A stretch of 64,000 nt of DNA from a virus. This document shows positions 1 to 64,000 of the stretch, in pieces. The position numbers were made by a program, and so were the translations under genes. The notes below the pieces were generated by a model. It did not search any database, was not told where the DNA came from, and saw nothing but the letters and a program-made list of their open reading frames with translations. Location of the stretch: the IMG/VR virus record IMGVR_UViG_3300032782_000006, positions 1 through 64,000 of that record; one strand, 5' to 3'. Numbering within the stretch: the stretch's first letter is position 1; each line of letters begins with the position of its first letter.

Positions 1-3000
1 AATCCCCGGCCAAGAGGTAACATTCCAGTAGCTCCTCTAAACGTTCCTCCAAACGATCCAAGACCACCGAACGAACCCATCCCGCCACCGAATGGATGAG
101 CTGTATGGAATGGAGACGCTATTCTACCACCAAAATGACCCCCACCACGTTCCCCATGATGCATTCCTGCAAGTAGTCCTGTGAGAGGGGAAAACTCAAA
201 TCCTCTTCCTCTCCCCCCCATTCCAACCATTCCCATTCCACCGAGGCCAAGCATTCCCAGCATGGAATAGAGACCAATTGGATCTAGCATTCCGCCAAGT
301 GAGCTTAATCCTAGTCCTCCAAACCCACCGTATCCCATTCCACCGCCGAGACCTCCGATTCCACCCATCCAGCCTCCTCCGCCGAATGGGCCGAATCCGC
401 CTAGTATACCATGGAATCCGAACCCGCTGACATCTCTTGCACCGCCTGGTTTGCCTAACAGATCTTTTAGATCTCCTCCTCCTTTTCCATGAGTTGCGGG
501 ACCTCGACCTGCTGCAGTTCTACCATCTCTTCCTTCTTTTTCACGTTCTGCCCGATCTCCTCTACCGTGACCTATTTCTCCTCTTCCTCTACCTCTTCCG
601 CCTTCTCTACCTCCTCTCTCTTCTCTGCCGTGCCAATGTTCTCTTCCCCTATCATGATCTCTTCCCCATCTTCCTCTTCCATGACCCCAGCCCCATCTCC
701 CCCTGCCGAATCCAAACATTCCAAATCCGCCTAGACCCATCAACCCCATTCCCCCACCGAGCAACATCTGGGCTAAGCTAACGATTCCCATCCCACCAAG
801 CAAACTCAATCCCATGAGTCCGCCCATCATACCTCCCATTCCTAGGAGTCCGAGCGGTCCCATCATTCCGCCAAATCCGAATCCTCCTCGTCCCCATCCA
901 AAGCCCATTCCATGTCTAAACATGTCATGACCTTCATGTCTCCCATGTTCTCTTCCACCTTCGTGTTCTCCCCCCCTTCCGTGACCTCTCCTACCTCCAT
1001 GATGATGTCTTCCCCATCTCCCCCATCTTCCCCATCCTCCAAGCCCCATCATCAAAGCTAAGAGACCTCCCATACCGCCAAACATCCCCATGCCGCCAAG
1101 ACCCATCATTCCGAGTCCGCCAAGTCCCATCATCCCAAATCCGAGACCTCCCATCAATCCAAGAGGTCCCAGCAATCCTCCCATCATGCCGAATGGACTA
1201 AACATTCCCCATCCTCTACCGTGATGATGATGTCCAAATCCATGCCTGCCATGAAGTCCACCCATACCCATTAGTAATCCGAGAGGCCCCAACATCCCTC
1301 CCATCATACCTAATCCGCCTAAACCACCGAGCAACCCTCCGAGACCCATCATCCCGCCTAAGAATCCTGGGAATCCCCATCTCCCGTGACCGAATCCGTG
1401 ACCTCCTCTCCCATGACCTTCGTGCCCGCGGCCATGTTCTCCATGTTCCCCGCCACCGCCTTCTCTTCCATGATGCCCACGGCGACCTCCATGATGTCTC
1501 CCGTGGTGATGTCTACCCCATCCAAACCCGAATCCACCGAGACCCATAAGTAATGGGAGCAGTCCCATCATACCCATTCCGAGGCCTCCCATCATGCCAA
1601 GAGGCCCTAATAGTCCTCCCATTAATCCTAATGGACCTAGCATACCTCCTAAGAATCCTGGGAATCCAAAACCGTGGTGATGATGATGATGTCCTCTATG
1701 TCCTCCTTCTCCGCCTCTACCATGTTCTCCTCTTTCTCTCCCCCCTCCTCTGCCGTGATGGCCGCCTCTACCGTGGTGATGCCTACCGAAATGATGCCAC
1801 CATCTCCCAAATCCTCCTAGACCCATGAGTAACGGTAGCAGACCCATCATACCCATTCCGAGGCCTCCCATCATGCCAAGAGGTCCTAATAGTCCTCCCA
1901 TCAATCCGAGTGGTCCCATCATACCCATTAATCCTAATGGGCCAAACATTCCTCCCATAAAGCCAGGGAATCCCCATCTCCCATGTCCGAATCCATGTTC
2001 GCCTCTCCCGTGACCTTCGTGTCCACGTCCACCGCGACCATGTTCTCCACCTCTTCCATGTTCCCCTCCATGTTCCCCTCCGTGTTCTCCTCCACCACGA
2101 CCTCCCATTCTGCCATGTTCTCCGTGGAATTCGCGACCAAATCTACCGTGTTCGCGTCCTCCTCGGTGTCTTCCTCCATGACGTTCATGACCTCCAAAAA
2201 TATCAGAGAATAATCTATGTAACCCTGGGATCCCTCCGAACATCCCAAGTCCACCTAACCCTCCAAGACCCAGTATGCCTAATAATCCAAGACCTCCAAG
2301 GCCTAAAGATCCCATCATTCCAAGAGGACCAAATCCTAGGCCAAGTACACCACCCCATCCACCTCTTCCATGTTCTCCTCGTTCCCCTCTTCCATGCCCT
2401 CCTCTCATACCTCCGCGATGTTCTCCTCCGCGTCCTCCCCCTTCTCCCCTGCCGTGATCTCCTCTTCCATGAGTAGCTCGGCCACCTTCATGACCCCCTC
2501 TACCTCCTCTTCCATGCCCTTCATGTCCATGGTGGTGACCATGATGGTGTCTTCCCCATCCGAATCTACCTAGGCCTAGGAGTAATGGTAATAATCCCAT
2601 CATACCTATGCCGCCCATCCCTAATAGGCCAAGAGGTCCAAGGAGACCGCCCATCATTCCGAAAGGCCCAAATAATCCTGGGAATCCAAAAACGTGATGA
2701 TGATGATGATGTCTCCCTCCCATACCTCCGTGATGTCCACCGTGTCCTTCATGACCTCCACGTCCTTCTCTTCCGCCGTGTCCTTCATGACCTCCGCCGT
2801 GACCTTCGTGTCCTCCTCTTCCCCCTCGGCCTCTTCCACCATGCATATGATGATGATGATGGAACTCACGCCCGAATCCGCCAAACAATCCTGGGAATCC
2901 GAATAATCCTCCCATGCCTCCAAGACCTAGGAGTCCAAGAGGTCCCATCATGCCAAGACCTCCCATCAACCCTAGTTCTTCAAGACCTAGAAGTCCAGGG

Positions 3001-5600
3001 AATCCTCCCCATCCGTGACCAAAGTGGTGTCTTCCTCCGTGTCCGCCACCGTGTCCTCCTCTTCCATGTCCTTCATGACCTCCTCTCCCGTGACCACCGT
3101 GTCCGCCTCTTCCGTGTCCTCCGTGATGATGTCTACCGAATAAATGACCTAATCTTCCTCGGCCAAATCCGAGTAACCCTAATCCAGGGAACCCTAACCC
3201 AAACCCACCTAGGCCTAACAACATTCCAAGTAGACCTAATCCTCCAAACTCTCCAAATTCTCCTCTTCCATGATGGTGTCTTCTATGATGTCTACCATGC
3301 CCTCTTCCATGTCCTTCGTGTCCTCCCCCATGACCTCTTCCGTGCCCACTTTCTCCACCTTCTCTTCCGTGTCCACTACCGCCGCCTCCTTCCCCTCCTT
3401 GTCCTTGCCCTCCACCTTCTCCGCCAGGTCCTCCTTGACCTCCTCCTGGCCCTCCTTCTCCACCAGGTCCACCTTGGCCGCCACCGGGACCTCCCATTTC
3501 TCCCCCTGGACCTCCACCCATACCGCCGCCTTCTCCGCCAGGCATTCCTCCACCCATACCTCCCATATCCCCTCCAGGTGCACCGCCTCCCATACCTCCG
3601 CCTCCATCTCCACCGGGCATACCTCCGCCCATACCACCCATATCTCCGCCAGGAGCTCCTCCCATTCCTCCTGACATGTCTCCACCGCCGCCCATACCTC
3701 CGGCTCCGCCCCCTCCAATTCCTTGATCCATCCCGCCGCCCATACCACCTTGTCCGCCTCCTTGTCCACCTTCTCCTCCTTGGCCTCCTCCACCGTGTCC
3801 TCCTTCCATTCCACCATGACCGCCTCTCCCATGCCCTCTATGTCCTCTGTGGCCGCCTCTCCCGTGTCCTCTGTGGTGTCTTCTATGATGAGGGAACCAG
3901 GGCAAAAACTCGTCATCAAGATCTCCGAATAAACCGAGTGGACCTAGTAAACCTCCCATCATTCCGAATGAACCTAGTCCTCCGTGTCCCCAACCTCTAC
4001 CGAATCCGAATGGGCCCCAATGTCCTCTACCACCAAATCCACCTCTACCCCTTCCTCCAAATCCTCCTCTTCCGTGTCCTCCTCTCCCGTGGCCTCCACC
4101 GTGCCTTCCTCTTCCCCATCCAAATCCACCGTGCCCGAATCCTCTTCCCCATCTGCCAAATCCTCCAAATCCGCGACCCCATCCTCCGAGACCCCAGAGT
4201 CCTCCCCCTCCCATCATCATAAGAAGTCCTAATAATCCTAGACCTCCTATGCCTCCTCCTGGTCCGCCTACATCGTCTCCATCATCGTCATCATCATCGT
4301 CATCGTCCCCCCCTCGACCATGTTTCCGACCTTTTTTGCCGTGTTTGCCACCTTTACCATGACCTCCTTGTCCTCCTCCTCCACCTTCTCCGCCAGGTCC
4401 TCCTTGACCTCCTCCTGGCCCTCCTTCTCCACCAGGTCCACCTTGGTCGCCACCGGGACCTCCCATTTCTCCCCCTGGTCCTCCTCCTCCAGGGCCACCC
4501 ATGTCTCCTCCTCCACCCATACCGCCCATATCTCCGCCTCCATCTCCACCAGGCATACCTCCGCCCATATCTCCACCTGGAGTTCCCCCCATATCTCCTC
4601 CACCGCCCATATCGCCCATATCTCCACCGGCTCCGCCTCCCATACCTGGATCCATGCCTCCGCCCATGCCTTGATCCATTCCACCACCCATTCCTCCTTG
4701 ATCCTGACCTCCGCCGCCGCCTCCCTGACCGCCTTGGCCTTGACCTTGATCCTGACCTCCGCTACCTCCTTGCCCGCCTCCACTTTTACCGCCTTGGCCT
4801 CCACCGTGTTTATGATGTTTCTTATGTTTTTTGTGGTGATGATGATGTTTTCTGTGGTGCCTGAATGGATCCCATTCGTCATCTAGATCTTCAAACATCC
4901 CCAACGGTCCTAGAAGACCTCCCATCATACCGAATGGCCCAAATCCGCCAAATCTACCTCTCTCAAACCCTCTTCCAAATCCGAATGGTCCCCATCCGCC
5001 TCTTCCACCTCTACCTCTACCACCAAATCTACCTCCAAATCCACCTCTGCCGTGCCCTCCTCTGCCGAATCCCCCTCTTCCTCCAAAGCCACCTCTACCA
5101 AATCCGAATCCTCTTCCTCCAAATCCTCTACCCCATCTTCCTAACCCTCCAAATCCACGACCCCAACCGCCGAGACCCCACATTCCAGGTAAAAATCCGA
5201 ATCGACCTCTACCCCTCATCATCATGAGAAGGGCTAGGAGACCAAGACCGCCTAATCCTGGACCAGGTCCCTGATCGTCTTCGTCTCCGTCATCATCGTC
5301 GTCTCCTCTTTTACCGTGCTTCCCTCTCTTTTTCTTTTTACTGCCTTTTCCACCACTGCCACTCTGATCTCCGCCCCCTCCTCCTCTTCCAGATCCTCCA
5401 CCACCGCTACCGCTACCATCATCTCCGCTACCACTTCCATCTCCTCCTGATCCATCGTCTCCTGGACCGCCTTGGCCTCCCCCCATTCCAGCGCCCATAT
5501 CTCCTGGACCACCGCTCATATCTCCTCCGGAGCCATCGCCCCCCTTGTCTCCTCCTGATCCATCGGGAGGTGCATCTCCCCAACCGTTATCTAAATCATT
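1..5600 (-). repeat. Gly-rich low-complexity coding region with internal duplications
   Basis: The + strand is extremely C-rich. Near-identical copies occur at ~3410-3510 and ~4380-4478, and similar copies at ~1540-1620 and ~1820-1900. Confidence 0.9.
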
Positions 5601-8600
5601 AGATCCAGTCCAAGCAGTACCTTCTGCTCCAGATCCATCAGATCCTGCGTCTGGAGATCCCCCTCCGCTACCATCAGGATTTTCATAAGTATCTGGAGAA
5701 GATTGAGACTCTGGCGGTTGATCTTGTAATTGTCCTTGCTCGTTACGATATCCACCGTTGTATGCTTGATCTTCGGGAGTATCAGCAGTGTACCCGGCAG
5801 CCCCTTCTCCAGTATCTCCAGCATTGTTCCCTAACTCATCTTGACCATACTGTTGTTGCTGCAACTGTTGCTGTAACTTCTGTTTTTGTTGTTTTTGCTT
5901 TTGCTGTTTCTGTTGGCGTGGCTTCTTTTGCTTCCTCTGTTTTCTTTGTCCACCACCACGACTTCTACTGCCTCTACCTGCGCCACTACCTCCTTTCCCA
6001 CTTCCACTACTACCTCTTTTATGTCTTCCCTTCTTCCCCTTCTTCCCCTTCTTTCCTAGATTGCCAAACATGCCACCTAGGTTACATTTTCCGCTAGCCA
6101 TGAGGTTTCTAGCCATTAACATACCTAATGGACCCATCCTCATTAGCATCAAAATTTGGAATAGACACATCATCCCCCCTAGAGGACTACCAGATCCGAC
6201 TCCAGTCTTTTTAGAACCGGCTAATTTGCCACCTGACCCGTCATCTCCTCCACTGCCACCACTACCACCGGTGCCACCTCCGCGACCACGACCACTTCTT
6301 CCGCTACCACCGCCCCCGCCTCCAGATCCAGTATCTCCTCCATATCCATCGTCTTCATATCCAGACCCGTCATCACCATAACCACTGTATCCTGATCCAT
6401 CATCACCATAGTTAGATCCATAACCAGAGCCATCATCTCCGTATCCACCACTGCCGTAGCCAGATCCATCATCATAAGATCCGGTATCTTGAGACTCTAC
6501 GTTTTCATAAGACTGATCTGGTGGAGTAGATTGAGTTCCAGCTTCTTGATCTGAATTGTCTTCATCAGTTCCAGTTTGAGATGATCCAGAACCACCGCTA
6601 CCAGAACTTCTACCTCCACTTCCACCAGATTCTTCAGAGGAAGAAGCCGCATGTGATGCAGCACTCGCTTTGTCTTTATAAGACTGGCAAGCTTTATCAT
6701 TCGCAGCACAAGTCTTGTTACATGAAGATTCGCAACTGCTAGCACAAGATTTATCCGATTGAGAACATCTGTTGTTACATTTTTCAGCAGTACTTGCTTT
6801 TTTCTCGTAAGATTCTATGACTTTATTGTTTGCATCTACTACAGACTTCCCAGAATCAGACGCTTTTTTGTTAGCATCTTCTGTAGCTTTCCCAACTTTA
6901 TTCTCATTTTCAATAATTTTGCTAGTGGTAGACGAGTTTGACGATAAAATAGTCCCATTATGGGTTTTCACAGTTTCAGTAATCTTGTTGTAAGCGGTAT
7001 TGACTCCGTTACTTACCTCGTTCCACTGTTTTTGAGACGTTTTTGCAAACTGATCATGAGTTTTGTTGATTTCATCTAATTGTTTTTTAGCAGAATCAGA
7101 AACTGCACCCACTACTTGAGAAGACATCTGTTTTTTAGAATTAAGAATATGACCGTCCGTAGTTTTAACATCGGAGACCATCTTCTCATTTGAAACCTTG
7201 AATCCGTTTACTACTTCATCCCAAGTAGTTTTTGCTACTCGTTTTACATCTCCAAGCTCGTTTTTATAATTTTCAATTAAAGTTTTAGCATCAGATGGAA
7301 CCCCTTCAGTAGCACCTTTTGGAGCTTCCTGACCCCCAGTTCTAGATCCATATCCAAACTGGTATTGATCTCTAAAACCAGATGGTCCTTGTTGGTACCT
7401 ACCAGAATCATAGCCTGTAGAGTACCCAGACCCTATTCCAGTACCTCTATATCCACGTCCACCATACCCTACATTATCGAAATAGTTTCCATCTTGATCA
7501 ATTTCGTTGCCTTGATCATCGTAATATTTTCCGTCGGTTCCACGATATGGGGTTCCGTGATATCTTTGCCCTCTTCCTCCCCATCCATCACCTGCGCCTG
7601 TACTTCCCCAATCTCCCATTCTTCTTCGATGTTTTCTGGAACCACTGCCTCCAGCTGGCATCCATTTCCCAGTTTTGGAATAATGGCCTCCATAATCTTG
7701 ATCTTGAAGATCTTTTATATTCGTGATTTGACCATATTTATTATAATGAGGGTAGGGGTCATCAGATTTTCTGAAATTTGGATTGATACTTCCATCTGGA
7801 AGATACTGGTTTTCTGCAATCCATTCATTGTATTCCTGATTATCTCTATCTAGACCAGAATCTTTTTTACTTCCTTTATGATGAGAAGGAGGCAACCCAT
7901 GTTCTCTTAAATCTTGATCACCATATGGATCCCAAGGACTTTTTGTGGGAGAATAATGAGTCCATTTCCCTGTCTTTAGATTTTGGTGCCATCCTTTTTT
8001 ATCAGCCCCCATCTCTACAGGGCCATATGGAGTTTCATGATGCCCTTTTCCCTTAGAAGTAGGGACTTTGGCACCGTGTTGTCTATAATAATCTTCATTA
8101 ATTCCAGACGAATACTCAGACGAAACTTGTTTTGGAAGTTTATGTTCATTACCGTATTTATCACGGTAATACATCTCTCCATCAGCACCAACATAAGCAT
8201 GAGCAGCATGTTCCGCACTGGCTTGACCGGCGTGATGTCTCCCCCCTCCTCCTCCTCTTCCAGGATGTTCCTTCTCAAGTTGTGCTATTTGGTCGGGAGT
8301 CATCCCGATTTTGGATAATAAACTTTCATCATATCCAGATTTGGTAAATGGTGATTTCGGAATTGTAGCTCCATGCCAATCCCCAGTACCAGATTTTCCC
8401 ATTAACTCACGAGTATATGGATTATATGCATATTGTTTGCTATGCCCTCCGCCTTTATGCCCCTGATGTAAATTCTTTTTATTTTGTTCCGCGATCATGC
8501 GGTTGATTTCACTTGCTGGAACCCCTGCCTCCTGCAATTCTTTTACATTATAGCCAGTAGGATCATTGGGGTCATATTCAATATTTGCTCCAGTCCAACC

Positions 8601-11600
8601 GCCATCTTTTTTAGATTTGACTAGTTTATGTGCCCCTTTATCCCATCTATAATTAGCATGACCTTTTTCACCATCCCCTCCTTTCCATGCAGGTACTGTA
8701 CTCCAATCTATATCTTCAGTAGTTTGTGCCTCTCCTGGTTTTCGAGGTGGTGGGGCTTTAATCCCTTTTCCTCCACCGCCACTAGTTCCGCCTGCTGATA
8801 ATCCTGCAGTATGGATAGATGGTGATTCTCCAGATGGGGGTGTTACCCCTGTAGTTCCATATCCTGAGAGGTCTATTTTTGGGACTAAGCTAATATCTCC
8901 AACTGAAATCGGTGGGGAAGTAGTAGTCGGAGCTGGAGTAGTTGGAGCTGAGGTAGTTGTAGTTGTAGGTGTGGATCCAGGCGTTGGCGATACTGATCCA
9001 GTGTACCCTGATTTTTCTAGCTCTTGCATTTTTGCAAGATTCATAGCGTTTCTAATTTTTGGATCAGTTTTTTCAAGAGTAGCTGCAGAAGTGTTATCTA
9101 TACCAGAAGAAGAAACTGATTTGGGTTTAACATCATTTACAAAATTGCCTGAAGCTAACCCTTTAGAATAATTATCAGCCCATTCTACTTGTTTATCCAA
9201 CTGTTTATTCCGCTCTAAAGCAGCTTCATAATTCTTTTTTGCACCTTTTTGAGCATCGGTAAGTTCTGAATCTGGTTTAAGCGCAAATGAGTAGTCTGGA
9301 AGATTGTATTCTTTTTTATAATAATCTAAAGCATCTCCTCGACTTTTACCATATGTAGGACTGACTCCTTGAGCTTTTTTCACTATATCATCATGGGATT
9401 GATATTTACCTGGTGTGATGAGCCCCTTCCCATACAATTCATCCGAACTTAAAGCCTGAGCTCCGCCTCCAGACCCTCCTAACTTTTCTTTAAGGAACCC
9501 CGTGATTTTATCGAGTGCTCCTCCTCCGCCTCCACCACTGGTGGGAGCTGCAGTTGTTCCACCTGCTCCTGGTGTAGTAGCTCCCCCGCCTCCGCCTCCT
9601 CCTAATCCTGCGAGTGACTGTACTGAAGATTTGATTTCTCCTACTTTAGTATCTACTTGAGATTTGAGAGTCGATAACGCAGATGCAACTTTCCCAGGGA
9701 GACTGTTTAATGCTTCGATTAGTTTGTTGACGTAATCAATAATTTTGTTGATTTCTTCGCCTATCTTTTGTGCTAAACCATTAAAGAAATTTTTGACATT
9801 AGTAACAAATGTAGACGCTGCTTTTTGTGCTCCATCCCATGCTTCCCCAAATTTTTGAGCAACTTGAACTACACTCTCTTTTAAATGAGTCCAAACTTCG
9901 TCTAAATCATTTTTAGCAGTCTGGATTCCACCAACTAATGTAGTTTTAAACCCATTGACAATTTGTTCCCATAACGCTGTAACTTTATCTACAAGGTTTG
10001 TTTGGATAGATTCTCTAATCTCATTCCAAACTGTATTGAGAGTGTTCTTCGCATTTTGGATACCGGTTACCAGTTTAGTTTTAAATTCAGAAACTACAGT
10101 TTCCCATGCAGAAGACAACTTTGTTTTTAGAGTGTTAGCTTCAGTAACTAACGAATCCCATATCCCATGTAATTTTTCAGATGCCGCGTTCTTTAAGTTT
10201 GTGACAAACGTTTTAGCTGTGGAAACTACTTCATTAAATCTAGACTCTAATTTTGTTTTTAAGTTCCCTGCTTCAGTAACTATATAATCCCATAACCCTG
10301 TTACTTTCCCAACCGCTGCATCTTTCAGTCTAGACCCAAACTCTTTTACAGTATTTACAATCTCGTTAAATTTGGTAGTTAAACTTGTCTTTAAAGAATC
10401 AGCGTCTTTTGTCAACTGTTCTTTCAGTTTTTCAAAATAATCTATCTTTTGGTCTCCACCAGTAGACGCAGATGCTTTTGGCATCAAATCCGGCATAGAC
10501 GGGACCAATTTTTTAAGGGTATCTCCAAGTGAAATTCCAGAAATTTCTTTTTTAATAGATGCAAATGCGGTTCTCAACTTGTCCGGGATACCTTCAATAT
10601 ATTTGATCCCTTTATCTAACTCCCCAGGTAATTTTTCAAAATCTTTTTTAAGATCTGATAACGCAGTTTTGGTTTCTGGAGAATTCAATACTTTTTGTAA
10701 CCCTTCAAAAGCAGTTTTTAGTAACCCAAAATGTCCTGCAAGTGCTATAGCTCCTACAACAATAGCGCCGCCTGGACCTAAAAATACGGCTAATGCGCCT
10801 AGAGCTGTTGCAGCTAATCCTAGTTGAATAGCCCATTGTTGAGTTGGGTCATCTAATTTTTTGAAATAATCTGCCAACTTTTCTAGGTCTTTCATTAAAG
10901 GTTCAAGAGCAGGAACTACTTGTTTCCCAATAATGTCGGCTACTGAATGCATGTTGGCAAGAAACTTATCCATCCTGCCAGGATCGCTATCCATCACTTT
11001 GTTATATGCAGTATCTAAAGCCTGAGGATTTCCTTCTATTTTTTGTCGAAGTTGGGCAAGTCCTTGTTGACCTATACCTATTTTAGGATCTACCAAACCT
11101 ATAGCTGCACGTTCGTCAACTAAGCCGAACATGTCTTTATAATTAAAAGTTTTATCTTTATTTTCAGGTCTCCCCATCACATTTTGCATGTAACCGATGG
11201 CGCCTTCAAACCCTTGAGGATTCTCAGCTGGATCTACATATTTTGGATCCATTCCAAACCGTTTCATTTCATTCAAGGCAGGCTTAGGAGGTTCATGCAT
11301 TCTTGCATATATCCCTCGTACAAACCTCGCTCCTTGTTTTCCCCGTATACCTAACTTGGATTCCGCTGCGGTTACCGCTGCTTGAGTGCCTATTGGGATC
11401 CCTAATTGCCGTGCAACTAATGCTTGCTCGGCCATTGCATCTTCAGTCTCACTCGGAACTCCTGATCCTTCAATATTGGTAGCATATACCAAATTAAACA
11501 TTTTTTCAGAATTTTCCGCATTTACTGGTAAACCCAATGCCCCAAACATCCCTACATGTTTATTGATCAATTTACTTGCGTCTGGATGTTCTGGACTTGC

Positions 11601-13853
11601 TTTCACAAACTTATTTGCAGATTTTACCATCCCTGGAACTTCGCTTGGTGGTACATTTGCCATCAATGCACCGCCTTGCGTTTGGGCGGAATATTCTGGA
11701 GTCATCCCATAATTTGGGGCTTCGTATAAATTGATCCTTTCAAATTCTGCTTCTTGTTCTGGAGTGAGGTTTGCTGCTGCAGCACCTTGTTTTTCCACAC
11801 GTTTCATTTTTAACCAATCTTCAACTCCGACCCCTTCAACTATTCCTGCTGCAAGAGTCGGCATTAAAGCATGATGGGTAAGGTATCTCCCAAATTGTCT
11901 TGCTCCCCCACTCTCAAATAAAGAGCTAGCTCCTACATCTCCTTCCGTTTCAGCGATTGCTGCCTGAGATGGAGTAATCTCTTTACCCCTATATTGTGTT
12001 GTAGGAACTTTCGCGCCCTTTGTTGTTATATATCCTGCTGCTGCTCCTTCAGCATTGGCAAAAGAGGGACTTCCGGCCGAGGATTCAAGTTCGGATTCTG
12101 TTCCTCTACCCCCTGCTGCAGCCATTGGACTAGTTACATTGATCTCAGCCATTGCTGCATTAAACGCACTGGCATATGCTGCTCCAGCTTCCGCTCCTTT
12201 TGCAGATGCAATTTCAGTCCCAGATTCTAAACTAGTTTCTAAAGAAGCAGAAAACTCTGATCCAAAACCCATTGATTCTAGAAGACTAGTTTTAAAAGAT
12301 TGACCTATAGTTGTAAACCGAGCTCCGAGTTCGGCTTCTGCTCCTTCTAATCCAGAAGAAATCCCTGCCACCATTTCTTTACCGATATCGGCCATTGAGG
12401 CAGTTAAGGTAGTACCAATAGCCTCTCCAATACCAGTAAACTTTGCAACAATCTCAGATTCTGCGCTATCTAACCCAGCAGTAATCGATCCTATAATCTC
12501 TTTACCGACACCAGATAATCCTTCAGATAAACTAGTTCCAATTGCTGTTGCTATTCCACTAAACTTCCCTGCGATCTCAGATTCTGCACCCTCCAATCCA
12601 CTAGTGATAGCCCCTACCATTTCTGGGCCAACATGATACAAAGAATTAATTAACTCTGTACTTATTGCATCTCCTATAGTTTCAAACTTGGCTACAATCT
12701 CAGATTTGGCTCCTTCGACCCCTTCGGCGATTGTAAACGCCATCGTTTCACCGGTTTCAGCTAACGACGTTGTAAGTGATTCTTTGATTGCTGCTCCGAT
12801 CCCACTAAACTTTTCTACAATTTCTGTTTCAGCACCAGATAGTCCAGAGGTGACCTCTGCAACCATTTCAGTTCCAGTGTCCGATAATCCAGTTGTTAAC
12901 GCAGATTTTATTTCAGAATCTATTCCTTCAAACGCGGCTGCAATTTCGGTTTTAGCATCGGCAAGACCACTGGTAATCTCAGTTACCATTTCTTTTCCGA
13001 TATCGGATAACCCTGAAGTCAACTCAGTTTTGATTTCAGTATCTATACCTTCAAACGCGGCTGCAATTTCAGTTTTGGCTTCAGATAACCCAGATGTGAT
13101 CTCAGTTATCATCTCTTGACCAATATCAGCCAACCCTTCTTTTAACTGAGTAGTAATTTCAGCATCGGTTCCCTCAAATTGTGCAGCTATCTCAGTTTTG
13201 GCTTCAGATAATCCACTAGTGATTTCGGAAACCATCTCTTCTCCAACATCAGCTAATCCCTCTTTTAACTGAGTAGAGATTTCAGTTCCGACTCCTTCAA
13301 ATTCAGCAACGATTTCAGATTTAGCTTCGGTAAGACCGCCAGTAATTTCACTGACCATCTCTTCACCGGTCTCAGCTAACCCTTCTTTTAACTGAGTAGA
13401 AATTTCAGTTCCAACACCTTCAAACTCAGCAACAATTTCAGATTTAGCTTCGGTCAACCCTGAAGTGATCTCGCTGACCATTTCTTGACCAGCACCAGAT
13501 AACCCTTCCGTTAGCTGACTAGAAATTTCAGTTCCTATTCCTTCAAAAGTAGAAATGATTTCGGTTTTAACTCCCTGTAACTCAGTATCTAGAGTAGTCC
13601 CGATTTTTTCCCCCACACCAGAAAAAGATGAAGTAAGTTCTTCAGACGCTTCTTTCCCAAACTCTTCAAACTTTAATTTGGCAGAATCTAGAGCAGTTGT
13701 TAACGAAGTAGAGAAACTTTCCCCTACTTCTCTCATTTTGGTCTCGATACTCTCAAGAGATGCGTTAATTTTTTCAGTGTCTTCCGGTATCGTACTTTTT
13801 AGGCCTACGGTAGCGTATATACCGCCTACAAACTGCCCTTCTTCTCCTGCCAT
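1..13853 (-). CDS. Giant tail tape measure protein (>4617 aa, C-terminus outside window) with large low-complexity C-terminal extension
   Basis: ATG at 13853 (MAGEEGQFVGGIYATVGL). The same frame is still open at position 3 (..GATGMLPLGRG), and the ORF track lists no closed ORF in this frame. It has 40-aa helical repeats, a TMP-core-like segment (~11900-10800) and Trp-spaced repeats, and lies directly after the tail chaperones. Confidence 0.9.
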   Translation of the reverse strand, partial: MAGEEGQFVGGIYATVGLKSTIPEDTEKINASLESIETKMREVGESFSTSLTTALDSAKLKFEEFGKEASEELTSSFSGVGEKIGTTLDTELQGVKTEIISTFEGIGTEISSQLTEGLSGAGQEMVSEITSGLTEAKSEIVAEFEGVGTEISTQLKEGLAETGEEMVSEITGGLTEAKSEIVAEFEGVGTEISTQLKEGLADVGEEMVSEITSGLSEAKTEIAAQFEGTDAEITTQLKEGLADIGQEMITEITSGLSEAKTEIAAAFEGIDTEIKTELTSGLSDIGKEMVTEITSGLADAKTEIAAAFEGIDSEIKSALTTGLSDTGTEMVAEVTSGLSGAETEIVEKFSGIGAAIKESLTTSLAETGETMAFTIAEGVEGAKSEIVAKFETIGDAISTELINSLYHVGPEMVGAITSGLEGAESEIAGKFSGIATAIGTSLSEGLSGVGKEIIGSITAGLDSAESEIVAKFTGIGEAIGTTLTASMADIGKEMVAGISSGLEGAEAELGARFTTIGQSFKTSLLESMGFGSEFSASLETSLESGTEIASAKGAEAGAAYASAFNAAMAEINVTSPMAAAGGRGTESELESSAGSPSFANAEGAAAGYITTKGAKVPTTQYRGKEITPSQAAIAETEGDVGASSLFESGGARQFGRYLTHHALMPTLAAGIVEGVGVEDWLKMKRVEKQGAAAANLTPEQEAEFERINLYEAPNYGMTPEYSAQTQGGALMANVPPSEVPGMVKSANKFVKASPEHPDASKLINKHVGMFGALGLPVNAENSEKMFNLVYATNIEGSGVPSETEDAMAEQALVARQLGIPIGTQAAVTAAESKLGIRGKQGARFVRGIYARMHEPPKPALNEMKRFGMDPKYVDPAENPQGFEGAIGYMQNVMGRPENKDKTFNYKDMFGLVDERAAIGLVDPKIGIGQQGLAQLRQKIEGNPQALDTAYNKVMDSDPGRMDKFLANMHSVADIIGKQVVPALEPLMKDLEKLADYFKKLDDPTQQWAIQLGLAATALGALAVFLGPGGAIVVGAIALAGHFGLLKTAFEGLQKVLNSPETKTALSDLKKDFEKLPGELDKGIKYIEGIPDKLRTAFASIKKEISGISLGDTLKKLVPSMPDLMPKASASTGGDQKIDYFEKLKEQLTKDADSLKTSLTTKFNEIVNTVKEFGSRLKDAAVGKVTGLWDYIVTEAGNLKTKLESRFNEVVSTAKTFVTNLKNAASEKLHGIWDSLVTEANTLKTKLSSAWETVVSEFKTKLVTGIQNAKNTLNTVWNEIRESIQTNLVDKVTALWEQIVNGFKTTLVGGIQTAKNDLDEVWTHLKESVVQVAQKFGEAWDGAQKAASTFVTNVKNFFNGLAQKIGEEINKIIDYVNKLIEALNSLPGKVASALSTLKSQVDTKVGEIKSSVQSLAGLGGGGGGGATTPGAGGTTAAPTSGGGGGGALDKITGFLKEKLGGSGGGAQALSSDELYGKGLITPGKYQSHDDIVKKAQGVSPTYGKSRGDALDYYKKEYNLPDYSFALKPDSELTDAQKGAKKNYEAALERNKQLDKQVEWADNYSKGLASGNFVNDVKPKSVSSSGIDNTSAATLEKTDPKIRNAMNLAKMQELEKSGYTGSVSPTPGSTPTTTTTSAPTTPAPTTTSPPISVGDISLVPKIDLSGYGTTGVTPPSGESPSIHTAGLSAGGTSGGGGKGIKAPPPRKPGEAQTTEDIDWSTVPAWKGGDGEKGHANYRWDKGAHKLVKSKKDGGWTGANIEYDPNDPTGYNVKELQEAGVPASEINRMIAEQNKKNLHQGHKGGGHSKQYAYNPYTRELMGKSGTGDWHGATIPKSPFTKSGYDESLLSKIGMTPDQIAQLEKEHPGRGGGGGRHHAGQASAEHAAHAYVGADGEMYYRDKYGNEHKLPKQVSSEYSSGINEDYYRQHGAKVPTSKGKGHHETPYGPVEMGADKKGWHQNLKTGKWTHYSPTKSPWDPYGDQDLREHGLPPSHHKGSKKDSGLDRDNQEYNEWIAENQYLPDGSINPNFRKSDDPYPHYNKYGQITNIKDLQDQDYGGHYSKTGKWMPAGGSGSRKHRRRMGDWGSTGAGDGWGGRGQRYHGTPYRGTDGKYYDDQGNEIDQDGNYFDNVGYGGRGYRGTGIGSGYSTGYDSGRYQQGPSGFRDQYQFGYGSRTGGQEAPKGATEGVPSDAKTLIENYKNELGDVKRVAKTTWDEVVNGFKVSNEKMVSDVKTTDGHILNSKKQMSSQVVGAVSDSAKKQLDEINKTHDQFAKTSQKQWNEVSNGVNTAYNKITETVKTHNGTILSSNSSTTSKIIENENKVGKATEDANKKASDSGKSVVDANNKVIESYEKKASTAEKCNNRCSQSDKSCASSCESSCNKTCAANDKACQSYKDKASAASHAASSSEESGGSGGRSSGSGGSGSSQTGTDEDNSDQEAGTQSTPPDQSYENVESQDTGSYDDGSGYGSGGYGDDGSGYGSNYGDDGSGYSGYGDDGSGYEDDGYGGDTGSGGGGGGSGRSGRGRGGGTGGSGGSGGDDGSGGKLAGSKKTGVGSGSPLGGMMCLFQILMLMRMGPLGMLMARNLMASGKCNLGGMFGNLGKKGKKGKKGRHKRGSSGSGKGGSGAGRGSRSRGGGQRKQRKQKKPRQQKQQKQKQQKQKLQQQLQQQQYGQDELGNNAGDTGEGAAGYTADTPEDQAYNGGYRNEQGQLQDQPPESQSSPDTYENPDGSGGGSPDAGSDGSGAEGTAWTGSNDLDNGWGDAPPDGSGGDKGGDGSGGDMSGGPGDMGAGMGGGQGGPGDDGSGGDGSGSGDDGSGSGGGGSGRGGGGGDQSGSGGKGSKKKKRGKHGKRGDDDDDGDEDDQGPGPGLGGLGLLALLMMMRGRGRFGFLPGMWGLGGWGRGFGGLGRWGRGFGGRGFGFGRGGFGGRGGFGRGGHGRGGFGGRFGGRGRGGRGGWGPFGFGRGFERGRFGGFGPFGMMGGLLGPLGMFEDLDDEWDPFRHHRKHHHHHKKHKKHHKHGGGQGGKSGGGQGGSGGQDQGQGQGGQGGGGGGQDQGGMGGGMDQGMGGGMDPGMGGGAGGDMGDMGGGGDMGGTPGGDMGGGMPGGDGGGDMGGMGGGGDMGGPGGGGPGGEMGGPGGDQGGPGGEGGPGGGQGGPGGEGGGGGQGGHGKGGKHGKKGRKHGRGGDDDDDDDDDGDDVGGPGGGIGGLGLLGLLMMMGGGGLWGLGGWGRGFGGFGRWGRGFGHGGFGWGRGRHGGGHGRGGHGRGGFGGRGRGGFGGRGHWGPFGFGRGWGHGGLGSFGMMGGLLGPLGLFGDLDDEFLPWFPHHRRHHRGHGRGGHRGHRGHGRGGHGGMEGGHGGGGQGGEGGQGGGQGGMGGGMDQGIGGGGAGGMGGGGDMSGGMGGAPGGDMGGMGGGMPGGDGGGGMGGGAPGGDMGGMGGGMPGGEGGGMGGGPGGEMGGPGGGQGGPGGEGGPGGGQGGPGGEGGGQGQGGEGGGGSGHGREGGESGHGRGHGGGHEGHGRGHGRHHRRHHHGRGEFGEFGGLGLLGMLLGLGGFGLGFPGLGLLGFGRGRLGHLFGRHHHGGHGRGGHGGHGRGGHEGHGRGGHGGGHGGRHHFGHGWGGFPGLLGLEELGLMGGLGMMGPLGLLGLGGMGGLFGFPGLFGGFGREFHHHHHMHGGRGRGGRGGHEGHGGGHEGHGGREGRGGHEGHGGHHGGMGGRHHHHHHVFGFPGLFGPFGMMGGLLGPLGLLGMGGIGMMGLLPLLLGLGRFGWGRHHHGHHHGHEGHGRGGRGGHEGGRATHGRGDHGRGEGGGRGGEHRGGMRGGHGRGERGEHGRGGWGGVLGLGFGPLGMMGSLGLGGLGLLGILGLGGLGGLGMFGGIPGLHRLFSDIFGGHERHGGRHRGGREHGRFGREFHGEHGRMGGRGGGEHGGEHGGEHGRGGEHGRGGRGHEGHGRGEHGFGHGRWGFPGFMGGMFGPLGLMGMMGPLGLMGGLLGPLGMMGGLGMGMMGLLPLLMGLGGFGRWWHHFGRHHHGRGGHHGRGGGRERGEHGRGGEGGHRGHHHHHHGFGFPGFLGGMLGPLGLMGGLLGPLGMMGGLGMGMMGLLPLLMGLGGFGFGWGRHHHGRHHGGRRGHHGREGGGGEHGEHGRGHEGHGRGGHGFGHGRWGFPGFLGGMMGLGGLLGGLGGLGMMGGMLGPLGLLMGMGGLHGRHGFGHHHHGRGWGMFSPFGMMGGLLGPLGLMGGLGFGMMGLGGLGMMGLGGMGMFGGMGGLLALMMGLGGWGRWGRWGRHHHGGRRGHGRGGEHEGGREHGRHEGHDMFRHGMGFGWGRGGFGFGGMMGPLGLLGMGGMMGGLMGLSLLGGMGIVSLAQMLLGGGMGLMGLGGFGMFGFGRGRWGWGHGRGRWGRDHDRGREHWHGREERGGREGGRGRGRGEIGHGRGDRAEREKEGRDGRTAAGRGPATHGKGGGDLKDLLGKPGGARDVSGFGFHGILGGFGPFGGGGWMGGIGGLGGGMGYGGFGGLGLSSLGGMLDPIGLYSMLGMLGLGGMGMVGMGGRGRGFEFSPLTGLLAGMHHGERGGGHFGGRIASPFHTAHPFGGGMGSFGGLGSFGGTFRGATGMLPLGRG
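12300..13560 (-). repeat. About ten 120-bp (40-aa) tape-measure repeats
   Basis: The unit FEGVGTEISTQLKEGLAETGEEMVSEITGGLTEAKSEIVAE recurs every 120 nt. Confidence 0.9.
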
Positions 13854-13868
13854 CGTTTTTACCATCCA

Positions 13869-14192
13869 TTATGGATTTGGTTGATTTTGATTTATATCTA
13901 CTACTTGCCCCCCTAATGCTTGATTTGCTGCCATCACTTCAGCCCATATTTGGTCAACTGTTCTTTTCTTTGGTTTTGGTATCATAGATTCCGGCAAGAA
14001 ATCTTCAATATCATACCCATGATCTGAATTCCGTTTTGTGACCCCATGGACATTACATATTAATGCAAGAAGTTGGGCTTGGCGATAAACCTTGACTTCT
14101 TCTCGTTTCATTGCTGCTGTTATCATGATCTCCGTTTCTGCCGGAGTATACTTCCAAAACTCGATAGGATCGATTTCGCAGAACCGAAACAT
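13869..14192 (-). CDS. Tail assembly chaperone, T segment (probably reached by -1 frameshift)
   Basis: IDPIEFWKYTPAE motif and position between the G chaperone and the TMP. The frame is open back to 14318. Confidence 0.8.
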   Translation of the reverse strand: MFRFCEIDPIEFWKYTPAETEIMITAAMKREEVKVYRQAQLLALICNVHGVTKRNSDHGYDIEDFLPESMIPKPKKRTVDQIWAEVMAANQALGGQVVDINQNQPNP

Positions 14193-14212
14193 GTTTCGCT
14201 GTGCGTTTTCGA

Positions 14213-14641
14213 TCAGTTCTTTGACGGTTTGCGGCTTCTTGATTTGGTCGGAGTCTTCACTATTTCCACTTCCTCCTCCTCCTCCTCCTCCTCCTCCATA
14301 TCCTGAACTTCCCCCGTATCATCCCCCTGATAGTCTTGAGGTGCCGAAATGATTCCAGAAGCAAGCAATGCTTTGCCAACAACATCTGATAATTCAGCTA
14401 TGGAATGTCCTTCTAGATACCCATCCATAATCTGGAACATATCTTGATCAGTCAGATTAGGGAATTTGTGAAGAAGTCCAGCCCACAAAATTTTTCTTAA
14501 GTGTTTAGGTCCAATCTCTGAAATTATTCTGTCGAAATCTGAGAAAGCTGGGGTATCCAATGCATCTGTCAAAGCCTCTAACCCACCCCATCCATACCGG
14601 AGTGTGTAGTCTCCATAAAACTTTACTTCTTTTGAAACCAT
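14213..14641 (-). CDS. Tail assembly chaperone G
   Basis: Position after the tail tube gene, LRKILWAGLLH motif and acidic tail. Start moved to ATG 14641, behind the conserved leader. Confidence 0.8.
   Translation of the reverse strand: MVSKEVKFYGDYTLRYGWGGLEALTDALDTPAFSDFDRIISEIGPKHLRKILWAGLLHKFPNLTDQDMFQIMDGYLEGHSIAELSDVVGKALLASGIISAPQDYQGDDTGEVQDMEEEEEEEEEVEIVKTPTKSRSRKPSKN
14309..14315 (-). other. Programmed -1 frameshift slippery site G GGG GAA
   Basis: The heptamer is correctly phased in G. The -1 frame opens just before it (TGA at 14321-14319) and stays open into T. Confidence 0.8.
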
Positions 14642-14807
14642 GTGGTACAATCTCCATTTTTTAAGTCTTATATTTGGTTTTCAGACACCAGTTTTTTCTA
14701 ATGTCTGTCAACCAAAGTATAAGTGCTTCTGTTATTTAATTACGATGTAGAGACATTATCCGTTTTTTTGCAGAAGCAAGCGTTTTTCATAACTCAAACT
14801 ATAGCCA

Positions 14808-15659
14808 TCAGGTTAGGGAGTACATACTGAAATAATATATGGCGGGAGAATATGTCGCACATGATATCATTACAGCCAAGTTGACTACACTTGATGTAGC
14901 GAGTACTAAAGCAGTCTGTGGCAAAACTGGAGTGGATCCTGAGTTCAAGGTAGCTGTATAGGGGCTTGAAGATCCAGTAAATGCAACGGTCAACGAGTTA
15001 TTAACTACACCTGTCTGATTAGTAAATAAAGAACAGGTGACCGTAAGAGTACAGTTCGGTACAGTTGAGCTGGCAACTATAGAGGTAATAGGATGTGTTC
15101 CTCCTCCAGCCGCGAATGTAGCAACATACGTTCCACCGCTTGTAGTTCCAGTAGTTAGGGCTGGAATCGTAGTCGCAACTGGTGTGAACACAATTGGTGT
15201 TGCAGCCATTGGGACTACAAGGGTAGACAATGTTGGAGGTCCAGTGATTTTTACAACTGCAGTGAACTGAATCAAATCTTTTTTGACTTCAGTTGTAAAT
15301 GATTTCAACAGACCGTAGTAAGACCAGCTAGCACCGTTCGGGAATAGGATGGTATACAAGTTGATAGTCTGGTTGATAGATGCATTGTAAAGAGCCTGTT
15401 GACCTGGATCTGTGGCAACATAGTTCCCGGTCATTGTTGCATCTCTACCGTTTCTTCGACCAGGTTTCCATTCTTTATAGATACCGGAATCCTGGTTGGT
15501 AACATCGATTTCGGCAGTGTCCATCAAAGGAACTGGGACTCCAGTATCTTCAACTTCTGCAATATGTGTGCCGTCTATCGATATTAAAATGTTCTTTGCA
15601 ACAGTCGCCTGACTGCCTGCATAGGTGGATATTAACCCACCAAACTGATTTGTAGCCAT
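14808..15659 (-). CDS. Major tail tube protein with C-terminal Thr-rich beta extension
   Basis: EIDVTNQDSGIYKEWKPGRR..GNYVATDPGQQAL..YTILFPNG is a siphovirus tube pattern. Confidence 0.85.
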   Translation of the reverse strand: MATNQFGGLISTYAGSQATVAKNILISIDGTHIAEVEDTGVPVPLMDTAEIDVTNQDSGIYKEWKPGRRNGRDATMTGNYVATDPGQQALYNASINQTINLYTILFPNGASWSYYGLLKSFTTEVKKDLIQFTAVVKITGPPTLSTLVVPMAATPIVFTPVATTIPALTTGTTSGGTYVATFAAGGGTHPITSIVASSTVPNCTLTVTCSLFTNQTGVVNNSLTVAFTGSSSPYTATLNSGSTPVLPQTALVLATSSVVNLAVMISCATYSPAIYYFSMYSLT

Positions 15660-15728
15660 TGTAGTACAATCTCCGTTTTATTTGTTTTTTAAACGTCTGG
15701 ATTACCGTTTTTAAGACGTTATCGTTTT

Positions 15729-16118
15729 TTAATAAATACCGTAATCCCTAAACAGCAAGGTAAAATCACAGGTATATTGATACGTGCCTGCTGTAGTTCT
15801 TCCGATATATCTAGGGGGAGTATGCGCACGGATCCTACCAAAGTAAGTATCTCCGATAACCGTGTTATTGATCTCCCTAATTTTTAAATAAATTTCTAAC
15901 AGTTGTGAAAATCCGGTTTGTGCGTCTTGATTCCGCACGAATACCTGGACATCAGAGTGAATAAGCTCGTGTTCCATAGTCACGAGATTATGGAGTTCAG
16001 CGCCCCCATACGGATTTAGAGCGATTCCATTAGGAGAACTATCGTCAAGACCCATATAATAAATATCAGGGAACCCTATAGATTTGATTAGACTCCCAAA
16101 ATCGTCTAAATACGTCAT
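15729..16118 (-). CDS. Tail terminator / completion protein
   Basis: Position, VQVFVRN and PRYIGR..YQYTCDF pattern. Start at the ATG after the conserved leader. Confidence 0.7.
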   Translation of the reverse strand: MTYLDDFGSLIKSIGFPDIYYMGLDDSSPNGIALNPYGGAELHNLVTMEHELIHSDVQVFVRNQDAQTGFSQLLEIYLKIREINNTVIGDTYFGRIRAHTPPRYIGRTTAGTYQYTCDFTLLFRDYGIY

Positions 16119-16183
16119 GTGGTACAATCTCCGTTTTTAGTGTGGTACAATCTCTATTTTTAGTGTAAGTGAGGACGGTATGT

Positions 16184-16537
16184 CTAAATGAATGTTTGCG
16201 CTACTTTCAATTTTTCTATAAACTGTGGTGCAAGTTCGGTCAGTGGAATTTGTAGATATTTCCAGGATGCAGATGCTGGATTGCTATGAGGTTTTGGTTG
16301 TTCATGAACCCAAATTGCATAATGAATCGAGTAGGATAACACCGCTTTATATTCGATTACTTCATCATGAGCAGATACGCTACCCGACTCTTTTAGTTTG
16401 CCAGTGAGGACTGGGACATACTTGTTTTGAGAAAGAGCCATTGTTTCTTTAGCATGTTCTAGTGTGGCAGCTTTTAACCTCTCTTCTAAAGCAAGTGCAA
16501 TCACTCCCAACCGTTCAACACATTCTGAAGCGGTCAT
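16184..16537 (-). CDS. HK97 gp10-like neck/tail completion protein
   Basis: VPVLTGKLKESG and YAIWVHE..WKYL motifs. Confidence 0.8.
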   Translation of the reverse strand: MTASECVERLGVIALALEERLKAATLEHAKETMALSQNKYVPVLTGKLKESGSVSAHDEVIEYKAVLSYSIHYAIWVHEQPKPHSNPASASWKYLQIPLTELAPQFIEKLKVAQTFI

Positions 16538-16875
16538 TTCATATCCTCTCTGGGTTTCTGTTTACCGAAGTAGACGTTGTAGTAATGGACTATATCGCGT
16601 CTATAATCATGAGCGCAAGATACAAACCGAATAAAATTTGTGTTTCCGTTAAACGTGATCCTATCGTCTGGTTGAGGTTCGTAATTGTTTGGCAAAAGTA
16701 CTCGAGCAGTATACTCCGTCTCTTCGTTAGGCCGGTTTCGGAAAGTCTTACTCGCATCATCTACAATAGCTGGGATTGTAACCGGAGCTTGATAGATAGG
16801 TCTATGATACTCATCTTTCCCAACACATTTTTCGAGAATCACTTTGTGAGTAAATAACATCCTCATTGAATTCAC
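16534..16875 (-). CDS. Head closure (stopper) protein
   Basis: Size, position, GKDEYHRPIY..DDRITF pattern. Confidence 0.65.
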   Translation of the reverse strand: MNSMRMLFTHKVILEKCVGKDEYHRPIYQAPVTIPAIVDDASKTFRNRPNEETEYTARVLLPNNYEPQPDDRITFNGNTNFIRFVSCAHDYRRDIVHYYNVYFGKQKPREDMK

Positions 16876-17393
16876 CAGCTATACAGTCTCCGTCTAATCA
16901 TTTGATCAGGTAACACCTGGTTCCAGATCTCGTGTTCTTCGGCTTTTTGAACGTTATGAGTTCCGAATTTTCGACTCATACCAAACTCTTCAGATCTGAT
17001 TCTATCCGCAGCCATAGAAGTCATCCTGGAATCGGATCTTTCCATTCCTCCCCAAAGTGGGACAAACACGGCACAATATTGTTTTGCCATATCATACCAT
17101 TGAGTTGACCCCGCCCCGTCTTTGAACTCCCATCTATGATCTTCAATTTGTTCAAATCTGATATTAGCTTCTTTGTTTACCAACTCAAATTTGTCTAGCG
17201 CAAGCAATATCCACAGATATTGAAGCCCATATCCCTGATACCCAGGGTTCATATTTGCAAGTTCGTCAGACGATATGTTTTTGAGAATCACAAGTTGTTC
17301 TGGGGTGATATCTCCGTCTGGTCCTACTTTATAAGAGGAAATTGATTCGATTATTTGAGCATCCGTCATATTGGTCATGATAGAGACTCCCAA
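16872..17393 (-). CDS. Putative head-tail adaptor
   Basis: Position upstream of the stopper gene, translationally coupled. Confidence 0.5.
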   Translation of the reverse strand: MGVSIMTNMTDAQIIESISSYKVGPDGDITPEQLVILKNISSDELANMNPGYQGYGLQYLWILLALDKFELVNKEANIRFEQIEDHRWEFKDGAGSTQWYDMAKQYCAVFVPLWGGMERSDSRMTSMAADRIRSEEFGMSRKFGTHNVQKAEEHEIWNQVLPDQMIRRRLYSW

Positions 17394-17722
17394 ACCATAA
17401 CTTTCAGGTATCCTCCATCTGAAGGGAAGGTAGTCTGTGCAGAATCTTGCATGACTAAAAACTGACCACTAAACTGACCTGGCACACTAGTATGAGTGGG
17501 ATCAAACGGAATTGTTATTCCTCCATCTTTAGCTTTGACATCGTTACCATCTGGAGTAGTAGCGTCTTTGGTGCATGGAATCGAGTACAACACTCCGGCT
17601 GAATTGTTCATCACAAATGTAATATCCGCATCTGCTAAGTTAGCACCTACATCCTGAGCTTTTAGAATCACTGCTATATCATTTGTGTCCCCCTGATTTA
17701 AATTTATGTCATAAGTTGTCAT
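17375..17722 (-). CDS. BppU N-terminal-like Ig-fold anchor protein
   Basis: LNQGDT..LADADITFVM..HTSVPGQFSGQF..TFPSDGGYLKV pattern. Confidence 0.65.
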   Translation of the reverse strand: MTTYDINLNQGDTNDIAVILKAQDVGANLADADITFVMNNSAGVLYSIPCTKDATTPDGNDVKAKDGGITIPFDPTHTSVPGQFSGQFLVMQDSAQTTFPSDGGYLKVMVWESLS

Positions 17723-20700
17723 AGGATTTCCACCGTCCGAGATGAATTATAAACTGTATAAGATCTTTGTAATTCTGATACATATACTGTTTTTTGAGTG
17801 GTATAAATAGAAAATGATCGATGTATTGTAGAAACTTCTACTGTTTTTGGAATTGAATAAATTAAAACTGTAAGAGGCTCAATATATTTTATATGTTTCC
17901 AAGTAAAACGAGCACTAGAAATACCAGATCCTAACCCTGATCCAGATATGTAACAAATTTCAGTGACGTAACTAGTTTCAGTTCCAACTCCAGATACTAC
18001 ACTATGGAAAGGAGTAGTAATCTCAGCATCTGAAACTGAAGATCCTTGACCGTCACAAATACTTGTTACAGAATCTAAAATTGATCCTAATCCAGAACTA
18101 GACCCGTACCCTTCAACTGAACTATATATAAAAGTAGAATTTGTGAGGATAGAAGTTTCTGATCCAGATCCTGAGTCTGTACTAGATACAAACTTGATCA
18201 AAGTTGGAGTTGCAGTAGCTGAACCAGATCCAGATTTGGAACTTGAGATATGATCAAATATAGATTCAGTTGCAGTTTCTGATCCAGACCCAGTCACCGT
18301 ACTTGAAATCGGCTTTAAAATAATCAGATCAGCAGTTTCAGAACCCTGACCAAGCGAGGAACTGTCGATATGATCAAATAAGGATATGGTTGCTGACGCA
18401 GATCCAGTACCTAATTCAGTACTGTAAACTTCTTCTCCAGCCGCAGAACTTGTACTAGAATACCCATACCCGTAAACTGTACTCACTAAATAATCAAAAA
18501 GGTAATCAGTTGCAGTTGAAGACCCTATACTTGACGAAACTGAACTGGTTAAAGATAAGAATAAAAGATTGTCCGCTGTTGATGAACCAGATCCTGTTAC
18601 AGAACTAGAAACCGTTACAAGTATGTAACTAAAACTTGTTACACTCCCAGTCCCAGATTCAGAACTGTCGAGGTAATCAATTAGATAGTCATCTGCTACA
18701 ACGCTCCCAGGGCCCCCTAGAGCCTCGCTGACAAGAGCTAGGATACCGAGCACATTACAGGTCGCATATCCTATCCCTGAGTCAATGGTGCTCGTGAGAG
18801 ATAGGTATAAAGTATTGTTAGAAGTGGATGACCCCGTCCCAGATTCAGAACTGGAAAGGATTTCAAAAATGTAATCATTTGCTGTTACATCTCCAGATCC
18901 AGAGGTCAAACTATCTAACTGATCAAATAAATATCCAGTTGAGTTTGAAGATCCAATCCCGTCATAAGAAGTGCTAGTAATTGGGAGAAGTATGGAATTG
19001 GAACAAGATTCACTTCCTACCCCATCTGAACAAGTACTGGACAAATACTCAAAAATGTAACAATTTACTGTTACAGATCCTGACCCAGATCCTGAACTAT
19101 CTATTGCTAAGTATAAAGTATTTGTAGCAGTTGACGATCCTGAGCCGGTAGAGGAACTTTCAAGATAATCAAACAGGTAATCATCAGCAGTTGCAGAACC
19201 GACTCCGACTTCATAACTATAAATTGCGTTTTGAGATTCACCACTTGTAGAAGAATACCCTGAACCAAACACATAACTTTCAAGGTAATCAAACAAGTAA
19301 TCATCAGATGTTACAGACCCTGCACCATCAGTACATGAACTTGAGACCGGAATCCCAAGGAAATTAGTAGCTGTGACACTCCCAGATCCAGACGACTCTG
19401 AAGAGATCGAGAGTTGTAAAGTATTATCAGCTGTAAAATCTCCAGAACCAGACGACGTACTCTCTAATATATCAAACAAATAATCGTATGCTGAAGATTC
19501 ACTCGAACTACTTACCAAACTTGTGATATATTCTAGAATATAAGCTATTGCTGAAGAGTCACCTGATCCAGATACTACACTTGAAACTAAACTGGATTGA
19601 GCAGTTCCAGACCCTGATACAGAACTATCTAAATAATCAAATAGATAATCATCGGCAGTACTGCTCCCAGAACCAGTTACTATACTTGAATATGGATTTA
19701 GAGATGAATCCCCATATCCAGATACCGAACTGTCAATTGCAATGTTCAGAGTATTATCTGCTAAAGAACTTCCAGATCCGTCACATATACTGTTGACAGG
19801 ATTTGCAGTTGAAGACCCCAATCCTGAGACCGAACTATCAATGATTACTAATAAAATAAGATTTACAGTTGAAGACCCTGAGCCGATTTCTGAACTGAAT
19901 ACCATATCGTCTGTAATTTCTGTTGTAGACGAAATTCCAGTTCCAGATACTGAACTGTCTATGTAATCGAAGATGTAATCATTTGCAGTTACATCTCCAA
20001 AACCATCAGTACAAGAACTGGATATTGCGAGATTCAATGAATTAGTTGCTGTAAATGACCCTGAGCCTGAGACTAAACTATCTATAAACTCAAATACATA
20101 ATTTGTACAAGTGGTATCTCCAGATCCAGATACTTGACTATCTATATTATCAAAAATGTAATCATTTGCTGTTACAGATCCTACGCTATCTGAACAGGTG
20201 CTTGATAAATCAACAGTAGTACTACCACTAGAAATTGTAAGATTTGCAGTGGAATCTCCAGCTCCGTCCGAACAAATACTCGATAATAATACAAAATTAA
20301 GAGTAGTATTACTAGCAGTAGAATCTCCTGTCCCATCTGAGCAAGTGCTGGAGATTGAGATTTGAAGAGTATTATTTGCAGTAGAATCTCCAGATCCAGA
20401 AACAAGACTTGATGATACAGGTCTAAACCGTATTGTAGAAATAAATCTACCGTCTACTCCTTGTGAATTACCATCATTTGAACAAAGTCGACCCTGGATT
20501 GTAATAGAACCTGCGGAAATAGATTGACCATAAGCAATGAATAGACCGCAATGACTACCTGGACTACAACTCTTTGAAATCACTACATCTGATGAATATA
20601 TATTAAATCCATAACCTATACCCACAGAAGTTGACATACTAGTTGTAGAAATAGTAGTCCCAAGTACTAATAACTCAGAAGTAGTTCCCGCTGATGAAAC

Positions 20701-23700
20701 ATTAATTGTAGCAGCAGTATCATTTACTAACGATGTACTCGAGGTAGTTACATGGCTGGACCCATCTGATAAAGAGTATAACGAAGTATAAGACGAATTC
20801 AAAAACAATATACCTAATACACTTCTACTAATAGTGACTGTTGACCCACTTGGAGATGAAAACGAACCCGCGAATTGTGTAGTAGAAGATACTGATTGAG
20901 CAACAGCACTACATCCAGACGACGCATAGGCAGATCCATAAGGAACAGAATATGTATATGCTTGGGGGGAGCTCCCGCCAATTGAAATTCCAGTATAGGT
21001 TCCTGATGATGATTCTGTTGCAGTATTTAGGTTAGTTGAAGCATATATGGCAAGTGCAATACAGGAAGATGGGGGAACAATATTAGTATTTGCATATTGG
21101 TCAAATACATATGATGAACTCGTCGTAGTTTGAGATGTTTGATTATCAAGATAATAGAAATTAGCCCCATCAAAAATGTAGATTAATAATGTCCGGTTGC
21201 TAATTGTCGTTGTTTGTCCATTAGTAATAGCTGCAATATATCCTGATATTGTGTGAGACCCTGCATCTAATGACCCTATCCAATATGATGTGTTACGATT
21301 TGCAGCAGTATTAGAAAATGAACTATTATTCATTAAACAATAATTTGTAGAGTCTACATTAATTGCAGATTGAAATCCACGATTATATCCAGTGTCACCA
21401 GGATTACTATTAGCAGTATAAATCGCTAAAATAGTTTGAGTTTGAGTAAGAGTAAATGTTTGAGTGGCAGGAGTATCAATTGCTAAAGTAGAACTAGTTG
21501 TAGTTTTAGTAGTAGTACTTTGGACTACATATTTATTACTAAATGTGAGTAATGACCCCTGTAATGATAATCCACATCCCGCTGTTGTAGTTCCCGCTCC
21601 ATCTGAGCAAGTACTTGAAATATCAAACGGCCCAGTTAAATAACCAATCGCAGTTGCGCTTCCCACTCCATCAGAACATGTACTTAACAATGGAACTGTA
21701 TTCGAATTGAACCAAATTGCCTGCATTATGCTGTTGTTTTTCGAAGCATTGCTGCCAGTATGGTTTGAGCATATTCTACCATTAATAGTATGAGATGCTG
21801 CGGGGACATAAGATGCGTATGCTACAAATTCTCCGCAGATATCGTCCCCCATATTTGAATATGCTACGTCTTGATTATCAAGATTGATACCATATTTAAT
21901 ACCATATGCAGTATTTGAAGGGGATTGATTATCATCAGAATATGTACCCGATAATACAAGCAATTGGCACATTGTGCCACTAACGGTTCTTGAAATTTGG
22001 ACTGAAGTATCATTTACAAAACTAGTACTCGTTGTTGCAAATGTAGTACTATTATCTACAGAGTCTACCGCACAATTATTAGGATCAAAAAACAATACGC
22101 CTAATACACTTCGGTTAATTGTAACTGTAGTCCCATTAGTAAACGCTTCTATTTGACCTTTATATGTTTTACTACCAGAAACTCCAGTTAAAGCATAACT
22201 CACACAGACCGAAGTGGGATAATTATTAGTAGATGGGGAATTACACGAATAAGCATGAGTAGGATAAGTAGTGCCACCCACATTTATCGATATAGCAATA
22301 CCCGTAGTGTCTTCAGTGGCATTATAATTATTAGATACTGCATATAATATTAATGCTGTACAACTTGCGGATGGCGCTTTCGTCACAGTTGCATGAGTAT
22401 CAGCAACCCAACTACTCCCATTTGAAGTTGATTGCGAAGTAGAATTATCAACATAAGAAACTTCATTCCCATCAAAAATAAGTATGACTAATGTACGATT
22501 ATGGATTGTAGCAGTGTTCGTAGTCCCTGTAATCGCTGCAAATTGACCTGAGATAGTATGTGATCCCGCAGCTAAAAGTCCACAATAATAACTAGTATTA
22601 CAATTTGCATAATTTGCTTGAGTAGGACTACACTTCATTATACAATAATTTGTAGAGTCTACGTTAATTGCAATCTGAGTTCCATATACGGCTTCAGTAT
22701 CTCCATGATCATTATTTGCGGAATATATAGCTAATACTGTTTGGGGTTTGGTTAAAGTAAAAGTTTGAGACGCATACGTATCTGTACCTAATGTGGTACT
22801 TGTGGAAGTAATAACTGTAGAATTTTGGATAACATATTGACTATTAAATGTCAGCAGAGATCCAGGTGATAAATTTGCAGTTATAGATCCCGCACCATCT
22901 GAACATGTACTAATAATAAATTCTGGCCCTAAGACAATCTCATTAGCAGTTGAGCCCCCTGTCCCATCTGAGCAAGTACTCGTCAAATAATTTGAAACGG
23001 ATACCGTAGAAGTTCCAGCCCCGTCTGAGCAAGTACTTGCTATGAATACCGCTGGAACCATCCAGAGAGCGCCTAATACACGCTCATCAATGTTATTTGC
23101 ATTGGCTGCTGTATTTTCGGCTTGCTGACCATAAATCGTATGATCTCCAGCCGTGATTGTAGCACCATACGATACAAATACGCTGCATCCGCCGGTTGTT
23201 GTTAATTTATCGCTACATCTTGAAACTGCTTGTGGAGATCCTGCACTATCTAAATTTATTCCATACCCAAATCCAGGTCCAGTAACTCCTGAATCGCTGG
23301 CTTTCTGGGTAGCGATTGCAAAGATCAGAGCTTCCGTTTGAGATGAGTTTGTAGTTTTGGATACTGTAGCATAAGTATCGTTTGCAAAAGTAGTACTTGA
23401 TGTGGTAGTAGTATGAGTAGTATCACTAGATAAGGAATAATCAGTGTATGTTGGATCTAGATATAATACACCGATAACGGATCGACTTATAGTTACATTA
23501 GCTGATGCAATCGATTTATAGTATCCTTGAGTAGTTGTACTGCCGGAAACCGACCCTACAATATAAAACGTTGTATTGGAATCAGGATAAGTGCTACCAT
23601 AAGGACATTGCAACGCTTCACATTGAGTGTATTGAGTGGCTCCTACTTGGATACATATGCCCTTACCACTAGTGGCTTCTGTTGAACTATATGTGTTTGT

Positions 23701-24222
23701 AGCTGCATATAATGCAAGAAGAGTGCAGCTTGCTGAAGGATTTCTAGTTACAGTTGCATGACTATCAGCGGTATACGATCCAGAAGCAGTTGATGCAGAA
23801 GTAGTATTATCTACAAAATCGTATTCAGTTCCATTGAATACATATATTTCCAATGTACGATTTGTGATTGTAATTGTAGTGCTACTCTGTAAACTTGCAA
23901 CATAACCTGAGATCGTGTGGCTACCATTACTGGGGACTCCAATCCAAAATGTAGAATTGCGGTTGGCACTTGTGCTTGAATTTGGGCTATTATTCATTAA
24001 CGAATAATTTGTAGAGTCTACATGGATTGCAATTTGAGTACCACGGACACCGTTACTATCACTACTAGTACAATTTGCAGTATAAATCGCAAGAACTACC
24101 TGAGATCCATTTACACTAAAGTCCTGCGTAGCTGGAGTATCAAGTGCTAAAGAAGTACTGGTTTTAGTTACAGTTGATGTGCTTTGTACTACATATTTTG
24201 CAGCTAAAGTAAGTAAGGTCAT
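17719..24222 (-). CDS. 2167-aa Ser/Thr-rich fibre/adhesin: three tandem ~390-aa beta domains plus ~25-aa shaft repeats
   Basis: The domain start LLTxxxKYVVQST..DTPATQ occurs three times, followed by repeats such as DYLFDYLDSSVSGSGSSTA. Confidence 0.75.
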   Translation of the reverse strand: MTLLTLAAKYVVQSTSTVTKTSTSLALDTPATQDFSVNGSQVVLAIYTANCTSSDSNGVRGTQIAIHVDSTNYSLMNNSPNSSTSANRNSTFWIGVPSNGSHTISGYVASLQSSTTITITNRTLEIYVFNGTEYDFVDNTTSASTASGSYTADSHATVTRNPSASCTLLALYAATNTYSSTEATSGKGICIQVGATQYTQCEALQCPYGSTYPDSNTTFYIVGSVSGSTTTQGYYKSIASANVTISRSVIGVLYLDPTYTDYSLSSDTTHTTTTSSTTFANDTYATVSKTTNSSQTEALIFAIATQKASDSGVTGPGFGYGINLDSAGSPQAVSRCSDKLTTTGGCSVFVSYGATITAGDHTIYGQQAENTAANANNIDERVLGALWMVPAVFIASTCSDGAGTSTVSVSNYLTSTCSDGTGGSTANEIVLGPEFIISTCSDGAGSITANLSPGSLLTFNSQYVIQNSTVITSTSTTLGTDTYASQTFTLTKPQTVLAIYSANNDHGDTEAVYGTQIAINVDSTNYCIMKCSPTQANYANCNTSYYCGLLAAGSHTISGQFAAITGTTNTATIHNRTLVILIFDGNEVSYVDNSTSQSTSNGSSWVADTHATVTKAPSASCTALILYAVSNNYNATEDTTGIAISINVGGTTYPTHAYSCNSPSTNNYPTSVCVSYALTGVSGSKTYKGQIEAFTNGTTVTINRSVLGVLFFDPNNCAVDSVDNSTTFATTSTSFVNDTSVQISRTVSGTMCQLLVLSGTYSDDNQSPSNTAYGIKYGINLDNQDVAYSNMGDDICGEFVAYASYVPAASHTINGRICSNHTGSNASKNNSIMQAIWFNSNTVPLLSTCSDGVGSATAIGYLTGPFDISSTCSDGAGTTTAGCGLSLQGSLLTFSNKYVVQSTTTKTTTSSTLAIDTPATQTFTLTQTQTILAIYTANSNPGDTGYNRGFQSAINVDSTNYCLMNNSSFSNTAANRNTSYWIGSLDAGSHTISGYIAAITNGQTTTISNRTLLIYIFDGANFYYLDNQTSQTTTSSSYVFDQYANTNIVPPSSCIALAIYASTNLNTATESSSGTYTGISIGGSSPQAYTYSVPYGSAYASSGCSAVAQSVSSTTQFAGSFSSPSGSTVTISRSVLGILFLNSSYTSLYSLSDGSSHVTTSSTSLVNDTAATINVSSAGTTSELLVLGTTISTTSMSTSVGIGYGFNIYSSDVVISKSCSPGSHCGLFIAYGQSISAGSITIQGRLCSNDGNSQGVDGRFISTIRFRPVSSSLVSGSGDSTANNTLQISISSTCSDGTGDSTASNTTLNFVLLSSICSDGAGDSTANLTISSGSTTVDLSSTCSDSVGSVTANDYIFDNIDSQVSGSGDTTCTNYVFEFIDSLVSGSGSFTATNSLNLAISSSCTDGFGDVTANDYIFDYIDSSVSGTGISSTTEITDDMVFSSEIGSGSSTVNLILLVIIDSSVSGLGSSTANPVNSICDGSGSSLADNTLNIAIDSSVSGYGDSSLNPYSSIVTGSGSSTADDYLFDYLDSSVSGSGTAQSSLVSSVVSGSGDSSAIAYILEYITSLVSSSSESSAYDYLFDILESTSSGSGDFTADNTLQLSISSESSGSGSVTATNFLGIPVSSSCTDGAGSVTSDDYLFDYLESYVFGSGYSSTSGESQNAIYSYEVGVGSATADDYLFDYLESSSTGSGSSTATNTLYLAIDSSGSGSGSVTVNCYIFEYLSSTCSDGVGSESCSNSILLPITSTSYDGIGSSNSTGYLFDQLDSLTSGSGDVTANDYIFEILSSSESGTGSSTSNNTLYLSLTSTIDSGIGYATCNVLGILALVSEALGGPGSVVADDYLIDYLDSSESGTGSVTSFSYILVTVSSSVTGSGSSTADNLLFLSLTSSVSSSIGSSTATDYLFDYLVSTVYGYGYSSTSSAAGEEVYSTELGTGSASATISLFDHIDSSSLGQGSETADLIILKPISSTVTGSGSETATESIFDHISSSKSGSGSATATPTLIKFVSSTDSGSGSETSILTNSTFIYSSVEGYGSSSGLGSILDSVTSICDGQGSSVSDAEITTPFHSVVSGVGTETSYVTEICYISGSGLGSGISSARFTWKHIKYIEPLTVLIYSIPKTVEVSTIHRSFSIYTTQKTVYVSELQRSYTVYNSSRTVEIL

Positions 24223-27200
24223 TTAAGCGACCTCCACAACTGCATGAGAGTACCCTATACCATAACTTACACAAATTTCAGGATCTTCTACAAATCCATC
24301 GAGTGTAGTAGTACCTACACCATCAGAACAAGTGCTAGCAATAAATACCAATATTCTCCAGAACTCATCCACCATCCAATCAATAGCTTCAGATCCCCCA
24401 ACTCCATCTTGAGAAATGCTAGTTACTGCAATATTGAGGGACATGTCTGAGATATCAATTCCCACATCTCCAGGTTCAACGTCATCTATAGAAATAAGCA
24501 AATCAAGCTCAACAAAATAGGCAATTCCTTCATCAGAGATACATTCGCTATCAATCCAAAGGGATACATTACAAATTTCTGAATCTGCAAACCCAATTCC
24601 ATCATCACATATGCTTTCAAGGATTGTACCTGAAGATATATAACATTCCCAATATCCCTGGCCTCCAATATCCGAGTCAATCGGGAGTCCTAAAATATAA
24701 TCAATAGGATCCGAAACTCCGGTTCCAGATTCAGTATCATCTATCCAGACAAAAACATAAATATCGGAGGAATCAATACCAATCCCTGTATCACTAACGC
24801 TCCCAATTGGAAGGCCAATGTTTGCAAGAGAAACTATTACGACTCCAATTCCATCTTCACAATCACTTTCAATAGAGATCGTTTTTGAAATATAAGCTTC
24901 ATAATACCCCATTGCTCTTATTTCACAAATAAGCGGGAGCAATAAAATGTAATCAGTAGATCCAGAATCTCCATAACCAAGATCTATACACGTAATCGGA
25001 AGACCTAAAATACAAAATACTGGAGAACTAATACCTGCTCCGTCATCGCATAAACTAACCAGTTCATTAGATAGATAAACTATATTATTACTAATACTCC
25101 CTATACTATCTTGGCAAGTGCTTGTGATAGCGATATTGAACGAGATATAACATTCGTAATATCCTGCAGCATGAATTTCACATACTTCGTCGAGTAATAT
25201 GATTACGTTTGTGAGAGTAGAATCTCCGTTTCCAGATTCAATATCTGTAATTTGGAGTCCTAAATAAAAATTGGAATCTGAATAATCACCTTCGCCATCT
25301 TGGCATAAACTATCGACTGGAAGTCCAAGATATAGAAACGACTCATCTAAAGATCCTATACAGTCGTCACAGGAACTATATACTCGAAGAGTATCTGAAA
25401 TATAACATTCATAATACCCTACCCCATTTATAGAACTAAACAGTGCAGGATCAGACCGCATATTTGCAAGATCGATGTATCCAATCCCAAAATTTAAGAT
25501 ACTTTCAATAAACTGAATTATAGTATTTTCAGCGTTGGGAACATATCCGACTCCAGCTGCAGTACTCTCAAGCAATCCAGCATTGCTTAATACTGTAATA
25601 TACCCCCCAATTCCAGATACAGAACTTACCAAATCTATTTTTGGTTTTAGAATTGCAAGATCTATATATCCAGATCCCAAAACAGTACTAGATACATACT
25701 CTATCTCTGATATAACAACAAGACAATTTCCAGCTCCTACTGTATTGCATATTATGTTTAGGAACAAGGAAATATCGGATAATAGGAGAGATCCTACTCC
25801 AGAACTTGAACTTGATATGAATACATAACAAGAATAATTAGCAACTGCAGTCCCTATTCCATCTAAAAACGTACTATCTATAGAGATAGGAACTGAAAGA
25901 TATGCTGAAGAATCACTAAAACTAGAATCTGAATTGGAGATATACTCAAACAACGAAACATTAACTGTATAATCTCCATATCCGCGAACTATACTTGAAT
26001 TGTCTCCAGGGAAATGTAAATCTGCTATTTGAGAACCATTACTATCTTCACAATCCCCCTGAATAAAGAGATACATAGACAAATATGCAGAAGTATCTCC
26101 AATTCCAACATAGTTTACTGAGATAGTAACTAATTCTATGAGAAAACTAAAACTAATCCCAAACCCATTCACACCACTAAAAATAAACTCTAAATCCCAG
26201 ATTATAGACTCGTCTCCATTTCCAGACCCAGAACAAGTTGAATCTATATTTTGGAAGGTAACATTATCTGCGAGTTGAGATCCAATTCCATCTACCTCAC
26301 TTGAAAACTGATCTAAAAACATGCAAATAGAACTGGAATCTCCTGATCCCATTGTTGTAGACTCAATACTAGCTAGGATATAATCAAGAGCGGTAGATAT
26401 TGCCACCCCATAAACATAACTGTTTAGAGGGGTACTTGATATAAACCAGATTGCACCTAATGTTCTGGAATCAATAACACTAGATCCCCCGGTATTTTGG
26501 CAACATCCTCCATAAATAATATGAGCTCCGTTCGTAATCGTCTGACCATATGTATAAAATACAGATCCTGCGCCAGTCCCACTTAAAGGAATACTGTCTC
26601 TTGATACTCCGATAGTATTACCATCAATAATTAGTCCGTATCCAAACCCAGCGGCATTTGTAGTATCGTAATATTCTTGATTGGCTATAGCTAATGCCAA
26701 TACTTCTGTCACCGGAGATGAAGTCGTTCTAGAGATTGTAGCGTTTGGATCATGGACTACATTGGTAGATAATGGTTTGTAACTATTAGTGTTATATACA
26801 AAATCAGAGTAACAATAATTTGGATCTAAAAACAGTACTCCAAGCACACTTCTGCTAATTGTAATCGTAGATCCATACGTACCAACCAGACCAAAAAATT
26901 GTCCTGCATATCCAATATTTGCTGAAATCTCAAAAGTGCTTAGAGATATTGCATAATTAGCCGCATATGGGGACTGATATGCAGTATTTTGTCCAGACAA
27001 CCACGACCCATTATTAGGCACAATAGCTAGATCTATGAATGACCCATCTTCATAGTTAGTTACTCCATGATCACAAGATACTCCATAAAATGCTATAGCG
27101 GTACAAGGAGATGGAACTGACACAAATGCAGAGGTAGAGGTATCCTGATTAGCACCAAACGAATATGAAGTTGGAGTTAAATTTTCATTATAAATAAAAT

Positions 27201-27909
27201 TTGATCCTTCGAAAATATAGATTGCCAATGATCTATTTGAAACAGTTACAGTAGTCCCAACGTAATTTGCTGCAAATTGACCAGAGATGGTATGGGTTCC
27301 AGCTTCTATAATCCCAATATAAAAACAACAATTATTATTTGCAGCCGAGTTCGCAACTTGGCTAGAACTCATTATACAATGATTTTCACCGTCTATTTGA
27401 ATTGCATTTTGGAATCCATATATTGATCCACTATTGGAAGAAGAACTGTTCGCAATATAGATCCCCATTACCGTTTGACTTTCAGTAAGTTCAAAAGTGA
27501 CAGTTGCTGGAGTATCCAAAGATAGATCTGTACTCGAAGACGTAACAATTGTAGAATTTTGGATAACATATTTTTGTTTAAATGTAAGTGATGACCCTGA
27601 TAATAGATATCCAATATTAGCAGTTTGTGTTCCAACCCCATTTAAAGAATTACTTATCAAAAAATTTGAAACCCTAACTACATAATTACCAGTTCCGGAG
27701 GCAGTACTGGTTTTAAAAATTAATTTAGAAATATTAGCGGTTAGCGTTCCTGTTCCGGTAGACGTACAAAGTAAATAATTGGTAACAGTTACAATATATG
27801 TTCCTGTACCATCAGAACAAGTACTAATTATAGATTTAAATTTAGAAATGTAAGCGGTCTGAGATCCAGAACCTGTATTGGAAGTACTCCTTAGAGTTAA
27901 TGTCGTCAT
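24223..27909 (-). CDS. 1228-aa paralogous fibre/adhesin: one beta domain plus acidic Cys/Gly shaft repeats
   Basis: SLTFKQKYVIQNST..DTPAT and TISRSVLGVLFLDPNY are shared with the 2167-aa protein. Confidence 0.75.
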   Translation of the reverse strand: MTTLTLRSTSNTGSGSQTAYISKFKSIISTCSDGTGTYIVTVTNYLLCTSTGTGTLTANISKLIFKTSTASGTGNYVVRVSNFLISNSLNGVGTQTANIGYLLSGSSLTFKQKYVIQNSTIVTSSSTDLSLDTPATVTFELTESQTVMGIYIANSSSSNSGSIYGFQNAIQIDGENHCIMSSSQVANSAANNNCCFYIGIIEAGTHTISGQFAANYVGTTVTVSNRSLAIYIFEGSNFIYNENLTPTSYSFGANQDTSTSAFVSVPSPCTAIAFYGVSCDHGVTNYEDGSFIDLAIVPNNGSWLSGQNTAYQSPYAANYAISLSTFEISANIGYAGQFFGLVGTYGSTITISRSVLGVLFLDPNYCYSDFVYNTNSYKPLSTNVVHDPNATISRTTSSPVTEVLALAIANQEYYDTTNAAGFGYGLIIDGNTIGVSRDSIPLSGTGAGSVFYTYGQTITNGAHIIYGGCCQNTGGSSVIDSRTLGAIWFISSTPLNSYVYGVAISTALDYILASIESTTMGSGDSSSICMFLDQFSSEVDGIGSQLADNVTFQNIDSTCSGSGNGDESIIWDLEFIFSGVNGFGISFSFLIELVTISVNYVGIGDTSAYLSMYLFIQGDCEDSNGSQIADLHFPGDNSSIVRGYGDYTVNVSLFEYISNSDSSFSDSSAYLSVPISIDSTFLDGIGTAVANYSCYVFISSSSSGVGSLLLSDISLFLNIICNTVGAGNCLVVISEIEYVSSTVLGSGYIDLAILKPKIDLVSSVSGIGGYITVLSNAGLLESTAAGVGYVPNAENTIIQFIESILNFGIGYIDLANMRSDPALFSSINGVGYYECYISDTLRVYSSCDDCIGSLDESFLYLGLPVDSLCQDGEGDYSDSNFYLGLQITDIESGNGDSTLTNVIILLDEVCEIHAAGYYECYISFNIAITSTCQDSIGSISNNIVYLSNELVSLCDDGAGISSPVFCILGLPITCIDLGYGDSGSTDYILLLPLICEIRAMGYYEAYISKTISIESDCEDGIGVVIVSLANIGLPIGSVSDTGIGIDSSDIYVFVWIDDTESGTGVSDPIDYILGLPIDSDIGGQGYWECYISSGTILESICDDGIGFADSEICNVSLWIDSECISDEGIAYFVELDLLISIDDVEPGDVGIDISDMSLNIAVTSISQDGVGGSEAIDWMVDEFWRILVFIASTCSDGVGTTTLDGFVEDPEICVSYGIGYSHAVVEVA

Positions 27910-28068
27910 TTGACATCAACTCCAAAAGCACTAAAATAAAAAGTGCTGCTATAAAATAAGACAGTATAAAAATACTGTAATTCGTTTTTTAAATTGGAGA
28001 GTTGCAGCACCATGAAAGTAGCCTCATGAAATTAAATTTCGATCATTGGCTGTACACTATTTTAGAGG

Positions 28069-28509
28069 TTACCACCCTGTAGCGTTTAATGTAAGAGCAG
28101 AGGTTGCAAATGTTGGAGCCTGGCCGCTAGCTACAGTCACACTGGAACTTAGAGTTCCGAACATGATTGCAGTTGCTGTTGATGCAGACGTTGACAAGAA
28201 CCAAACTGCCAATGTTCCGGCCCACGATCCGCCTGTGGCAGTCGGGAATGTGATTGCAGCAGCCGAGTTTGTAATCTGGCCGTTGGAAGAAGTTCCAAAT
28301 GTGCCGGTTCCACTTACATTTATAGCTACTCTGGCATATCCATTAGTGTTGATTGCCGGTTCATTTGTGACTACTCCAGTAGATTGGTTAACACTACCAG
28401 AGGTCGTCAAACCCATATACAATGTGCCAGGATTCGTAATTGATGAACCACCGGCTAAATAAACGTTAAGAATTGCTGATTGAATTGATTGTACAAGAAA
28501 CCCAGTCAT
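28069..28509 (-). CDS. Conserved virion fibre-associated structural protein
   Basis: LYMGLTT..GYARVAI..ITNSAAAITFPTAT..W..FGTLSSSVTVASGQAPTF is a pattern common next to phage capsid genes. Confidence 0.7.
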   Translation of the reverse strand: MTGFLVQSIQSAILNVYLAGGSSITNPGTLYMGLTTSGSVNQSTGVVTNEPAINTNGYARVAINVSGTGTFGTSSNGQITNSAAAITFPTATGGSWAGTLAVWFLSTSASTATAIMFGTLSSSVTVASGQAPTFATSALTLNATGW

Positions 28510-28531
28510 AAATTACACCTATAAAATTATT

Positions 28532-28807
28532 TTACCATAATGCAAATATATTAGTTGCACCTGTTCCGCTTTTATAAACTTTTTTGAATCTTCCACGGAG
28601 TATTCCTATTGGAACTGATTTGAATACTATTCCTGTTCCAGAAGTTTCCATGTCGACTTTTACATCTCCACTTACGCCGATATATAATGCTGAAGCAATT
28701 GGAGTAAGGGTTACGTCTGCACTTGATAAATCGACTGCTGCAGCGTTAGAGGGGGATTCTATCCCCACTAAATCTACAATTCCCCTATACTCATTTGGGA
28801 TTTTCAT
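28532..28807 (-). CDS. Head spike base protein, RcGTA Rcc01079-like
   Basis: ALYIGVSGDVKVDM..FKSVPIGIL..KVYKSGTGATNIFALW resembles that family's consensus as I recall it. Confidence 0.7.
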   Translation of the reverse strand: MKIPNEYRGIVDLVGIESPSNAAAVDLSSADVTLTPIASALYIGVSGDVKVDMETSGTGIVFKSVPIGILRGRFKKVYKSGTGATNIFALW

Positions 28808-28817
28808 TATAACCCCT

Positions 28818-29396
28818 TCAATTTATTGTATACTTCAACAATACTCTTGCAGTTCCGGTACCTGTAGCACTTCCAGTGATAACAAGGTCGATAGCATCTC
28901 CTGCAGCTAGTGCAGCATGAGCTATTGTAGATTGAGTTGCACTGGATTTTGCAGCTTTTCCACCTGCAGGAACTGTATATGTAACTAGAGTGACAGGACT
29001 TGCAGCTTCGTTAGCTAATGCAATAACCGCATCACCGGTTCCTTTAGCATATGCAGCCGTGAAGTAAACTACCATTCCAGTGATTGTCATTGCCTGTGGA
29101 GCTACAAATTTAGCATAGTATGTAGCAGTTGTAGTAAGATCTACACCAGCAGTAGCTAATGCCGTTTCTGTCCCAATTCCTTGAGTAAGATCTGTATATC
29201 TAACAGTAGGACTACTCCCCCCCAATGTGGAAACTGCAGTTTCTAAATCTTCGATATCGGATTCCATCTCCGATAAATTAGCGGAATCGATAGTATTTAT
29301 TTCAGTTGATATTTTCACGAGTTCATCGTGAAGAACTTTCATATCAGTACCGACACCACAATTTAGAGTATGTAATGAGGGTGGTGTATACGTCAT
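28818..29396 (-). CDS. Putative capsid decoration / short fibre protein
   Basis: Directly follows the MCP, with a short coiled coil and an Ala/Thr-rich beta domain. Confidence 0.55.
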   Translation of the reverse strand: MTYTPPSLHTLNCGVGTDMKVLHDELVKISTEINTIDSANLSEMESDIEDLETAVSTLGGSSPTVRYTDLTQGIGTETALATAGVDLTTTATYYAKFVAPQAMTITGMVVYFTAAYAKGTGDAVIALANEAASPVTLVTYTVPAGGKAAKSSATQSTIAHAALAAGDAIDLVITGSATGTGTARVLLKYTIN

Positions 29397-29409
29397 TTAC
29401 ACCGCCTCC

Positions 29410-30399
29410 TTAAATTCCTGTACCATAAATCAGGTTATACGGTTTCTTTACAATCGTTACGCTTTCCATCCAGAAACACTGAACAATGTCAAGCGATTCT
29501 TCTTCCTGATACCAGCGATAATGAAATCCAAAGTTGTCAGTGACAGCTGGAACCATACCGCCATCAGGTCCGCGAGTCCAATAATTTATTGTAAATGTAG
29601 AATATTCAGGATCTAGACGATAGTGATACTCAACTCCAGGATGGTTCCGGTCCATTCCAATAATATCTCCCTGGTTTAACCCAGAGTCTATTGTGGGGAC
29701 TTTGTGAACGTCTCCTACTATTGGAATTGTCATGATATCGTCGTGAATTGTAGGCTGGCCTAACATTGCCTGTTTAGCAGCGTCTACGTGGACATCTTTG
29801 AGATAGTTCTGTAAGTTATACCAATCCGGTTTGAGAACCCACGCATCGGTCAAAGTACCTTCGTATCCATCCACGTCCATATCGTGAGCGAGCGCCATCA
29901 AATCTCTAATTGGATCTGCTGTACCGCCGGTGTTAGCCCATGTTTCATTTGGACTGAAATATGTTCCTGCCTGGTTAGCTCCATTTTTGATAGCAGTACA
30001 CATATCTTTGTTAGCCATATAAGCAAAAGCGTAAGCGGCGTACTCATAATTTTCCTGAATTTCAGTTTGTGCCAAGGGGACTGACTTTAAAAGTTCTTTT
30101 GGAATTCTTAAAGAAAATCCTTTCTCAGTGAGCACGGCTGAGTTCAGGGTTCTCCTGGTTCTGTCGAGCTCAGGCAGTCTGGTACCTGCCACACGCTGAG
30201 TCGGCAATTTTCGCTTTGGATCAGTAGCTTTGTTGTAAACATCTTTCAGGTAGGTGAATGCATCGCTATTCTCTTGAATCCTTGAGCAAAACCTGCCAAA
30301 TGAGGGGTTAAGCCAAGGTAATTGAGTATCAAGTATTTCATACGTTTGTTCAAGCGCGACCTCTATACGAAGCAGCGCGTCTATTGGTGCTGAGACCAT
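29410..30399 (-). CDS. Major capsid protein (HK97 fold expected)
   Basis: 329 aa after the scaffold and decoration genes, W..TGGTADPIRDL motif, C-terminal IVKKPYNLIYGTGI, strong RBS. Confidence 0.8.
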   Translation of the reverse strand: MVSAPIDALLRIEVALEQTYEILDTQLPWLNPSFGRFCSRIQENSDAFTYLKDVYNKATDPKRKLPTQRVAGTRLPELDRTRRTLNSAVLTEKGFSLRIPKELLKSVPLAQTEIQENYEYAAYAFAYMANKDMCTAIKNGANQAGTYFSPNETWANTGGTADPIRDLMALAHDMDVDGYEGTLTDAWVLKPDWYNLQNYLKDVHVDAAKQAMLGQPTIHDDIMTIPIVGDVHKVPTIDSGLNQGDIIGMDRNHPGVEYHYRLDPEYSTFTINYWTRGPDGGMVPAVTDNFGFHYRWYQEEESLDIVQCFWMESVTIVKKPYNLIYGTGI

Positions 30400-30417
30400 T
30401 GTTTTTCAACTCCGTTT

Positions 30418-31080
30418 TTAAGCCTGCGCTATCGTAGGGCCGGTGTAAACAACCATACATGTGTAAATATCGCCAGCTGTGCCAGCAGGGATATAGTGTA
30501 AAGGAATGACATTTGATGAACCTTGAAGGGCTCCGCCTGGGCTGGATAATGCAATTACAGCATAGACAGGTTCACCATACTGAGCAGTGAGACTGATATC
30601 AAGAATTAGGTATCCAACTTGTCCAGGTTTGACTTCTGTAGCGCCATCGCAAGAAACTTTGATAGCTTCGAATTTGATACCGAAGTTAAATTCAACTCCA
30701 GCACAACGTAAGAACCCACCTGCAATTCTTTTTGCAAGAGTGTCAGCGGCAGCAGTTGTTGCTGGCCTACATTGACCTTCTTGCTCAAAGGTTGTAACAC
30801 GACCAACGATGTTTGCAGCATCGCCATTAGAAGCAGTAGGAGCAGTGACTACGACGAGACCTTTACAGTCATCATATTTACAATCAGAAGTTGCTTTCAA
30901 TGCAACTGGCATCCCTTCAGTAATCTCTGCAGCTCTAGCCAACGAGATCCTGCGTCTTCCAGTTTCATCTTTAGCCCAACCAACAGTGATTGCGCCTTCA
31001 TCCAACAAGCAAGAATATCTGTTATCAAGAGCAGTGTAATACCCTGCATATTTTGAAGAATAGTCTACCGGAGTTACCAT
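30418..31080 (-). CDS. Capsid decoration / cement protein
   Basis: Lies between the scaffold and MCP genes and is beta-rich. Confidence 0.55.
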   Translation of the reverse strand: MVTPVDYSSKYAGYYTALDNRYSCLLDEGAITVGWAKDETGRRRISLARAAEITEGMPVALKATSDCKYDDCKGLVVVTAPTASNGDAANIVGRVTTFEQEGQCRPATTAAADTLAKRIAGGFLRCAGVEFNFGIKFEAIKVSCDGATEVKPGQVGYLILDISLTAQYGEPVYAVIALSSPGGALQGSSNVIPLHYIPAGTAGDIYTCMVVYTGPTIAQA

Positions 31081-32100
31081 TTAAGCTACCCCCGATTTGT
31101 CGATTCTCACACGAGTCCCACGGAGTATTGTTTTTGCAGCCTCAATTTCAGCTCGAGGGTCACCCTCTTGGTTTGCAACATATGTGCTACCCTGAACTTT
31201 GGTTTCTACAACTGGTGGAATACGTCCCCATTCCTGGTTCATCTCCAAAGTCAGACTCAAGGATTTGTCAGGATCATTGAGATCGTCAAACCTAGACTCA
31301 AACTTCTTCCGAATTCCTTCAGGGTATGAATTAAAAATCGCCTGGTTAAGCTCCAGTTTTTTAGCTTTTTCAATCTCGTCAAGCTGGTTGTTGAGTTTTT
31401 CAATAGCTGACGTCTGGTTAACAATAAGCTCCTGCTGTTCAGCTATTATCTTCTTAGAATTATCTAATTCCTGATTCAGAGTCAGGATTACCTTCTCTTT
31501 TTCTACCAAAGCATCCTGATTTGTTTTGAGGAGAGCATTGGCATACTCTAAAGAAGTTGGTTCTGTGGTACTAATCTCAGTGGTTGACATAATAGTCTCC
31601 GTCGAGTCTTGATTGATAATTAACGCCGCTTGCTCTCCCTGTGGGATGTTGGAATCTCTTGGGTAGATAAGCAAGTGATCAAAGTCAAAAGAAGAAATGT
31701 GTGGAGTTGTGGGATCACGCCAATATGCATCTGAAATAAAAACTTTACCTTGTTTGATCAGGTCTTCAATTTCAGGATCGGTGATATTGATTTTAGCTCG
31801 AAGTTTAGGTCGCCCTATACTATCGATCCATGCATCACCCATCGTTCCCACTGATTTGATTTCCTGACTAAAAATGGATTCAGGATCTTTGCCTTTAAAA
31901 CCACCATCAGGATGCGTGATAGAAAATGGAATAGGTTTGCCTGGAATAGTTGACAGTCCTGCCTCTATCCCTGGGATATCATCGTCGTCCAAAACTTGAA
32001 GAACTACCTCATGTTCTGAAACAAACTCGCCAGTGTTTTGAATAAGTACTTCGCTCACGTTTTTGGATCCAATGTAACGTTTTTTAGAATAGCGATTCAT
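31081..32100 (-). CDS. Prohead protease-scaffold fusion
   Basis: PFSITHP, VG..LRAKINI, IKQGKVFIS and DHLLI protease-like N-domain, with a coiled-coil C-terminal half. Confidence 0.7.
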   Translation of the reverse strand: MNRYSKKRYIGSKNVSEVLIQNTGEFVSEHEVVLQVLDDDDIPGIEAGLSTIPGKPIPFSITHPDGGFKGKDPESIFSQEIKSVGTMGDAWIDSIGRPKLRAKINITDPEIEDLIKQGKVFISDAYWRDPTTPHISSFDFDHLLIYPRDSNIPQGEQAALIINQDSTETIMSTTEISTTEPTSLEYANALLKTNQDALVEKEKVILTLNQELDNSKKIIAEQQELIVNQTSAIEKLNNQLDEIEKAKKLELNQAIFNSYPEGIRKKFESRFDDLNDPDKSLSLTLEMNQEWGRIPPVVETKVQGSTYVANQEGDPRAEIEAAKTILRGTRVRIDKSGVA

Positions 32101-32413
32101 CTAAACAATTTTTGATAAGAAATGGTTTGCGCTTCTATATAAATATATAGGGTAAGTTCCTCAGAATTTTGAGGTGTACCAGCAAGAAAAGAGTGTCTTC
32201 TGTATCCAATCAACAATATAAAAAAGAGCAATTTTACAGAAAAAAAATTTAGGTGACTAAAAGGTAGGGGGTTTAAAATGAGATTGATACCCCCAGGGGA
32301 TATTAAAAAAGGATAGCCCTAAGGGTTTGATATTCAACTATTAAGGAGGGGGAATACCCGTAGGATATTGCTGACAATCAATATCCTATGGTATTACACA
32401 CAAACTTTTTTAT

Positions 32414-32520
32414 TGGAGAACAACCTATTTCCGCAAGGTTACGCAGGCCAGAGCGCGGGCCGACTCAACTTTGGATAATGTAGAGGTACCACGCCCTACA
32501 ATATCCATAATACTCTCCAA
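32414..32520 (-). ncRNA. Candidate multi-branch structured RNA
   Basis: A TTGGAGA/TCTCCAA closing stem encloses three hairpins. Confidence 0.4.
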
Positions 32521-32569
32521 ACCGTTCACAATTTCTTTTCTCAAATTCCCATTATATGCTTATACTTGC

Positions 32570-32620
32570 TATAAGCAATAAGTAATACTCTTTTATAGTA
32601 TATATACCTTATTGCTTATA
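32570..32620. promoter_or_regulatory. 13-bp inverted repeat flanking a TATA tract (putative operator)
   Basis: TATAAGCAATAAG at 32570-32582 and CTTATTGCTTATA at 32608-32620, upstream of an HTH gene. Confidence 0.6.
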
Positions 32621-32661
32621 CTCGATATAAGATTTATATATCATGAAGTAAGGTATATAGT

Positions 32662-32937
32662 ATGGAAAATGTGCCAGAGAAGAGGGTTAGGCAACGAACA
32701 GAAGATCGATCTAGATTCATAAAAGTGGATATCGATGATGAGATTATAGCTTCTTTAAAAAAATGTCAAAAGAACGCAGCTTGTACTGCTTTAGAAGTAT
32801 CAAAAGAATATGGATGCTCTCAATCTCATGCTAAAAGTACCCTACTCCGGTTAGCAAAAGAAGGGAGGATTCTAGGAATTAAAAAAGGGCAAGCTCATGC
32901 GTTTAAGCCGTTGCCAGAAGAAGACGGAGATTCTTAG
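32662..32937 (+). CDS. Winged-HTH DNA-binding protein
   Basis: TALEVSKEYGCSQSHAKSTLLRLAKEGRI. Confidence 0.75.
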   Translation: MENVPEKRVRQRTEDRSRFIKVDIDDEIIASLKKCQKNAACTALEVSKEYGCSQSHAKSTLLRLAKEGRILGIKKGQAHAFKPLPEEDGDS

Positions 32938-33260
32938 AACAAAACCAAATAATTGTAAAATAGAAATACAAGGATATCAGATTGTCCTGAATATTTAAAT
33001 AGTTCTTTGGGCTATTGGTGAGAGAGTCGGTGCAATAAACGACTTTACTCTATCAAAAAATGATATCCAATCCCAGGTTTAGTGAATTTGTAGTAGGGGG
33101 ATCTTTCTGGAGTTAGTTATGACTATTTGTTATACTTATTTGGTAATAAGCATAGTAGCGTTTACAGGGTTGTTTATCCTCGCGTTCTCAATGATTAAAA
33201 AAATAGATTTGCAAATACAAAAATTGGAAGAAAAAATAAAGTGAAGTGAAACTGGATAGT

Positions 33261-33428
33261 TCACTTCCGTACAAATCCTAACAGTTTTGCAACCGGGGAA
33301 GGGGTAATTAATCCTATTATTGCAGTAATAATAGGGAGGTAGGATGTATTATTTTGGACAGCTAAAAGAATAGCTACTGCGCCTACTATAACAATTACAG
33401 TAAGTTGAATTATAGTCTCATCTTGCAT
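33261..33428 (-). CDS. Small two-TM membrane protein, holin-like
   Basis: Two hydrophobic stretches and a basic C-terminus. ATG 33428 follows a GGA RBS. Confidence 0.5.
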   Translation of the reverse strand: MQDETIIQLTVIVIVGAVAILLAVQNNTSYLPIITAIIGLITPSPVAKLLGFVRK

Positions 33429-33430
33429 AA

Positions 33431-33682
33431 TTATTCCTTCTTTAAACAATCTATAGCCTTAGCAAATTTTTCTTCAAAATCTCTATGGCAAAGATATAAA
33501 TCAAATGTGCCTTCTTTTACACGTTTTTTAGAATCTTTTGTATTTTTTAGTAAGGTATCTGCGGATTCTCGATGGTACCTATACCTATTTTCAAGAAATC
33601 CTAATGGTTCGGAATGTCGTAACTTGAACGCAGTAATAACTGATTCAGTTATGGAGATAGGATCTTCCGTTTTTTCCATAAT
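33431..33682 (-). CDS. Hypothetical protein
   Basis: ORF with GGTGA RBS within the putative lysis cassette. Confidence 0.55.
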   Translation of the reverse strand: MMEKTEDPISITESVITAFKLRHSEPLGFLENRYRYHRESADTLLKNTKDSKKRVKEGTFDLYLCHRDFEEKFAKAIDCLKKE

Positions 33683-33694
33683 GGTCACCCATAT

Positions 33695-35011
33695 TTATTC
33701 ACGATTATCCTCCAATTCGTCATTACCTATAGTATCCTGAGTACAACTTTCAAACATTGCTGAAAACTTTTTGATGATATCACAATAAGTCAGAGTTCCA
33801 TATCTTCCTAATTCATAAGATGAAAATTTTGCAGGAGAATCAGGTAATAAATGGTAATCTCCATTCCCAACATATTGAGGATTTGCAAAAATAGCAGAGG
33901 AATCATGAATAGTATCTGGATTATTGAGATGATTGTTATAAAAACAGTTTTCAGAGCATGTGAGTTCATATCGAGTACTAATAAGATTAACTATTCCTGC
34001 ACCGGAATAATGGCCTTTTGAATTCCCTTCTTTAGTATTAGAGATAATGTTTCTTTGAATTGAAGCTGATAATTTGGATAATGTAGAAGACTTAAGGTAT
34101 TCTCCAAAAAGAATACCATACCCTTTACAACTATCGATTGTGTTGTTAAGGATATCTACTGCGGTGAACCCATCACAAACAATCCCTCCAACTCCAGCAA
34201 TACCATTACTAGCCGGCATTATCCCACAGTTTGTGATCAAGTTGTTTTTGATCGAAACGTTTTTAGCGCAAGTGGTTTCTCCACCACCGATTAACCAGAT
34301 TCCAGGACCAAACACGTTTTGAAGAGTGTTTCCGTAAATCTGGATGTTAGAAGTATAAGCACCAGGATCAATGTTTTCTAGCTGGATGGCGGGGGCGTAT
34401 GCAAAATTTGTGCCAATGCATACATTACTAAAAATAGACACGTTGCTAGAATTCCGAACACGAATGGCATTATTGGATCGCATTTGGATATGGTTGTCAA
34501 ATATAGATACATAGTTACAATTGCGCAAATGAATCCAATCGTGACCACCCATAGCACCCGTGCATTCTGAAAATTCGAGATTATACGAATTGAGAAATCG
34601 GAAATAGTCCCCTTCATTATATCCACCTGCTAAGTCGTGGAATTTTGATTTTGAACAATTGGTTAACCCTATAAAATTATGAAACCCTTTCCCATGGTCC
34701 TCAGGAGTTAGGTTTTGATTATTGTAATTCCCGTCAAAGTGGATTCCGCTAATATCCAAATTAGAAATTGTTCTATCTTTTTGTCCAAGAATAGGGATCT
34801 GGATCCCGAATATTGATGGTGGTGCATCGTCCATCAGCGTCCATGTAACGTCTGCATCACATGATATTTTAGTTCCAGAATTGAGTTTGAGTAAAGAATT
34901 GATTAAGTAAGTACCCGAAGTACAATGTAACTCAGAATATTTACAATCAGTGCCAACCTGATCTAGAGATTTCTGAAGTTGATGGTTAGGTTTTATATTT
35001 AAAATAGCCGT
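33695..35011 (-). CDS. Disaggregatase-related right-handed beta-helix protein (start probably upstream of ATG 34834)
   Basis: DGN..HGKGFHN, GHD, RSNNAIRVRNS, GPGIWLIG, VGGIVCDGF, ENCFYNN and DYHL motifs resemble Methanosarcina disaggregatase-related proteins. The frame is open and family-like for 59 more codons upstream. Confidence 0.75.
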   Translation of the reverse strand, partial: TAILNIKPNHQLQKSLDQVGTDCKYSELHCTSGTYLINSLLKLNSGTKISCDADVTWTLMDDAPPSIFGIQIPILGQKDRTISNLDISGIHFDGNYNNQNLTPEDHGKGFHNFIGLTNCSKSKFHDLAGGYNEGDYFRFLNSYNLEFSECTGAMGGHDWIHLRNCNYVSIFDNHIQMRSNNAIRVRNSSNVSIFSNVCIGTNFAYAPAIQLENIDPGAYTSNIQIYGNTLQNVFGPGIWLIGGGETTCAKNVSIKNNLITNCGIMPASNGIAGVGGIVCDGFTAVDILNNTIDSCKGYGILFGEYLKSSTLSKLSASIQRNIISNTKEGNSKGHYSGAGIVNLISTRYELTCSENCFYNNHLNNPDTIHDSSAIFANPQYVGNGDYHLLPDSPAKFSSYELGRYGTLTYCDIIKKFSAMFESCTQDTIGNDELEDNRE

Positions 35012-35086
35012 TTTGGAAATCCCCCATAAAAAAAAGGATATTAGTATGTGGGTAAGGACAGTATAAATATCTTTAGATTACTCTAA

Positions 35087-35539
35087 TTATAATTTGCAGC
35101 AGTTGCATGTCTTAAGCGAGCATTCGCAAGAGCATTCGATGTGTTTTGGTTTTGGAGTAGGTTTGTATTCTCCAGATTCTATACAGTATTTTGCTCCAGG
35201 ACTATACGGAAGTCTAGGAGTAGTATCCGCTAGTTTGTGATGGATTGGTGAATCCTTATTGGTTGTCACTGTCACGCTAATGGTCTGGCCCGCTACAACC
35301 GTGACACTAAGGTTTCCCACTACGTTTCCGTTGTAAACTACATTAATAGTGCAGGGTCCAGCTTTTATTGTAGCTGAAAATGAGCCGTCGTTTGATTGAG
35401 TATCATATACAATATTGTTGTCAGGGTCCATAATTTGTATCTCGCTGTTTGTGAGTGCCGTCATTCCATCGGCAAATAAAGCTGAGCCAGTAATCGTTCC
35501 ATTCACAGCGGGCAATGGCACATCCCAAGGAAGCACCAT
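35087..35539 (-). CDS. Carboxypeptidase-regulatory-like beta-sandwich protein with Cys-rich tail
   Basis: GTITG..DGSFSATIKAGPCTINV..VTVVAGQT, C-terminal CSCECSLKTCNCC. Confidence 0.6.
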   Translation of the reverse strand: MVLPWDVPLPAVNGTITGSALFADGMTALTNSEIQIMDPDNNIVYDTQSNDGSFSATIKAGPCTINVVYNGNVVGNLSVTVVAGQTISVTVTTNKDSPIHHKLADTTPRLPYSPGAKYCIESGEYKPTPKPKHIECSCECSLKTCNCCKL

Positions 35540-35976
35540 TAAACCAGTGGAGGAATATGATCAGGATCGTCTTCAACTTCGATTATTTCTTCATAAGGAG
35601 TGTACGTTATCGGAGATTTTACTGAGATCCCATTTTCGTTAACTTCTTCATAGAGTAACATAAGTGACTCTTCGTCTATCACAAAACAGCGCTTTGTTGA
35701 ATCTTCCATAATCCAATTATTTGGAAGGAGAACGTGATGTTGACCATTAGATAATTTATAAGGCATCTCCACCGATACATCATCTTTAGACAATTGATTT
35801 AGCCAGAACCTGGTTTTATCTTCAGGAGAGTGAAACATAGTTAAGAACCCGTCTTCCATTCCTGGTTTGTATCTACGGGCTAGGTAAACTTCTTTAAACC
35901 GTACTTTCATCTCGTCTACTTTGATGTCGTCGCTTGGAGGCCTAAATGGATTGAGTTTTTGAACTCTTATTTGCAT
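35539..35976 (-). CDS. Hypothetical protein
   Basis: ORF preceded by the conserved GGAGATTGTACCAC leader. Confidence 0.7.
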   Translation of the reverse strand: MQIRVQKLNPFRPPSDDIKVDEMKVRFKEVYLARRYKPGMEDGFLTMFHSPEDKTRFWLNQLSKDDVSVEMPYKLSNGQHHVLLPNNWIMEDSTKRCFVIDEESLMLLYEEVNENGISVKSPITYTPYEEIIEVEDDPDHIPPLV

Positions 35977-36030
35977 GTGGTACAATCTCCAATATTTATA
36001 AAAAAAATAAAAAGGATGGGGATCTAGACA

Positions 36031-36276
36031 CTATTTTTTATTGTGTCTAATTTTCCTATCATCTTTTGTCAGAGTTTTTGGTAATTCCTCCGCTAATAGA
36101 TTTTTCCGGGAACGATCCATATCTTTACTTAGAGTTCCCTTGGGATAGATCAATTTAGTTCCATCTTTTTTATTTGCATTTAATATATTTTTACGGGCTT
36201 GTTTGTCAACGTTTTGCGTGTTTTTGATATTTTGGCTGTCGATATCAGACCTACGGACTATGGTTCTCCGTCCGAT
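36031..36276 (-). CDS. Small basic protein, probable ATC start
   Basis: GGGGGTGA RBS 4 nt before ATC GGA CGG, K/R-rich. Confidence 0.45.
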   Translation of the reverse strand: MGRRTIVRRSDIDSQNIKNTQNVDKQARKNILNANKKDGTKLIYPKGTLSKDMDRSRKNLLAEELPKTLTKDDRKIRHNKK

Positions 36277-36326
36277 AGAGTCACCCCCTACGTGTGTTGT
36301 TACTGGAAATCTGGAAAATAATAATA

Positions 36327-36644
36327 TCAATTTCGAATCAATCTGTTGTCTTTCAAAACGCCATTATCGCGTTCTGCATGACGACCTTTTTTTAAAGGAC
36401 TAATTACTTCAGGAGATATCTCCATATATTCCCGTTTACCTTTCCCAATAGTTTTATGTCCACCATCAGGTTTTTTAGTCCGGTCATTCTGAACAAGTTG
36501 TTGATCTCGCTCAGGATTACGACTTCGGATCATTTGAAGATCTTCAGGACGTAACCTATTTTGTTCGATAATCTCGTTCCGTAACTGTTTTCCTCTATTT
36601 TTGTGCGCGTCATCTCGTTTCGTTTTATCAGGTCCGATTGTAAT
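36327..36644 (-). CDS. Small basic protein, possible ATT start
   Basis: GGAGGTG RBS, frame open upstream of ATG 36533, internal repeat DKTKRDDAHK / DRTKKPDGGHK. Confidence 0.4.
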   Translation of the reverse strand: MTIGPDKTKRDDAHKNRGKQLRNEIIEQNRLRPEDLQMIRSRNPERDQQLVQNDRTKKPDGGHKTIGKGKREYMEISPEVISPLKKGRHAERDNGVLKDNRLIRN

Positions 36645-36727
36645 CTTGAGTCCACCTCCATGTTATTTATACCAAGTTATTATGTTGTTCCTTATATAGG
36701 TTGTTCTTAACTCTCATCATTTTTGAA

Positions 36728-36931
36728 CTAGTGATAGATCAACCACGCTACCAACAAAACGATCAAGATTCCATATGCAATTAGACAATGAATCTGAAAT
36801 TTGGTATTATCTGGACATTCACAATTACAAGAACCACAAACAACAGATAGATTGTTCTTTTTAGAGGTATCGGCATTTGGAACCATAGACTCTAAATTTA
36901 ATGGAGATGGTTCTATAGGGTCGTTAACCAT
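36728..36931 (-). CDS. Small CxxC membrane-anchored protein
   Basis: CGSCNCECP followed by a C-terminal TM segment. Confidence 0.55.
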   Translation of the reverse strand: MVNDPIEPSPLNLESMVPNADTSKKNNLSVVCGSCNCECPDNTKFQIHCLIAYGILIVLLVAWLIYH

Positions 36932-37168
36932 AAAATGCACCTGAACAGTTATAAAAAAATTGAGTTGGATTTGATTTTAAATCCTGTAAATAAATTGTAG
37001 AGTAATATCCTATAAGTCCTTCCTCAAAATATGGTATAAAATCCATGCACATTTCAACACCCATTATTTGTAGATTATATGACGAATAATGCAAACTGCA
37101 ACTAAAATAAGGAACAGCATTGTGAATAATGCTGTATCCAAATATTCATCAGTCATTTGATGCCTTCC

Positions 37169-38590
37169 TTATTGGGTTTTATAATGCTGTTCTTCATTCG
37201 TAACTTCATCAGGAGTCATTGATTTCTGTCGAGTATATTCTGTAGGGTCTTGGGGTTTTTGAGTAGAATCGTCTTTGGGAAGTTCAGTACTAGATTGTTT
37301 TAGCCATTCCCATTCTGCTCTCATCTCTTCAAGTTCTTCGGGAGTTTTTGGAGGGAGTCCCAGCAACATTCTGTACTCGTTGATATCAATAACTTCGATT
37401 TCCGCTGCGCCTTGAGCGCGTAACTGATCAAGCACTCCGTTCTTGAATTTACGAGGTGGAAATTCTATAGAGATGGAATAGTCAAGGTATCCGTTGTATT
37501 CAAGTACTTTTTGAAGTAAGGGAGTGAACTGTTCGACGATGTGTCCTTGCATTCCGCTAATGAACGAATCCAATAACTCTGCCTTGGCTTCGTCCGAACC
37601 ACCCAGCAATGCTCCATCGGTAGCAATGAAATCTGCTGGGGAGAAATAACTGGAAAAGAAGTTGTTGATTCTAATGATTGTGTTAATCGCCATATCATTA
37701 ACAGTCGCCCCTACTTCTACTACTTTGAAATTTGAAGGAATTACAAAATTGTTATTTTTAGACCAGTTTGAAACTATACTTTTAGCAAGCTCGATATCCC
37801 CGGGTCTTGGATTTTCTACCTGGATGAAAATTGAAGGAGCCCCTACTCGATTTACAGATTGCATTTGAGCAGTCCAAGCAAACTCAGATCGTTGAAACCA
37901 AGGAACTAGATTAAAGAATAGAGGAAGGCCAACAACATCATAATCGTGACTAGGTGGTCTAAAGTGAGTAACAGATCCAAGTTCGAAGGGTTGTCCAAGA
38001 TAGTTTGTTTGATAATAGTGAATTGACATATCTTCCACACGGAATACAATCCCAGGAAGAAGAAGACCGAGAACGTCCTGTGGAGCATAAATCACCGAAA
38101 TATTTTTCCAAGGTACCGCCCGGAAAGAGGCTGCCGGTAAGTCCCTAATCATTTTTAGTTCCCAAAATCCGTCATCTGCTTGATCAATAACGTAATTGAT
38201 AACGTACGCATCAAAACAAAAACAGTCTAGGGCTCGATGCATCTGTTTATAAAGAGCAACTTCTTTAGTTTCACACATTTTTGTGAGACGTAAAGCAAGA
38301 TCTTCATCTTTGTTACCATCTTTATCTGTAACTTTGATCACAGGAGGTTTGGGAGGTAACACCAGATTGATCAATTTTAGTGCCAAACTTGTAGCTTCGG
38401 CGTTATTCCGAAGCTTCATCATTGTAACAATCGTAGTATCTTTATTTTCCCATTGGACAGACTGGTTTGGGAATATATAGACATATCCTTGTTCATAAGT
38501 AGGTGCAGCGGCCTTTTTTTTTCCCGATCCAGGAGGTCTACCTCGCCGCCTGGGGAGCATTTGTGCCATTGCATTAGTTTTATTGATCAT
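37169..38590 (-). CDS. Portal protein
   Basis: 473 aa, HFRPP..GLPL, IDINEYRMLLGLPP C-terminal portal motif, conserved leader. Confidence 0.85.
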   Translation of the reverse strand: MINKTNAMAQMLPRRRGRPPGSGKKKAAAPTYEQGYVYIFPNQSVQWENKDTTIVTMMKLRNNAEATSLALKLINLVLPPKPPVIKVTDKDGNKDEDLALRLTKMCETKEVALYKQMHRALDCFCFDAYVINYVIDQADDGFWELKMIRDLPAASFRAVPWKNISVIYAPQDVLGLLLPGIVFRVEDMSIHYYQTNYLGQPFELGSVTHFRPPSHDYDVVGLPLFFNLVPWFQRSEFAWTAQMQSVNRVGAPSIFIQVENPRPGDIELAKSIVSNWSKNNNFVIPSNFKVVEVGATVNDMAINTIIRINNFFSSYFSPADFIATDGALLGGSDEAKAELLDSFISGMQGHIVEQFTPLLQKVLEYNGYLDYSISIEFPPRKFKNGVLDQLRAQGAAEIEVIDINEYRMLLGLPPKTPEELEEMRAEWEWLKQSSTELPKDDSTQKPQDPTEYTRQKSMTPDEVTNEEQHYKTQ

Positions 38591-38956
38591 TTGTGGTACA
38601 ATCTCCGTTTTTTTACGTTGTAATAAGTGGTATTTACGGTTATTTAACCATATTTCAAAATCACTAAATAGAGGATTTATTTTGAATTTATTTGGGGATT
38701 TTCCGCATTTTTAGAGTTTTTTTAAGGATTTTCGGGCATTATTTGGCTATTTTTTGCCATTTTTAATCCATAATTTAATTAAAAGAAGGCATTATCAGGC
38801 GTCTTTTTCCATAAAATTGGATTATTTCCAGCATTTATTTAGATGAAACCTCTATATTTACCACTGTTTAAAGTTATGAAATCAGTTAAATCAAAGTTTA
38901 TATGAGGACAGATACACTCTATTTTATAGATTTACAGCAAGTAGGGGGAGTATTCC

Positions 38957-39604
38957 ATAAAAATTTATTGCGCAAGTGACTTACATATAGGGTTACCTCA
39001 CGCAAACTATCCGAAGATTCTAAACTTTTTTAAGAAAGCTCAGGAAGATGCCGATGAGGTAATACTGTGCGGCGACATATTTGATTTGTGGGTTTGTGAA
39101 GAAAGGGAGATTTTGACTAAAGAACCTATGAGAAGTTGTTATCACGAACTTGTAGAACTAGCATACAAGGTTCCAACTACCTTGATATGGGGAAATCATG
39201 ACTTTAATCTGAAACATGAACTAATAATCCCTGATGTAATACCAGTAAGTGACAGGTTTACAAAAGACAATATCCATTACTGTCACGGATGGAGATTTGA
39301 TGCGCAACAACGTTTTGCGTATCCATTATACCATTGTATTACAGAACTGTGCCCGAAATTGTATCATAAATATTATAGATTTAAAAACGATATCAATTGT
39401 GACCCTAACGAAGATTCGGAATGTTGGTTAAAAATATTGAACGAAGCTAGAAAACTAGTTGACAAAAAAAAGTTTAGATTATTAGTGATGGGGCATACTC
39501 ATACCCCTCACATTGATGATAAAGTTGCAAACTGTGGAGATATGGTGGAACATTCATCATATGTGATTATAGAAGATGGTGTTCCTAGATTAATGGAAGA
39601 TTAA
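38957..39604 (+). CDS. Calcineurin-like metallophosphoesterase (LpxH-like), probable ATA start
   Basis: SDLH, GDIFD, GNHD, HG and GHTH motifs. The first two lie upstream of the ORF-track start. Confidence 0.85.
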   Translation: MKIYCASDLHIGLPHANYPKILNFFKKAQEDADEVILCGDIFDLWVCEEREILTKEPMRSCYHELVELAYKVPTTLIWGNHDFNLKHELIIPDVIPVSDRFTKDNIHYCHGWRFDAQQRFAYPLYHCITELCPKLYHKYYRFKNDINCDPNEDSECWLKILNEARKLVDKKKFRLLVMGHTHTPHIDDKVANCGDMVEHSSYVIIEDGVPRLMED

Positions 39605-39828
39605 AAACAGACGTGATGCACCTCTAGGAGAAATCTAGAAACCTCGAGGTGCAAAACTGTAGACTATATAATGAGGTGAGTAATTAATACTAAATCATCA
39701 ATCTATAAATAATTTTTGATTTAGTCGCCCTTGGGAGTATATAAACCCTGACCTTAAAATTGTGAACAAGAAAAGGAGGGGGAAGTATTTAAAATTTGTT
39801 CTAGTGTGGGACTGTTTTTTATGAAGTT

Positions 39829-39863
39829 AATAGTCGGTAAAATGAAAGAGATTACCGACTATT
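39829..39863. terminator. Hairpin between convergent units
   Basis: AATAGTCGGTAA / TTACCGACTATT perfect stem. Confidence 0.55.
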
Positions 39864-40011
39864 AGAATCCAAATTGTTGACATAAGACCGAGCCTATGAG
39901 CATACATACCAAAGCAAAGAGTGGTAACATTACAATATCTTCAGAAAATATTTCAAAATGAGCCATGAGGAAAAAAAGAACTGTACCTATACAATAAATA
40001 TCAATCATCAT
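39862..40011 (-). CDS. Small hydrophobic membrane protein (~49 aa)
   Basis: MMIDIYCIGTVLFFLMAHF..LPLFALVCMLIGSVL, with GGAG RBS. Confidence 0.45.
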   Translation of the reverse strand: MMIDIYCIGTVLFFLMAHFEIFSEDIVMLPLFALVCMLIGSVLCQQFGF

Positions 40012-40056
40012 AAACAAAACTCCACACTAAAAAAGAAATGACAGAAAGTTCTGTCT

Positions 40057-40422
40057 TTAATAAACAGGAACAAACTGTCCAAACTGGTTAGGGCACATGT
40101 AAACGCCATTTACGTATTGGCAACTATACCCCATAGGAGCGTTAATAGGAGCATATGGATAATATCCACCGTTACCTATCCAGCCAGGACCATATCCTCC
40201 AGGACCAAACCTGCCAGGACCCCAGCCGCCAGGGCCAAAATGGCCAGGACCAATGTGAGGGCCAAATCCGCCGCCGCCAGGACCAATGTGAGGGCCAATA
40301 TGTGGACCTGGACCTGGAGCTTTCTCTTTTGCATGATGTTTATGAGAAGCAGCATTTACCGCTACTGCAGTCAATGAGACTACAAATAATATAGCTATCA
40401 AAATAGCAAGTATTTTTTTCAT
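40057..40422 (-). CDS. Secreted Gly-Pro-Gly repeat protein
   Basis: Signal peptide MKKILAILIAILFVVSLTAVAVNA followed by GPHI/GPGG[WRY] repeats. Confidence 0.75.
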   Translation of the reverse strand: MKKILAILIAILFVVSLTAVAVNAASHKHHAKEKAPGPGPHIGPHIGPGGGGFGPHIGPGHFGPGGWGPGRFGPGGYGPGWIGNGGYYPYAPINAPMGYSCQYVNGVYMCPNQFGQFVPVY

Positions 40423-40496
40423 AAAATATTCTCCGTTGTGAGTTGTATTTTTAAAAATATTTTTGAAAGATTTTGTAAACTTTCAACGTAAGATTG

Positions 40497-40710
40497 GAAA
40501 AGGATATCCCCCCTAGAAGAGAAGCAACAAACTCTTCTTGGTGAAGATGTGGGGGATATCCTGTGGGGTAGAGGTAAAGGTGAAATCCCTCGCCCCTTGC
40601 ATATTTGATACGGGATATGCGAGCCGTCGCAGAGGTGGGAGAAATGTAGAACCACCACTTTTGTCTATCGTGAGAAGTCATTTACTTTTCAGGATTTATT
40701 CTAAGGAAAA
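40497..40710 (-). ncRNA. Candidate sRNA with C-rich segments and long terminal stem
   Basis: TATA near 40740 and an AGGATATCCCCC/GGGGGATATCCT stem followed by a T run. Confidence 0.35.
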
Positions 40711-40752
40711 TCCAAACAAATATTTGATGTGAGTCTATATAAATATTTTGGA

Positions 40753-41535
40753 TTAGAACCCTGTTTCTTGTTGGACAACCCAGAAATCTGTAGAGAGTTT
40801 TGTGCTTGCTAAATACTGATATGGGAGTGTAAAGTAACCTTTCATACCCCAACCAGTACCCCAAGAGTTTCGTACAATAAATACTCCTTTAGAATCATCG
40901 TATCCTACACAGCAGACGGCATGACCACCGAGCAATTGTTCATGAGATTTTGGCATCGGGACGATACCAGTTTGTTCTACCTGAGTAGTTTCAAAACTAG
41001 AATAAACAGAGAAACCAAACACGAACGGGAGTCCAGATGCTAAACAGTTTTTCATACTGTTAAGATCGTTCTGGTTATGGAACGAAGAGATTCTATAATA
41101 ATTTGTTAATTTGTGGTTAACAGCATCAGAATAAGCATTGGATGGAGGTTTTGTAAATACTTTGGATTCATCATACGGCCAAAGAATCTCATTACAAACA
41201 CCCTGAGACATTAAACATTTAATACCGTCTCGAAGTGAAGCTCCCGAATCCGAGTTTGTAGAATGTTCAAGAGCGCGTTCATTGTAGTAAATAAATAGTC
41301 TACTAACAGTCTCATAATTTGGATCTTTGTCTTTAAGTTCCAAAAACTGAATTGCACCAGAAAGAGCATGAGCAGTACAACTTCCCAATTTTCCTTGATC
41401 TTCAATTGGGGAATCTGAAGGCCGGAGATCTACTGCCGGTGGCAATGGACCAGTAAATATTTTACAATAAGTGAAATCTCTACTATCTAAGTTATCTCTT
41501 CGCCAGCCATACCTGCGTTCATTTTGACATGTCAT
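40753..41535 (-). CDS. Papain-family C1A cysteine peptidase
   Basis: DQGKLGSCTAHA, GGHAV and VRNSWG catalytic motifs. Confidence 0.93.
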   Translation of the reverse strand: MTCQNERRYGWRRDNLDSRDFTYCKIFTGPLPPAVDLRPSDSPIEDQGKLGSCTAHALSGAIQFLELKDKDPNYETVSRLFIYYNERALEHSTNSDSGASLRDGIKCLMSQGVCNEILWPYDESKVFTKPPSNAYSDAVNHKLTNYYRISSFHNQNDLNSMKNCLASGLPFVFGFSVYSSFETTQVEQTGIVPMPKSHEQLLGGHAVCCVGYDDSKGVFIVRNSWGTGWGMKGYFTLPYQYLASTKLSTDFWVVQQETGF

Positions 41536-41627
41536 TTAAAAATCACAGAGAAAGTGACGACTTAGACTTATTTATTACTTTCTCTAAATATTCATATAAA
41601 TTTAGGGATTTCTTTTGTAATTTATAT

Positions 41628-41843
41628 CTAATCACGTGTGGGTATTATGAGAGGCTCTAAGAGGCCGTCTAACAGGCGAGGGTATTCTCTCAGGAGTATA
41701 CCTATTACCTCGTCCCTATTATACGAATAGTGAGCCTCTAATGAGTCCAAACAAATATTCATCATGTACCGAGCTTCGTCGGGATCTCTATAATTCCGCA
41801 ATACAGGGAGTAATCGGTCTGCCACTTCTCTAGATTCAACCAT
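41628..41843 (-). CDS. Hypothetical protein
   Basis: GGTGA RBS and upstream TATA. Confidence 0.6.
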   Translation of the reverse strand: MVESREVADRLLPVLRNYRDPDEARYMMNICLDSLEAHYSYNRDEVIGILLREYPRLLDGLLEPLIIPTRD

Positions 41844-41989
41844 TATTTATCACCGACTATTTAGAATATGGCAAAGTATATATTAGTTTTGAAATTATAT
41901 GATTATATGAGAGGTATAACATTTTAAATATTCACTTTATAGTTGTAAAAAAAACAAATTAATAAAGATTATATAGTATAAAGATAATT

Positions 41990-42277
41990 ACTGTATTGTA
42001 CCTCCTTGGATTTCGACGAAAGACTATACAGTTTAGGGAGAGTTTGGCTTTGCTCACTTCCACAAACTCTCTCTAAGAAACCTTTAAATCTTGTAAAGTC
42101 GTTTATGTCTATGCTGTAAATCCAAAAAATTTACCCTCCCTTAGACTAGTGCTCTCACGGGGGGTCACTAGTCCCAATTTTAAGATGAGATCAAAATAGT
42201 GGGTGTATTTTATCAATAATATTGGTCTGGAGTAGGAATGTTGCCCCTATTCCAGATCTGGAATTCAACTCTTTTTT
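41990..42277 (+). ncRNA. Candidate structured RNA (element A)
   Basis: TATA at ~41968, TTGGATTT/AAATCCAA closing stem, three further hairpins, T-tract end. Confidence 0.4.
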
Positions 42278-42292
42278 AGAATAATTTTAGAA

Positions 42293-42512
42293 TTCTCCTT
42301 AGGAAGGAGACATACATATCCATTTCCTAAGGAACTCAAAAATCTTATTGTATACTCAATACAATATTAATTAGGTGTTTATTTATATGATTAGTCCCAT
42401 AACACAACAACATGGCTTTTATATAATAAAGTCAAAACTGACTTTTACTTTTAGATCTTGAAAAATCAAGTTCCTTGTGAAATGGATATATATGTCCACT
42501 TCCTAAGGAGAA
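42293..42512. repeat. 44-bp imperfect inverted repeats, each internally palindromic
   Basis: 42293-42336 matches the reverse complement of 42469-42512 at 39/44 positions. A related site lies at 52659-52705. Confidence 0.8.
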
Positions 42513-42516
42513 AATG

Positions 42517-42879
42517 TTAGTATCTTCGTTTTCTAATGTTTTTTATCCTATGAGTTGGACTTTTAACAGTCTTTTTAGAAGAATCTTCGGAAAGATCGTC
42601 TATTCTTTCGGAAAGAATACGATATTGTTCTAATAATGAGAAATTGTTAGGGTCAAAATCTTTATAATTGAGACCAATAAACTGTTCGATGGTGTTTAAT
42701 CGTTCAGAAATGGTTTTTCCTTGTTTTGGATTGTAACAAGACGGGATAAAACCTATGTATTCTGAAGATTCTTCTCTTGAAGGGGGAGGACAATAGTGTT
42801 GGGAAGAGATTATTCGCATGATATAGTCTAAATCCATACTATCATCATCAGGAATCCTAATAAATCCACGTTTGACCAT
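42517..42879 (-). CDS. Hypothetical protein
   Basis: 120-aa ORF following 42897-44009. Confidence 0.6.
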   Translation of the reverse strand: MVKRGFIRIPDDDSMDLDYIMRIISSQHYCPPPSREESSEYIGFIPSCYNPKQGKTISERLNTIEQFIGLNYKDFDPNNFSLLEQYRILSERIDDLSEDSSKKTVKSPTHRIKNIRKRRY

Positions 42880-42896
42880 GACATCATTTCCTAAAA

Positions 42897-44009
42897 TTAT
42901 TGTTGAGCATAATTTATGACTTTGCTATTTGCATATTCTTCACATAACATTTGATACGCTACGTAATGAATCAGGTTTTCTTCGTCACAAAACTTTTCAA
43001 TGTCTTTAAGTAATTGAGGAGCTTGGGATATAAATGCTGAGGTTTGACGAACCATGTTCACAAAGATCCGCTCGTTTGCGGTAACTGTATCGTTTAGGTT
43101 ATCTATTCCATAAAAGAGGTCAAATAAAATGAACGGAGCTTTGAAATATATATATTCAGCGTGTTTTGTCATTTTTTGGAGGGAGGGGAATAGAGTTTCC
43201 GGTGCATGAGTGGTGATGTGAGATACAAACGTCGATTTTATATGAGAAACTGCGTCTGGAATCACGATTTCTAAGTTATAATCCGAGTTGAGTTTATCAA
43301 CAATACGGGAAGAGATTGTCGACAATATCGAATTTATAATATCCATTTGAGAAATTTCAGTGTTACCAGACGGAGATATCTGTTTTAAAAGCTCAATAAA
43401 AGCTGTGTATGAGATATCACATTCTACGGTTTGGTTGAGGGGTTTGGGGATGTAGATATAAGTGTCACCGTGTTTTTCAGTAATGAGTTTCATAAAAGAT
43501 TTGTACAGATCTTTACTGTGAGTGGTGAAGTTTATGGATTCCGAAAGACCAGGCCCGTTGACAAAATATTGGTATCCTCGACTAATAATGTCGGTATAGG
43601 GGTATCGGATATTGTAATCAAATGCCGCTTCCGATAAAAAGAGTTGCATCATGTATGCTGTGTGGAACAGTTTGAATTTAGGGTTTATAAAAGGGAGTCG
43701 GTTGATAGTGACTAGTTCTATCGCTTTTTTAAATTGGTTTAGTTTTAAAGACGGGACTTTGGTGTGAATGTTTGTAATTGTTTCAAAAGTGAAGATACCG
43801 TATTGGTCTGGCTCTGCATATTCTATTAGGTGGTCATTGCTCAAATCATTTAAAGAGTCGTAGATGTCTTTTGTAGGAGTGTCTGGGAATTTTGATATGA
43901 CGTGATCGACAATTTTAGAGTCGGCAGTCCAGTCTCGTTGAGTTAAGAGAAACTCGATGATAGAAAACTCTTCAGGGAACATTGAGGGGGAATCTATTGT
44001 CAATTCCAT
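42897..44009 (-). CDS. Hypothetical protein, possible N-terminal winged helix
   Basis: 370-aa ORF with KDIYDSLNDLSNDHLIEY. Confidence 0.7.
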   Translation of the reverse strand: MELTIDSPSMFPEEFSIIEFLLTQRDWTADSKIVDHVISKFPDTPTKDIYDSLNDLSNDHLIEYAEPDQYGIFTFETITNIHTKVPSLKLNQFKKAIELVTINRLPFINPKFKLFHTAYMMQLFLSEAAFDYNIRYPYTDIISRGYQYFVNGPGLSESINFTTHSKDLYKSFMKLITEKHGDTYIYIPKPLNQTVECDISYTAFIELLKQISPSGNTEISQMDIINSILSTISSRIVDKLNSDYNLEIVIPDAVSHIKSTFVSHITTHAPETLFPSLQKMTKHAEYIYFKAPFILFDLFYGIDNLNDTVTANERIFVNMVRQTSAFISQAPQLLKDIEKFCDEENLIHYVAYQMLCEEYANSKVINYAQQ

Positions 44010-44057
44010 AGAGAGTTAGAGGTATACAGTAGATAAATATTTATCCTTGAACATCCT

Positions 44058-44153
44058 ATACTATTTGCTGCTGAATATCAGAGCTTCCACACACACTCTC
44101 CCCGATGTTGCCCCCCAACATCGGGATCCACTCCCTTTCTGCAGCATAGTGTA
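44058..44153 (+). ncRNA. Candidate sRNA between divergent genes (strand uncertain)
   Basis: Perfect CCCGATGTTG/CAACATCGGG hairpin inside a TGCTGC/GCAGCA stem. Confidence 0.4.
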
Positions 44154-44307
44154 AACTAGTATCGATTATATTTACTTCAAAGACATATTATTTGTTTTGT
44201 TCATTTAGTTATTACTCCAATTTATTTTTTTCAGGTGAATTTGCGGGACATTGTTTATTCAATAATTGTCCGAAAAGTATATATAATTTAAAGACTTATT
44301 AGAGAAT

Positions 44308-44781
44308 ATGATATTAACTGAGCGAGGGCGACCAAGTAGATCAGTGTCGTGGGATAGACAAATACCGATAAGTCTATTTATAAATCCCAAGACTGATCAC
44401 ATATTTAAGGGGACTACTGACGAAAAGGGGAACTTGAATATTCATACTACTAAATGGTCTTTTCATAAATGTACTGTGATTGAGGGGGATTACAATCCAT
44501 ATCAAAATCAAATTACTGTGCCTGTAGATTGTACTGTTTGGACAGCGAGAGTTGGGAATAAGAGTATGATTTCATCTCTCAAAAAAGGGAATACTAAAAT
44601 GACAGTAATTGTTCATGAAAACAAAGTGGATTTTTATGAAAAATTCTTTAATAATTCACTGACGAGATTGGATGAAATTGTACTGCGTAAAAATCCAGCG
44701 GAGGCATGGAAGGCAATTGAAGCAGAGAAAGTGAGGAAGTTTATGAAAGAATTGAGAGAGACGTCTGAACAAACAAATTAA
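44308..44781 (+). CDS. Hypothetical protein, probably leaderless
   Basis: ATG about 25 nt after a consensus promoter TATA (44268-44295). Confidence 0.7.
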   Translation: MILTERGRPSRSVSWDRQIPISLFINPKTDHIFKGTTDEKGNLNIHTTKWSFHKCTVIEGDYNPYQNQITVPVDCTVWTARVGNKSMISSLKKGNTKMTVIVHENKVDFYEKFFNNSLTRLDEIVLRKNPAEAWKAIEAEKVRKFMKELRETSEQTN

Positions 44782-44891
44782 ATATTTATATAGTTTGCAG
44801 ATATTCTATATAATTGAGATAGAGACTAAGTAAATATTAGATAGAAGTAGTATACTGAACTGTGAATAAAATTAAGTAGGAGTTAACAATT

Positions 44892-45242
44892 GTGAAGAAG
44901 ATAACGGATCGGTATATAAAAATTCTGAATCGGCAAGAACAAGATTTGTTGAAGTTGATGAAACGGGAAGATAAGGTGTTGAAGAAGTATAACGGAGATT
45001 TTGATTTTATATATGGGTATGAAGTTTATGGAGTGAGCGAAGACGGGAGGTTGATGATACGGCACCCAGATCAAGGGTATATGTTGATCGAAGAGAAAGT
45101 GTGGGTACGGATGATACTGTATGAGTATGCTGCGTATTTTAGAGATGAAGACGAGGCGAGAGAGATGTTGACGAGGATACCAGTGCTTAATAAATATGTG
45201 GATACCGAAATGGCATACCTATTTCCAGGAGAGTATGCATGA
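44892..45242 (+). CDS. Hypothetical protein, paralog of 55698-56003
   Basis: YEVYGVSEDGRLMI..GYML.EEKVWV vs YQVYGFSSDNRLLL..GWFLGEAKSWV. Confidence 0.7.
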   Translation: MKKITDRYIKILNRQEQDLLKLMKREDKVLKKYNGDFDFIYGYEVYGVSEDGRLMIRHPDQGYMLIEEKVWVRMILYEYAAYFRDEDEAREMLTRIPVLNKYVDTEMAYLFPGEYA

Positions 45243-45502
45243 AAAATTATATGACGGCTATTTATAGTGATTCTGAAATGACAAAAGAAGCGTGGTTGGA
45301 AAAAAGTGGAGATAAACTTAAACAAAAAGTGATGAGTAAACAAAAACAGTATGGGGCGGATGGAGCGCAACTTATACTCAAAATGCCGAGACAAGAACTG
45401 TTTTACCAGAAGATAAGAGAACCACAACCTGAACCCAACCCAGGAGAGATTGTGGGGCAGGGAACTGCAAAAGCTCAACTCACCCTAATTAGTGATCCGT
45501 AA
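45239..45502 (+). CDS. Hypothetical protein
   Basis: ATGA overlap and GGAG RBS. Confidence 0.65.
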   Translation: MKNYMTAIYSDSEMTKEAWLEKSGDKLKQKVMSKQKQYGADGAQLILKMPRQELFYQKIREPQPEPNPGEIVGQGTAKAQLTLISDP

Positions 45503-45574
45503 AGTATAAATATTTTTCGGAATGTAATAGTTTGGAAAAAAATCGGAAGATGTTTATATATAGAGATCATTGGG

Positions 45575-45743
45575 GAGTAGTGACAGGGAATCCCTGTTGG
45601 ATTTTGGATGAAAAGATATCTATACCGCCGTTGATGGGTTGTTGGCACAGCCCGTCGAGGGAAAACTCATCAAAGTATATTTAAGTCGGTCAGAAATTTT
45701 GGCAGGTGTAAAAGCCTGTCAAATACTGCTATATCTTTTTTTT
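45575..45743 (+). ncRNA. Candidate ncRNA (element B), homologous to element C
   Basis: Own TATA (GGAAGATGTTTATATA), GGATTTTG..GAAA, GATGGGTTGTTG hairpin, terminal hairpin plus T tract. Confidence 0.55.
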
Positions 45744-46258
45744 ATAAATAAATGTGTCCGGAAAGTTTATATATTTTACAGATATTAAAGAAATATCTTG
45801 TAGGTAGCCCGCGCCAGGAATTTTCGGAAACGTGATCTTTTGAAAAACCGCGCTGAGAGAAAAAATAAAAAATCTTTCTTTTTGAGAATCTGCCGCGATC
45901 TCTGAAAAAAAGATTTAGCTGCCCGAATCTGCGCGGATTTCAGCGGCTCCGAAATTTATTTCCAGCGCTGGGCTTTGACGCGGGAAATCTGAGAACCCGG
46001 CCGCGAGCGCGCTAGGAGAATCCCCCAAATCTCGAGGATCCAATTCCTAATTCCTATTTTGAAAATGCTAAATCTTGCCGCAACTTTTATTTTCTACTCG
46101 GCTTCTCGATTCCGGAGGCGGGTTCGGCGCGCTCAGAGACAATTCCTTTTTTTTGATTTTAAAAATTGCGGCAAAATACAGATTTTAAAAAAGTTGCCTT
46201 AAGATTCGGAAAAAGAGCAATCGTTGAAAATTAGGAAAAAGATTAGAAAAAAGTTAGA

Positions 46259-46339
46259 TTATCGTCGGGGATGCCGGCGATGACCACGATGTCCGTGCCG
46301 AAATAATCTAAAGATATGCCAGAGATGAAGCAATCCCAT
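46259..46339 (-). CDS. His/Arg-rich micro-peptide (26 aa)
   Basis: MGLLHLWHIFRLFRHGHRGHRRHPRR, with GGAG upstream. Confidence 0.4.
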   Translation of the reverse strand: MGLLHLWHIFRLFRHGHRGHRRHPRR

Positions 46340-46344
46340 TTAGA

Positions 46345-46536
46345 TCATCTCCAGCGGTGATTAGGCCCGTATGAGGAATGATGCCAGCCCGAGAACGAAT
46401 GATAACCGGAATGATGATGATAACTCCCGAAATGATGCCCCCAATCTGCGAACATGAAATAATGAGAGATATCGATATGCATTACCGCGTCAAACACGCT
46501 CATCACAGAAAAAAGGAAAGAGTGGGGATCGATCAT
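46345..46536 (-). CDS. Small His-rich protein
   Basis: WGHHFGSYHHHSGYHSFSGWHH, GGAG RBS, ATG overlapping the upstream stop. Confidence 0.5.
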   Translation of the reverse strand: MIDPHSFLFSVMSVFDAVMHIDISHYFMFADWGHHFGSYHHHSGYHSFSGWHHSSYGPNHRWR

Positions 46537-46727
46537 ACGAAACTCTCCCAGGCGCCGTTTATGCATTGTCCGACTTGAATTAGTTCGCAGTGCGCGGTAT
46601 GATTTATCATATCAGGAACGCAAGTCCCGAGCGTGAAAACATTTTTCCCGAAAACGAGAAGCGGGGAATTTATACTGCAAGAGAGTATGTCCAACAATTG
46701 ATTCAAGTTTGCTATGTGTTCTATCAT
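46533..46727 (-). CDS. Hypothetical early protein
   Basis: GGAGAAC RBS behind the consensus promoter. Confidence 0.6.
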   Translation of the reverse strand: MIEHIANLNQLLDILSCSINSPLLVFGKNVFTLGTCVPDMINHTAHCELIQVGQCINGAWESFV

Positions 46728-46792
46728 TTTATTGTTCTCCTTATTTTCTTTTTGTCAGCGCAGGTTTCCTTATTCTTCCTGCAATACCTATA

Positions 46793-46821
46793 ATGTCCGT
46801 AAAATATATAAACTTTTCGGA
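46793..46821 (-). promoter_or_regulatory. Consensus viral promoter TCCGAAAAGTTTATATATTTTRCRGACA (BRE+TATA)
   Basis: One of about 11 copies. Confidence 0.85.
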
Positions 46822-47622
46822 TAAGCGAGCTTGAGGAGACAAAACGTTTGGAGAGAATCTGAAAAAAGATCTAAAAACAGAAATCTAAAAAAGAGAAGAC
46901 CGGAGCAGACGGTCTCGCATCCGCCTCTCTCGGTCTTACCCTGCTTGATAGCACATAGAGTGTGTATCTACTAATATATCCTTGACCGAGCCGTTACTAG
47001 GGTGTGAGAGAATAAAAACCTAGCGACTCGTCTACGCAAATTACCTTTGTCACTGTCGCAGATGTTACTAAATGGCGTTTACGGAATGGGTCCGCCCGTT
47101 TAAAAAACGATTTCACCGATTCATTTTTTCGTTGCCGCAACTCTGCGTTGCAGATCAGGCACCTAATCACAATCCGACCAAAGACGCTAATGCCCATGTA
47201 TAAGACATAAGCCCCCATCTTATAAAGACCCTAACTCTACAACATCTCAAACCGCGCACCCTTTGGCATCTGATTGCGGCGACTCGAACGGAACGCACTA
47301 ACCGGCTTCCGAGGGCGAGGAGGCGGGCAGGGAGGCCGGAGGCGAGAGAGACAGAGAGGATGCCAATGAGACATGCCCTACTGTCCTGCCCTACTATCCT
47401 ATCCTGTCTATCCTATCTCATATACCCTATGCGCACATAGCAATGAGTCAGGGCATATATCTCCCCTTTATAGGGCACATCATATTACATCTCAGCCCAG
47501 ATTCGGATAGGAGATATGATCTGTATAATTTATTTCGCGGCCCGATCAGATGCGGCAACTCAAAGACCGGCAATAGGAATCCGATTAACCAACCCTACAT
47601 ATCAGAGGGCATGCAATCTAAA

Positions 47623-47657
47623 CGGATCCCCTATAGGATCCCCTATAGGATCCCCTC
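47623..47657. repeat. Tandem GGATCCCCTATA repeats
   Basis: About 3 copies, 12-nt period. Confidence 0.8.
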
Positions 47658-47847
47658 ATCGCCCTAGAATGCCCTAACCAATCGAGTTAGAAAATAGTAT
47701 CTATTAATCGTCTCCCTTTTAGATAAATCACTATTTAAAAAATAATTAGGGGAACAATCTCACTATTTTTTAGGGTTTAATCGCGGCCAAAAAGTTAAAT
47801 AGTTGCCAATAATTCCCTAATTTTTTTGTAGTAGTATTCCTCCCTGA

Positions 47848-47890
47848 GAGCTATAGGCTTCTATAGGAGCCTATAAGAGCCTATAGGAGC
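47848..47890. repeat. Four 10-bp CTATAGGAGC-type tandem repeats
   Basis: ctataggctt ctataggagc ctataagagc ctataggagc. Confidence 0.85.
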
Positions 47891-48130
47891 ATGACACAGC
47901 ATAGCATGGAGGGACTATGGCAGGGACAGGGACGCGGCATATGGCAGGACAGGGAGACGGGAGACAGGGCAGCTGAAAGCGCAGGGAGCACACGCGTTGA
48001 AAAAGTGGGAAACTCGAGGCGATAAAAAAGCTGGCGATTTGGAAAAGGAGGGATATCAAAAACAGAGTGGTTAAAAAAGAGTGGGAGTAACCCACTGAGT
48101 AAAGCGTCTAATACTGCAAGAACATAACCT

Positions 48131-48376
48131 TTAGCAGCATCTCTCAAATACTGGATCTTCGCATTCCCAGAGCTGTCCTGGGTAGAGTGGTGGCCTGTAT
48201 ATTCCAGTTTCCGTCACTGTCAAGTCGTATATATCGTTTATACCCTCAAACTCTTCTAACGCACCTGCGAGTGACCAACAATCTCCATCTTCATCCCTCA
48301 TCCAGACCGCACTTGCTGGTTTTGGTATTAGGCTATGCAATTTTAACAGCGCTTGTGTAATTGTCATTTCAGTCAT
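48131..48376 (-). CDS. Hypothetical early protein
   Basis: GAGGAG RBS and promoter at 48403-48431. Confidence 0.7.
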   Translation of the reverse strand: MTEMTITQALLKLHSLIPKPASAVWMRDEDGDCWSLAGALEEFEGINDIYDLTVTETGIYRPPLYPGQLWECEDPVFERCC

Positions 48377-48402
48377 TTGTCAGTTCTCCTCTAATACATA
48401 CT

Positions 48403-48431
48403 ATGTCTGTAAAATATATAAACTTTGCGGA
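48403..48431 (-). promoter_or_regulatory. Consensus viral promoter
   Basis: TCCGCAAAGTTTATATATTTTACAGACAT. Confidence 0.85.
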
Positions 48432-48472
48432 TAAAGGATGTGAGCGGTTTGGCTCACACAGGGAATATCTAT

Positions 48473-48751
48473 CTAATACTGTAAGAACAGGACTAAACCA
48501 TAGAGCAATAACGCTGTGAGCAATATCGCTGAAACTGAGAGGATAACAAAATCAAGGTTCGTGTCCTCTAGTTGGTGTGAGGGGGATGGAGAAGGGAGTA
48601 TATCCCGATGCTGCGCATGATAAGCAGCCATCCCTCGCCAGTCATTGTCGTCTTTCATCTGTTGCCAAACCGGATCTGTATCATACAGCAGGATCAGCTC
48701 CAGTACGAGTATATAATCCATCAGGGCCATACAGAAGCAGGGCCGCGTCAC
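48473..48751 (-). CDS. Small membrane-anchored protein (start uncertain)
   Basis: C-terminal TM segment. Confidence 0.45.
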   Translation of the reverse strand: MTRPCFCMALMDYILVLELILLYDTDPVWQQMKDDNDWRGMAAYHAQHRDILPSPSPSHQLEDTNLDFVILSVSAILLTALLLYGLVLFLQY

Positions 48752-48853
48752 TTATAGCTATCGTTTCAAACAGCTTCCACGCCTCCCACTCTTTATGAGC
48801 ATATAACTGTTCAGCCAGGCTCAGGTTAGTGATCCCAATCATCTACAATCCCT

Positions 48854-49132
48854 CTACTGGAATCTCCTAATCACAGCCAGAACCTGTTGTTTCACCCAGT
48901 GGCTTGAACAAGAGATCATGGGGAGCATGGCAAACCATTTCTTGCTAGTTCCAAGAGCGGGATCTGCGTTATGGAAATCGCAGTAATGGAACAGTTCGTA
49001 TCCAGGAGCCATATGTGTAGCTGAGGTGTGGCATCCATCTAGGATCCAAGTCATACCGTGGTCGCTGAATGCGGTTCCGATTGGGTGTGCTGCGAGCGTT
49101 GCAAAATCTGTAATTGTGTTCAAATCGATCAT
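48854..49132 (-). CDS. Hypothetical early protein
   Basis: GGAGAAC RBS and promoter at 49201-49230. Confidence 0.7.
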   Translation of the reverse strand: MIDLNTITDFATLAAHPIGTAFSDHGMTWILDGCHTSATHMAPGYELFHYCDFHNADPALGTSKKWFAMLPMISCSSHWVKQQVLAVIRRFQ

Positions 49133-49200
49133 TTTCTGTGTTCTCCTTATTTATCATTTTGTGTCAGCGCAAGGCATCTGTTTCACCTTGCAATAACTAC

Positions 49201-49300
49201 TATGTCTGCAAAATATATAAACTTTTCGGATAAGCAAGAAAAGAAGAGTGATTTTTCAAATAACCTAATAAAACCGATAAATATATAAACTTAGCAGACA
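49201..49300. promoter_or_regulatory. Divergent pair of consensus promoters
   Basis: Minus-strand copy at 49201-49230, plus-strand variant CCGATAAATATATAAACTTAGCAGACA at 49274-49300. Confidence 0.7.
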
Positions 49301-49615
49301 ATCTACCAAGTAGCTTGGGACAAAGCTAGTCCTAGCATCGTCTAGGCGTATCGAATGTTGACTAGAGGCTTGGTATTGACCTCTAGGAAATCGGATGCAT
49401 AATATAAGGGAGCTAGGGATTGAAAAATATCAATTTCTAGCTAAAAATCTGAAAAATATAAAAAGATTGCGGAACTCTAAAAATGGCCGCGCTTGTATAA
49501 TAAAGCCTGTAATTTTTCAGTCTAAAAATAGTCAAGATTGGTATTTTTCGAGTAAATGACCTATAATCACACCACAAAAGTATCCAAAAATGAATTCAAG
49601 CATAAACTCCCTCTT

Positions 49616-51040
49616 TTATTTTGAAAATCCCATCATTCTCCAAATATTTTCTCCAAACGACGATGCTAGGGAGCTTCCTTCTGTAATAGAAGCATCAAAT
49701 CCTTCTTGTTTTATCAAATTGAGCTCAGTTATACCCCAAACTAAACTATCTAACCGATCAGGACTCTTTTCCGCCCCAGGAACCCATTCACATAACTGGT
49801 CTTCCAATTCACGGAACGTCCCTACATGATGAACACGACCTTGTTCATAAAGAGACGACACCGGCTCTGCCCGAATAACTTTTCCTCTAGATGCGTGAAC
49901 TGCCTTAAACGGAACTGATGCATCCAACATCCTAATCGTATGTTCGACCATATCGCCTCCATTATTGACCTCGCCAACTACCAGATTTGCCTGATGAAGA
50001 TGAAATGCAGAAATCACCGCTTTTCCCCATTGTTGCGGCGTATCATGAATCGTATAATCTCCTAGAACATATCCATGATTATTAGCATCTGCCGCGACTA
50101 CTATAATCCCAGTATCATCAGACCCCTCTTTAGAGGTAGTAGCCGGATCTACACCAACCACAACATAGGTATATTGTGCAGGCGGTTTGTAGACTCTATT
50201 ATCGTCAATAATGTCTCGTTTCCAAAGCGCTTCAGGATTATCTGAAAGAAAATCGCCTTCTAGCTCTTGTCTCCCCAACCTAGTCCCTTTATATTTATTA
50301 ATAATTGTCGAAATAAAGACAGGTGAAAGGTTGCAATAATTTTCTTGAGTATTGCCGCGAGTCACCACGGTACATTTTCTTCCCTTATCGTCCATCCTTT
50401 TTTCTAATTCTATAAGAAATTTAGTCGGTCTGGGAGTAGAAGATACTATACAAAGAGGATTTTTGCCTAATCTGAGACCCATCATTAGATTATCAAACGT
50501 CTCCTCTGGCCGCAACCATTTTGCGATTTCGTCACACCATAAAAAATCAGATTGGGGACCTCGCGCCTTATCCGGTTCGGATCCATAATAAAAATGAGAC
50601 ACTACTTTATTTGGCCAAATCAGCTTTTTTAAAGACGGGATAAACGTTGGATAAAAATCTTTAGGGCAACACGCTAGGATACCGGATTCCCCATCGATCA
50701 TTAGATCGCGCACATCTTCGGCGGTAGCTCCGACTAGATTAGGGTATTTATATCCGCCATAACGTACAGCCCAAACGAACGTTTCCGCTGAGGTTTTGGT
50801 TTTACCCCATCCTCGCCCAGCTCGGATATTCCAGATGAAACAGCCGTCCTTTCCCCATTCGTCTGGTGGAAGCTGGTTATCTCTAGCCCAGAACAACCAA
50901 TCTTTTTTAAAAAATTCTAGTTGAGAATCAGGAATAGATTTTAGAAACTGTTCCTGCTCATTTTTCGGTAGGCTGCGAAGATAATCCGCTGAGTATCGAT
51001 GATCTAATCTCTTCAGGACTGGTTGCGTCGACGTTGACAT
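49616..51040 (-). CDS. terL: Terminase large subunit
   Basis: RAGRGWGKT Walker A, WCDE Walker B, VGVDPA and SPDRLDS nuclease motifs. Confidence 0.95.
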   Translation of the reverse strand: MSTSTQPVLKRLDHRYSADYLRSLPKNEQEQFLKSIPDSQLEFFKKDWLFWARDNQLPPDEWGKDGCFIWNIRAGRGWGKTKTSAETFVWAVRYGGYKYPNLVGATAEDVRDLMIDGESGILACCPKDFYPTFIPSLKKLIWPNKVVSHFYYGSEPDKARGPQSDFLWCDEIAKWLRPEETFDNLMMGLRLGKNPLCIVSSTPRPTKFLIELEKRMDDKGRKCTVVTRGNTQENYCNLSPVFISTIINKYKGTRLGRQELEGDFLSDNPEALWKRDIIDDNRVYKPPAQYTYVVVGVDPATTSKEGSDDTGIIVVAADANNHGYVLGDYTIHDTPQQWGKAVISAFHLHQANLVVGEVNNGGDMVEHTIRMLDASVPFKAVHASRGKVIRAEPVSSLYEQGRVHHVGTFRELEDQLCEWVPGAEKSPDRLDSLVWGITELNLIKQEGFDASITEGSSLASSFGENIWRMMGFSK

Positions 51041-51419
51041 TTACATTCTCGTTTTGGTTTTTATTATCTGACGTTATATGTTGTCTTTCGCCAAAGTCGT
51101 CTGGATATCGACGAGATAACATCCAAGTATCGTAATACGGACTATTATTTTTCAAAACCTTCTCTCGTATTCTTTGAAGGCATCCGCGAGCGCAATCAGC
51201 CTCCGCTTTTTTTATTCGATCATGAAAATCAGTATAAATAGTATCTTCGCCGATATCTTTTTCATGAGCCCCTTGTTTCATCCATTCGTTAAATGTTTGA
51301 AACGCAATTCCTGCAGCCTGACATGCTAGACGATACGGCATTCCTAAATCGATATTTTCAACTAAAATCTGAGTTCGTTCTTCGGTTAATTTTAGAGGTC
51401 TCCCTCTTCCTCGTGACAT
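50958..51419 (-). CDS. terS: Terminase small subunit
   Basis: GRPLKLT..ACQAAGI..TFNEW HTH and WMLSRRYPDDFG, directly upstream of terL. Confidence 0.85.
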   Translation of the reverse strand: MSRGRGRPLKLTEERTQILVENIDLGMPYRLACQAAGIAFQTFNEWMKQGAHEKDIGEDTIYTDFHDRIKKAEADCARGCLQRIREKVLKNNSPYYDTWMLSRRYPDDFGERQHITSDNKNQNENVNVNVDATSPEEIRSSILSGLSSQPTEK

Positions 51420-51484
51420 TTAATGGCACTCCTATATCTATAAAAATATAGAGAGTATTTAAATACCACTCTACAAAAATCTTT

Positions 51485-51721
51485 CTATGTATTTCTACGA
51501 TTATTGAGATAGTTCAACCCTTCTGGGGTCAATTTTACATATGCCACGTTCCCTCTTTTATCAAAAATCACCAGATTTTGTTCTGCTAAATTTTCAAGAA
51601 CTTCTCTTGTCCTATCCTCTGAAATTTTTAACTTACTTGACACTGTTTTTAAAGTGGCTCTCGCCCTAAAATGAATAGCAGTTAACGTTCTAAACGGAAA
51701 ATCGTTAGGTTTTGCATTCAT
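51485..51721 (-). CDS. Winged-HTH protein
   Basis: TLKTVSSKLKISEDRTREVLENLAEQNLV..VKLTPEG. Confidence 0.75.
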   Translation of the reverse strand: MNAKPNDFPFRTLTAIHFRARATLKTVSSKLKISEDRTREVLENLAEQNLVIFDKRGNVAYVKLTPEGLNYLNNRRNT

Positions 51722-51960
51722 TAATTTTTGTCTCCGTCTACAAGTAATAGAATATTAGTGAGTAGCGTAATTTCCCCTCGAATTTGTTCCTCAATTTGAA
51801 CCGTAATCGGCAATTCCACTAACGGATTAGTTGGATTTAAAACCGCGTTACGGATAGATAGTGCCTCTAATAAGCTTTTTCGGATATATTGAAGACGATT
51901 CTCGGGAGTCAACGAGTTTAAATCCTCGTTTAACAAACTCGTGTCCGCACAATGCATCAT
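51721..51960 (-). CDS. Hypothetical protein
   Basis: Coupled ORF. Confidence 0.55.
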   Translation of the reverse strand: MMHCADTSLLNEDLNSLTPENRLQYIRKSLLEALSIRNAVLNPTNPLVELPITVQIEEQIRGEITLLTNILLLVDGDKN

Positions 51961-52420
51961 ACCATTTCCATTCGGATTGAAATTTTAGAGTCATATCTTC
52001 AAGTTTTTCATCTGGTGTTCCATCTGGAAACACCGTCAAAAACCAACTTCGAAAATCTTTTAGATCGTCGAGAAACGTTTCTGAAAAATTGATATAAAAA
52101 TCGTGTTTATTTTTTCTCAAAGATTTGTTGGGATGTTTTGCATGATACCGTCGTCTATCAGCTCGATACTCATCGTTTAACTCTAGATGTTTTTCAAGAT
52201 CGTTGAAAAAATTGGGATCAGGATTGAGTTTATATTCTATCGTGGGATCAAGATACTTTTCAGGAGTACCGTACCATTCCGATATTTCGTCAACGGTAGG
52301 AGTAAAATCCAGTAATGAGAAACAATACCATTGTATCTCATTCCAACTGATAGTCTGACGAGTCGAGTTCATGATCCGGCTTCTCATCATGATCACAATC
52401 CTTCTCATAAACAAAATCAT
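51848..52420 (-). CDS. Hypothetical protein (start uncertain)
   Basis: 190-aa ORF. Confidence 0.55.
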   Translation of the reverse strand: MILFMRRIVIMMRSRIMNSTRQTISWNEIQWYCFSLLDFTPTVDEISEWYGTPEKYLDPTIEYKLNPDPNFFNDLEKHLELNDEYRADRRRYHAKHPNKSLRKNKHDFYINFSETFLDDLKDFRSWFLTVFPDGTPDEKLEDMTLKFQSEWKWYDALCGHEFVKRGFKLVDSRESSSIYPKKLIRGTIYP

Positions 52421-52703
52421 CTAATTTTAGATGGGAGTAATCAGTAATAATTGGTAAATGTCTCCAATATAGAGACATACATGGAGACGTGTGAGAAATA
52501 GTTTTTGGAATTACATATTTTGTAACTGGAGGATACGTCATTTTGAAATTAAGCAAAGAGTGATGAGGTTTATGATCATTAATCCGCTTTTTTGCTATAG
52601 ACGTGCCCTCCTAGAGCCCCTGGTGGGGAGGGATACCTGGGTAGGCCATGCAAAGTATGAGTTCCTTGTGAAATCTATATATATATCCATTTCATTAGGA
52701 AAC

Positions 52704-53168
52704 TCAAATTAGGTTTTCTTGTCGGAACCATTCTGTAATTGTAGCTTCGGCTTTAGCTGTAGTTTCAAATTCAAAAACGTCTTTTATTTTTTTCCAATCA
52801 ATACAATGGTTTTTGTATTGAGTTATCAAAGATGATTTATTTTTTTCGAACTTTGTCATCCTAAACTCGTTTCTACTTTCTTCCTGTTTTTGTGCGAGAG
52901 TGATAACTTTGAGTTTGGATTGTTGTAATTCTTTAATATGTAATGCTTGCTTTTTTTCTTCTTCCAACCGGATTATATCTAACTGTTTTTCATAGATTAG
53001 ATGATCGTAAAATTCAGGGACGATTCTTTCGTCTAGTATTTTATTCATTGCTTCAGATAATAATGTTGAAAGACTAGGAAGGTCATGTGACTTCTCACAA
53101 ATTTCCCATAAGTCAAGCAGTGATTTCTGGAGTTTTACAGTCTTGGATATACGTTCTATTTCAGACAC
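52704..53168 (-). CDS. RHH-like plus coiled-coil protein
   Basis: SKTVKLQKSLLDLW..SLSTLLSEAM, AGGTGAG RBS, GTG start. Confidence 0.65.
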   Translation of the reverse strand: MSEIERISKTVKLQKSLLDLWEICEKSHDLPSLSTLLSEAMNKILDERIVPEFYDHLIYEKQLDIIRLEEEKKQALHIKELQQSKLKVITLAQKQEESRNEFRMTKFEKNKSSLITQYKNHCIDWKKIKDVFEFETTAKAEATITEWFRQENLI

Positions 53169-53196
53169 TCTTTCTCACCTGAAAGATTCATTTTAT

Positions 53197-53332
53197 TTGG
53201 ACGAGGACGACGTCTTCGTCCAAGTCCTCAGACGTAAAATAGTGTACACTATTACTACGCCGTCACTGCGTCGGTGGACGACGTTTTTGGATTGACCCTT
53301 TTTAGGGTTGGACGAAAAGTTCGTCCACGTCC
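53197..53332. repeat. GGACG iteron-like and palindrome cluster
   Basis: About 7 GGACG/CGTCC, two hairpins, perfect palindrome AATAGTGTACACTATT at 53238-53253. Confidence 0.75.
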
Positions 53333-53387
53333 ATTTTTTTTGCGGATGTTTAGTTATGATTCGATCAAGAGCAATTAAAAAAACGAA

Positions 53388-53633
53388 CTATTTATCCAGG
53401 AAACCTTTCGATAAAAGGTCAAAGAATCCGTAAATATCTTTGTTCTGTAATAAAAGTTCTAGCTCTTCGCGGAACTTGTTCTCCTTGACGAAAATGTCAC
53501 GATTGAAAATGATTTTATTAATCTCGTTTTGACACTCTAAAAGCGTCAAGCGCTTCTTGAGTTCCGCAACTTCTATTTGATTTGCGAGATCATAGTTAGT
53601 GCATTCTGCACAAACACATTTAGACAGACACAT
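53388..53633 (-). CDS. Small Cys-rich coiled-coil protein
   Basis: CLSKCVCAEC, GGAGG RBS. Confidence 0.6.
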   Translation of the reverse strand: MCLSKCVCAECTNYDLANQIEVAELKKRLTLLECQNEINKIIFNRDIFVKENKFREELELLLQNKDIYGFFDLLSKGFLDK

Positions 53634-54033
53634 TCCTCCGGTAGTACCAGGGATCTAGAACGTCATGGAATTCTCTAAAGGTTTTTATTAGCCTAATCGA
53701 AAACTCTTCTTCTGACAAAATAGATGTATCTGCTATCATGGTACAATCTCAGTACCTAATTGATATGTCCCTGACCATATTTAAAACTATTCAAACAGTC
53801 ATTATCCAGTGGGTATCCTTCCCTACCAGGGCTTTAGCCCACCACGTTTTCCATTTTGCCAGAATATTAAGAACAATATCACAAAGTATAAATTCTTGCA
53901 AAAATAACATAGTACTATTGGAGAAGTACCACATTATCGTCACAAAAATTTAAGCTTTGACGATTTTGCGCTCTAAGCCTAGAGATTGTTCCACCAATCT
54001 CTGGCTTTTCCATTCACTGACAGTATTTCCTAA

Positions 54034-54492
54034 TTACCTATTTTCTGAATAATAACCCCATCCTTCGTCATGAGTATACAATTTAAATTGTTTATAATTA
54101 ATATTTGGAGAATCAGGTTCATCAATAGACGAATATACTCCTAAATTACTAATCCAAACCGCAGGCTTTTTACTATCCACAAATGGATAATCTGTTCCAA
54201 ACGATATCCAAACCATTTTTGGAGTTTGTTTTATCATTCTCTCCTCTTCACATTCAGGGATTAGGTTCCCAAACTTAGTCTTCATTTCAAAAAGAAATTT
54301 ATCAATTTTTGAATAAGTCTCATTCGATATATTGTCGTCCTCAAACGGATCATAAATTCGTTTTCCATTTTGGTATACTTCATATTCCAGGAACAGTCTA
54401 TCAATCGATATTGCATATCGAGTAACTAATTTTATACCATCATCTAACAATAAATTGTAATCAATATTGGGTATATTTTCTAAATTTATCAT
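54034..54492 (-). CDS. Hypothetical protein
   Basis: GGAG RBS, operon context. Confidence 0.7.
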   Translation of the reverse strand: MINLENIPNIDYNLLLDDGIKLVTRYAISIDRLFLEYEVYQNGKRIYDPFEDDNISNETYSKIDKFLFEMKTKFGNLIPECEEERMIKQTPKMVWISFGTDYPFVDSKKPAVWISNLGVYSSIDEPDSPNINYKQFKLYTHDEGWGYYSENR

Positions 54493-54512
54493 AATTTAGT
54501 TCTCCATTTCCG

Positions 54513-54725
54513 TTACAAATCGGATTCTTTAGTTACATGATAACTAAAATCTACAAGCTCATCATATGCACGATTATATGTTGCATATACATTCTCAGAA
54601 CTTAACGGGGAATAACACTCATTCCTACAGTCTAAATACGTTTTTACCTCGTCAATTAGCTCTTGCAACTCTTGAATAAAATCTAAAACGTCTTTTTTAT
54701 CAAGCCCTTGATCCAAATATGACAT
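54513..54725 (-). CDS. Hypothetical protein
   Basis: AGGAG RBS before ATG 54725. Confidence 0.65.
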   Translation of the reverse strand: MSYLDQGLDKKDVLDFIQELQELIDEVKTYLDCRNECYSPLSSENVYATYNRAYDELVDFSYHVTKESDL

Positions 54726-54757
54726 TTTATATTCTCCTTTTTTAAAAAGTATCAATT

Positions 54758-54970
54758 TTATATGTTTTGAAAACAAAAATGTAAAAACCTGCGATCAGTA
54801 TCACAAACTTCATTATAAACTCGTTCTACATCAAACTCAAGATTTACATTTTTGAAAGCTTTAATATACAATTCAAAAAAATTGAACGCATCTTTCTCAT
54901 CATCCAGATTCCCTACAAATCCCAATATTTCATTCGCGATATCCACTTCATTTATTCCATTGTTTGTCAT
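54758..54970 (-). CDS. Hypothetical protein
   Basis: GGAG RBS. Confidence 0.65.
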   Translation of the reverse strand: MTNNGINEVDIANEILGFVGNLDDEKDAFNFFELYIKAFKNVNLEFDVERVYNEVCDTDRRFLHFCFQNI

Positions 54971-55011
54971 TTATGCTCAGCTCCGTTGTTCTAAAAATTA
55001 ATAATAGTAGT

Positions 55012-55323
55012 TTATTCATCGTCAGAATCAAGCTCTGTCTCAAAAACCTTCAATTCGGGATATTTATCTAGCAATTCCCAACTTTCCGAACGTGCAATCT
55101 GCGCAAATGCAAATTCGTCTGAAACTACTTCTCCATAATCACGATCCCCTTCCCATTGAGAAGTAAATATCAGCACAAACTTTTTTGATTTTTTAAGTTT
55201 AGTCAACCCTAGATGTTTTCCAGTTCCACCGTTCGTATAATTACGTCCATCCCAAATATCTAGGTTAGAATTTGATTTTACACGAGCAACCACATTACCA
55301 TCATTATCATAAACATTTACCAT
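55012..55323 (-). CDS. Conserved-looking viral hypothetical protein
   Basis: NLDIWDGRNYTNGGTGKHLGLTKL..TSQWEG, first gene after the consensus promoter. Confidence 0.75.
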   Translation of the reverse strand: MVNVYDNDGNVVARVKSNSNLDIWDGRNYTNGGTGKHLGLTKLKKSKKFVLIFTSQWEGDRDYGEVVSDEFAFAQIARSESWELLDKYPELKVFETELDSDDE

Positions 55324-55394
55324 TTGTATCAGCCTCTTTGTCCAAAATTAATATTTTTGTGTTCTCCTTTAATCTTATTTCTTACAATACCTAC

Positions 55395-55424
55395 TATGTC
55401 TGCAAAATATATAAACTTTTCGGA
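55395..55424 (-). promoter_or_regulatory. Consensus viral promoter
   Basis: TCCGAAAAGTTTATATATTTTGCAGACATA. Confidence 0.85.
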
Positions 55425-55477
55425 ACAATATTTAATAAAGAATCCTTCCAAAATAAATTTTCAAAAAAATAAATCTT

Positions 55478-55605
55478 TAAGGAATTTTATGAACCTAAAA
55501 ACGATAAGTAGTAATCCGACAGGTTGATAACAACAACCCATCGGTGACACCGCTATCTCAAATTTCGCACAAAATCCGATGATACCAGATATAGTATTTT
55601 TCCAA
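55478..55605 (-). ncRNA. Candidate ncRNA (element C), homologous to element B
   Basis: GGAAATGTTTATA promoter, GGATTTTGTG/CATAAAATTC stem, CCGATGGGTTG/CAACCTGTCGG hairpin. Confidence 0.55.
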
Positions 55606-55697
55606 ACATACTACTCTTTTCTACATTATAAACATTTCCTATTTTATCTATGTAATAATTTGGATTTATTACATAGGTCACATCCGTACAATATTAA

Positions 55698-56003
55698 TCA
55701 TTCCCCAGTTACGTTCTTTACATATTCCAGCATCAATCTCATATTTTCATGCAACTGCTCTATAATTTCTACCCAAGATTTGGCCTCTCCTAAAAACCAT
55801 CCATAGTCTTCATTATATAGTAAAAGTCGATTATCTGAAGAAAACCCATAAACTTGATACTCCATAGGATAAACCATTCCAGGATTGTTATCCCCAAGTC
55901 CATATTTAGTCCGAGTTCGTAAAAAATTACCCCTATCTGTCTCTTCATTCAACTTTTCTACAAATTCTTCGTCAATTACATAATTAGTAACTACCATAAT
56001 CAA
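55698..56003 (-). CDS. Hypothetical protein, paralog of 44892-45242
   Basis: Shared YxVYG motif block. Confidence 0.7.
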   Translation of the reverse strand: MIMVVTNYVIDEEFVEKLNEETDRGNFLRTRTKYGLGDNNPGMVYPMEYQVYGFSSDNRLLLYNEDYGWFLGEAKSWVEIIEQLHENMRLMLEYVKNVTGE

Positions 56004-56012
56004 ACTCCATGA

Positions 56013-56279
56013 TCAATATTCCCAAGACTCATGATATTTTCTACTAGCTGACCTTACTCCTAAAAATTCTTTAACAATTCCATCAGCTACAGTATGAGCC
56101 CAATCTATAAAGTTTTCTTGGGTTTTATACACTTTTTTATGTTGACCCTCTTCGATTTCATAGTTGAAATACATTCCGTCCTCGTCTTCATCAAATTCGT
56201 CAAGCGTATTTTCAATAAAAAAAGGAACGTACCCCAACTGCTCCAAATAATGTGACCGGATGGCTTCTTTAGTACTCAT
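56013..56279 (-). CDS. Hypothetical protein
   Basis: ORF in operon context. Confidence 0.65.
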   Translation of the reverse strand: MSTKEAIRSHYLEQLGYVPFFIENTLDEFDEDEDGMYFNYEIEEGQHKKVYKTQENFIDWAHTVADGIVKEFLGVRSASRKYHESWEY

Positions 56280-56344
56280 TTTGCATCATAAAATAGTATT
56301 ACCATCCAAATTATAAACTGATCTTGATCTTACTTAAAATTTAT

Positions 56345-56893
56345 TTAAAGTTTTTGAATACTATAACTTAGAGGATACGAATTATCTTCACCTTCTACTC
56401 TTTTTGAACTCCATTCCTCATTTTCTTCTTTAGCAATTCGTTTTCTCACTCTTCTAGCTTGATTTAAAAAAGTGTCATACTCTTTAGGATTCTCTTTTTG
56501 TTTAATCCTATATCCTATAATAGTAATCATTAACTCATTCAAGTTATGTTCCATATTTGATTTAGATTTTATATAATCATACATCTGCTCATAGATTTGA
56601 TCTCTAGTTAAACATTGATTATCTTTGGACTGGATTACTGTTGTTCCACTATACTCTTTTATTGCATCTTTTTTTTCACTCCGAACCATATTTTCTAGTC
56701 GGCTCAGAACTTTTTCAATTTTATCAAATTCATCTAGTATTTGTGGAATTTCTCCTAAATCTTTTCTCAATATAGTATCTATAAATATATCCTCTAATCG
56801 TTTCTTTGATTCTTTTAAAGTCTCTTTTGCATTTTCACATTTTTCTATTTTCTTATTTAGCTCCAAATCATTACCTCCTACACACATTCTCAT
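56345..56893 (-). CDS. Coiled-coil hypothetical protein
   Basis: 182-aa ORF. An internal GGAGGT suggests a later TTG start. Confidence 0.7.
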   Translation of the reverse strand: MRMCVGGNDLELNKKIEKCENAKETLKESKKRLEDIFIDTILRKDLGEIPQILDEFDKIEKVLSRLENMVRSEKKDAIKEYSGTTVIQSKDNQCLTRDQIYEQMYDYIKSKSNMEHNLNELMITIIGYRIKQKENPKEYDTFLNQARRVRKRIAKEENEEWSSKRVEGEDNSYPLSYSIQKL

Positions 56894-57151
56894 TCACGCT
56901 GTAATAAACGCGGTTCCTTCAGTTTGTTTTATATACTCTTTATATTCTCTGAATAATTGATGTTGAGTGATCAACTGTATAGGTTTATTTTGATCAGACC
57001 AGTGGACTGTTAAATCTCCATAAATATCTATTTTTACAGAATCTCTAACTTCTCCATCATTAATTCTATATTTTATACTTTTTATTAGAGTATCTCTCCA
57101 CTCTCCATACGTCATCGTCATGTTTGACCTCACCAAATCGTGAACGTCCAA
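56894..57151 (-). CDS. Hypothetical protein
   Basis: ORF in operon context. Confidence 0.6.
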   Translation of the reverse strand: MDVHDLVRSNMTMTYGEWRDTLIKSIKYRINDGEVRDSVKIDIYGDLTVHWSDQNKPIQLITQHQLFREYKEYIKQTEGTAFITA

Positions 57152-57447
57152 CCGTCATATGCCTGTATCCATTCAAGTCCAGCATAATCTATAATGATTT
57201 TGATATCTTCTACAGTAGCAGTATATGGTTTTAATAACTTCACATTTTCTTGTCTAGATTCTGGACTTAATCTATTCAACCATTTCTCAAACGGTTGTTT
57301 CCATTGTGGCCTATAATCAAAATTTATAAAAGGATCATAAATCATTACAATTTTATTGTACAAGACAAAATCTTTGATTACCTCTTCTTTTTCTGCATCG
57401 GTAGGTTGTTTTCCCTTTACTTCCATTGCAAATTCTCCAAATTCCAA
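57130..57447 (-). CDS. Hypothetical protein
   Basis: Follows the promoter variant at 57475-57503. Confidence 0.65.
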   Translation of the reverse strand: MEFGEFAMEVKGKQPTDAEKEEVIKDFVLYNKIVMIYDPFINFDYRPQWKQPFEKWLNRLSPESRQENVKLLKPYTATVEDIKIIIDYAGLEWIQAYDGWTFTIW

Positions 57448-57574
57448 CTTACCCGTTTTTTTCTAATTCTCTATATGTCTGCAAATTATTAAACCTTTTC
57501 GGAATAATTCTCTATAAAAAACTTTTAAAATACTTCGTATCTATCCTTTTTTGAATAATTTTCCCCTCCTATAC

Positions 57575-57778
57575 TTATTTATACCAATCTGAAGGTTTTA
57601 AATAATCGTCAATTATATCATGAATAGTTAAATATTCCTTTAAATTAGGCTTATCTTTATCTTTAAATATTATCAGTACATGATAAATCCCTTTTTCATC
57701 TTCATTATATTTATCAATTCCATCTATTATTTTTTGTAATAATGCTACTGTTTCTTTTTTAGTTACCAATTTATTCAT
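57575..57778 (-). CDS. Hypothetical protein
   Basis: GGAGGT RBS. Confidence 0.6.
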   Translation of the reverse strand: MNKLVTKKETVALLQKIIDGIDKYNEDEKGIYHVLIIFKDKDKPNLKEYLTIHDIIDDYLKPSDWYK

Positions 57779-58012
57779 ACCTCCAATAATTCAATTCATC
57801 ATTTGTTGCTTCTAAATAATCTTCTCTAAATATTTCATAATCATCATCAATCTCATCTTTTCCAGTTTGTTCTAAATATGCTTTTTGACAATCATATTCT
57901 AGTTCATCATCTTCGTAACAACCATCCATAGTCATAATCAAGTTCACCTCAATACATAATTGTCCGTAAAATATATAAACTTATCGGAACAACTTCTAAT
58001 AAAAAAAAGGGC

Positions 58013-58240
58013 TTATTTCCTAAGCCTCTCCCAAACTCCTTTTTTATCAGTCATTTTCCATTTTGCAATCATTACCTCAATATTATCCGAAATCATTTTC
58101 TTTTCTTCGGTAAGTTGGGCTATCTTTTGAGATAGTGCATTGTAATCATCAATTAACATATTCAGGTTCAAGTTTATCATTTGCAATTTCTCTTCCGGCG
58201 ATCTATGACATTCTATTATTTCGGCTTCTTTCACTGACAT
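58013..58240 (-). CDS. Small coiled-coil protein
   Basis: GGAGTGA RBS, promoter variant at 58280-58309. Confidence 0.65.
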   Translation of the reverse strand: MSVKEAEIIECHRSPEEKLQMINLNLNMLIDDYNALSQKIAQLTEEKKMISDNIEVMIAKWKMTDKKGVWERLRK

Positions 58241-58500
58241 ATCATTCACTCCTTTCATTTACTATTTCATTAAACAGTAAATGTCATTAAATTATATATA
58301 CTTTTCGGAAATTATAGGGGGCAACAAATTTTAGAATTGATAATCAACAACAGACAGAATTAGTCGACAAATTATTAATTATTGTTGACTAATTAAAAAA
58401 TCATAAATTTGCAGACGAGTCATATGTAAAATAGTGGATAGGTTTATATTTTACAAAGCTGTTCAAAAATTGGTATTTTTAAAAGAAACGGAGATAGAAA

Positions 58501-58698
58501 ATGGTTGGAAAAGGATTTATTGCCGTCCCTGCTAAAGATAATGTTGGACACGTGATTAGGATAATAGCTGCCACGTATAATTTAAAAATATATAAAGTAG
58601 TTGAAAATGCTATCCGAGACAAATACCCAGAATTTTGTGACAAATTGCTCACTGATGAACCAAAATCAGAAGAGGAAGAACCATTAGTTGAAGAATAA
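58501..58698 (+). CDS. Small RHH-like DNA-binding protein
   Basis: Beta-alpha-alpha pattern, AAACGGAGAT RBS. Confidence 0.55.
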   Translation: MVGKGFIAVPAKDNVGHVIRIIAATYNLKIYKVVENAIRDKYPEFCDKLLTDEPKSEEEEPLVEE

Positions 58699-58804
58699 AT
58701 CAGTGTTAGGAGATTCCCTTAAGGAGAATATCACAAAACTCCCCAAGGGTATGAATTTATTTAAATACAACTTACTAATTTACCGGATATTATTTAAACA
58801 TTTG

Positions 58805-59095
58805 TTAAACTTTACATCCATACGCTTTTTGAAAAATAGTGTCGCCACGTGCCATATTTAAATATAAATCAACTTTGTGTGAGAGTGCATAATATTTCAT
58901 CCTATACAATCCTGTACCTGTATGATAAATTACTTTATCTTTTTCTAATTGTTTCAAATATTTAATTATCGTCACTCTGTTCAATTTTGTTTCATGTACT
59001 ATATCTTTTGCACAGAGGATAGTTTGATATTTGTAAAAAACATCAATTATTCTCAGTCTATTATAGTCCCCAATAATATTGTCTATTAGAGTCAT
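58805..59095 (-). CDS. Winged-HTH transcription regulator
   Basis: CAKDIVHETKLNRVTIIKYLKQLEKDKVI. Confidence 0.8.
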   Translation of the reverse strand: MTLIDNIIGDYNRLRIIDVFYKYQTILCAKDIVHETKLNRVTIIKYLKQLEKDKVIYHTGTGLYRMKYYALSHKVDLYLNMARGDTIFQKAYGCKV

Positions 59096-59116
59096 GTCTT
59101 CACCTAAAAAAAGAAT

Positions 59117-59242
59117 TTATAAATTATGTCCTGGAATATCGTCGTTCCAGCCGGAAGATAGACATTTCGGACATTTTGAAGGATAAAGCGGAACTTTAGG
59201 ATAAAAGTTTTCTCCGCATCTTTTGCAATGATAGCTCTTTAT
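59117..59242 (-). CDS. Zn-ribbon micro-protein (41 aa), probable ATA start
   Basis: YHCKRCGENFYPK..PSKCPKCLSSGW, GGGGGAG RBS. Confidence 0.65.
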   Translation of the reverse strand: MKSYHCKRCGENFYPKVPLYPSKCPKCLSSGWNDDIPGHNL

Positions 59243-59430
59243 TCGTCTCTCCCCCAGTCAATTACTTTTATATAATCAACTGCCATCTTATTAGAGCCGC
59301 ACATAGGACAATACACGTTTCCCAGATCCTTTTCTTTCCACTCCCAATCGCATTGTTCGCAAAACAATGTCAAATATTTAGTTAATTTTTGATCTCCTTT
59401 TTTTAAAGATGTAATGTTACTCAACCCCAC
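59239..59430 (-). CDS. Zn-ribbon protein
   Basis: CEQC..CPMCGS. Confidence 0.7.
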   Translation of the reverse strand: MGLSNITSLKKGDQKLTKYLTLFCEQCDWEWKEKDLGNVYCPMCGSNKMAVDYIKVIDWGRDE

Positions 59431-60979
59431 AAGCTAATTTTAAAAATTGTTCATATAACGGATCAGAAGACTTGATTTTTACAGTATGAACTTTACCATC
59501 TTCTTTGATATCTACGGTAATTTCTTTATAAGTGAGTTTCCTGTATAGTTCCTCAAACGAAGTTCTACCATTCAAACAATCATCAATTTGTTCCGAACTT
59601 GCATGATCAGTTACATACTTCAGTTTTTTATATTGATCCTCAGTAATGTTCAATCCATTCTTAGAGACTTTAGGAATATCTTTTTTCTTTTCAGTGACCT
59701 CTGCTAACTTTTCTCTAAATTGAGTAATAAACTCATAAGACACATTCGCAATTTTAGCCAGTTCATAATTCACAAATTCTTCGCAACCTCGATGATATTC
59801 GGGCAACTTTGTCTTTTTGAGAATAGGTAATAGTTTTACAGCCAGTTCTGCTCTCTGGAGTTCGGTTAATTTTTTATGGCCAATCTCATTTTTAACTATC
59901 CAAATACATACATCTGCTCTGCTCGGAAACTGTTTCTCTACAAAAGTAAACGATTTATTCTCTTTTTTACAAATCTGATAATGTTCGATCCCATCAATTA
60001 TGATTTCATTAACTGCTCCATTGATAGGATCAACTTCTTTCCAAATTGTAAAAATATAATCGCAACCTCTAGACTTTATATCATCCGCTAACTCTAACGT
60101 CTCTTGGTTAGATAAGGGTACCCTAAATCTATCAAAGACTTTATCTATTATAAAATTTTTGGGGACTAAAGTAACTAATTCGAGTTCTACTCCTTTTGGA
60201 GTTTCTTTAGGAGTTTCAACCTCAGTTTTAGATTCGTTCCTCCAATCCTCGATCAGTTCTTCCAATGGCATTTTTTTGCATTCGCATTTACAATTTTTCA
60301 AATCGACTTCTTCCCAATCCCCTTTGAGTTTTTGCTGTTTCAGTACATTATGGAGTGTAGTAATCGCAACTTCTCCCTGTCTAGCTTTATTTACAATATT
60401 CTCAGGGACAAATTCCAAAATCTTTTTTACACGAGTAAGAGTGATATCAGACAACCCTACAATTTTAGAGATCTCTTTGTAAGAATTGATTTTTATAAAC
60501 TCTCTCTTTATCTTGTCCATTGCCTCTAGCCAATCCGCTTTTGCAATTAGATAATCTTGAGACTTTTCTTTCCCGTCTTTCTCAAGTTTAGTCATTTTGG
60601 TTTTTGCCAGTCTTTGTTTAGTAATCCAATCCTGGGCTTTCTGCTGTTCTTTTACAGCTTGTTTATGAAAAATAGGGTACAATTTCAGCGCGAGTTCGCA
60701 GTTTTGGAATGGAGTTAACTCATGGGTTTCCATGTAATTTTTTACAATCCAAATCATTGCGTTATTTCTCGACTGGAACGTCTTTTCTTTAGTCGGAGGA
60801 ATTATTCCTAATCTGGTACAAATCTCAAATCGTTTATGACCATCAACTACAATTCCCTTCCAAACGATCAATGGGTTTTTAATTCCATTGGAGCGGATGT
60901 CTTGCTCTAACGCTTTCATCTCATCATAAGAAACAGAAGGAAGTAATGCTTTAAACTCTTCATCAATTTTTAAATCCAT
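59417..60979 (-). CDS. Protein with two tandem ParB/Srx-like domains
   Basis: IDEEFKALLP..GIKNPLIVW..VDGHKRFEIC, with a second copy IDKVF..IIDGIEHYQIC. Confidence 0.85.
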   Translation of the reverse strand: MDLKIDEEFKALLPSVSYDEMKALEQDIRSNGIKNPLIVWKGIVVDGHKRFEICTRLGIIPPTKEKTFQSRNNAMIWIVKNYMETHELTPFQNCELALKLYPIFHKQAVKEQQKAQDWITKQRLAKTKMTKLEKDGKEKSQDYLIAKADWLEAMDKIKREFIKINSYKEISKIVGLSDITLTRVKKILEFVPENIVNKARQGEVAITTLHNVLKQQKLKGDWEEVDLKNCKCECKKMPLEELIEDWRNESKTEVETPKETPKGVELELVTLVPKNFIIDKVFDRFRVPLSNQETLELADDIKSRGCDYIFTIWKEVDPINGAVNEIIIDGIEHYQICKKENKSFTFVEKQFPSRADVCIWIVKNEIGHKKLTELQRAELAVKLLPILKKTKLPEYHRGCEEFVNYELAKIANVSYEFITQFREKLAEVTEKKKDIPKVSKNGLNITEDQYKKLKYVTDHASSEQIDDCLNGRTSFEELYRKLTYKEITVDIKEDGKVHTVKIKSSDPLYEQFLKLACGVE

Positions 60980-61094
60980 CTAGAGCCCTCCTGATAACAT
61001 CATAGAGAGGTTCTCGATCATATAATTTTAAACCTACAATTCGTGAATGAAGTTCTGAGGGTATCGTAATTATCTTCTTATCAATAATTGCCAT
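60963..61094 (-). CDS. 43-aa RHH-like protein
   Basis: KIITIPSELHSRIVGLKLYDREPLYDVIRRAL, GGAG RBS. Confidence 0.65.
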   Translation of the reverse strand: MAIIDKKIITIPSELHSRIVGLKLYDREPLYDVIRRALDGFKN

Positions 61095-61164
61095 GGTACT
61101 AAATCTCTCCTAAATTATACAGAGATCCTGATTACTTTATGCTTTATAAACTTATAGTATATTA

Positions 61165-61734
61165 TTACAGTAATAACCATTCTTGCCAGTTCTTGACGGC
61201 ATATTGGAAAACTAGAGATTTCATCGCATTACAACTTTCTGCTCGAGACCCATTGAAACAAATATGGATCCCGCGAGACTGTAAACTCCATAATGCTTCC
61301 CTCTTTGCAGCTTCATAATTTTTTATATGTCGTCTTCTATTCTTGCCTACTGGAGGGATATATCTCAAAAATTCGATTTGGCTTCCCTCTACAAATACAT
61401 AAAATTGTTGAAGTGTAGGGTCTCGTCTAAACCGGTCAATTTCTCGGTTGAATCTTTTATGATTCATTATCAAAGTGTTGTGAAAATCTCCCACTTCTTT
61501 TCGCTCAACTGCAAAAGCTAATTTCCTAGGTTCTTGTAACCCTTTAAATTTTATTGCAAAATGATAATCTCCTACTTGCGGCAACCCACTAACTTTTTTG
61601 GTAGGCATAGGAAGAGTTTCAAGTTCCAGTTCTTTTTGAGTGTACGGTTTTTGTTCGTTACCTGCTACATAAACCACAAAATCCCCAAACATTTTCACCA
61701 AATGTCTAACTTTAGTATTAAGTTTAGCCAACAT
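61165..61734 (-). CDS. ERCC4/XPF-family nuclease (possible junction resolvase)
   Basis: EQKPY..GDY..VERKEVGD..RFNREIDR..VFVEGS. Confidence 0.85.
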   Translation of the reverse strand: MLAKLNTKVRHLVKMFGDFVVYVAGNEQKPYTQKELELETLPMPTKKVSGLPQVGDYHFAIKFKGLQEPRKLAFAVERKEVGDFHNTLIMNHKRFNREIDRFRRDPTLQQFYVFVEGSQIEFLRYIPPVGKNRRRHIKNYEAAKREALWSLQSRGIHICFNGSRAESCNAMKSLVFQYAVKNWQEWLLL

Positions 61735-61911
61735 TGGATCATCATCAAGATCAGGATTTAGATACTGTTTGATAATGTAGATATCTTTAACTAAATCATC
61801 TTGTGTAAGTGATGATGGTATATTATCATCTCCAAAATGTATATCAAGTTAGATAATATATAACTATGTTATAAATTTTGGGATAAATTGTAAAAAAAAG
61901 AAAGAGATAAT

Positions 61912-62145
61912 TTATAATGTGAGTATTAACATTCCCGCTGCAAAAAATATGATTTGGGATACAAATAATACTACAGTTTTTACCACTGGATTATTTGTGA
62001 TAAACAACCCACAAAATATAAAATCTCCAATCAGCATAATTATTAAAATTATCGGCACTTTCAAATCCGAGGGAATCGCTGATAATCTGTTCACACCTTT
62101 GCATTTTTTAAATGGTTGATTTTCGGTCTCATGTGGCAAAATCAC
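61912..62145 (-). CDS. Two-TM membrane protein
   Basis: Two hydrophobic segments. Confidence 0.6.
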   Translation of the reverse strand: MILPHETENQPFKKCKGVNRLSAIPSDLKVPIILIIMLIGDFIFCGLFITNNPVVKTVVLFVSQIIFFAAGMLILTL

Positions 62146-62759
62146 ATCTCCAACAATTTTAGTATCCCATCCTCATCTGATAATCTGAGATGTGCAGAGC
62201 CTACAAAATGGTGGTAATCCCCCCACTGATACCCTAGGGTTCGTGCCAACCAAACTTGAAAATCACAAAATCCCTTACAGTCCGTCATGAATGCAATAAA
62301 CATCTCATTACTTCGGAAAATTGTTGTGAGCTCAAGTACCTCGTCACGTATCAAAATATTTATACCAGTACAACATGGAATCTCTTTCTTGCTCCCCACA
62401 TTTTTAGGGTGGAACACTGGTAAATAAGCCCTTCTGGTATTAGGATTTTGCCTAAGTAGTCTAATTACTTTCGGAAGTGCGTCTTCTTCCCTTATTTGCC
62501 ATCCATATGAGTAATCGAACGCATCTGCTTTTTCTTTTGCTGTTTTCTCGGTGATCAATCCTTTTGCAAAATCTCTATCTAAAACTTCAGTAAGTCCTTT
62601 TTCAGCACTCTGCCGATTTTTCCCGGTCAAATGAAGTAAAAGGTTCTTTACCTCTAACGTTTTTTCTTCTCTTTGATCCTCGACCAATTCCCCATTTTTA
62701 TAAATATACTCTACAACTTTTCGTCTAATGTTTGCTATAGAGTTTCCATAAAATTCCAT
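62142..62759 (-). CDS. thyA: Archaeal-type thymidylate synthase fold enzyme, possibly dCMP-modifying
   Basis: YSYG, TRRA, IPC, FRSN and SAH motifs. Confidence 0.85.
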   Translation of the reverse strand: MEFYGNSIANIRRKVVEYIYKNGELVEDQREEKTLEVKNLLLHLTGKNRQSAEKGLTEVLDRDFAKGLITEKTAKEKADAFDYSYGWQIREEDALPKVIRLLRQNPNTRRAYLPVFHPKNVGSKKEIPCCTGINILIRDEVLELTTIFRSNEMFIAFMTDCKGFCDFQVWLARTLGYQWGDYHHFVGSAHLRLSDEDGILKLLEM

Positions 62760-62765
62760 GACTCC

Positions 62766-63374
62766 TCAATTTTCAAAATTACTAAATATTCTCCAGAGGA
62801 CGCAATATAAAGGTTCTTTCCACTCCAGTTTTAATTCAATTATTTTTTGGTAAACATCCATTGGGAGAATTATATTTTTTCTATGGCTAAAGTCCCCATT
62901 TTGTTGTATAATACTTTTAATTGAGGATGCATATAGCCGATATGGAATAGTAGGGATAGAGTCTGGAGAATAATCTTGAGATTCTGGAGTATGGTATAAA
63001 TCCCAATAATCTAACAGAGTAGCTAATTTATTATTCATCGAAAGTTCATGAGGAGCTAATCGACTAATTCTAAATCCAGTCCATTCTTTTAAAGAAACTA
63101 TATAGCTATCATATAATCTATATTTACTAGGTGGTAAAATATCAGTTTGTTGCAATATTTCGGTAAGTTCATCTTGTTTATTTTCACAAAACTCTAGTAA
63201 AATATGCAATTTTTCTTCAAAAGATATTTCGTCTGACGATATATTTTCTACTCTATCTACAATGTTAGATGTCAATCGTAAATCTATTTCAACCTCTCTA
63301 GAATTTCGTTTATACTCTGTCATATACTTCCATTTCTGTTTTAGATTCATCAAATCACCTTTTCTCCAATCCAT
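62766..63374 (-). CDS. Hypothetical protein with C-terminal RHH-like domain
   Basis: KNIILPMDVYQKIIELKLEWKEPLYCVLWRI resembles 60963-61094. Confidence 0.7.
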   Translation of the reverse strand: MDWRKGDLMNLKQKWKYMTEYKRNSREVEIDLRLTSNIVDRVENISSDEISFEEKLHILLEFCENKQDELTEILQQTDILPPSKYRLYDSYIVSLKEWTGFRISRLAPHELSMNNKLATLLDYWDLYHTPESQDYSPDSIPTIPYRLYASSIKSIIQQNGDFSHRKNIILPMDVYQKIIELKLEWKEPLYCVLWRIFSNFEN

Positions 63375-63452
63375 TTACAAACCGTTAATAAAAACGCGAT
63401 GAATACTATTGATGTAAATATTAGATACAACTCTTCCACCTCCTCCAAATAT

Positions 63453-63632
63453 TTAATAATCCCCTTTCTTGAAATAAATTTGACGATGTCCAGCATCCCA
63501 AAAATCAAGTACTTCGTTCACGACATCGTCATACGTAGACCCCATAGTTCCAATTTCTTTTAAACGTTTTTGAGTTGTCATATGTAGTTGTACAGTCGTA
63601 GGTTTTTTTTCAGCTATTGTTGTCTTCTCCAT
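63453..63632 (-). CDS. 59-aa RHH/antitoxin-like protein
   Basis: TTVQLHMTTQKRLKEIGTMGSTYDDVVNEVLD. Confidence 0.7.
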   Translation of the reverse strand: MEKTTIAEKKPTTVQLHMTTQKRLKEIGTMGSTYDDVVNEVLDFWDAGHRQIYFKKGDY

Positions 63633-63806
63633 GAAATTATAGATGGAGTTCCTCTTATATAAAGGTTACATAATTTATAGAATTTACAGCAATTGTGAAT
63701 ATTGTAGCCAAAATATATTTTAAAAGAGTAAAAGTCTTAAAGGGTGGGAACGTAATCCTCATTTAACTATTTCTAAAAACAGTTATATAGTAAACGGTGA
63801 TCTAAT

Positions 63807-64000
63807 TTGGATGGAAAAGACGGAAAAAACCTTAAACAATGGTTTGAAGAGAATCAACTGAAGTTAGATAATGGAGAATATAAGGAAGAATCGGGGATTC
63901 TTACTTTTACAAATCCTGATGGAACTATTACAGAAGTAAGTAAAGAACAATGGCCATATACTAGGGTCATACCTTGTAAACAAGTTTTACAAACTCCATT
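63807..64000 (+). CDS. Hypothetical protein, partial
   Basis: GGTGA RBS, TTG start, frame open to the window edge. Confidence 0.55.
   Translation, partial: MDGKDGKNLKQWFEENQLKLDNGEYKEESGILTFTNPDGTITEVSKEQWPYTRVIPCKQVLQTP

Follow-up and report, generated by a model that had tools for sequence, protein, structure and literature searches.

A predicted tape measure protein of a probably archaeal virus has its glycine-rich zone expanded to ~2,200 residues of alternating hydrophobic and charged blocks

We describe a predicted viral tape measure protein (TMP) in which the Gly-rich zone has been expanded to ~2,200 residues by duplication and then kept by purifying selection. The resulting low-complexity insert (about residues 2401-4610; 216 kDa per chain) is translated, ancient and under purifying selection at the protein level. 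Its novelty lies in its scale and its chemistry, both of which are without precedent.

The window analysed is a stretch of 64,000 nucleotides, positions 1 to 64,000 of the IMG/VR record IMGVR_UViG_3300032782_000006. The TMP open reading frame (3..13865, minus strand) encodes 4,621 aa inside the window and stays open all the way from 13865 to the start of the window. The first and last 127 bp of the 77,567-bp contig are identical, and when the ends are joined at this overlap the frame runs on for 159 codons to a stop, giving a total of 4,780 aa (~486 kDa); the contig extension proposed in the earlier note thus finds the stop across the terminal overlap. IMG/VR rates the record 100% complete and lists it as one with direct terminal repeats. 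The virus genome is circularly assembled (77.4 kb) and its TMP gene, which takes up ~18% of the 77-kb genome, is complete and intact. Over bases 3-6665, the TMP frame contains 0 stops in 2,221 codons, where ~120 are expected from the base composition (P ~1e-52 for the open frame), and the other five frames contain 22-113. From 1854 to 14000, the sequence is reproduced with zero differences by an independent k=31 assembly of the source run, a single 9.8-kb contig of which bridges the 5.6-7 kb junction singled out in the earlier note; neither a misassembly nor a stop was found there. Identical pieces also occur in the run of a second study (1564-1845 and 3218-3368), while bases 1-1563 lie outside the independent assembly cover, which counts against the explanation favoured below. 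The high GC content of bases 1-6000 (55%) is due to codon positions 1 and 2, so that the codon usage is native; a foreign origin of this stretch was rejected (GC3 0.32 vs 0.26 upstream).

By its sequence matches and gene position, the protein is a TMP, as the earlier note had claimed, and of the siphovirus tail type. Annotated TMPs in 312 phage records were matched by tblastn at only 21-25% identity and only over the core. The gene order (tube, G/T-type chaperone pair, TMP, tail-fibre genes) is that of a canonical siphovirus tail module. A frame check showed that the second chaperone frame lies at -1 to the first, whose end it overlaps as an open frame for 103 nt; the TMP starts 4 nt past the chaperone stop codon, and a fibre protein of 1,674 aa with beta-helix/disaggregatase domains starts 49 nt past the TMP stop. 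The virus is probably archaeal, with PF08480 matching only Methanosarcina acetivorans among 14 control genomes. Because of the disaggregatase-related domains, the host is most likely a Methanosarcina-type methanogen from a wetland. The features of the tail module are as follows.

14808..15659, minus strand: major tail (tube) protein (Phage_TTP_12, E 1e-6; phrog_158 major tail protein, E 1e-14)
13869..14650 (14213-14650 + 13869-14192), minus strand: tail assembly chaperone pair, directly upstream of the TMP (Phage_tail_T, E 7e-5; phrog_2115 tail protein, E 1.5e-11)
3..13865, minus strand: TMP gene, residues 1-4621 of 4780 (open reading frame list, translation, circular join, PHROG matches, tblastn)
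12186..13568, minus strand: N-terminal helical ruler, residues ~100-560, ~12 tandem 41-aa (123-nt) repeats (TRF arrays with a 123-nt period, repeat anchors at a spacing of 41 residues, apolipoprotein-like helical-repeat matches)
9186..11798, minus strand: conserved TMP core, residues ~690-1560 (eleven PHROG TMP families: phrog_1272, the best, E 7e-36 over residues 717-1416, and ten further)
10734-10847, minus strand: classical hydrophobic segment, residues 1007-1044 (KD19 2.19)
6666..9185, minus strand: middle region, residues 1561-2400 (composition, Cys positions)
5289..6665, minus strand: zone A of the insert, residues 2401-2859 (block map)
3249..5288, minus strand: zone B, residues 2860-3539, two ~325-aa super-repeats (block map, copy alignment)
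213..3248, minus strand: zone C, residues 3540-4551, eleven units (block map, aromatic edges, Gly spacing, dN/dS, AF2)
3..212, minus strand: transition to the C-terminal domain, residues 4552-4621 (translation)
Contig 76963-77440 (= L001:12963-13440), outside the window: last 159 codons and stop, across the 127-bp terminal overlap
L001:12966-13274, outside the window: predicted helical C-terminal domain, residues ~4678-4776 (AF2 helices)

The layout is canonical, i.e., a ruler with tandem repeats, a core with one hydrophobic segment, a Gly-rich zone and a short C-terminal domain that is predicted to be helical and would sit in the tail tip. The middle region consists of Gly/Thr/Pro linkers, a part rich in Lys/His/Tyr/Gly/Asp, a second helical stretch and a 7-Cys ladder (residues 2363-2393; window 6687-6779), and no Pfam or PHROG match was found in residues 1561-2400. 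The last ~170 residues of the protein are Ser/Ala/Asn-rich, with zero His and one Lys/Arg; AF2 gives helices at residues 4678-4776 with pLDDT up to 95, and the C-terminal domain has no family match by sequence. Since this domain, confidently predicted as helical, comes after the blocks, the block region is an insert and not a terminal fusion. The earlier note had described a TMP fused to a block copolymer of >1800 aa, of which the shared open frame and the long low-complexity region stand, while the terminal position does not and the size is revised to ~2,200 aa.

The same gene position and part order (ruler, hydrophobic segment, Gly-rich or unstructured zone, helical C-terminal domain) are found in lambda gpH, T5 pb2, 80alpha and JBD30, where the short C-terminal domain is seated in the tail tip and whose TMPs are expelled at infection and implicated in a trans-envelope channel. 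In lambda gpH, a Gly-rich zone lies ahead of the C-terminal tip fragment gpHC; the protein is cleaved inside this zone after tail assembly, maturing to gpH*, which is protease-resistant in liposomes and modelled in the trans-envelope channel, and gpHC, and the piece that is cut off is retained in the tip. In JBD30, an unstructured zone of ~90 residues lies ahead of the C-terminal coiled coil, with cleavage proposed nearby, and in both JBD30 and T5 the C-terminal TMP domain is expelled first. On the other hand, the Gly-rich zone measures tens to ~90 residues in these phages and is ~20-fold enlarged here, its hydrophobic blocks being set between His/Arg, RGG/FG and acidic ones, and the host here is probably archaeal. 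The TMP of Thermus phage P23-45, 5,002 aa long, is fused to a cargo enzyme (virion RNA polymerase), and P23-45 and P74-26 resemble the present virus in genome size and in the giant length of the TMP, which shows that a TMP can take an extra functional part into the cell. However, the P23-45 TMP sets an extraordinarily long tail and its extra part is a folded N-terminal enzyme, whereas here it is low-complexity, non-enzymatic and near the C-terminus. The statement in the earlier note that the architecture has no precedent should therefore be narrowed to scale and chemistry, as the layout is known from lambda gpH and JBD30, P23-45 has a giant TMP with a fused enzyme, and short poly-Gly tracts are frequent in TMPs.

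Within the insert we mapped 15-16 uncharged Gly/Leu/Met/Phe/Pro blocks of 19-62 aa (residues 2554-4551), separated by His/Arg/Gly, RGG/FG, acidic Gly/Met/Asp/Pro/Gln, Lys/Gln-rich and poly-Asp blocks, which bears out the alternation of polar and hydrophobic segments described before. Zone A has acidic Gly/Ser/Asp/Tyr blocks; the hydrophobic blocks begin here with a Met/Leu one (2554-2575), and there is also a basic block rich in Lys/Arg/Gln. Each super-repeat of zone B runs from poly-Asp through a hydrophobic block and an RGG/FG/WG block (+11 to +17) to a hydrophobic FGMMGGLLGPLG block, and then through an acidic junction and a His/Lys/Arg cluster to ~150 aa of acidic Gly/Met/Asp/Pro/Gln sequence. 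In zone C, each unit is a His/Arg/Glu/Gly block (13-98 aa, 6-20 His) followed by an uncharged block (29-62 aa) with Phe/Trp-rich edges. The aromatic junctions noted earlier are thus confirmed: 17 of 30 Trp (6.4 expected, p 3e-5) and 47 of 87 Phe (18.6 expected, p 3e-11) are found at most 6 residues away from the edge of a block.

The internal duplicates testify to the age of the insert and to its maintenance. The two super-repeat copies of zone B are 73% identical in protein, yet pS is 0.70 vs a pN of 0.20. Across internal duplicates, pS is 0.65-0.70 vs a pN of 0.16-0.26, and dN/dS is 0.09-0.18, also between zone C units; synonymous divergence between copies is saturated. A nucleotide-only alignment of the duplicates gave mismatches of 0.18/0.14/0.46 at codon positions 1/2/3. 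Non-Gly residues are 54-78% identical between duplicates, about half of the identical ones being spelled with different codons, and the four copies of MMGGLLGPLG use four different codon strings. All TRF periods in the block region are multiples of 3, and the longest exact DNA repeat is 69 bp. The frame is under purifying selection. Searches of all the collections consulted returned no relative of the insert.

The Gly residues of the hydrophobic blocks (44% Gly, 5% Pro) are spaced i,i+3, with a periodicity of 3.0-3.3. GxxGxxG occurs 93 times (38.9 +/- 5.7 in shuffles), whereas GxxxGxxxG is depleted (12 vs 36.7 +/- 5.9) and the lag-4 Gly-Gly frequency is low (0.31 vs 0.43, z -4.9). At periods of 3.6 and 4.0 the Gly residues gave no signal, the power lying below that of shuffles, so that neither an amphipathic alpha-helix nor a GxxxG packing face is encoded. 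Like transmembrane glycine zippers, the blocks are uncharged Gly-rich segments bounded by aromatic and basic residues, but the spacing that defines zippers is the depleted one, and the glycine-zipper segments of the earlier note were rejected in favour of a GxxG rule. A collagen-like triple helix was also rejected, since the longest Gly-X-Y run is 13 triplets (shuffles: mean 8.3, max 14) and the register shifts every 3-7 triplets.

With regard to function, we tentatively favour, with a little less than even confidence, that in this TMP of a probable methanogen virus the insert blocks may build or line a passage across the S-layer gap and the membrane. The aromatic edges, together with a 19-residue hydropathy of 1.6-1.9 in several blocks, which comes close to the value for the classical hydrophobic segment of the same TMP, point to an interface-like design and were counted for a membrane reading. 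Against it stand summed translocon-scale insertion energies that are marginal to unfavourable (+1.4 to +7.8 kcal/mol per 19 residues), the lack of alpha-helical Gly periodicity, the fact that the searches gave no relatives in which to compare the conservation of the design, and the low confidence of the block helices in single-sequence AF2 (pLDDT only 50-66), which renders the His/Arg parts as coil.

The same Gly spacing would fit turn- or PPII-rich disorder, and the insert might instead be an elastomeric filler or spring, i.e., a disordered Gly-rich network that is packed or squeezed into the distal part of the tail lumen without inserting into a membrane; we consider this unlikely, although it is the strongest of the alternatives. 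Such a network would aid TMP expulsion or plug the tube, and would uncouple TMP length from tail length. Three solid-packed copies would, by calculation, need only ~62 nm of a 4-nm lumen vs ~330 nm if helical. In composition and in its alternating domains, the insert matches low-complexity proteins of the elastomeric or phase-separating type. It shares with tropoelastin and abductin the alternation of hydrophobic Gly-rich and charged domains, Gly/Met/Phe motifs (35 GGM and 17 GGF, akin to the abductin consensus GGFGGMGGGX, described as a random-coil compressible spring) and a random-coil character. However, these proteins are not homologous to the viral insert, which has Leu/Met in place of Val/Pro, His/Arg-rich charged blocks and neither Lys/Ala cross-linking domains nor other elastin- or abductin-type cross-linking residues. 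The particular non-Gly residues and aromatic edges kept between old duplicates go beyond the needs of a pure entropic spring, which also leaves the 163 His and the strict charge patterning unexplained.

Those His residues, with 35 GHG, 39 RGG and 68 FG motifs and a pI of 9.9 for the region, would suit a pH- or metal-switched, polyanion-binding coacervate that condenses on leaving the tail and coats the incoming DNA or sticks to anionic methanochondroitin or the S-layer, a possibility that takes up the condensate proposed in the earlier note and that we rate as improbable. Squid-beak His-rich proteins (GHGLY/GAGFA/GHGLH modules) self-coacervate on a pH rise, with hydrophobic linkers favouring gels, and peptides derived from them are used to deliver macromolecules into cells; in the JBD30 TMP, a putative ion on the axis of the tail is held by methionines. 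The insert resembles the beak proteins and RGG/FG domains in alternating Gly/His motifs with hydrophobic ones and in its abundance of RGG and FG, but the resemblance is compositional only. Its hydrophobic blocks are far longer (19-62 aa), zones B and C contain hardly any Tyr (2 residues), the key sticker of beak peptides, and no nucleic-acid-binding fold or family was detected.

Slightly more doubtful still is a segment needed only in tail assembly, e.g., for chaperone binding or initiator spacing, which would then be excised as in the maturation of gpH to gpH* and would contribute little to the mature virion. The cleavage of lambda gpH in its Gly-rich zone, the one proposed for JBD30 near the same zone and a papain-family protease gene in the same genome (40753-41535, minus strand) agree with it, but making and discarding 216 kDa per chain would be costly, lambda's cut fragment remains in the tip, and a pattern search of the TMP found no lambda-gpH-type junction or cleavage motif (GE.GPE / PAML, Gly-flanked). 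A gpH-like cleavage could strip the insert before the virion is finished, which was counted against the passage reading. Finally, a neutral runaway repeat expansion or an assembly artefact without a function of its own is strongly disfavoured and very improbable: low-complexity tracts are frequent in TMPs and scale with TMP length, bases 1-1563 are without independent contig support and relatives of the insert were not found, but dN/dS is ~0.1 at saturated synonymous divergence, the frame is open, DNA repeats are short, and independent contigs and a second study agree.

Returning to the passage across the envelope, ejection of the insert at infection, as suggested in the earlier note, is a fair inference because the TMPs of T5, lambda, JBD30 and the archaeal virus HFTV1, which jettisons its own, are ejected. 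Judging from other TMPs, three or six copies would occupy the tail lumen, their C-termini placed at the tip, and the insert would fill the tip-proximal lumen as a compact, non-helical chain. Once the tip has opened, the C-terminal domain and then the insert would exit first, so the insert probably leaves the tail first at infection. The 14-16 uncharged blocks, with their Phe/Trp caps and Arg/His flanks, would then partition into the archaeal membrane or self-associate, and the cationic His/Arg blocks would remain at polar interfaces. Overall, the insert would probably function as envelope- or membrane-active ejected chains, and the 42-96 blocks per virion may build or line a passage that starts at the tail tip, crosses both the S-layer gap and the membrane, and precedes the DNA.

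The minus-strand open frame of 4,621 aa that fills the first 13.9 kb of the window (3 to 13865 in the ORF list and its translation) overruns the window start. Comparison of the ends of the 77,567-bp record showed that its first 127 bp are identical to its last 127 bp, and in IMG/VR the record is listed under direct terminal repeats, with a completeness of 100%. Since this 127-bp overlap falls inside the tape measure protein (TMP) gene, it reflects circularisation of the assembly and no physical end. On the 77,440-bp circle, the frame gains 159 codons and the complete TMP comprises 4,780 aa (486 kDa); the stop, which the earlier note had proposed to seek by extending the contig, was located across the circular join at contig position 76963. 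None of the 2,221 codons in bases 3-6665 is a stop, compared with 22-113 stops in each of the other five frames and approximately 120 predicted from base composition.

The DNA derives from a wetland metagenome, for which the Logan k=31 contigs of the source run provide an independent assembly. These contigs showed 0 differences from bases 1854-14000, and the 5.6-7 kb junction, at which a stop or misassembly had been considered, is spanned by one 9,849-nt contig (4449-14000). Identical pieces were also found in a run of a second study (1564-1845 and 3218-3368), while independent Logan contig cover was lacking for bases 1-1563, which constitutes an evidence gap and not a contradiction. Besides, Tandem Repeats Finder (TRF) detected only short imperfect arrays in the region of the low-complexity insert, with periods that are all multiples of three, and the longest exact DNA repeat there is 69 bp, which excludes a DNA satellite.

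The TMP is organized into the following regions (residue numbers; minus strand):
~100-560: approximately twelve 41-aa helical repeats
690-1560: TMP core, which includes a classical hydrophobic segment (1007-1044)
1561-2400: middle region without family match, closing with a helical stretch and a ladder of seven Cys
2401-4610: low-complexity insert
4611-4780: Ser/Ala/Asn-rich C-terminal region

PHROG phage protein families of TMPs matched residues ~690-1560 (best E 7e-36), and the core could be aligned, at 21-25% identity, with TMPs annotated in 312 phage records; together with the gene order, these matches bear out the assignment as a TMP made in the earlier note. The neighbouring and other relevant genes are:
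upstream of the TMP, first of these genes: tail terminator
14808-15659: tube protein, upstream of the TMP and after the tail terminator
between the tube gene and the TMP: chaperone pair, the second frame being -1 and overlapping the first by 103 nt
contig 71890-76914 (7890-12914 of L001, the remainder of the record past the window), minus strand: right-handed beta-helix plus PF08480 (disaggregatase-related) protein, 1,674 aa, directly after the TMP
downstream of the TMP: 647-aa tail protein
33695-34834, minus strand: second beta-helix plus PF08480 protein
61165-61734, 62142-62759 and L001:3222-3986: ERCC4-type nuclease, short thymidylate-synthase-like protein and N6/N4 DNA methylase, in the replication/modification part
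40753-41535, minus strand: papain-family cysteine protease (Peptidase_C1, E 2e-17)
17719-24222, minus strand: very large ORF, 2,167 aa, between capsid and neck genes
24223-27909, minus strand: very large ORF, 1,228 aa, between capsid and neck genes

The virus carries PF08480 twice, and of 14 control genomes Methanosarcina acetivorans alone has it; the 1,674-aa protein is likely a methanochondroitin-degrading tail fibre. The ERCC4 nuclease fits an archaeal host. Based on the TMP matches, the tail gene order, PF08480 and ERCC4, we conclude that the gene encodes the TMP of a siphovirus-like virus, the host of which is probably a Methanosarcina-type methanogen. The papain-family protease is a candidate for attack on the S-layer or for the processing of virion proteins such as the TMP. 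A PDB sequence search with the two tail proteins downstream of the TMP gave no match, and neither of the two very large ORFs matched Pfam or PHROG. The chaperone overlap (14216-14318, minus strand) runs across GGA repeats, and a canonical XXXYYYZ heptamer was not seen in the last 100 nt.

The insert (216 kDa, pI 9.9) contains 163 His, 204 Lys+Arg and 174 Asp+Glu, and holds 15-16 uncharged hydrophobic blocks of 19-62 aa composed of 44% Gly, 23% Leu, 14% Met, 7% Phe and 5% Pro. These alternate with RGG/FG, His/Arg/Glu, long acidic Gly/Met/Asp/Pro/Gln, Lys/Gln-rich and poly-Asp blocks, and their edges are enriched in Trp (p 3e-5) and Phe (p 3e-11). The C-terminal region, on the other hand, has 0 His and a single Lys/Arg, and AF2 modelled long helices over its final ~100 residues, with pLDDT reaching 95. 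As this helical region lies beyond the insert, the insert is internal, and not a terminal tail fused to the TMP as had been described from the sequence. A three-copy complex prediction for the C-terminal helices scored 0.02, which carries no weight either way.

Ahead of the insert, residues ~1790-2190 (7300-8500, minus strand) are rich in Lys, His, Tyr, Gly, Asp and Trp and form loosely repeated modules of ~50 aa (e.g., ...GW.G..., YNPY and ...G.P.S endings); they have no family match and could represent a folded envelope-binding or enzymatic module. The seven Cys of residues 2363-2393 (6687-6779, minus strand; spacing 4,7,4,4,4,7, heptad a/d-like) end the last helical stretch immediately before the insert, and the only other Cys of the TMP are at residues 2567 and 2594. 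They could link the chains along the tail axis as a metal or disulfide ladder.

The insert was built from old duplications, i.e., two super-repeats of ~325 aa (residues ~2790-3130 and ~3115-3470) and eleven units of ~100 aa (residues 3540-4551). In a nucleotide-only alignment, mismatch rates between copies at codon positions 1/2/3 were 0.18/0.14/0.46, and Nei-Gojobori estimates gave a saturated pS of 0.65-0.70, a pN of 0.16-0.26 and dN/dS of ~0.09-0.18. Because Gly-Gly matches might inflate the selection signal, non-Gly positions were checked separately: identity between copies at these is 54-78%, and roughly half of the identical degenerate residues are spelled with different codons. The four copies of the motif MMGGLLGPLG have four different spellings. 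The insert frame is thus translated, and purifying selection acts on its protein. Its high GC sits in codon positions 1 and 2, and GC3 (0.32 vs 0.26 upstream) indicates native codon usage, ruling out foreign DNA as the origin of the high GC. C-ending codons are increased across the insert (3-6665, minus strand; His CAC 38% vs 10%, Phe TTC 48% vs 13%, Leu CTC 18% vs 6%), with Gly still GGA/GGT-rich; this shift may reflect selection for scrambled codons, limiting repeat slippage or recombination.

The glycine-zipper segments postulated in the earlier note are not borne out by the spacing of glycines in the blocks. Glycine pairs are over-represented at lag 3 (frequency 0.67 vs 0.43, z = 10) and under-represented at lag 4 (0.31, z = -4.9). 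GxxGxxG was counted 93 times where 38.9 were expected, GxxxGxxxG only 12 times where 36.7 were expected, and the glycine spectral power is highest at period 3.1, without any signal at 3.6 or 4.0. A collagen-like reading was also rejected, the longest uninterrupted (Gxx)n of 13 triplets being inside the shuffle range. Single-sequence AF2 rendered the blocks as 46-58-residue helices and the His/Arg parts as coil, a model of the blocks that we do not trust at a pLDDT of 50-66. Block hydropathy is marginal for membrane spans (19-residue KD maxima 1.0-1.9), with summed translocon-scale energies of +1.4 to +7.8 kcal/mol. The blocks are best described as uncharged, aromatic-capped segments of plastic conformation.

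No close relatives of the virus were found in the collections searched. The TMP core had no relative among proteins of 2,541-8,087 aa and, among shorter ones, only one distant bacterial-type TMP (P0002, E 4e-10). Searches of IMG/VR with the TMP core, tube, portal and capsid-module protein, of the metagenome collection with the TMP core, and of the genome collection with the disaggregatase-like protein revealed no related locus, and TerL found in IMG/VR only 38-53% relatives of GTA/HK97 type, without synteny value. For the insert, a phmmer search of 1.84 billion representatives with residues 3423-4621 yielded a single match, of 79 aa and spurious, the ESM Atlas yielded no usable match, and back-translated MMGGLLGPLG had 0 occurrences in the viral, metagenome and genome collections; the HMMER composition filter makes these negatives weaker than they appear. 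The C-terminal domain did not match longer proteins, and no comparable array of His/Arg-Gly and Gly/Leu/Met blocks was found among the TMPs, other proteins and papers searched, including literature on His-rich, Gly-rich or disordered TMPs.

The absence of precedent claimed in the earlier note holds for scale and chemistry, but not for giant TMPs or for the order of parts. P23-45 has a 5,002-aa TMP with a fused RNA polymerase. The TMP of lambda, gpH, is cleaved within a glycine-rich zone and its C-terminal fragment, gpHC, resides with gpI in the tip, while the TMPs of JBD30, T5 and 80alpha have an unstructured stretch followed by a C-terminal coiled coil in the baseplate. The order of ruler, Gly-rich zone and helical tip domain is shared with these proteins; unlike in them, the Gly-rich zone is here ~20-fold or more larger and of different chemistry. 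Of known TMPs, 95% contain short poly-Ala/Gly/Ser/Thr tracts, which average 6.6 aa.

By analogy with structurally studied siphoviruses and with HFTV1, an archaeal virus, the tail lumen would be filled by three or six TMP copies whose C-termini lie at the tip and which would be expelled at infection with that end leading, in which case the insert would lie nearest the tip, leave first and be located where the TMP first meets the host. Solid packing of the insert in a 4-nm lumen would occupy ~62 nm for 3 copies or ~125 nm for 6, against ~330 nm if helical, so that TMP length would be decoupled from tail length. As the best explanation, held tentatively and at somewhat below an even chance, we propose that the aromatic-capped hydrophobic blocks would enter the membrane or associate mutually, that the cationic blocks would remain at interfaces, and that both would jointly build or line a putative DNA passage. 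An elastomeric filler or spring, suggested by analogy with the alternating-domain layout of tropoelastin and by Gly/Met/Phe motifs reminiscent of abductin GGFGGMGGGX, is an unlikely alternative function. By analogy with squid-beak His-rich modules, the insert might instead be a pH- or metal-switched, polyanion-binding coacervate, which we consider quite improbable. Slightly more doubtful still is a segment required for assembly only and cleaved off afterwards as in gpH, for which the virus does encode a papain-family protease (40753-41535). A neutral expansion or artefact runs against the selection and assembly evidence and is very improbable.

We further hypothesize, as the boldest of the readings and on the whole a rather unlikely one, that the insert serves as a genome-delivery device of a new kind. 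Each particle would store an amphiphilic block copolymer of defined sequence, with a total of 42-96 hydrophobic blocks, which would be extruded at the tail tip and self-assemble, by membrane partition or pH/metal-switched condensation, into a DNA conduit across the S-layer gap and the methanogen ether-lipid membrane, without a folded pore-forming domain.

The insert is relevant to how tailed archaeal viruses cross an S-layer and an ether-lipid membrane, and the methanogens are hosts from which only a small number of viruses have been isolated to date. The insert takes up ~6.6 kb, or 8.5% of the virus genome, and is selected, orphan and block-patterned. If present in the virion, it would be a concrete, testable candidate for the penetration step and a natural sequence-defined amphiphilic protein polymer. 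It would also show that tail length does not have to follow from TMP length, a point that bears on the inference of morphology from metagenomes. Overall, the interest lies mainly in an intact, selected, orphan gene that, by analogy, would act where the virus first touches its host, in a virus-host system about which little is known.

What the first reader, a model, noticed from the sequence alone, without database searches (positions are those of the whole stretch)
1..13853. Hidden giant ORF whose length is decoupled from a plausible tail length
Seen: more than 4617 uninterrupted codons, of which only about the first 1400 aa and a segment at ~7300-6800 look helical. Established: about 0.15 nm of tail per TMP residue. 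Inference: a full-length ruler would give a tail of roughly 700 nm, versus about 200 nm for the first helical part. So either the tail is exceptionally long, or most of the protein is packed cargo or is cleaved off.
Basis: partly seen in the sequence, partly recalled or inferred. Interest (0 to 1): 0.7.

Follow-up and report, generated by a model that had tools for sequence, protein, structure and literature searches.

The report
Giant disordered-tailed archaeal virus tape measure
This is the tail-length "ruler" gene of an uncultured wetland virus that probably infects Methanosarcina; at 4,780 residues it rivals the largest known rulers, and its last two thirds are an unstructured glycine-rich block polymer with no detectable relative, so the tail is probably very long and not "decoupled" from the gene.

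Summary
One uninterrupted reading frame runs on the minus strand from window 13865 to the window edge (4,621 codons). It continues across the circular junction of the 77,440-bp virus contig to a stop, giving 4,780 aa, or 18.5% of the genome. It lies directly after the major tail protein and the chaperone pair, and residues ~690-1560 match tape measure families, so it is the tape measure protein (TMP). The rest is a mosaic of low-complexity modules. It ends in ~1,800 aa of alternating His/Arg/Gly blocks and uncharged Gly/Leu/Met/Phe blocks. Codon-position composition, ordered diverged repeats and an independent assembly of the source run support a real, translated sequence.

The "decoupled from tail length" reading is only partly supported. 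TMPs of 5,002 aa with ~0.8-1 µm tails are known (Thermus phage P23-45/P74-26). The low-complexity part lies between the TMP core and the C-terminal end, so by analogy it should sit in the tail lumen. Volume arithmetic gives a tail of at least ~330-460 nm, up to ~700 nm. A ~200 nm tail would need removal before assembly, which is unknown for any TMP. No relative was found. This scan has noted other giant TMPs on other DNA, but none with this composition.

The parts
1..13865 (-). Tape measure gene. Codons 1-4621 lie in the window; the frame continues across the contig junction (contig 77440..76963 = L001 12963-13440) to 4,780 aa.
   Evidence: PHROGs TMP families
12198..13811 (-). N-terminal array of about 13 diverged 41-aa (123-nt) acidic helix-prone repeats, aa 19-556; aa 1-560 carry a net charge of -71.
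9186..11798 (-). TMP-homologous core, aa ~690-1560. This is the only part with family matches.
   Evidence: phrog_1272 6.9e-36 and 10 other TMP families
10734..10847 (-). Canonical TMP hydrophobic segment, aa 1007-1044.
7326..9575 (-). Middle insert, aa 1431-2180: poly-Gly and Pro/Thr linkers, then a Lys/Tyr/His/Gly/Asp-rich stretch with Tyr/Gly/Arg-rich low-complexity sequence. No family match and mostly no predicted regular structure.
6756..7325 (-). Second helical segment, aa 2181-2370, a weak copy of the core's helical repeats. It ends in a cluster of Cys residues (about aa 2363-2395).
5526..6755 (-). Low-complexity part 1, aa 2371-2780: acidic Ser/Gly/Tyr/Asp stretch, a membrane-like helix pair (aa 2561-2590), then Lys-rich and Gln/Lys-rich stretches.
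3276..5525 (-). Low-complexity part 2, aa 2781-3530: a ~325-aa super-repeat in two copies plus a partial third. Each copy runs through acidic Gly/Asp/Met, basic Lys/His, poly-Asp, hydrophobic Gly/Leu/Met, Arg-Gly/Phe-Gly and His-rich blocks. About 50% Gly.
66..3275 (-). Low-complexity part 3, aa 3531-4600: about ten ~100-aa modules that alternate His/Arg/Gly/Glu blocks (GHGRGG 11 times across aa 2781-4620) with uncharged Gly/Leu/Met/Phe/Pro blocks of 19-62 aa (GPLG[LM] 14 times in the whole protein).
1..65 (-). Start of the non-repetitive Asn/Ser/Ala/Gly-rich C-terminal end (aa 4601-4780; the rest lies beyond the window in L001 12966-13440). Proposed tip-docking end.
   Evidence: no family match; role inferred by analogy
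14213..14650 (-). Tail assembly chaperone (G-like).
   Evidence: phrog_2115, 1.5e-11
13869..14192 (-). ORF in the -1 frame relative to the chaperone gene. That frame is open about 43 codons upstream of its ATG and overlaps the chaperone gene's end, which is the usual G/GT arrangement. No canonical slippery heptamer was found.
14808..15659 (-). Major tail (tube) protein.
   Evidence: phrog_158 1.1e-14, phrog_41 1.1e-11

Best explanation
The ORF is the tape measure gene of a complete, uncultured siphovirus-type archaeal virus. The virus has a 77.4-kb genome with terminal repeats, comes from a wetland metagenome, and probably infects a methanochondroitin-coated Methanosarcina. The gene is translated as one 486-kDa chain. 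Shown here: the gene position, the TMP homology of aa ~690-1560, the continuity of the frame, and evidence of protein-level constraint on the low-complexity part. Inferred: the C-terminal end docks in the tail-tip hub, as in solved tails. That would place the ~3,000 non-helical residues in the distal tail lumen, in 3-6 copies. The tube built around them would then be far longer than the ~210-240 nm given by the helical part alone: at least ~330-460 nm, and ~700 nm if the usual 0.15 nm per residue holds. At infection the tail-tip depolymerase domain (disaggregatase-related) would cut the capsule. The distal, disordered part of the TMP would leave first. Its cationic His/Arg blocks would stick to the anionic capsule or S-layer, and its uncharged Gly/Leu/Met blocks would associate with each other or with the membrane. 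Together they would help build the long conduit that the TMP core then completes. This last step is speculation by analogy with lambda gpH*.
For: Gene order on the minus strand is major tail protein, chaperone, -1-frame ORF, then this ORF, followed by a 1,674-aa tail protein with beta-helix and Disaggr_assoc domains and a 647-aa tail protein. Eleven TMP families match aa ~690-1560, and the tblastn hits are annotated tape measure genes. A hydrophobic segment lies at aa 1007-1044. A second TMP-like helical segment at aa 2181-2370 shows the middle part is an insert within the TMP, not an appended gene. Translation of the low-complexity part: GC3 is 0.32-0.34, like other genes, while GC1 and GC2 rise to 0.56-0.76. 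Paralogous blocks keep 71-76% residue identity against 51-52% for shuffles, while their synonymous sites are saturated at pS 0.6-0.77. The other minus-strand frames are full of stops. A unitig at uniform depth spans window 4449-14000, across the core-to-low-complexity transition. Host: PF08480 occurs twice in the virus and, among 14 control genomes, only in Methanosarcina acetivorans. The capsule is up to ~170 nm thick and negatively charged (PMC12369344). Tail length: volume arithmetic; precedents for ~5,000-aa TMPs with ~1 µm tails (PMC10770324, PMC10034513); C-terminus in the hub and a 36 Å lumen in archaeal HFTV1 (PMC12494034); lambda gpH* forms the trans-envelope channel (PMC12617516).
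Against: No virion, micrograph or proteome exists for this virus. No relative was found, so nothing could be tested by comparison. The C-terminal 180 aa match no family, so their docking role rests on analogy only. The structure predictions used a single sequence and have low confidence. The synonymous/non-synonymous contrast is inflated, because Gly aligns with Gly in any Gly-rich pair. Window 1-1853 was not re-covered by the second assembly. The host call rests on one domain family. How a chaperone-coated disordered chain sets tube length is unknown, so the nm-per-residue figure for this part could lie anywhere between about 0.03 and 0.15.
Confidence: 0.55

Rival explanations
1. Full ruler with no special role. 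Every residue counts at ~0.15 nm, the tail is ~700 nm, and the low-complexity part is cheap, expandable filler that lengthens the tail, like the polyG/polyA/polyS tracts and tandem repeats common in TMPs.
For: The rule holds up to 5,002 aa in P23-45/P74-26 and for 9-kb TMP genes with 500-nm tails (PMC10770324, PMC10034513, PMC4919401). PolyX tracts occur in 95.5% of TMPs and scale with TMP length (PMC13585406). The region is built of repeats.
Against: Filler would not be expected to keep an ordered pattern of alternating blocks and exact motifs (GGLLGPLG 6 times, GHGRGG 11 times) after synonymous sites have saturated. None of the 150 best TMP homologues has a 200-aa window above 23.5% Gly, against 59.5% here. 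This rival overlaps the best explanation on tail length.
Confidence: 0.2
2. Processed precursor. The chain is cut near the poly-Gly linkers after the core (about aa 1420-1470) before or during tail assembly. The tail is then ~200-240 nm, and the C-terminal ~3,200 aa are released in the producing cell or packed elsewhere.
For: Lambda and T5 TMPs are cleaved, lambda in a glycine-rich region (PMC12617516). Poly-Gly linkers follow the core. The virus encodes a papain-family protease. Earlier notes of this scan proposed polyprotein-like giant TMPs on other DNA (unchecked here).
Against: In lambda the cut comes after the tail has been measured, and the fragment stays at the tip (PMC12617516). A TMP-like helical segment recurs at aa 2181-2370, downstream of the supposed cut. 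The non-repetitive C-terminal end would have no role. No cleavage motif or protease link was found.
Confidence: 0.12
3. Two products from one gene. A programmed -1 frameshift at A_AAA_AAG (aa 1542-1544, window 9234-9240), followed by a stop two codons later, makes a normal ~1,546-aa TMP alongside a minor full-length form. This is the pattern of dnaX and of the G/GT chaperones.
For: The heptamer lies at the end of the TMP-homologous core, and the -1 frame stops after two codons.
Against: Slippery heptamers are not enriched: 12 observed against 18 ± 4.4 in codon shuffles. This very heptamer appears in 55% of shuffles. The downstream fold is weak, -7.2 kcal/mol over 60 nt.
Confidence: 0.05
4. Assembly artefact. 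The Gly-rich 6 kb is a chimeric join or a mis-collapsed repeat, and the real gene is shorter or interrupted.
For: Repeats break the second assembly into unitigs at window 3409-3509 and about 4407-4449. Window 1-1853 was not re-covered.
Against: There are no differences over window 1854-14000. Depth is uniform at 13.5-14.5x, with repeat unitigs at ~27x, as expected for two copies. GC3 is constant. The contig closes through this gene by a 127-bp terminal repeat, and the record is rated complete.
Confidence: 0.05

Closest known systems
Thermus phages P23-45 gp96 and P74-26 gp95: giant tape measure proteins (5,002 aa) of siphoviruses with ~0.8-1 µm tails (PMC10770324, PMC10034513)
   Same: The size class is the same, in a genome of similar size. 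Only part of the chain looks like a classical TMP, and the rest is extra material carried in the tail and delivered to the host.
   Different: There the extra part is a folded N-terminal virion RNA polymerase. Here it lies in the C-terminal two thirds, is disordered and of low complexity, and shows no enzyme signature. There are no RNAP family hits, and DxDxD occurs only inside poly-Asp runs. No sequence relationship was detected. The host is probably archaeal, not bacterial.
Phage lambda gpH, which becomes gpH* plus gpHC (PMC12617516)
   Same: It has a glycine-rich region toward the C-terminus, the C-terminal end is at the tip hub, and the ejected TMP forms the trans-envelope conduit.
   Different: gpH has 853 aa and a short Gly-rich zone. 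Here about 2,200 aa are Gly-rich. Cleavage is not shown here.
HFTV1 gp40, the only fully modelled archaeal virus TMP (PMC12494034)
   Same: It is from an archaeal tailed virus, the TMP lies in a 36 Å lumen with its C-terminus docked in the hub, and it is expelled with the DNA.
   Different: gp40 has 341 aa, is entirely helical and forms a 56-nm tail. The present protein is 14 times longer and mostly non-helical.
Abductin and His/Gly-rich structural proteins such as squid beak HBPs and Nereis Nvjp-1 (PMC13052691, PMC6884462, PMC9465683)
   Same: The resemblance is in composition only. The uncharged blocks are 43.5% Gly, 23% Leu, 15% Met and 7.5% Phe, like the Gly/Met/Phe random-coil rubber abductin. 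They alternate with Gly/His blocks like those that give pH- or metal-switchable condensation in HBPs and Nvjp-1.
   Different: There is no homology. The abductin decapeptide GGFGGMGGGX is absent. These are animal extracellular materials, and any mechanical or phase behaviour here is untested.

Membership tests
Tail length tape measure protein (TMP) of long-tailed viruses | The gene lies directly downstream of the major tail protein and the chaperone pair, and upstream of the tail-tip genes. | tested here: met
Tail length tape measure protein (TMP) of long-tailed viruses | Sequence similarity to TMP families. | tested here: met
   11 PHROG TMP families, best 6.9e-36, covering only aa ~690-1560; 590 distant homologues, best 1.1e-14 at 22% identity.
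Tail length tape measure protein (TMP) of long-tailed viruses | Internal hydrophobic segment or segments. | tested here: met
   aa 1007-1044, plus about 16 atypical Gly-rich hydrophobic blocks further on
Tail length tape measure protein (TMP) of long-tailed viruses | Largely alpha-helical along its length. | tested here: inconclusive
   Only ~1,620-1,850 of 4,780 residues are helix-prone. AF2 finds no regular structure in aa 3401-4600 (single sequence, low confidence).
Tail length tape measure protein (TMP) of long-tailed viruses | Sets tail length at ~0.15 nm per residue, lies in the lumen, and is expelled at infection. | not testable with these tools
   Needs micrographs and virion proteomics. 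Only bounds could be computed.
P23-45-type TMP fused to a virion RNA polymerase | N-terminal two-barrel RNAP domain with a DxDxD metal site. | tested here: not met
   No RNAP family in Pfam or PHROGs. DxDxD occurs only inside poly-Asp runs at aa 2855-2859 and 3187-3193. The N-terminus consists of 41-aa repeats.
Lambda gpH-type processed TMP | Proteolytic cut in the Gly-rich region after tail assembly. | not testable with these tools
   Gly-rich linkers are present. No cleavage data.
Abductin-like elastomer | Tandem GGFGGMGGGX decapeptides. | tested here: not met
   The motif is absent. GGFGG occurs 5 times and GGMGGG 8 times. The resemblance is in composition only.

The most novel reading that the evidence does not exclude
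The C-terminal ~2,200 residues are a functional, intrinsically disordered amphiphilic block polymer stored in the tail lumen. When expelled, it self-assembles into a long conduit or plug through the ~170-nm anionic methanochondroitin capsule and the S-layer of Methanosarcina. The assembly could be switched by His protonation or metal binding, and the polymer could also act as a compressed entropic spring. This would be a penetration device made of disordered protein rather than of folded domains, on an archaeal virus with a tail several times longer than any described for archaea (the comparison with described archaeal virus tails rests on my own knowledge).
Probability: 0.2. Interest if true: 0.8.

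Novelty: new variant of a known kind. Interest (0 to 1): 0.55.

Why it matters
Giant tape measures are known, so size alone is not new. Three things would matter if confirmed. (1) A several-hundred-nanometre tail on a virus of a methanogen; to my knowledge, described archaeal tailed viruses have short tails (HFTV1: 56 nm). (2) A test case for what sets tail length when most of the ruler is not a helix, which bears directly on the ruler mechanism. (3) A ~300-kDa ordered block polymer of His/Arg/Gly and Gly/Leu/Met segments, apparently under constraint and without any relative among 1.8 billion protein clusters, delivered at the cell surface. It may show how a virus crosses a thick anionic capsule. 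Methanosarcina viruses are also of practical interest for methane-producing systems.

Tried and rejected
1. Relatives. Word-indexed searches found nothing significant with the TMP core, the low-complexity part or the C-terminal end. An exhaustive HMMER search with the core found only distant TMPs of 414-2,863 aa. The ESM Atlas gave no usable hit (one search was a size slip). Close-relative scans with the tail tube, capsid-region and portal-like proteins and the disaggregatase-like protein found nothing in viral, genome or metagenome contigs. A back-translated MMGGLLGPLG pattern found nothing in viral or metagenome contigs. No comparative test was therefore possible.

3. PDB sequence searches of aa 1-1560 and aa 1561-2400 found nothing meaningful.

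4. A programmed frameshift giving a short TMP is not supported. Slippery heptamers are not enriched, and the A_AAA_AAG at aa 1543 is expected by chance.

5. Assembly artefact is rejected for window 1854-14000. No contig was laid on window 1-1853.

6. No RNA holder was listed among public runs, so expression could not be examined.

7. The first self-BLAST attempts returned only the self-hit and were replaced by chunked BLAST.

8. The Nei-Gojobori ratios (0.13-0.32) are reported only as 'order kept while synonymous sites are saturated', because Gly-on-Gly alignment biases them.
Full report
OBSERVATION

The window holds a minus-strand frame from an ATG at 13865 to the window edge, 4,621 codons without a stop. 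The window is bases 1-64000 of a single 77,567-bp contig whose first and last 127 bases are identical. IMG/VR classes the record as having direct terminal repeats, and CheckV rates it 100% complete.

Read as a circle of 77,440 bp, the frame runs on for 159 more codons to a stop at contig 76963. That gives 4,780 aa and 486 kDa, 18.5% of the genome. The two other minus-strand frames carry 9-62 stops per 1.5 kb. One plus-strand frame is partly open in the Gly-rich stretch, as expected for such composition.

The only public run holding the DNA is a wetland metagenome, probably the source sample. An independent assembly of it (Logan) reproduces window 1854-14000 with no differences. Depth is a flat ~14x, and the two short repeat unitigs sit at ~27x. 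One unitig spans 4449-14000, across the change from ordinary to low-complexity sequence. Window 1-1853 was not re-covered.

WHAT IT IS

On the minus strand the gene order is:
- large terminase (49616-51040);
- a weak Mu-type portal match (37169-38590);
- two unknown giants of 1,228 and 2,167 aa;
- connector genes;
- major tail protein (14808-15659);
- chaperone (14213-14650);
- an ORF in the -1 frame that overlaps the chaperone gene's end (13869-14192);
- this gene;
- beyond the junction, a 1,674-aa tail protein with beta-helix and disaggregatase-related domains, and a 647-aa tail protein.

This is the standard siphovirus tail module, and the giant gene occupies the tape measure slot. Eleven PHROG tape measure families match it, but only within aa ~690-1560 (best 6.9e-36). 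tblastn hits in phage genomes fall on annotated tape measure genes at 21-25% identity. A hydrophobic segment of the usual kind lies at aa 1007-1044.

ANATOMY

- aa 19-556: about 13 diverged 41-aa acidic, helix-prone repeats.
- aa 561-1430: helix-prone TMP core.
- aa 1431-2180: poly-Gly and Pro/Thr linkers, then a Lys/Tyr/His/Asp/Gly-rich stretch ending in Tyr/Gly/Arg-rich low-complexity sequence.
- aa 2181-2370: a second helical segment. It resembles the core's helical repeats weakly (BLASTP 7e-4, shared W-x-x-V-N-G-F-K; weak TMP family hits) and ends in a Cys cluster.
- aa 2371-2780: acidic Ser/Gly/Tyr/Asp stretch, a membrane-like helix pair, then Lys-rich and Gln/Lys-rich stretches.
- aa 2781-3530: a ~325-aa super-repeat in two copies plus a partial third, with ordered acidic, basic, poly-Asp, hydrophobic, Arg-Gly/Phe-Gly and His-rich blocks.
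- aa 3531-4600: about ten ~100-aa modules. His/Arg/Gly/Glu blocks alternate with uncharged blocks of 19-62 aa, which are 43.5% Gly, 23% Leu, 15% Met and 7.5% Phe.
- aa 4601-4780: a non-repetitive Asn/Ser/Ala/Gly-rich end.

Helical sequence covers the first ~1,400 aa and window ~7300-6800. This rests on a crude propensity scan and on single-sequence AlphaFold2, which gives helices at aa 2191-2367 and nearly none in aa 3401-4600 (pLDDT 34-40).

IS THE LOW-COMPLEXITY PART REAL PROTEIN?

The rise in G+C from 0.40 to 0.55 lies entirely in codon positions 1 and 2 (0.56-0.76). Position 3 stays at 0.32-0.34, within the range of the virus's other genes, and Gly codon use matches theirs.

Paralogous blocks keep 71-76% residue identity. 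Composition-matched shuffles give 51-52%, with a maximum of 61%. Their synonymous sites are saturated, at pS 0.60-0.77. So the repeats are old at the DNA level and their order is maintained. The dN/dS values themselves are biased by Gly-on-Gly alignment, and I do not lean on them.

HOW UNUSUAL?

Size alone is not unprecedented. [quoted passage not shown] P74-26 has a tail of almost a micron (PMC10034513). Gordonia phages with 9-kb TMP genes have 500-nm tails (PMC4919401). This scan has also noted TMPs of 4,108 and 4,908 aa on other DNA (unchecked here).

The composition is what stands out. Among the 150 best of 590 distant homologues from 1.84 billion cluster representatives, the median length is 936 aa and the maximum 2,863 aa. 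None has a 200-aa window above 23.5% Gly, against 59.5% here (73% for Gly+His+Arg). No relative of the low-complexity part, of the C-terminal end or of the virus itself was found in any collection.

TAIL LENGTH

The 0.15 nm per residue rule (0.145 nm in TP901-1, PMC5099701) gives 717 nm for the whole chain and 243 nm for the ~1,620 residues of the helix-prone segments (aa 1-1430 and 2181-2370).

In solved tails the TMP C-terminus is docked in the tip hub and the chain runs up the lumen, in six copies in lambda and in archaeal HFTV1, whose lumen is 36 Å wide (PMC12617516, PMC12494034). The low-complexity part here lies between the core and the C-terminal end, and a TMP-like helical segment recurs within it. 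If this TMP is oriented like those, the low-complexity part must lie in the lumen.

Its 2,980 residues occupy 361 nm³ per chain. That needs 86-213 nm of tube at solid packing (3 or 6 copies, 3.6-4.0 nm lumen). At 50% fill it needs 170-430 nm, and a six-helix TMP bundle already fills ~52%.

The expected tail is therefore at least ~330-460 nm and up to ~700 nm. A ~200-nm tail would need removal of the C-terminal two thirds before the tube is built. In lambda the cut follows measurement (PMC12617516). 'Decoupling' is at most partial.

HOST AND PROPOSED MECHANISM

The disaggregatase-related domain PF08480 occurs in a free 379-aa protein (4.2e-23) and inside the tail protein next to the TMP. Among 14 control genomes it is found only in Methanosarcina acetivorans.

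Disaggregatase cuts methanochondroitin. This polymer is unique to Methanosarcina, negatively charged, and forms a capsule up to ~170 nm thick in freshwater types (PMC12369344). The sample is a wetland.

I infer a capsule-digesting tail tip and a long reach. More speculatively, the disordered distal TMP leaves first and helps build the conduit across the capsule, S-layer and membrane, as lambda gpH* does across the periplasm (PMC12617516). Cationic His/Arg blocks would bind the anionic matrix, and Gly/Leu/Met blocks would associate with each other or with lipid.

The uncharged blocks resemble the random-coil rubber abductin in composition only (PMC13052691). The decapeptide is absent.

RIVALS

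- Plain filler that lengthens the ruler: possible, but it does not explain the ordered blocks.
- Processing before assembly: no support here.
- A dnaX-like frameshift at A_AAA_AAG (aa 1543) giving a short TMP: such sites are not enriched, and this one is expected by chance.
- Misassembly: contradicted for window 1854-14000.

VERDICT

The gene is real, and it is the tape measure. It is a new variant of a known kind, and of moderate to high interest for its composition and its probable archaeal host rather than for its size.

Noticed in passing
window 17719-27909 (-): Two adjacent giant ORFs of 2,167 and 1,228 aa lie between the capsid-region genes and the connector genes. Neither has a Pfam or PHROG match. 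Together with the TMP they take about 32% of the genome.
   Followed up: partly
L001 7890-12914 (-) = contig 71890-76914: The 1,674-aa tail protein directly downstream of the TMP carries beta-helix and disaggregatase-related (PF08480) domains. It is a likely methanochondroitin depolymerase at the tail tip.
   Followed up: partly
window 33695-34834 (-): A free 379-aa beta-helix protein with PF08480 (4.2e-23). In one search the open frame around the match is 460 aa, so the true start may lie upstream of the first ATG/GTG/TTG.
   Followed up: partly
window 40753-41535 (-): A papain-family cysteine protease (PF00112, 1.9e-17) encoded by the virus. Possible roles are S-layer attack, lysis or virion protein processing; none was tested.
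   Followed up: no
window 13869-14650 (-): The chaperone gene ends in a run of GAG/GGA codons (a poly-Glu tract). The next ORF is in its -1 frame, which is open for ~43 codons of overlap. No canonical X_XXY_YYZ site was found, so a G/GT frameshift, if it occurs, uses an unusual site.
   Followed up: partly
window 6681-6779 (-), aa ~2363-2395 of the TMP: A cluster of Cys residues at regular spacing (mostly C-x3-C and C-x6-C) at the end of the second helical segment. It could be a metal-binding or cross-linking site.
   Followed up: no
window 62142-62759 (-): A short thymidylate-synthase-like ORF (PF00303, 2.2e-11; 205 aa, matching only the C-terminal half of the profile).
   Followed up: no
window 49616-51040 (-): The large terminase is 43-47% identical to terminases of bacterial phages (Pseudanabaena, Brevundimonas, Microcystis), while the structural genes have no close relative. 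Terminase alone would mislead host assignment.
   Followed up: no

Follow-up and report, generated by a model that had tools for sequence, protein, structure and literature searches.

A plausible new pair of structured RNAs behind duplicated early genes of an orphan tailed virus

Two short stretches without genes in this virus, B (45545-45743, + strand) and C (55639-55463, - strand), are old copies of each other, and since a promoter-like box and one strand-specific hairpin have been kept in both copies, they are probably small structured RNAs. We read them as the diverged tails of a segmental duplication, each unit most likely being a short structured non-coding transcript, and give this reading a probability of about one half. 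By the sequence of the window (the whole stretch of 64,000 nucleotides) and of the genome, the two are homologous by position, look constrained and fold in a strand-specific manner, with no open reading frame and no known family.

The preliminary description had placed B and C downstream of paralogous small genes, and this was confirmed (E of 4e-9 in the pairwise comparison, 5e-7 by genome search). The genes concerned are:

44892-45242, + strand: YxVYG-family paralog 1, 116 aa, acidic; opens the operon ending before B
45239-45502, + strand: gene for 87 aa, lying between paralog 1 and B; start overlaps the paralog 1 stop
55698-56003, - strand: YxVYG-family paralog 2, acidic, immediately upstream of C

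Paralogs 1 and 2 are the sole paralog pair of the region, and the 87-aa gene has no paralog beside C. Pfam and PHROG yielded no family for paralog 1 (pI 5.27); paralog 2 measures 101 aa from a TTG start, and 99 aa in the database. The YxVYG proteins are acidic near-orphans.

When the 77.6-kb genome was searched with B, the best match other than B itself fell at the place homologous to C. If the promoter block is counted in, B-C was the top non-self local alignment genome-wide in three scoring schemes out of four (under the remaining one, a window that clips the edge of B itself came just ahead), and scored above all 500 dinucleotide shuffles, with z of 5-7. Without the promoter block, the score was close to that of the best background windows, which are coding DNA (19 versus 18-20, and 43 versus 41), so that the strong argument for homology is positional. 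The top match of B sits just 3′ of the independently defined paralog and on the correct strand, a coincidence estimated at p of about 1e-3 (roughly 2-4 windows among about 1,800-4,000). A covariance model made from C alone gave B only 11.1 bits, with an E of about 1 and rank fourth in the window. B and C are inverted relative to each other and flank a 10-kb segment. A duplicated protein-gene-plus-non-coding module had been proposed, and the position of the top match supports joint copying: an ancient duplication would have taken the gene together with the non-coding stretch 3′ of it.

The DNA of the two paralogs is 46% identical overall and only 37% at third codon positions, and beside this last figure the retained non-coding blocks look constrained: counted from the alignments, the promoter block is identical at 13 of 14 positions, and about 22 of 32 aligned positions of the hairpin region are kept, including a 12-nt identical run. 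No conserved ORF was found in B or C, as no frame is common to both and the indels are not multiples of three. A search for tRNAs was negative, the 12-mer core of the hairpin has no further copies beyond chance, and none of the reachable relatives carries the module.

The elements common to B and C are a TATA-containing block, GAGTAGT, GGATTTTG-N3-GAAA..AGATA, an 11-bp hairpin and ACTYATC; the motifs, hairpins and flanks reported earlier were all recovered, at or near the places assigned to them. The promoter-related features are:

45496-45521, both strands: TCCG-N18-CGGA dyad enclosing a TATA-like box just upstream of B and resembling an early promoter
45545-45560, + strand: promoter-like block of B, GGAAGATG then TTTATATA
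45575-45581, + strand: GAGTAGT in B, 15-21 nt after the TATA box
45757-45785, + strand: consensus early promoter downstream of B
55648-55676, - strand: perfect 11-bp inverted repeat, CTATGTAATAA-N7-TTATTACATAG, between the paralog 2 stop and the C promoter block
55625-55639, - strand: promoter-like block of C, GGAAATG then TTTATAAT
55610-55616, - strand: GAGTAGT in C, just 9-15 nt after the TATA box
55396-55424, - strand: consensus early promoter downstream of C, driving gene 55323-55012

Thus the consensus promoter claimed to follow each element is present in both cases (+ strand for B, - strand for C). The promoter-like block reads GGAAGATGTTTATA at 45545-45558 (+) in B and GGAAATGTTTATA at 55639-55627 (-) in C. 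Past its TATA box, C has 11 nt and then TAGTATGT, aligning without gaps with early promoters, and its GAGTAGT falls in gap-free register with their TAGTAKGT proximal element. This means that GAGTAGT may be part of the promoter, and untranscribed. Shine-Dalgarno positions of the early genes suggest a TATA-to-start distance of about 22-24 nt, which would leave GAGUAGU outside both primary transcripts. In B, GAGTAGT would either belong to the promoter as a proximal element or make up the 5′ side of a closing stem, a weak one of 4 bp; in C, if transcribed, it is predicted to do the latter in a closing stem of 8 bp. A longer B transcript might start instead from the dyad at 45496-45521. Transcription of B and C, as well as their start and end sites, we infer.

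The remaining features of the two units are:

45582-45598, + strand: B-specific 7-bp hairpin GACAGGG/CCCUGUU, pair probability 0.96-0.97
45599-45618, + strand: linear motif GGATTTTG-N3-GAAA then AGATA, in B
45631-45658, + strand: B central hairpin, TTGATGGGTTG/CAGCCCGTCGA, 11 bp (12 in the minimum-energy fold), three U.G pairs, loop UUGGCA
45665-45671, + strand: ACTCATC in B, whose ACUC can pair with GAGU
45701-45720, + strand: B-specific tail hairpin GGCAGG..CCUGUC
45736-45743, + strand: T8 run at the end of B, a likely archaeal termination signal
55547-55592, - strand: C-specific long hairpin, carrying GGATTTTG-N3-GAAA and AGATA (55577-55554) at its apex
55516-55544, - strand: C central hairpin, CCGATGGGTTG/CAACCTGTCGG, 11 bp, two adjacent G.U pairs, loop UUGUUAU
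55503-55513, - strand: UACUACUU in C, 3′ strand of the closing stem, overlapping ACTTATC (55509-55503)
55497-55501 and 55463-55469, - strand: T5 and T7 at the end of C, likely termination signals

The motif GGATTTTG-N3-GAAA is found at 45599-45613 in B and 55577-55563 in C, and these are the only two occurrences in the window, for 0.15 expected. Runs of 7 or more T are frequent genome-wide, at 45 against an expected 27, and are therefore only weak markers of the ends of B and C.

Among the 11 pairs of the central hairpin, 7 are invariant between B and C, 3 are changed on one side (U.G to C-G, G-C to G.U, and U.G to U-A) and 1 on both (U-A to C-G), and all remain paired. The pairing-preserving changes described earlier thus hold for all five substitutions, even if covariation between two sequences only has no statistical power, 270 of 500 shuffles reaching the observed value. 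Non-Watson-Crick pairs are all G.U on the sense strand, with no A.C, and a hairpin so rich in G.U forms on the gene-sense strand only. Sense folds reach -38.3 kcal/mol for B and -37.3 for C (z of -4.07 and -4.32, the minimum-energy fold being also the centroid), against -20.9 and -19.4 kcal/mol for the antisense (z of -0.78 and -2.43). The local z-score peaks on B and C and stays near 0 on adjacent coding DNA; values of -4.07 or below occur in about 0.7% of genome windows (8 of 1,068). These predictions support the view that part of each stretch behaves as a strand-specific RNA structure.

Of the conserved scaffold with variable loops that had been proposed, the central hairpin stands, its pair probability being about 1.0 in all contexts tried. 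The rest of the scaffold does not: the closing stem has a probability of 0.76-0.95 in C and of 0.03-0.24 in B once flanks are added, the conserved GGAUUUUG motif has different pairing partners in B and C, and outside the central hairpin the two folds are non-homologous. The segments from GAGUAGU to ACUYAUC fold into the same closed three-hairpin shape in both, a shape also given by 3.75% and 6.25% of shuffles.

That B and C are only the tails of operons, 3′-UTR structures that stop, insulate or stabilise the upstream mRNA with no separate small RNA, is doubtful, but it is the alternative to be taken most seriously. No oligo-T run lies between the paralog 2 stop (55698) and C, so that transcription of the operon should run on into C; each element has an operon end on one side and a strong promoter on the other, T runs follow both, and the hairpin is their only robustly common feature. 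However, conservation outside the hairpin is highest in a block made of a TATA box and upstream purines, which a pure 3′-UTR element could do without, and in C this block is in register with functional early promoters. Moreover, archaeal termination requires no hairpin, and in neither B nor C does a T run directly follow it.

Another reading, an unlikely one, pairs each RNA with the YxVYG-family protein next to it: the RNA would serve its cognate protein as scaffold, decoy, guide or antitoxin, and the two pairs would have co-diverged. Gene and non-coding element were duplicated jointly and retained the same strand and direction of transcription, and hairpin loops and base pairs differ between B and C, which speaks for it. 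Yet the proteins of the family are acidic, with a pI of 4.4-5.3 and a net charge of -3 to -24, the AlphaFold model (pLDDT 70) matched no known fold, RNA-binding folds included (Foldseek E of at least 0.2, VIA-align Z of at most 4.3), a different gene separates B from paralog 1, and the RNA is not a tandem repeat, unlike type III antitoxins. Low-complexity runs aside, no antisense target of at least 12 nt was found within the virus. The guide, decoy or antitoxin role first suggested is thus unsupported, and nothing beyond adjacency ties the B/C RNA to a YxVYG protein.

A DNA-level site, in which an imperfect palindrome and the TATA block make an operator or recombination site retained by two diverged promoter regions and the RNA fold is incidental, we consider improbable. 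As DNA, the hairpin arms match at 8 of 11 positions in B and 9 of 11 in C, promoter-associated dyads abound in the region, and B and C lie inverted around the 10-kb segment. Against this, the arm mismatches are all G.T on the sense strand and never A.C, which fits RNA pairing, the sole position differing in both arms changed symmetrically, which fits pairing over base-specific recognition, and the 12-mer core lacks extra copies.

Chance likeness of two AT-rich, promoter-bearing intergenic regions, functioning as promoters only, seems slightly less probable again. Unrelated coding windows do match the alignment scores of the transcribed part, the covariance model gives an E of about 1, and a z of about -4 is met in roughly 1% of windows; but chance has to account for the coincidence with the paralog positions, for a 12-nt identical run inside a hairpin where every substitution preserves pairing, for a linear motif restricted to these two sites, and for sense-only stability in both B and C.

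Finally, no Rfam family reached the gathering threshold for B or C, so that the check on novelty revealed no known family, and a reading of B as a degenerate four-way junction resembling the yybP-ykoY (manganese) riboswitch is very improbable: RF00080 is the only family matching B (15.4 bits, E 0.017 in a 231-nt search), with UCAUUGGGGAGUAG identical at 14 of 14 positions to its 5′ consensus and a core folding as a closed three-hairpin junction, but the score is far under the gathering score of 45 (E about 5 when scaled to the whole genome and all families), the junction helices drop out of the alignment, the conserved P3/L3 segment GCGUCAACAUACUUG..CAUGGCGC seen in the E. coli mntP alignment and the P1.1 partner are missing, the 14-mer of B falls after the TATA box but before the expected start site, B is not followed by a transporter gene, and C has AAAGAGUAG with no RF00080 match.

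Stand-alone small non-coding RNAs of methanogens and prokaryotic viruses, taken as a general class and not member by member, resemble B and C in being ORF-free, about 100-170 nt long, under a BRE/TATA-type promoter and between protein-coding operons, with stable strand-specific hairpins and an oligo-T end, as predicted here. B and C differ from described RNA families in having no sequence or covariance-model match and no viral target complementarity. Lambdoid phages have paired cis-acting early RNA elements, nutL/nutR in lambda and putL/putR in HK022, which are located 3′ of the main early promoters and act by modifying bacterial RNA polymerase. Like these, B and C are two paralogous structured elements in opposite orientation in the early region of a tailed virus, with stems kept by compensating changes and loops that differ; unlike them, they lie upstream of strong promoters and in an archaeal host, and the likeness shown is not one of sequence or structure. 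Type III toxin-antitoxin systems (ToxIN-like) share with B and C the placing of a small protein gene beside a structured non-coding RNA, both on one strand of a mobile element. Their RNA is built of tandem repeats and comes before the toxin gene, whereas the RNA here is single-copy and lies behind the gene, and the acidic protein has no match among solved folds.

Under the reading we prefer, of duplicated tails giving short non-coding transcripts, an ancient segmental duplication would have copied a small acidic early gene and the intergenic stretch behind it. It would have taken place in the early region of this orphan tailed virus, whose promoters are of archaeal (methanogen) type. Selection would have kept the TATA-box block, the GGAUUUUG-N3-GAAA..AGAUA and ACUYAUC motifs, the 11-bp G.U-rich hairpin, and an oligo-T run before the next early promoter. 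Each unit would most likely give a short structured non-coding transcript of roughly 100-165 nt, from its own promoter, from the 3′ end of the upstream operon mRNA, or from both. Our guess is that a viral or host factor recognises the hairpin and its flanking single-stranded motifs, in which case the RNA would act via protein binding and not by antisense pairing. B and C would then plausibly be a new viral structured-RNA pair.

The virus record is 77,567 bp long, with direct terminal repeats, and the window is its first 64 kb, in which one reading frame exceeds 4,600 codons. Its promoters are of the archaeal BRE/TATA type. About 12 copies of the extended early-promoter consensus, CCGAAAAGTTTATATATTTTRCAGAYAT, were found, every one within 14 kb (44270-58308). 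Among GenBank phages, the only match to its portal protein was a virus assigned to the Methanomicrobiales (28% identity). The clustering of archaeal promoters between 44.2 and 58.3 kb, together with this portal match, places the two non-coding elements studied here, B and C, in what appears to be the early region of an orphan virus with a methanogen-type archaeal host. No close relatives of the virus were detected in IMG/VR, JGI metagenome contigs, GTDB genomes or GenBank phages, and a scan for relatives with the early-promoter pattern gave no match. A single-sequence search of IMG/VR with the portal returned nothing, and a profile search 21 loci at 25-33% identity; protein matches of 40-55% identity were also seen on short metagenome contigs. 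Relatives of the large terminase reached 53% identity at best and came mostly from bacterial phages. With terminase relatives of that kind and few portal relatives, the head-packaging module may be mosaic. The disaggregatase-like gene of the virus, used as a handle on the host, matched no genome locus. The sequence occurs in one listed sequencing run, probably the source DNA, and in no listed RNA run. The DNA of the source run was identical in sequence, with no inversion joint between B and C, and its Logan contigs break exactly at early-promoter repeats (49197-49230 and 55420).

All motifs of the preliminary description were located by coordinates in both B and C, as follows.

Features of B and C, and the two landmark genes
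45545-45560 (+) in B, 55639-55625 (-) in C: promoter-like block
45575-45581 (+) in B, 55616-55610 (-) in C: GAGTAGT
45599-45613 (+) in B, 55577-55563 (-) in C: GGATTTTG-N3-GAAA
45631-45658 (+) in B, 55544-55516 (-) in C: central hairpin
After the hairpin: ACTCATC in B, ACTTATC in C
45736-45743 (+) in B: T8 run; within 55501-55463 (-) in C: T5 and T7 runs
45757-45785 (+) after B, 55424-55396 (-) after C: consensus early promoter
49616-51040 (-): large terminase gene
37169-38590 (-): Mu-type portal gene

The GGATTTTG-N3-GAAA motif matches the window twice, in B and C only, against 0.15 matches expected, and is directly followed by AGATA in both. As described, each element lies downstream of a gene of the YxVYG family of paralogous proteins and upstream of a consensus early promoter. 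The two genes (44892-45242, +, and 55698-56003, -) are the sole paralog pair in the neighbourhood in an all-against-all comparison of the virus ORFs. Between the first paralog and B there is a further, unrelated gene of 87 aa; its start overlaps the stop of that paralog. Between the stop of the second paralog and the promoter block of C, we observed an inverted repeat of two perfectly matching 11-bp arms, 7 nt apart (55648-55676, -), for which a stable hairpin is predicted in read-through transcripts.

Are B and C homologous? With the promoter block included, their alignment was the best non-self local alignment of the whole genome under 3 of 4 scoring schemes; under the fourth, a window clipping the edge of B itself ranked just ahead. 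None of 500 dinucleotide shuffles scored as high (z 5-7). When the promoter block was left out, B-C still outscored all 2,000 shuffles, yet a few real windows equalled its score; as these sit inside a 647-aa ORF, we regard them as noise. A covariance model built from C alone found B at 11.1 bits (E about 1). Taken alone, the similarity is therefore marginal at the sequence level. What makes the homology convincing is position, as the top match of B lies directly downstream of an independently defined paralog, on the matching strand, a coincidence whose chance we estimate at about 1e-3. Between the coding paralogs, identity is 34% in protein, 46% in DNA and 37% at third codon positions, the last value being close to saturation. 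Unconstrained non-coding DNA of equal age should be unrecognisable, so that the parts still shared by both elements look selected: the TATA block, the motif GGATTTTG..GAAA..AGATA, and the hairpin, which includes 12 consecutive nt identical in the two. We conclude that a duplication behind B and C is reasonably supported.

In the alignment of B with C, the central hairpin comprises 11 pairs: 7 are invariant, 3 differ by a change on one side and 1 by changes on both sides. Pairing is intact at every position (11 of 11) of both copies, the only two found, in agreement with the preliminary description. All non-Watson-Crick pairs are G.U on the sense strand; as DNA, the arms match at 8 of 11 positions in B and 9 of 11 in C. 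Over the stretch GAGUAGU to ACUYAUC, the sense-strand fold of B reached -38.3 kcal/mol (z -4.07) and that of C -37.3 kcal/mol (z -4.32); none of 200 shuffles was as stable, and centroid and minimum-energy fold coincided. The antisense folds gave -20.9 kcal/mol (z -0.78) and -19.4 kcal/mol (z -2.43), respectively. In a local scan, z-score minima fell on B (+) and C (-), and the adjoining coding DNA scored about 0. Sense-only stability and sense-strand G.U pairs favour an element acting at the RNA level, read with the neighbouring genes, over a DNA palindrome. RNA-level constraint on this one hairpin is reasonably supported. A fold scan covering 42.7 kb of one strand gave 8 of 1,068 windows with a z-score of -4.07 or lower, so that B and C are each top-1% folds, not unique ones. 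Three windows of the structural-gene region, 15401-15510, 27881-27990 and 23001-23110 (+), on the strand that does not carry the large genes, were more structured than B and C (z -6.6, -5.8 and -5.7, 25 shuffles each).

The preliminary description went further and proposed a conserved scaffold with variable loops. Both elements, folded from GAGUAGU to ACUYAUC, do give a closing stem enclosing three hairpins, a shape also obtained in 3.75% and 6.25% of shuffles. The central hairpin was stable everywhere, with a pair probability of about 1.0 in all contexts. The 8-bp closing stem of C, GAGUAGUA/UACUACUU, had a pair probability of 0.76-0.95; that of B, 4 bp of GAGU/ACUC, fell to 0.24 and then to 0.03 as flanks were added. 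The remaining arms of B and C have no sequence similarity, and the conserved GGAUUUUG finds its partner downstream in C, and upstream or weakly in B. The shared three-hairpin topology, as predicted by these folds, is thus fragile, and the hairpin is the part of the proposed scaffold that stands. The MAFFT plus RNAalifold alignment of the pair misplaced the hairpin and was set aside.

TATA blocks are present and conserved in both elements, and that of C is in register with the early promoters: its TATA box is followed, after 11 nt, by TAGTATGT, and early promoters have TAGTAGGT or TAGTATGT at the same place, also after 11 nt. Shine-Dalgarno sequences of early genes begin 21-26 nt after the TATA box, which puts early-gene starts near +22 to +24. 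By this spacing, transcription would start near 55603 for C and near 45582-45583 for B, leaving GAGUAGU outside both primary transcripts. Folds begun at these putative starts were still structured (z -3.71 and -2.67). Given the fragile outer fold and the promoter register of GAGTAGT, the shared core is best described as the central hairpin plus linear motifs, and a four-way junction is unproven. GAGUAGU could nevertheless be included through an upstream TATA-like box or by operon read-through. Where the 87-aa gene stops, a TCCG-N18-CGGA dyad (45496-45521) surrounds a TATA-like box that resembles an early promoter on both strands, and the stretch 45475-45599 (+) is unusually structured (z about -3.5 to -3.9). 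Within 45757-46340 (+), the early promoter after B is followed by about 450-550 bp with no ORF of at least 60 aa on that strand; this part is GC-richer than its surroundings and may give rise to a long non-coding RNA or a leader.

We consider, with a probability of about one half, that B and C are small structured non-coding transcripts, or RNA elements at operon tails with promoters of their own. The main rival, in which they are purely cis-acting elements of the operon tail, would agree with their position behind the paralogs and with read-through; it gives no part to the conserved TATA blocks, and we hold it to be distinctly less probable. Least probable of the three, and in our view quite doubtful, are independently transcribed, trans-acting structured RNAs, each in a specific complex with its adjacent YxVYG protein or with a host factor that the RNA would titrate.

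The proteins themselves offer few clues. The two paralogs belong to no Pfam or PHROG family and have no usable ESM Atlas match, and a word-indexed search of 5.8 billion proteins returned the query itself only. Two convincing relatives, P0003 (E 9e-7) and P0004 (E 8e-6), came out of a profile search run exhaustively over 1.84 billion representatives; each is a singleton, the contigs being 1.6 and 2.0 kb long; P0004 has a long acidic C-terminal extension, probably coiled-coil. Profile scans of viral and genome collections found none, and the family was absent from the records of terminase and portal relatives, including the 21 distant portal loci and the Methanomicrobiales virus. With four members among 1.84 billion representatives, it is a near-orphan family. 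Its members are acidic throughout, with a pI of 4.4-5.3 in all four, which sets them apart from typical nucleic-acid binders and brings them closer to the small acidic early proteins of other viruses. The AlphaFold model (pLDDT 70.5) opens with two helices, continues with a three-stranded meander and ends in a helical bundle at the C terminus; it had no significant structural match. The link between protein and RNA is their co-duplication, nothing more. Of the protein-plus-RNA module first proposed, the duplication and the constraint on one hairpin are reasonably supported, while the scaffold, the variable loops and the coupling to a protein exceed the evidence.

Known kinds of RNA were also considered. 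A type III toxin-antitoxin RNA (ToxI-like) is made of tandem direct repeats that precede the toxin gene; neither B nor C is covered by a family of tandem or direct repeats, and both lie downstream of protein genes. As to a ToxN/AbiEii-type fold for the YxVYG partner, the model (pLDDT 70) had no clear PDB match (Z of at most 4.3), an absent match not being an absent fold. A search for complementary sites of at least 12 nt elsewhere in the virus gave no antisense target beyond A/T runs and the match of the two hairpins to each other. Six-frame comparison of B with C revealed no common reading frame, and indels are not multiples of three; an AUG within the hairpin would yield peptides of 16 and 26 aa, alike, in our reading, only in Met-Gly-Cys.

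ARAGORN detected no tRNA or tmRNA gene (cloverleaf) in the window. No Rfam 15 family reached its gathering score anywhere in the window, and near B and C the matches at E of at most 10 were at chance level. One lead on B was examined further. In an Infernal search of B only, RF00080, the yybP-ykoY Mn2+ riboswitch, matched 45560-45700 (+) with 15.4 bits (E 0.017). The match rests on UCAUUGGGGAGUAG (about 45562-45580), 14 nt identical to the 5' consensus of the family, whose conserved 5' (L1) segment is UUGGGGAGUAGC, and the model is otherwise unmatched; C has only AAAGAGUAG and no match at E of at most 10. With 15.4 bits, B reaches a third of the gathering threshold (45 bits), the alignment passes over the junction helices, and the conserved P3/L3 (GCGUCAACAUACUUG..CAUGGCGC, as read from the alignment of E. 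coli mntP to RF00080, 41.6 bits) is missing from B. Moreover, the 14-mer falls between the TATA box and the expected start site, and members of the family sit in the 5' leader of a gene for metal transport or a membrane protein, whereas what comes after B is the T8 run, then an early promoter and an ORF-free stretch of about 450 bp, with no transporter gene. We regard this match as a look-alike, and B as no member.

Homologs of B and C were found in none of the viral, metagenome, genome and phage collections. Exact-pattern scans of IMG/VR gave chance matches only, in an ORF of another virus for motif plus hairpin and in GC-rich coding DNA for the hairpin alone; blastn against GenBank phages gave no match, nor did the covariance model of C when run on the Methanomicrobiales virus and on the 21 loci with a distantly related portal. 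The element is new, matching no described family, and is an ordinary kind of thing. Its importance is limited by the orphan status of the virus, by a family of two members and by a protein link that is so far adjacency only. To our knowledge, almost nothing is known of the non-coding RNAs of methanogen-infecting viruses. If B and C were trans-acting RNAs, they would represent an RNA-protein early system in two copies, undescribed so far among archaeal viruses, with specificity residing in the diverged hairpin and arms. A constrained, strand-specific pair in the early region would be a concrete entry to early transcription control or host manipulation.

Follow-up and report, generated by a model that had tools for sequence, protein, structure and literature searches.

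Bacteriophages widely counter restriction and CRISPR by replacing cytosine at the nucleotide level (5hmC, 5mC, 5hoC and their sugar derivatives), which is one of their major strategies, and no report of nucleotide-level cytosine modification in archaeal viruses was found in the open literature searched. The base read by enzymes of the thymidylate synthase (TS) fold depends on a position that is Asn177 in E. coli ThyA and Asp179 in T4 gp42. Natural Asp enzymes (T4 D179, MilA) act on cytosine nucleotides (PMC13326640, PMC6400193), N177D/N229D mutants switch their preference from dUMP to dCMP (PMC8670742), and the Asn-to-Asp exchange alone turns TS into a dCMP methylase according to Liu and Santi 1992 and Hardy and Nalivaika 1992, as these are cited in PMC8670742. 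In MetaGPA, Asp177 is associated with cytosine-modified viral DNA and His147 is the second position tied to modified DNA (PMC8670742). The T4-type dCMP hydroxymethylase is defined by the Asp179 equivalent together with an acidic side chain at the third position N-terminal to the catalytic Cys (PMC6400193); T4 D145N is inactive, and an acidic residue at the Leu143 position correlates with non-methyl products (both PMC6400193, PMC13326640). Asn at the Asp169 position marks the experimentally tested 5-hydroxy-dCMP synthases, and dCMP 5-hydroxylation of the AfhB / RB69 gp48 type takes its oxygen from O2 (PMC13326640); according to the title of PDB entry 1bjg, D169N fails to open the methylene-folate ring. 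Ser167 and Arg126' are of the deoxyribose type, and Ala and Lys permit ribose, as in MilA (PMC5175136). Good incorporation in T4-like and RB69-like systems needs a cognate kinase (PMC13326640).

The gene analysed here lies in a window of 64,000 nucleotides (the whole stretch of DNA analysed) from a complete 77.6-kb tailed virus genome of wetland origin. Its probable source is one DNA run from a wetland metagenome, and no RNA data set was listed for the stretch. The ThyA homolog reported in the earlier note, with the peptides RSNEMFIAFMTDCKG (residues 149-163) and SAHLR (residues 188-192), was recovered as an exact ORF with the same residues, and its 205-aa product is referred to as P0001 (Table 1). 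P0001 belongs to the thymidylate synthase superfamily, with a PF00303 match above the curated cut-off, and its predicted fold was confident and of TS type (AF2 pLDDT 95). The Shine-Dalgarno sequence of the gene overlaps the stop codon with which the upstream gene ends (TGA, 62768-62766), which indicates translational coupling within an operon. The virus probably infects Methanosarcina-type methanogens, and its earlier description as an archaeal virus is plausible on indirect grounds, namely two disaggregatase-related proteins, an ERCC4 nuclease, the wetland source and homologs of P0001 that stand beside MCM and PCNA-like genes.

Table 1. Features of the P0001 locus, with positions in the window
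Feature	Coordinates	Strand	Remarks
Short ThyA-fold enzyme (P0001), CDS	62142..62759	minus	205 aa
Shine-Dalgarno GAGGAG	62762..62767	minus	2 nt 5' of ATG (62759); read from sequence
Upstream operon neighbour	62766..63374	minus	202 aa; no family match
Downstream ORF	61912..62145	minus	77 aa; GTG start overlaps P0001 stop (GTGA)
Arg109 and Arg110 (AGA AGG)	62430..62435	minus	E. coli Arg126' and Arg127'; phosphate grip from partner subunit
Glu126 (GAG)	62382..62384	minus	E. coli Leu143 / T4 Asp145 (proposed water-activating residue)
Cys129 (TGT)	62373..62375	minus	Catalytic nucleophile (E. coli Cys146); Pro-Cys motif; invariant in alignments
Glu152 (GAG)	62304..62306	minus	E. coli Asp169 (pterin ligand); acidity kept
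Asp160 (GAC)	62280..62282	minus	E. coli ThyA Asn177 / T4 gp42 Asp179; base-specificity residue
Arg192 (AGA)	62184..62186	minus	Position of E. coli Tyr209 (3'-OH ligand)

The assignment of Asp to the base-specificity position, previously made by eye, held in all of the four independent alignments, which were obtained by phmmer against PDB chains, by MAFFT with E. coli ThyA and T4 gp42 taken from annotated records, by hmmalign and by hhalign profile-profile alignment (probability 100%, E 4.5e-45). Asp160 was invariant among 17 aligned clade members, and Asp occupied this position in 27 of 27 close homologs and in 14 of 14 related viral or metagenome loci, so neither a chance substitution nor a sequencing error explains it. 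The hmmalign tally, which included the 150 top-ranking hits from an exhaustive HMMER search, gave Asp here in 152 of 161 rows, and Asp (101 of 161) or Glu (44 of 161) at the Leu143 position; the long Asp-type hits were mostly gp42-like, with the pattern D/E..CT.RSND..G..D..H.Y.

Among the residues expected of PF00303 enzymes, P0001 has the Cys of the Pro-Cys motif, the general-base Tyr (Tyr85, E. coli Tyr94), the phosphate-binding Arg quartet (with Arg30 and Arg149 corresponding to E. coli Arg21 and Arg166, respectively) and the Ser (Ser150, E. coli Ser167). Four canonical features of ThyA were absent: Asn177, the hydrophobic Leu143, His147, which is replaced by Cys130, and the C-terminal closing segment. 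Residues 9-205 of the P0001 model cover E. coli residues 1-222 only, and residues 223-264 have no counterpart; this missing tail is the part that closes the classical TS site for hydride transfer. Glu126 stands three residues N-terminal of Cys129, and Ala74 was placed in an ungapped alignment at the position of Trp83 and T4 Val85, which controls solvent access. The helix carrying the catalytic Glu58 (T4 Glu60), by which the methylene-pterin ring is opened, falls in a gap of the short family in the hhalign alignment, and Asp63, which is invariant in the clade and lies within helix 56-69 of P0001, is a tentative candidate for its equivalent. Where T4-type enzymes pair a Ser or Thr with the Tyr two residues later (Ser94-x-Tyr96), P0001 reads Tyr83-Ser84-Tyr85, with an invariant Tyr at position 83 and Ser, Ala, Gly or Thr at position 84 in the clade, so that the T4 Ser is apparently not conserved. 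The departure from Tyr209 at Arg192 is common to the Asp-type short clade, in which this position is Arg, Lys or Ile throughout.

Members of the clade were found on viral or metagenome contigs alone, and the nearest Atlas clusters were 82-89% viral. Across 185,579 species genomes, two pattern scans, of limited sensitivity and thus no proof of cellular absence, detected no clade member and returned just a 25%-identical Spirochaetota protein; a scan of viral contigs with another alignment gave no match. In the phylogenetic tree P0001 grouped with the Asn-type short enzymes (SH-aLRT 92), and the Asn-type short ThyA and two Asp-type short groups formed a trichotomy. A single origin of the Asn/Asp split was rejected by a narrow margin only (AU p 0.042), with groups that had been named after the tree was seen.

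Among the named enzymes, T4 gp42, with the widespread gp42/MilA-like long Asp-type homologs, shares with P0001 the TS fold, the catalytic Cys and the base-specificity Asp. Further common features are acidity at the third position N-terminal to this Cys, the RSN(D/E) motif with an acidic Asp169/Asp171 position, the deoxyribose-type Ser and Arg and the lack of a TS-like C-terminal closing tail. Identity is about 21%, however, and P0001 is at least 40 residues shorter, is built differently in its N-terminal half, belongs to a separate clade and carries Tyr83 or Ser84 for Ser94, Cys130 for Thr, Ala156 for Gly and Arg192 for Tyr218. By sequence, no solved structure matched better than MilA, the CMP 5-hydroxymethylase of mildiomycin biosynthesis (E 4.8e-12, and 1.3e-22 when the clade profile was used). 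The closest solved structures were flavin/O2-dependent dCMP 5-hydroxylases. MilA has Asp at both the Asn177 and the Leu143 positions and prefers CMP by means of Ala176 and Lys133', whereas P0001 has Ser150 and Arg109 in place of the residues that mark ribose use in MilA/BcmA; with 318-342 aa, including a large C-terminal extension, MilA is also much longer. The methanogen-type short ThyA, represented by ORF59 of Methanobacterium virus PhiF1 ('putative methanogen-type thymidylate synthase'), is about 205-225 aa long, can be aligned with P0001 end to end (ORF59 and five further proteins) and shares with it the YxYG motif, the Glu before Pro-Cys, RSND, Ala at Gly173 and Phe148. These presumed dTMP makers differ from P0001 in Asn for Asp160, mostly Tyr for Arg192, Leu or Met for Cys130 and a loop before YxYG that is 4-5 residues shorter; the contrast with archaeal ThyA drawn in the earlier note is thus borne out, with RS(N/H)D...A...N and mostly SAHIY in the Asn-type short relatives, PhiF1 included.

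On these grounds P0001 is tentatively regarded as a dCMP-specific C5 one-carbon transferase of the TS fold, most likely a dCMP 5-hydroxymethylase. We strongly infer that its substrate is dCMP, not dUMP or CMP, because P0001 combines Asp160 with the catalytic Cys, the phosphate-binding Arg and a Ser and an Arg of the deoxyribose type; the previous claim that Asp selects a cytosine nucleotide is well supported by the alignments, by the clade-wide conservation, by the top rank of the dCMP-bound mutant 1njc among classical TS chains and by the literature on Asp enzymes. With an active site apparently built for dCMP, the enzyme probably supplies the virus with a cytosine nucleotide modified at C5. 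Glu126 and the acidic Glu152 agree with the signature published for C1 transfer of the folate type that ends in a non-methyl product. In the short lineage, methyl and hydroxymethyl products are not separable from sequence, and the hydroxymethyl rule may not apply there, because the Asn-type, presumed-dTMP enzymes also have Glu126; the hydroxymethyl product is nevertheless the most likely one in view of Glu126, Ala74, the lost C-terminal tail and MilA as the nearest solved sequence. The change of Tyr209 to Arg192, the lack of a viral kinase and the mild avoidance of C-containing palindromes speak against the hydroxymethylase reading.

As a dCMP 5-hydroxymethylase, the homodimer would bind dCMP through Arg30, Arg109', Arg110', Arg149 and Ser150, by homology with T4 gp42 and MilA. 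Cytosine would be read and protonated by Asp160 and attacked at C6 by Cys129, and a reduced methylene-pterin, which may be tetrahydrofolate or the methanogen carrier tetrahydromethanopterin/sarcinapterin, gripped by the acidic Glu152, would give its methylene to C5. Tyr85 would aid the removal of the C5 proton, and the exocyclic methylene would then be hydrated rather than reduced, by a water molecule activated by Glu126. The product would have to be raised to the triphosphate by host kinases, a step for which some relatives have a viral thymidylate-kinase-like enzyme, and use by the host replisome would place modified cytosine in the viral DNA. The fold, the residue equivalences, the conservation across the clade, the viral distribution and the gene neighbourhoods are shown directly, and the product, the cofactor, the incorporation into DNA and the anti-restriction role are inferred.

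The earlier note had named 5-methyl- and 5-hydroxymethyl-dCMP as products, and these are still the two best readings; 5-hydroxy-dCMP had been overlooked and is argued against below. A dCMP methylase, a possible though rather less probable assignment for P0001, would use the same binding and C1 transfer, and the exocyclic methylene would be reduced by pterin hydride to give 5-methyl-dCMP, and hence 5-methylcytosine in viral DNA. It is a close second because Glu126 is also carried by the Asn-type archaeal relatives, the closest ones with a presumed function, which share with P0001 the short architecture, Ala156 and Phe148 as well; with so much in common, the same chemistry on another base would be the most economical change. 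The XP12 dCMP methyltransferase and the TS mutants N177D/N229D, in which the switch to dCMP is driven by Asp, are the model for this product, and the L. casei N229D mutant with dCMP (1njc), a precedent for the sufficiency of the Asn-to-Asp exchange in TS, scored higher against the clade profile than any other classical TS chain. The virus also has no glycosyltransferase or dedicated kinase, which fits a small modification, perhaps better tolerated by host enzymes. Against a methylase, the mutants retain Leu143, Trp83 and the C-terminal tail, and P0001 has none of the three: Glu126 and probably Ala74 occupy the positions that keep water out in classical TS, and the tail that classical TS needs for hydride transfer is gone. 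A dihydropterin reductase would moreover be needed for cofactor recycling, and hydroxymethylases ranked ahead of TS in the sequence searches.

It is improbable that P0001 is an ordinary thymidylate synthase by which the virus boosts its dTMP supply, with Asp tolerated for dUMP in the short lineage. Such a role would agree with its being the sole PF00303 gene in each of ten virus records checked, with the dNTP-supply genes that neighbour its homologs (thymidylate-kinase family, RNR, dUTPase and dCMP deaminase), with the literature on Methanoperedens elements, where ThyA genes are annotated as plain TS, and with an AT-rich genome (31-36% GC in the region around P0001). However, the characterised natural Asp-type enzymes all use cytosine nucleotides, Asn-to-Asp mutants shift their preference from dUMP to dCMP, the clade was missed in cellular genomes by the two pattern scans while true archaeal ThyA is of the Asn type, and His147 is replaced as well.

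Still less credit is given to an enzyme that acts on a cytosine nucleotide but whose product stays out of DNA, for instance one that depletes or reroutes dCMP of the host or that reaches dTMP indirectly, through deamination of 5-methyl-dCMP. The virus lacks a kinase, a dCTPase and a polymerase, locus L020 has a dCMP deaminase close to the homolog, and C-containing palindromes such as CCGG are mildly avoided (z -4.6), all of which would suit such a role; we know of no precedent for a virus TS homolog with a non-DNA cytosine role, and the kinase genes that adjoin the homolog in L011 and L023 speak for onward phosphorylation. Very unlikely is a flavin/O2-dependent dCMP 5-hydroxylase of the AfhB / RB69 gp48 type that makes 5-hydroxy-dCMP: although the tree places the AfhB-like group as sister to the short clade and clade member L013 carries Asn at the Asp169 position, as do AfhB (phage HY126; RSQN), RB69 gp48 and DLP3 gp80, P0001 has Glu152 where all tested 5-hydroxy-dCMP synthases have Asn, the virus genome has no arabinosyl- or glycosyltransferase genes, and chemistry that draws its oxygen from O2 would fit badly with a virus of wetland methanogens, the likely host being a strict anaerobe and relatives carrying NrdD.

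The earlier note had proposed to look for kinase, polymerase and glycosyltransferase genes beyond the window: in the complete virus genome no dNMP kinase, dCTPase/dUTPase, glycosyltransferase or DNA polymerase was detected, no match to PF02223 (thymidylate kinase) or PF14251 (pterin-binding DUF4346) was obtained, and the sole P-loop found was that of the terminase. T4, by comparison, has a gp1-type kinase, the gp56 dCTPase and glucosyltransferases. The virus thus has no visible way of reaching the triphosphate or of keeping dCTP out, so DNA delivery and an anti-restriction role can only be proposed for this virus. HMMs of eight neighbour-gene clusters from related loci had no match anywhere in the virus genome, and only the enzyme and an N4/N6 methylase were shared between the virus and these loci. 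The neighbours in the related loci point to a role in the nucleotide pool: in L011 (4588-5118) and L023 the gene immediately upstream of the homolog is of the thymidylate-kinase family, NrdD (the anaerobic reductase) lies directly downstream in L022-L025, L017 has a class II RNR as well as a dUTPase, and L020 has the dCMP deaminase.

A broader proposal, offered as a doubtful possibility, is that P0001 represents a branch of the short archaeal ThyA enzymes that is confined to viruses and would use the C1 carrier of the host (methylene-tetrahydromethanopterin or -sarcinapterin) for the hydroxymethylation or methylation of dCMP, with the clade-wide change of Tyr209 to Arg, Lys or Ile as an altered nucleotide grip helping this. 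It would be the first pre-replicative cytosine replacement at the level of the nucleotide pool in an archaeal virus, needing one viral gene in addition to the kinases and polymerase of the host. On archaeal mobile elements, ThyA genes are now read as plain thymidylate synthases, and if the clade modifies dCMP, many 'ThyA' annotations of archaeal viruses would be wrong. In wetlands and digesters, the DNA of methanogen viruses might then be modified, so that it biases sequencing and escapes host defences, and a compact, possibly methanopterin-using pyrimidine hydroxymethylase or methylase would be of biotechnological interest. The clade also tests the transfer of the published residue rules (positions 143, 169 and 177) to a distant lineage.

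In the palindrome statistics TTAA gave z -5.5, and words containing C and AT-only words were without clear contrast. The upstream neighbour of the P0001 gene was ruled out as a kinase, as it has no P-loop motif; by eye, its C-terminus resembles small nearby ribbon-helix-helix-like ORFs. The downstream 77-aa ORF is hydrophobic, with two putative transmembrane helices recognized by eye.

The E. coli thyA and T4 gene 42 sequences were taken from annotated records as the references, and P0001 (the short thymidylate-synthase-like protein) and its relatives were aligned to them by MAFFT, hmmalign and hhalign (hhalign probability 100%), which were concordant from P0001 residue 80 on. Cys129, Tyr85, Arg109/Arg110, Arg149/Ser150 and His190 of P0001 corresponded to Cys146, Tyr94, Arg126/Arg127, Arg166/Ser167 and His207 of E. 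coli ThyA, respectively. Glu152, Cys130 and Arg192 occupied the positions of Asp169, His147 and Tyr209, respectively, Glu126 that of Leu143 (Asp145 of gp42, the T4 dCMP hydroxymethylase) and Asp160 that of Asn177 (gp42 Asp179). All three methods agreed on the last pair, so the placing of this Asp opposite Asn177, made by eye in an earlier note, was correct. Residue equivalences in the N-terminal half are less certain; the Glu58-bearing helix landed in a gap of the hhalign profile alignment, and Asp63, an invariant residue, is no more than a candidate for the Glu58 equivalent. In the hmmalign table, Tyr209 was replaced by Arg, Lys or Ile in every short Asp-type member (Asp at position 177) except one, and in hardly any of the other groups.

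Replacement of Asn177 by Asp in thymidylate synthase (TS) leads to the use of dCMP, and the preference of T4 dCMP hydroxymethylase and MilA for cytosine is set by Asp (PMC8670742, PMC6400193, PMC13326640). In metagenomes, Asp177 tracks cytosine-modified viral contigs, with position 147 as a second discriminating site (PMC8670742); P0001 carries Asp160 and the non-His residue Cys130 at these positions. Deoxyribose users have Ser167 and Arg126', and MilA, with Ala and Lys, admits ribose (PMC5175136). Ser and Arg were present in P0001, so dCMP is expected over CMP. Judged by these residues, P0001 is very probably cytosine-specific, and a cytosine nucleotide is its likely substrate when the readings that involve one are summed. 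The dCMP-based interpretation of the earlier note was borne out in part, namely in the choice of base, through the Asp160 mapping and the published rules. In Agathobaculum phage AB434P2 (OP172633), the gene at L006:2863-3525 bears the annotation 'deoxyuridylate hydroxymethyltransferase'; its product carries Asp at both the Asn177 and the Leu143 positions and more likely acts on dCMP.

P0001 matched the Pfam Thymidylat_synt model (43.9 bits, cut-off 24.3) and PHROG 160, and a confident AlphaFold model was obtained with 29 homologs as input (pLDDT 95.4, pTM 0.91). Residues 9-205 of the model spanned only residues 1-222 of E. coli ThyA, and the final 42 residues of the classical enzyme are therefore without counterpart. 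Structure-based and sequence-based rankings of the known relatives disagreed. Against solved chains, the P0001 sequence found MilA first (E 4.8e-12), above every thymidylate synthase, and the clade profile ranked MilA, AfhB and the L. casei N229D mutant in this order, the last, crystallised with dCMP, being its top TS chain. ESM Atlas clusters contained fusions, mainly from Cyanobacteriota, of PterinBD-DUF4346 and MtrA-like domains with a short TS-like domain that scored TM 0.89-0.90 against P0001. Such fusions hint that short TS enzymes may rely on a separate pterin-binding module; PF14251 was absent from the virus genome and found in the control genomes of M. jannaschii and M. acetivorans.

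Transfer of a C1 unit to C5 is the most likely reaction predicted for P0001 from its sequence. An acidic residue at position 143 goes with hydroxymethyl or other products and a bulky Leu143 with methyl products (PMC13326640), and T4 Asp145, three residues ahead of the Cys, activates water, D145N being inactive (PMC6400193). Glu126 was invariant in the close relatives of P0001. Hydration would be favoured by Ala74, a small and invariant residue that an ungapped alignment places at the Trp83/T4 Val85 position; Asn-type short enzymes were 4-5 residues shorter around it. Asn-type short archaeal enzymes, presumed to supply dTMP to their hosts, likewise carry Glu or Asp at position 143 and have no C-terminal tail, so methyl and hydroxymethyl products are not separated by these features. 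The 143 rule, drawn from bacterial and phage enzymes, may not transfer to the short archaeal lineage, and the Ser partner of the T4 hydroxymethylase signature was not conserved in the P0001 group. With Ala74 favouring hydration, hydroxymethylation was ranked first, as a tentative reading, and methylation second, as a less likely one. A flavin- and O2-dependent 5-hydroxy-dCMP synthase of the AfhB type, to which P0001 is structurally close, is unlikely, because these synthases, all of them established by experiment, are marked by Asp169-to-Asn (PMC13326640; RSQN in AfhB) whereas P0001 reads RSNE, and because the setting is anoxic and methanogen-associated, with NrdD adjoining homologs.

Another member of the short Asp clade of P0001 (L013:822-1484, 33% identity), with an N4/N6 methylase directly upstream, reads RSNN, matching the published 5-hydroxy-dCMP synthase signature; with Asn at the Asp169 position there, the chemistry of the clade may not be uniform.

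When 1.8 billion representatives were searched exhaustively with HMMER, 2,846 matched, and the best 27 were short proteins (204-229 aa) with Asp in 27/27. Below them ranked a very large number of Asp-type proteins of 270-345 aa that bear a gp42-like signature, with a few short Asn-type proteins scattered among them. In a quick maximum-likelihood tree, short proteins and AfhB-like sequences formed one group (SH-aLRT 96), inside which an unresolved trichotomy joined Asn-type archaeal ThyA, the Asp clade of P0001 (21 rows, support 93) and another Asp clade. The Asn/Asp state changed at least three times, and a constraint keeping all Asn rows together, a grouping picked post hoc from the tree, was marginally rejected (AU p 0.042). 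Clade members were recovered at 14 loci from IMG/VR and JGI metagenomes (Asp in 14/14), and none was found in 185,579 species genomes by two pattern scans of limited sensitivity. The nearest Atlas clusters were mostly viral, and the gene was the only TS-family one per record in 10/10 virus records checked. By analogy, P0001 would work in the same way as T4 gp42 or the XP12 methylase; unlike them, it is part of a distinct lineage of short, apparently virus-restricted proteins beside archaeal ThyA. In the open literature searched, no description was found of enzymes of this kind from archaeal viruses.

Neighbours in homolog loci included MCM, TnpB, terminase and N4/N6 methylases; PCNA-like matches also occurred, but they were weak and fell short of the Pfam cut-off. 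A thymidylate-kinase-family gene lay directly upstream of the homolog in L011 and L023, and NrdD directly downstream in L022-L025; class II RNR and dUTPase were present in L017, and dCMP deaminase in L020. Such surroundings place the enzyme in nucleotide-pool metabolism. A TS homolog paired with a kinase is the standard modified-base synthesis module (PMC13326640); the neighbourhoods are compatible with modified-base synthesis and plain dTTP supply alike. The NrdD at L024:10643-15157 has 1,504 aa, versus 743 aa in L022 and L025, and is probably intein-bearing, as judged from its length and from the intein-splicing and LAGLIDADG domains that a pooled Pfam scan detected among the neighbours.

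The earlier note had proposed looking beyond the window for kinase, polymerase or glycosyltransferase genes, and the complete virus genome contained neither a thymidylate-kinase match nor a glycosyltransferase, a DNA polymerase or a dUTPase/dCTPase; terminase was its only P-loop protein. Any modified dCMP would therefore depend on the host for phosphorylation and polymerisation, with dCTP as a competitor, and cytosine replacement in viral DNA would probably be partial. Some C-containing palindromes were still mildly avoided, which is not decisive.

Features of the virus genome
Feature	Location	Strand	Basis
P0001 CDS	window 62142-62759	minus	205-aa ORF translation
Beta-helix protein, 'disaggregatase-related' domain	window 33695-34834	minus	domain match
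Beta-helix protein, 'disaggregatase-related' domain	genome 71890-76914	minus	domain match
Papain-family cysteine protease	window 40753-41535	minus	PF00112, E 1.9e-17; in tailed-virus structural module
Calcineurin-like metallophosphoesterase	window 38957-39601	plus	Pfam model match
N4/N6 DNA methyltransferase	genome 67222-67986 (L002:5222-5986), outside window	plus	PF01555, E 4.8e-44

By sequence reading, GAGGAG just before the P0001 ATG shares bases with the stop codon that ends the gene upstream, and the P0001 stop codon overlaps the GTG start of a small hydrophobic ORF. With overlaps on both sides, the gene is internal to a minus-strand operon, which also encodes an ERCC4-type nuclease, a ParB-like protein and small regulator-like ORFs. 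The IMG/VR record is complete (77,567 bp, 127-bp direct terminal repeats) and encodes a T4-type large terminase, a Mu-like portal and a lambda-type tail tube protein. The main host clue is the Methanosarcina 'disaggregatase-related' domain in both beta-helix proteins (E-values 4e-23 and 2e-5), and the sole sequencing run containing the virus was a wetland metagenome. Gene content and sample point to a likely tailed virus of a Methanosarcina-like methanogen. The N4/N6 methylase provides these viruses with a second modification route, at the level of DNA; four further loci (L013, L016, L017, L023) carry homologous methylases close to their ThyA homolog.

The Pfam match of the metallophosphoesterase from profile position 1 requires an ATA start, with no ATG, GTG or TTG upstream of the motif. 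At window 45500-49600, adjoining the terminase gene, 4 kb had no ORF of at least 100 aa on either strand and a somewhat raised GC (0.42-0.45); the stretch contains either small genes or non-coding elements. A giant open frame (window 3-13865, minus, >4,621 codons) appears to extend, via the 127-bp terminal repeat, into a 185-aa ORF at genome 76963-77520 and so to reach as far as about genome 76963; its 3' third (window 1-6000) had 54-56% GC and a GC skew near -0.46, against ~38% GC elsewhere.
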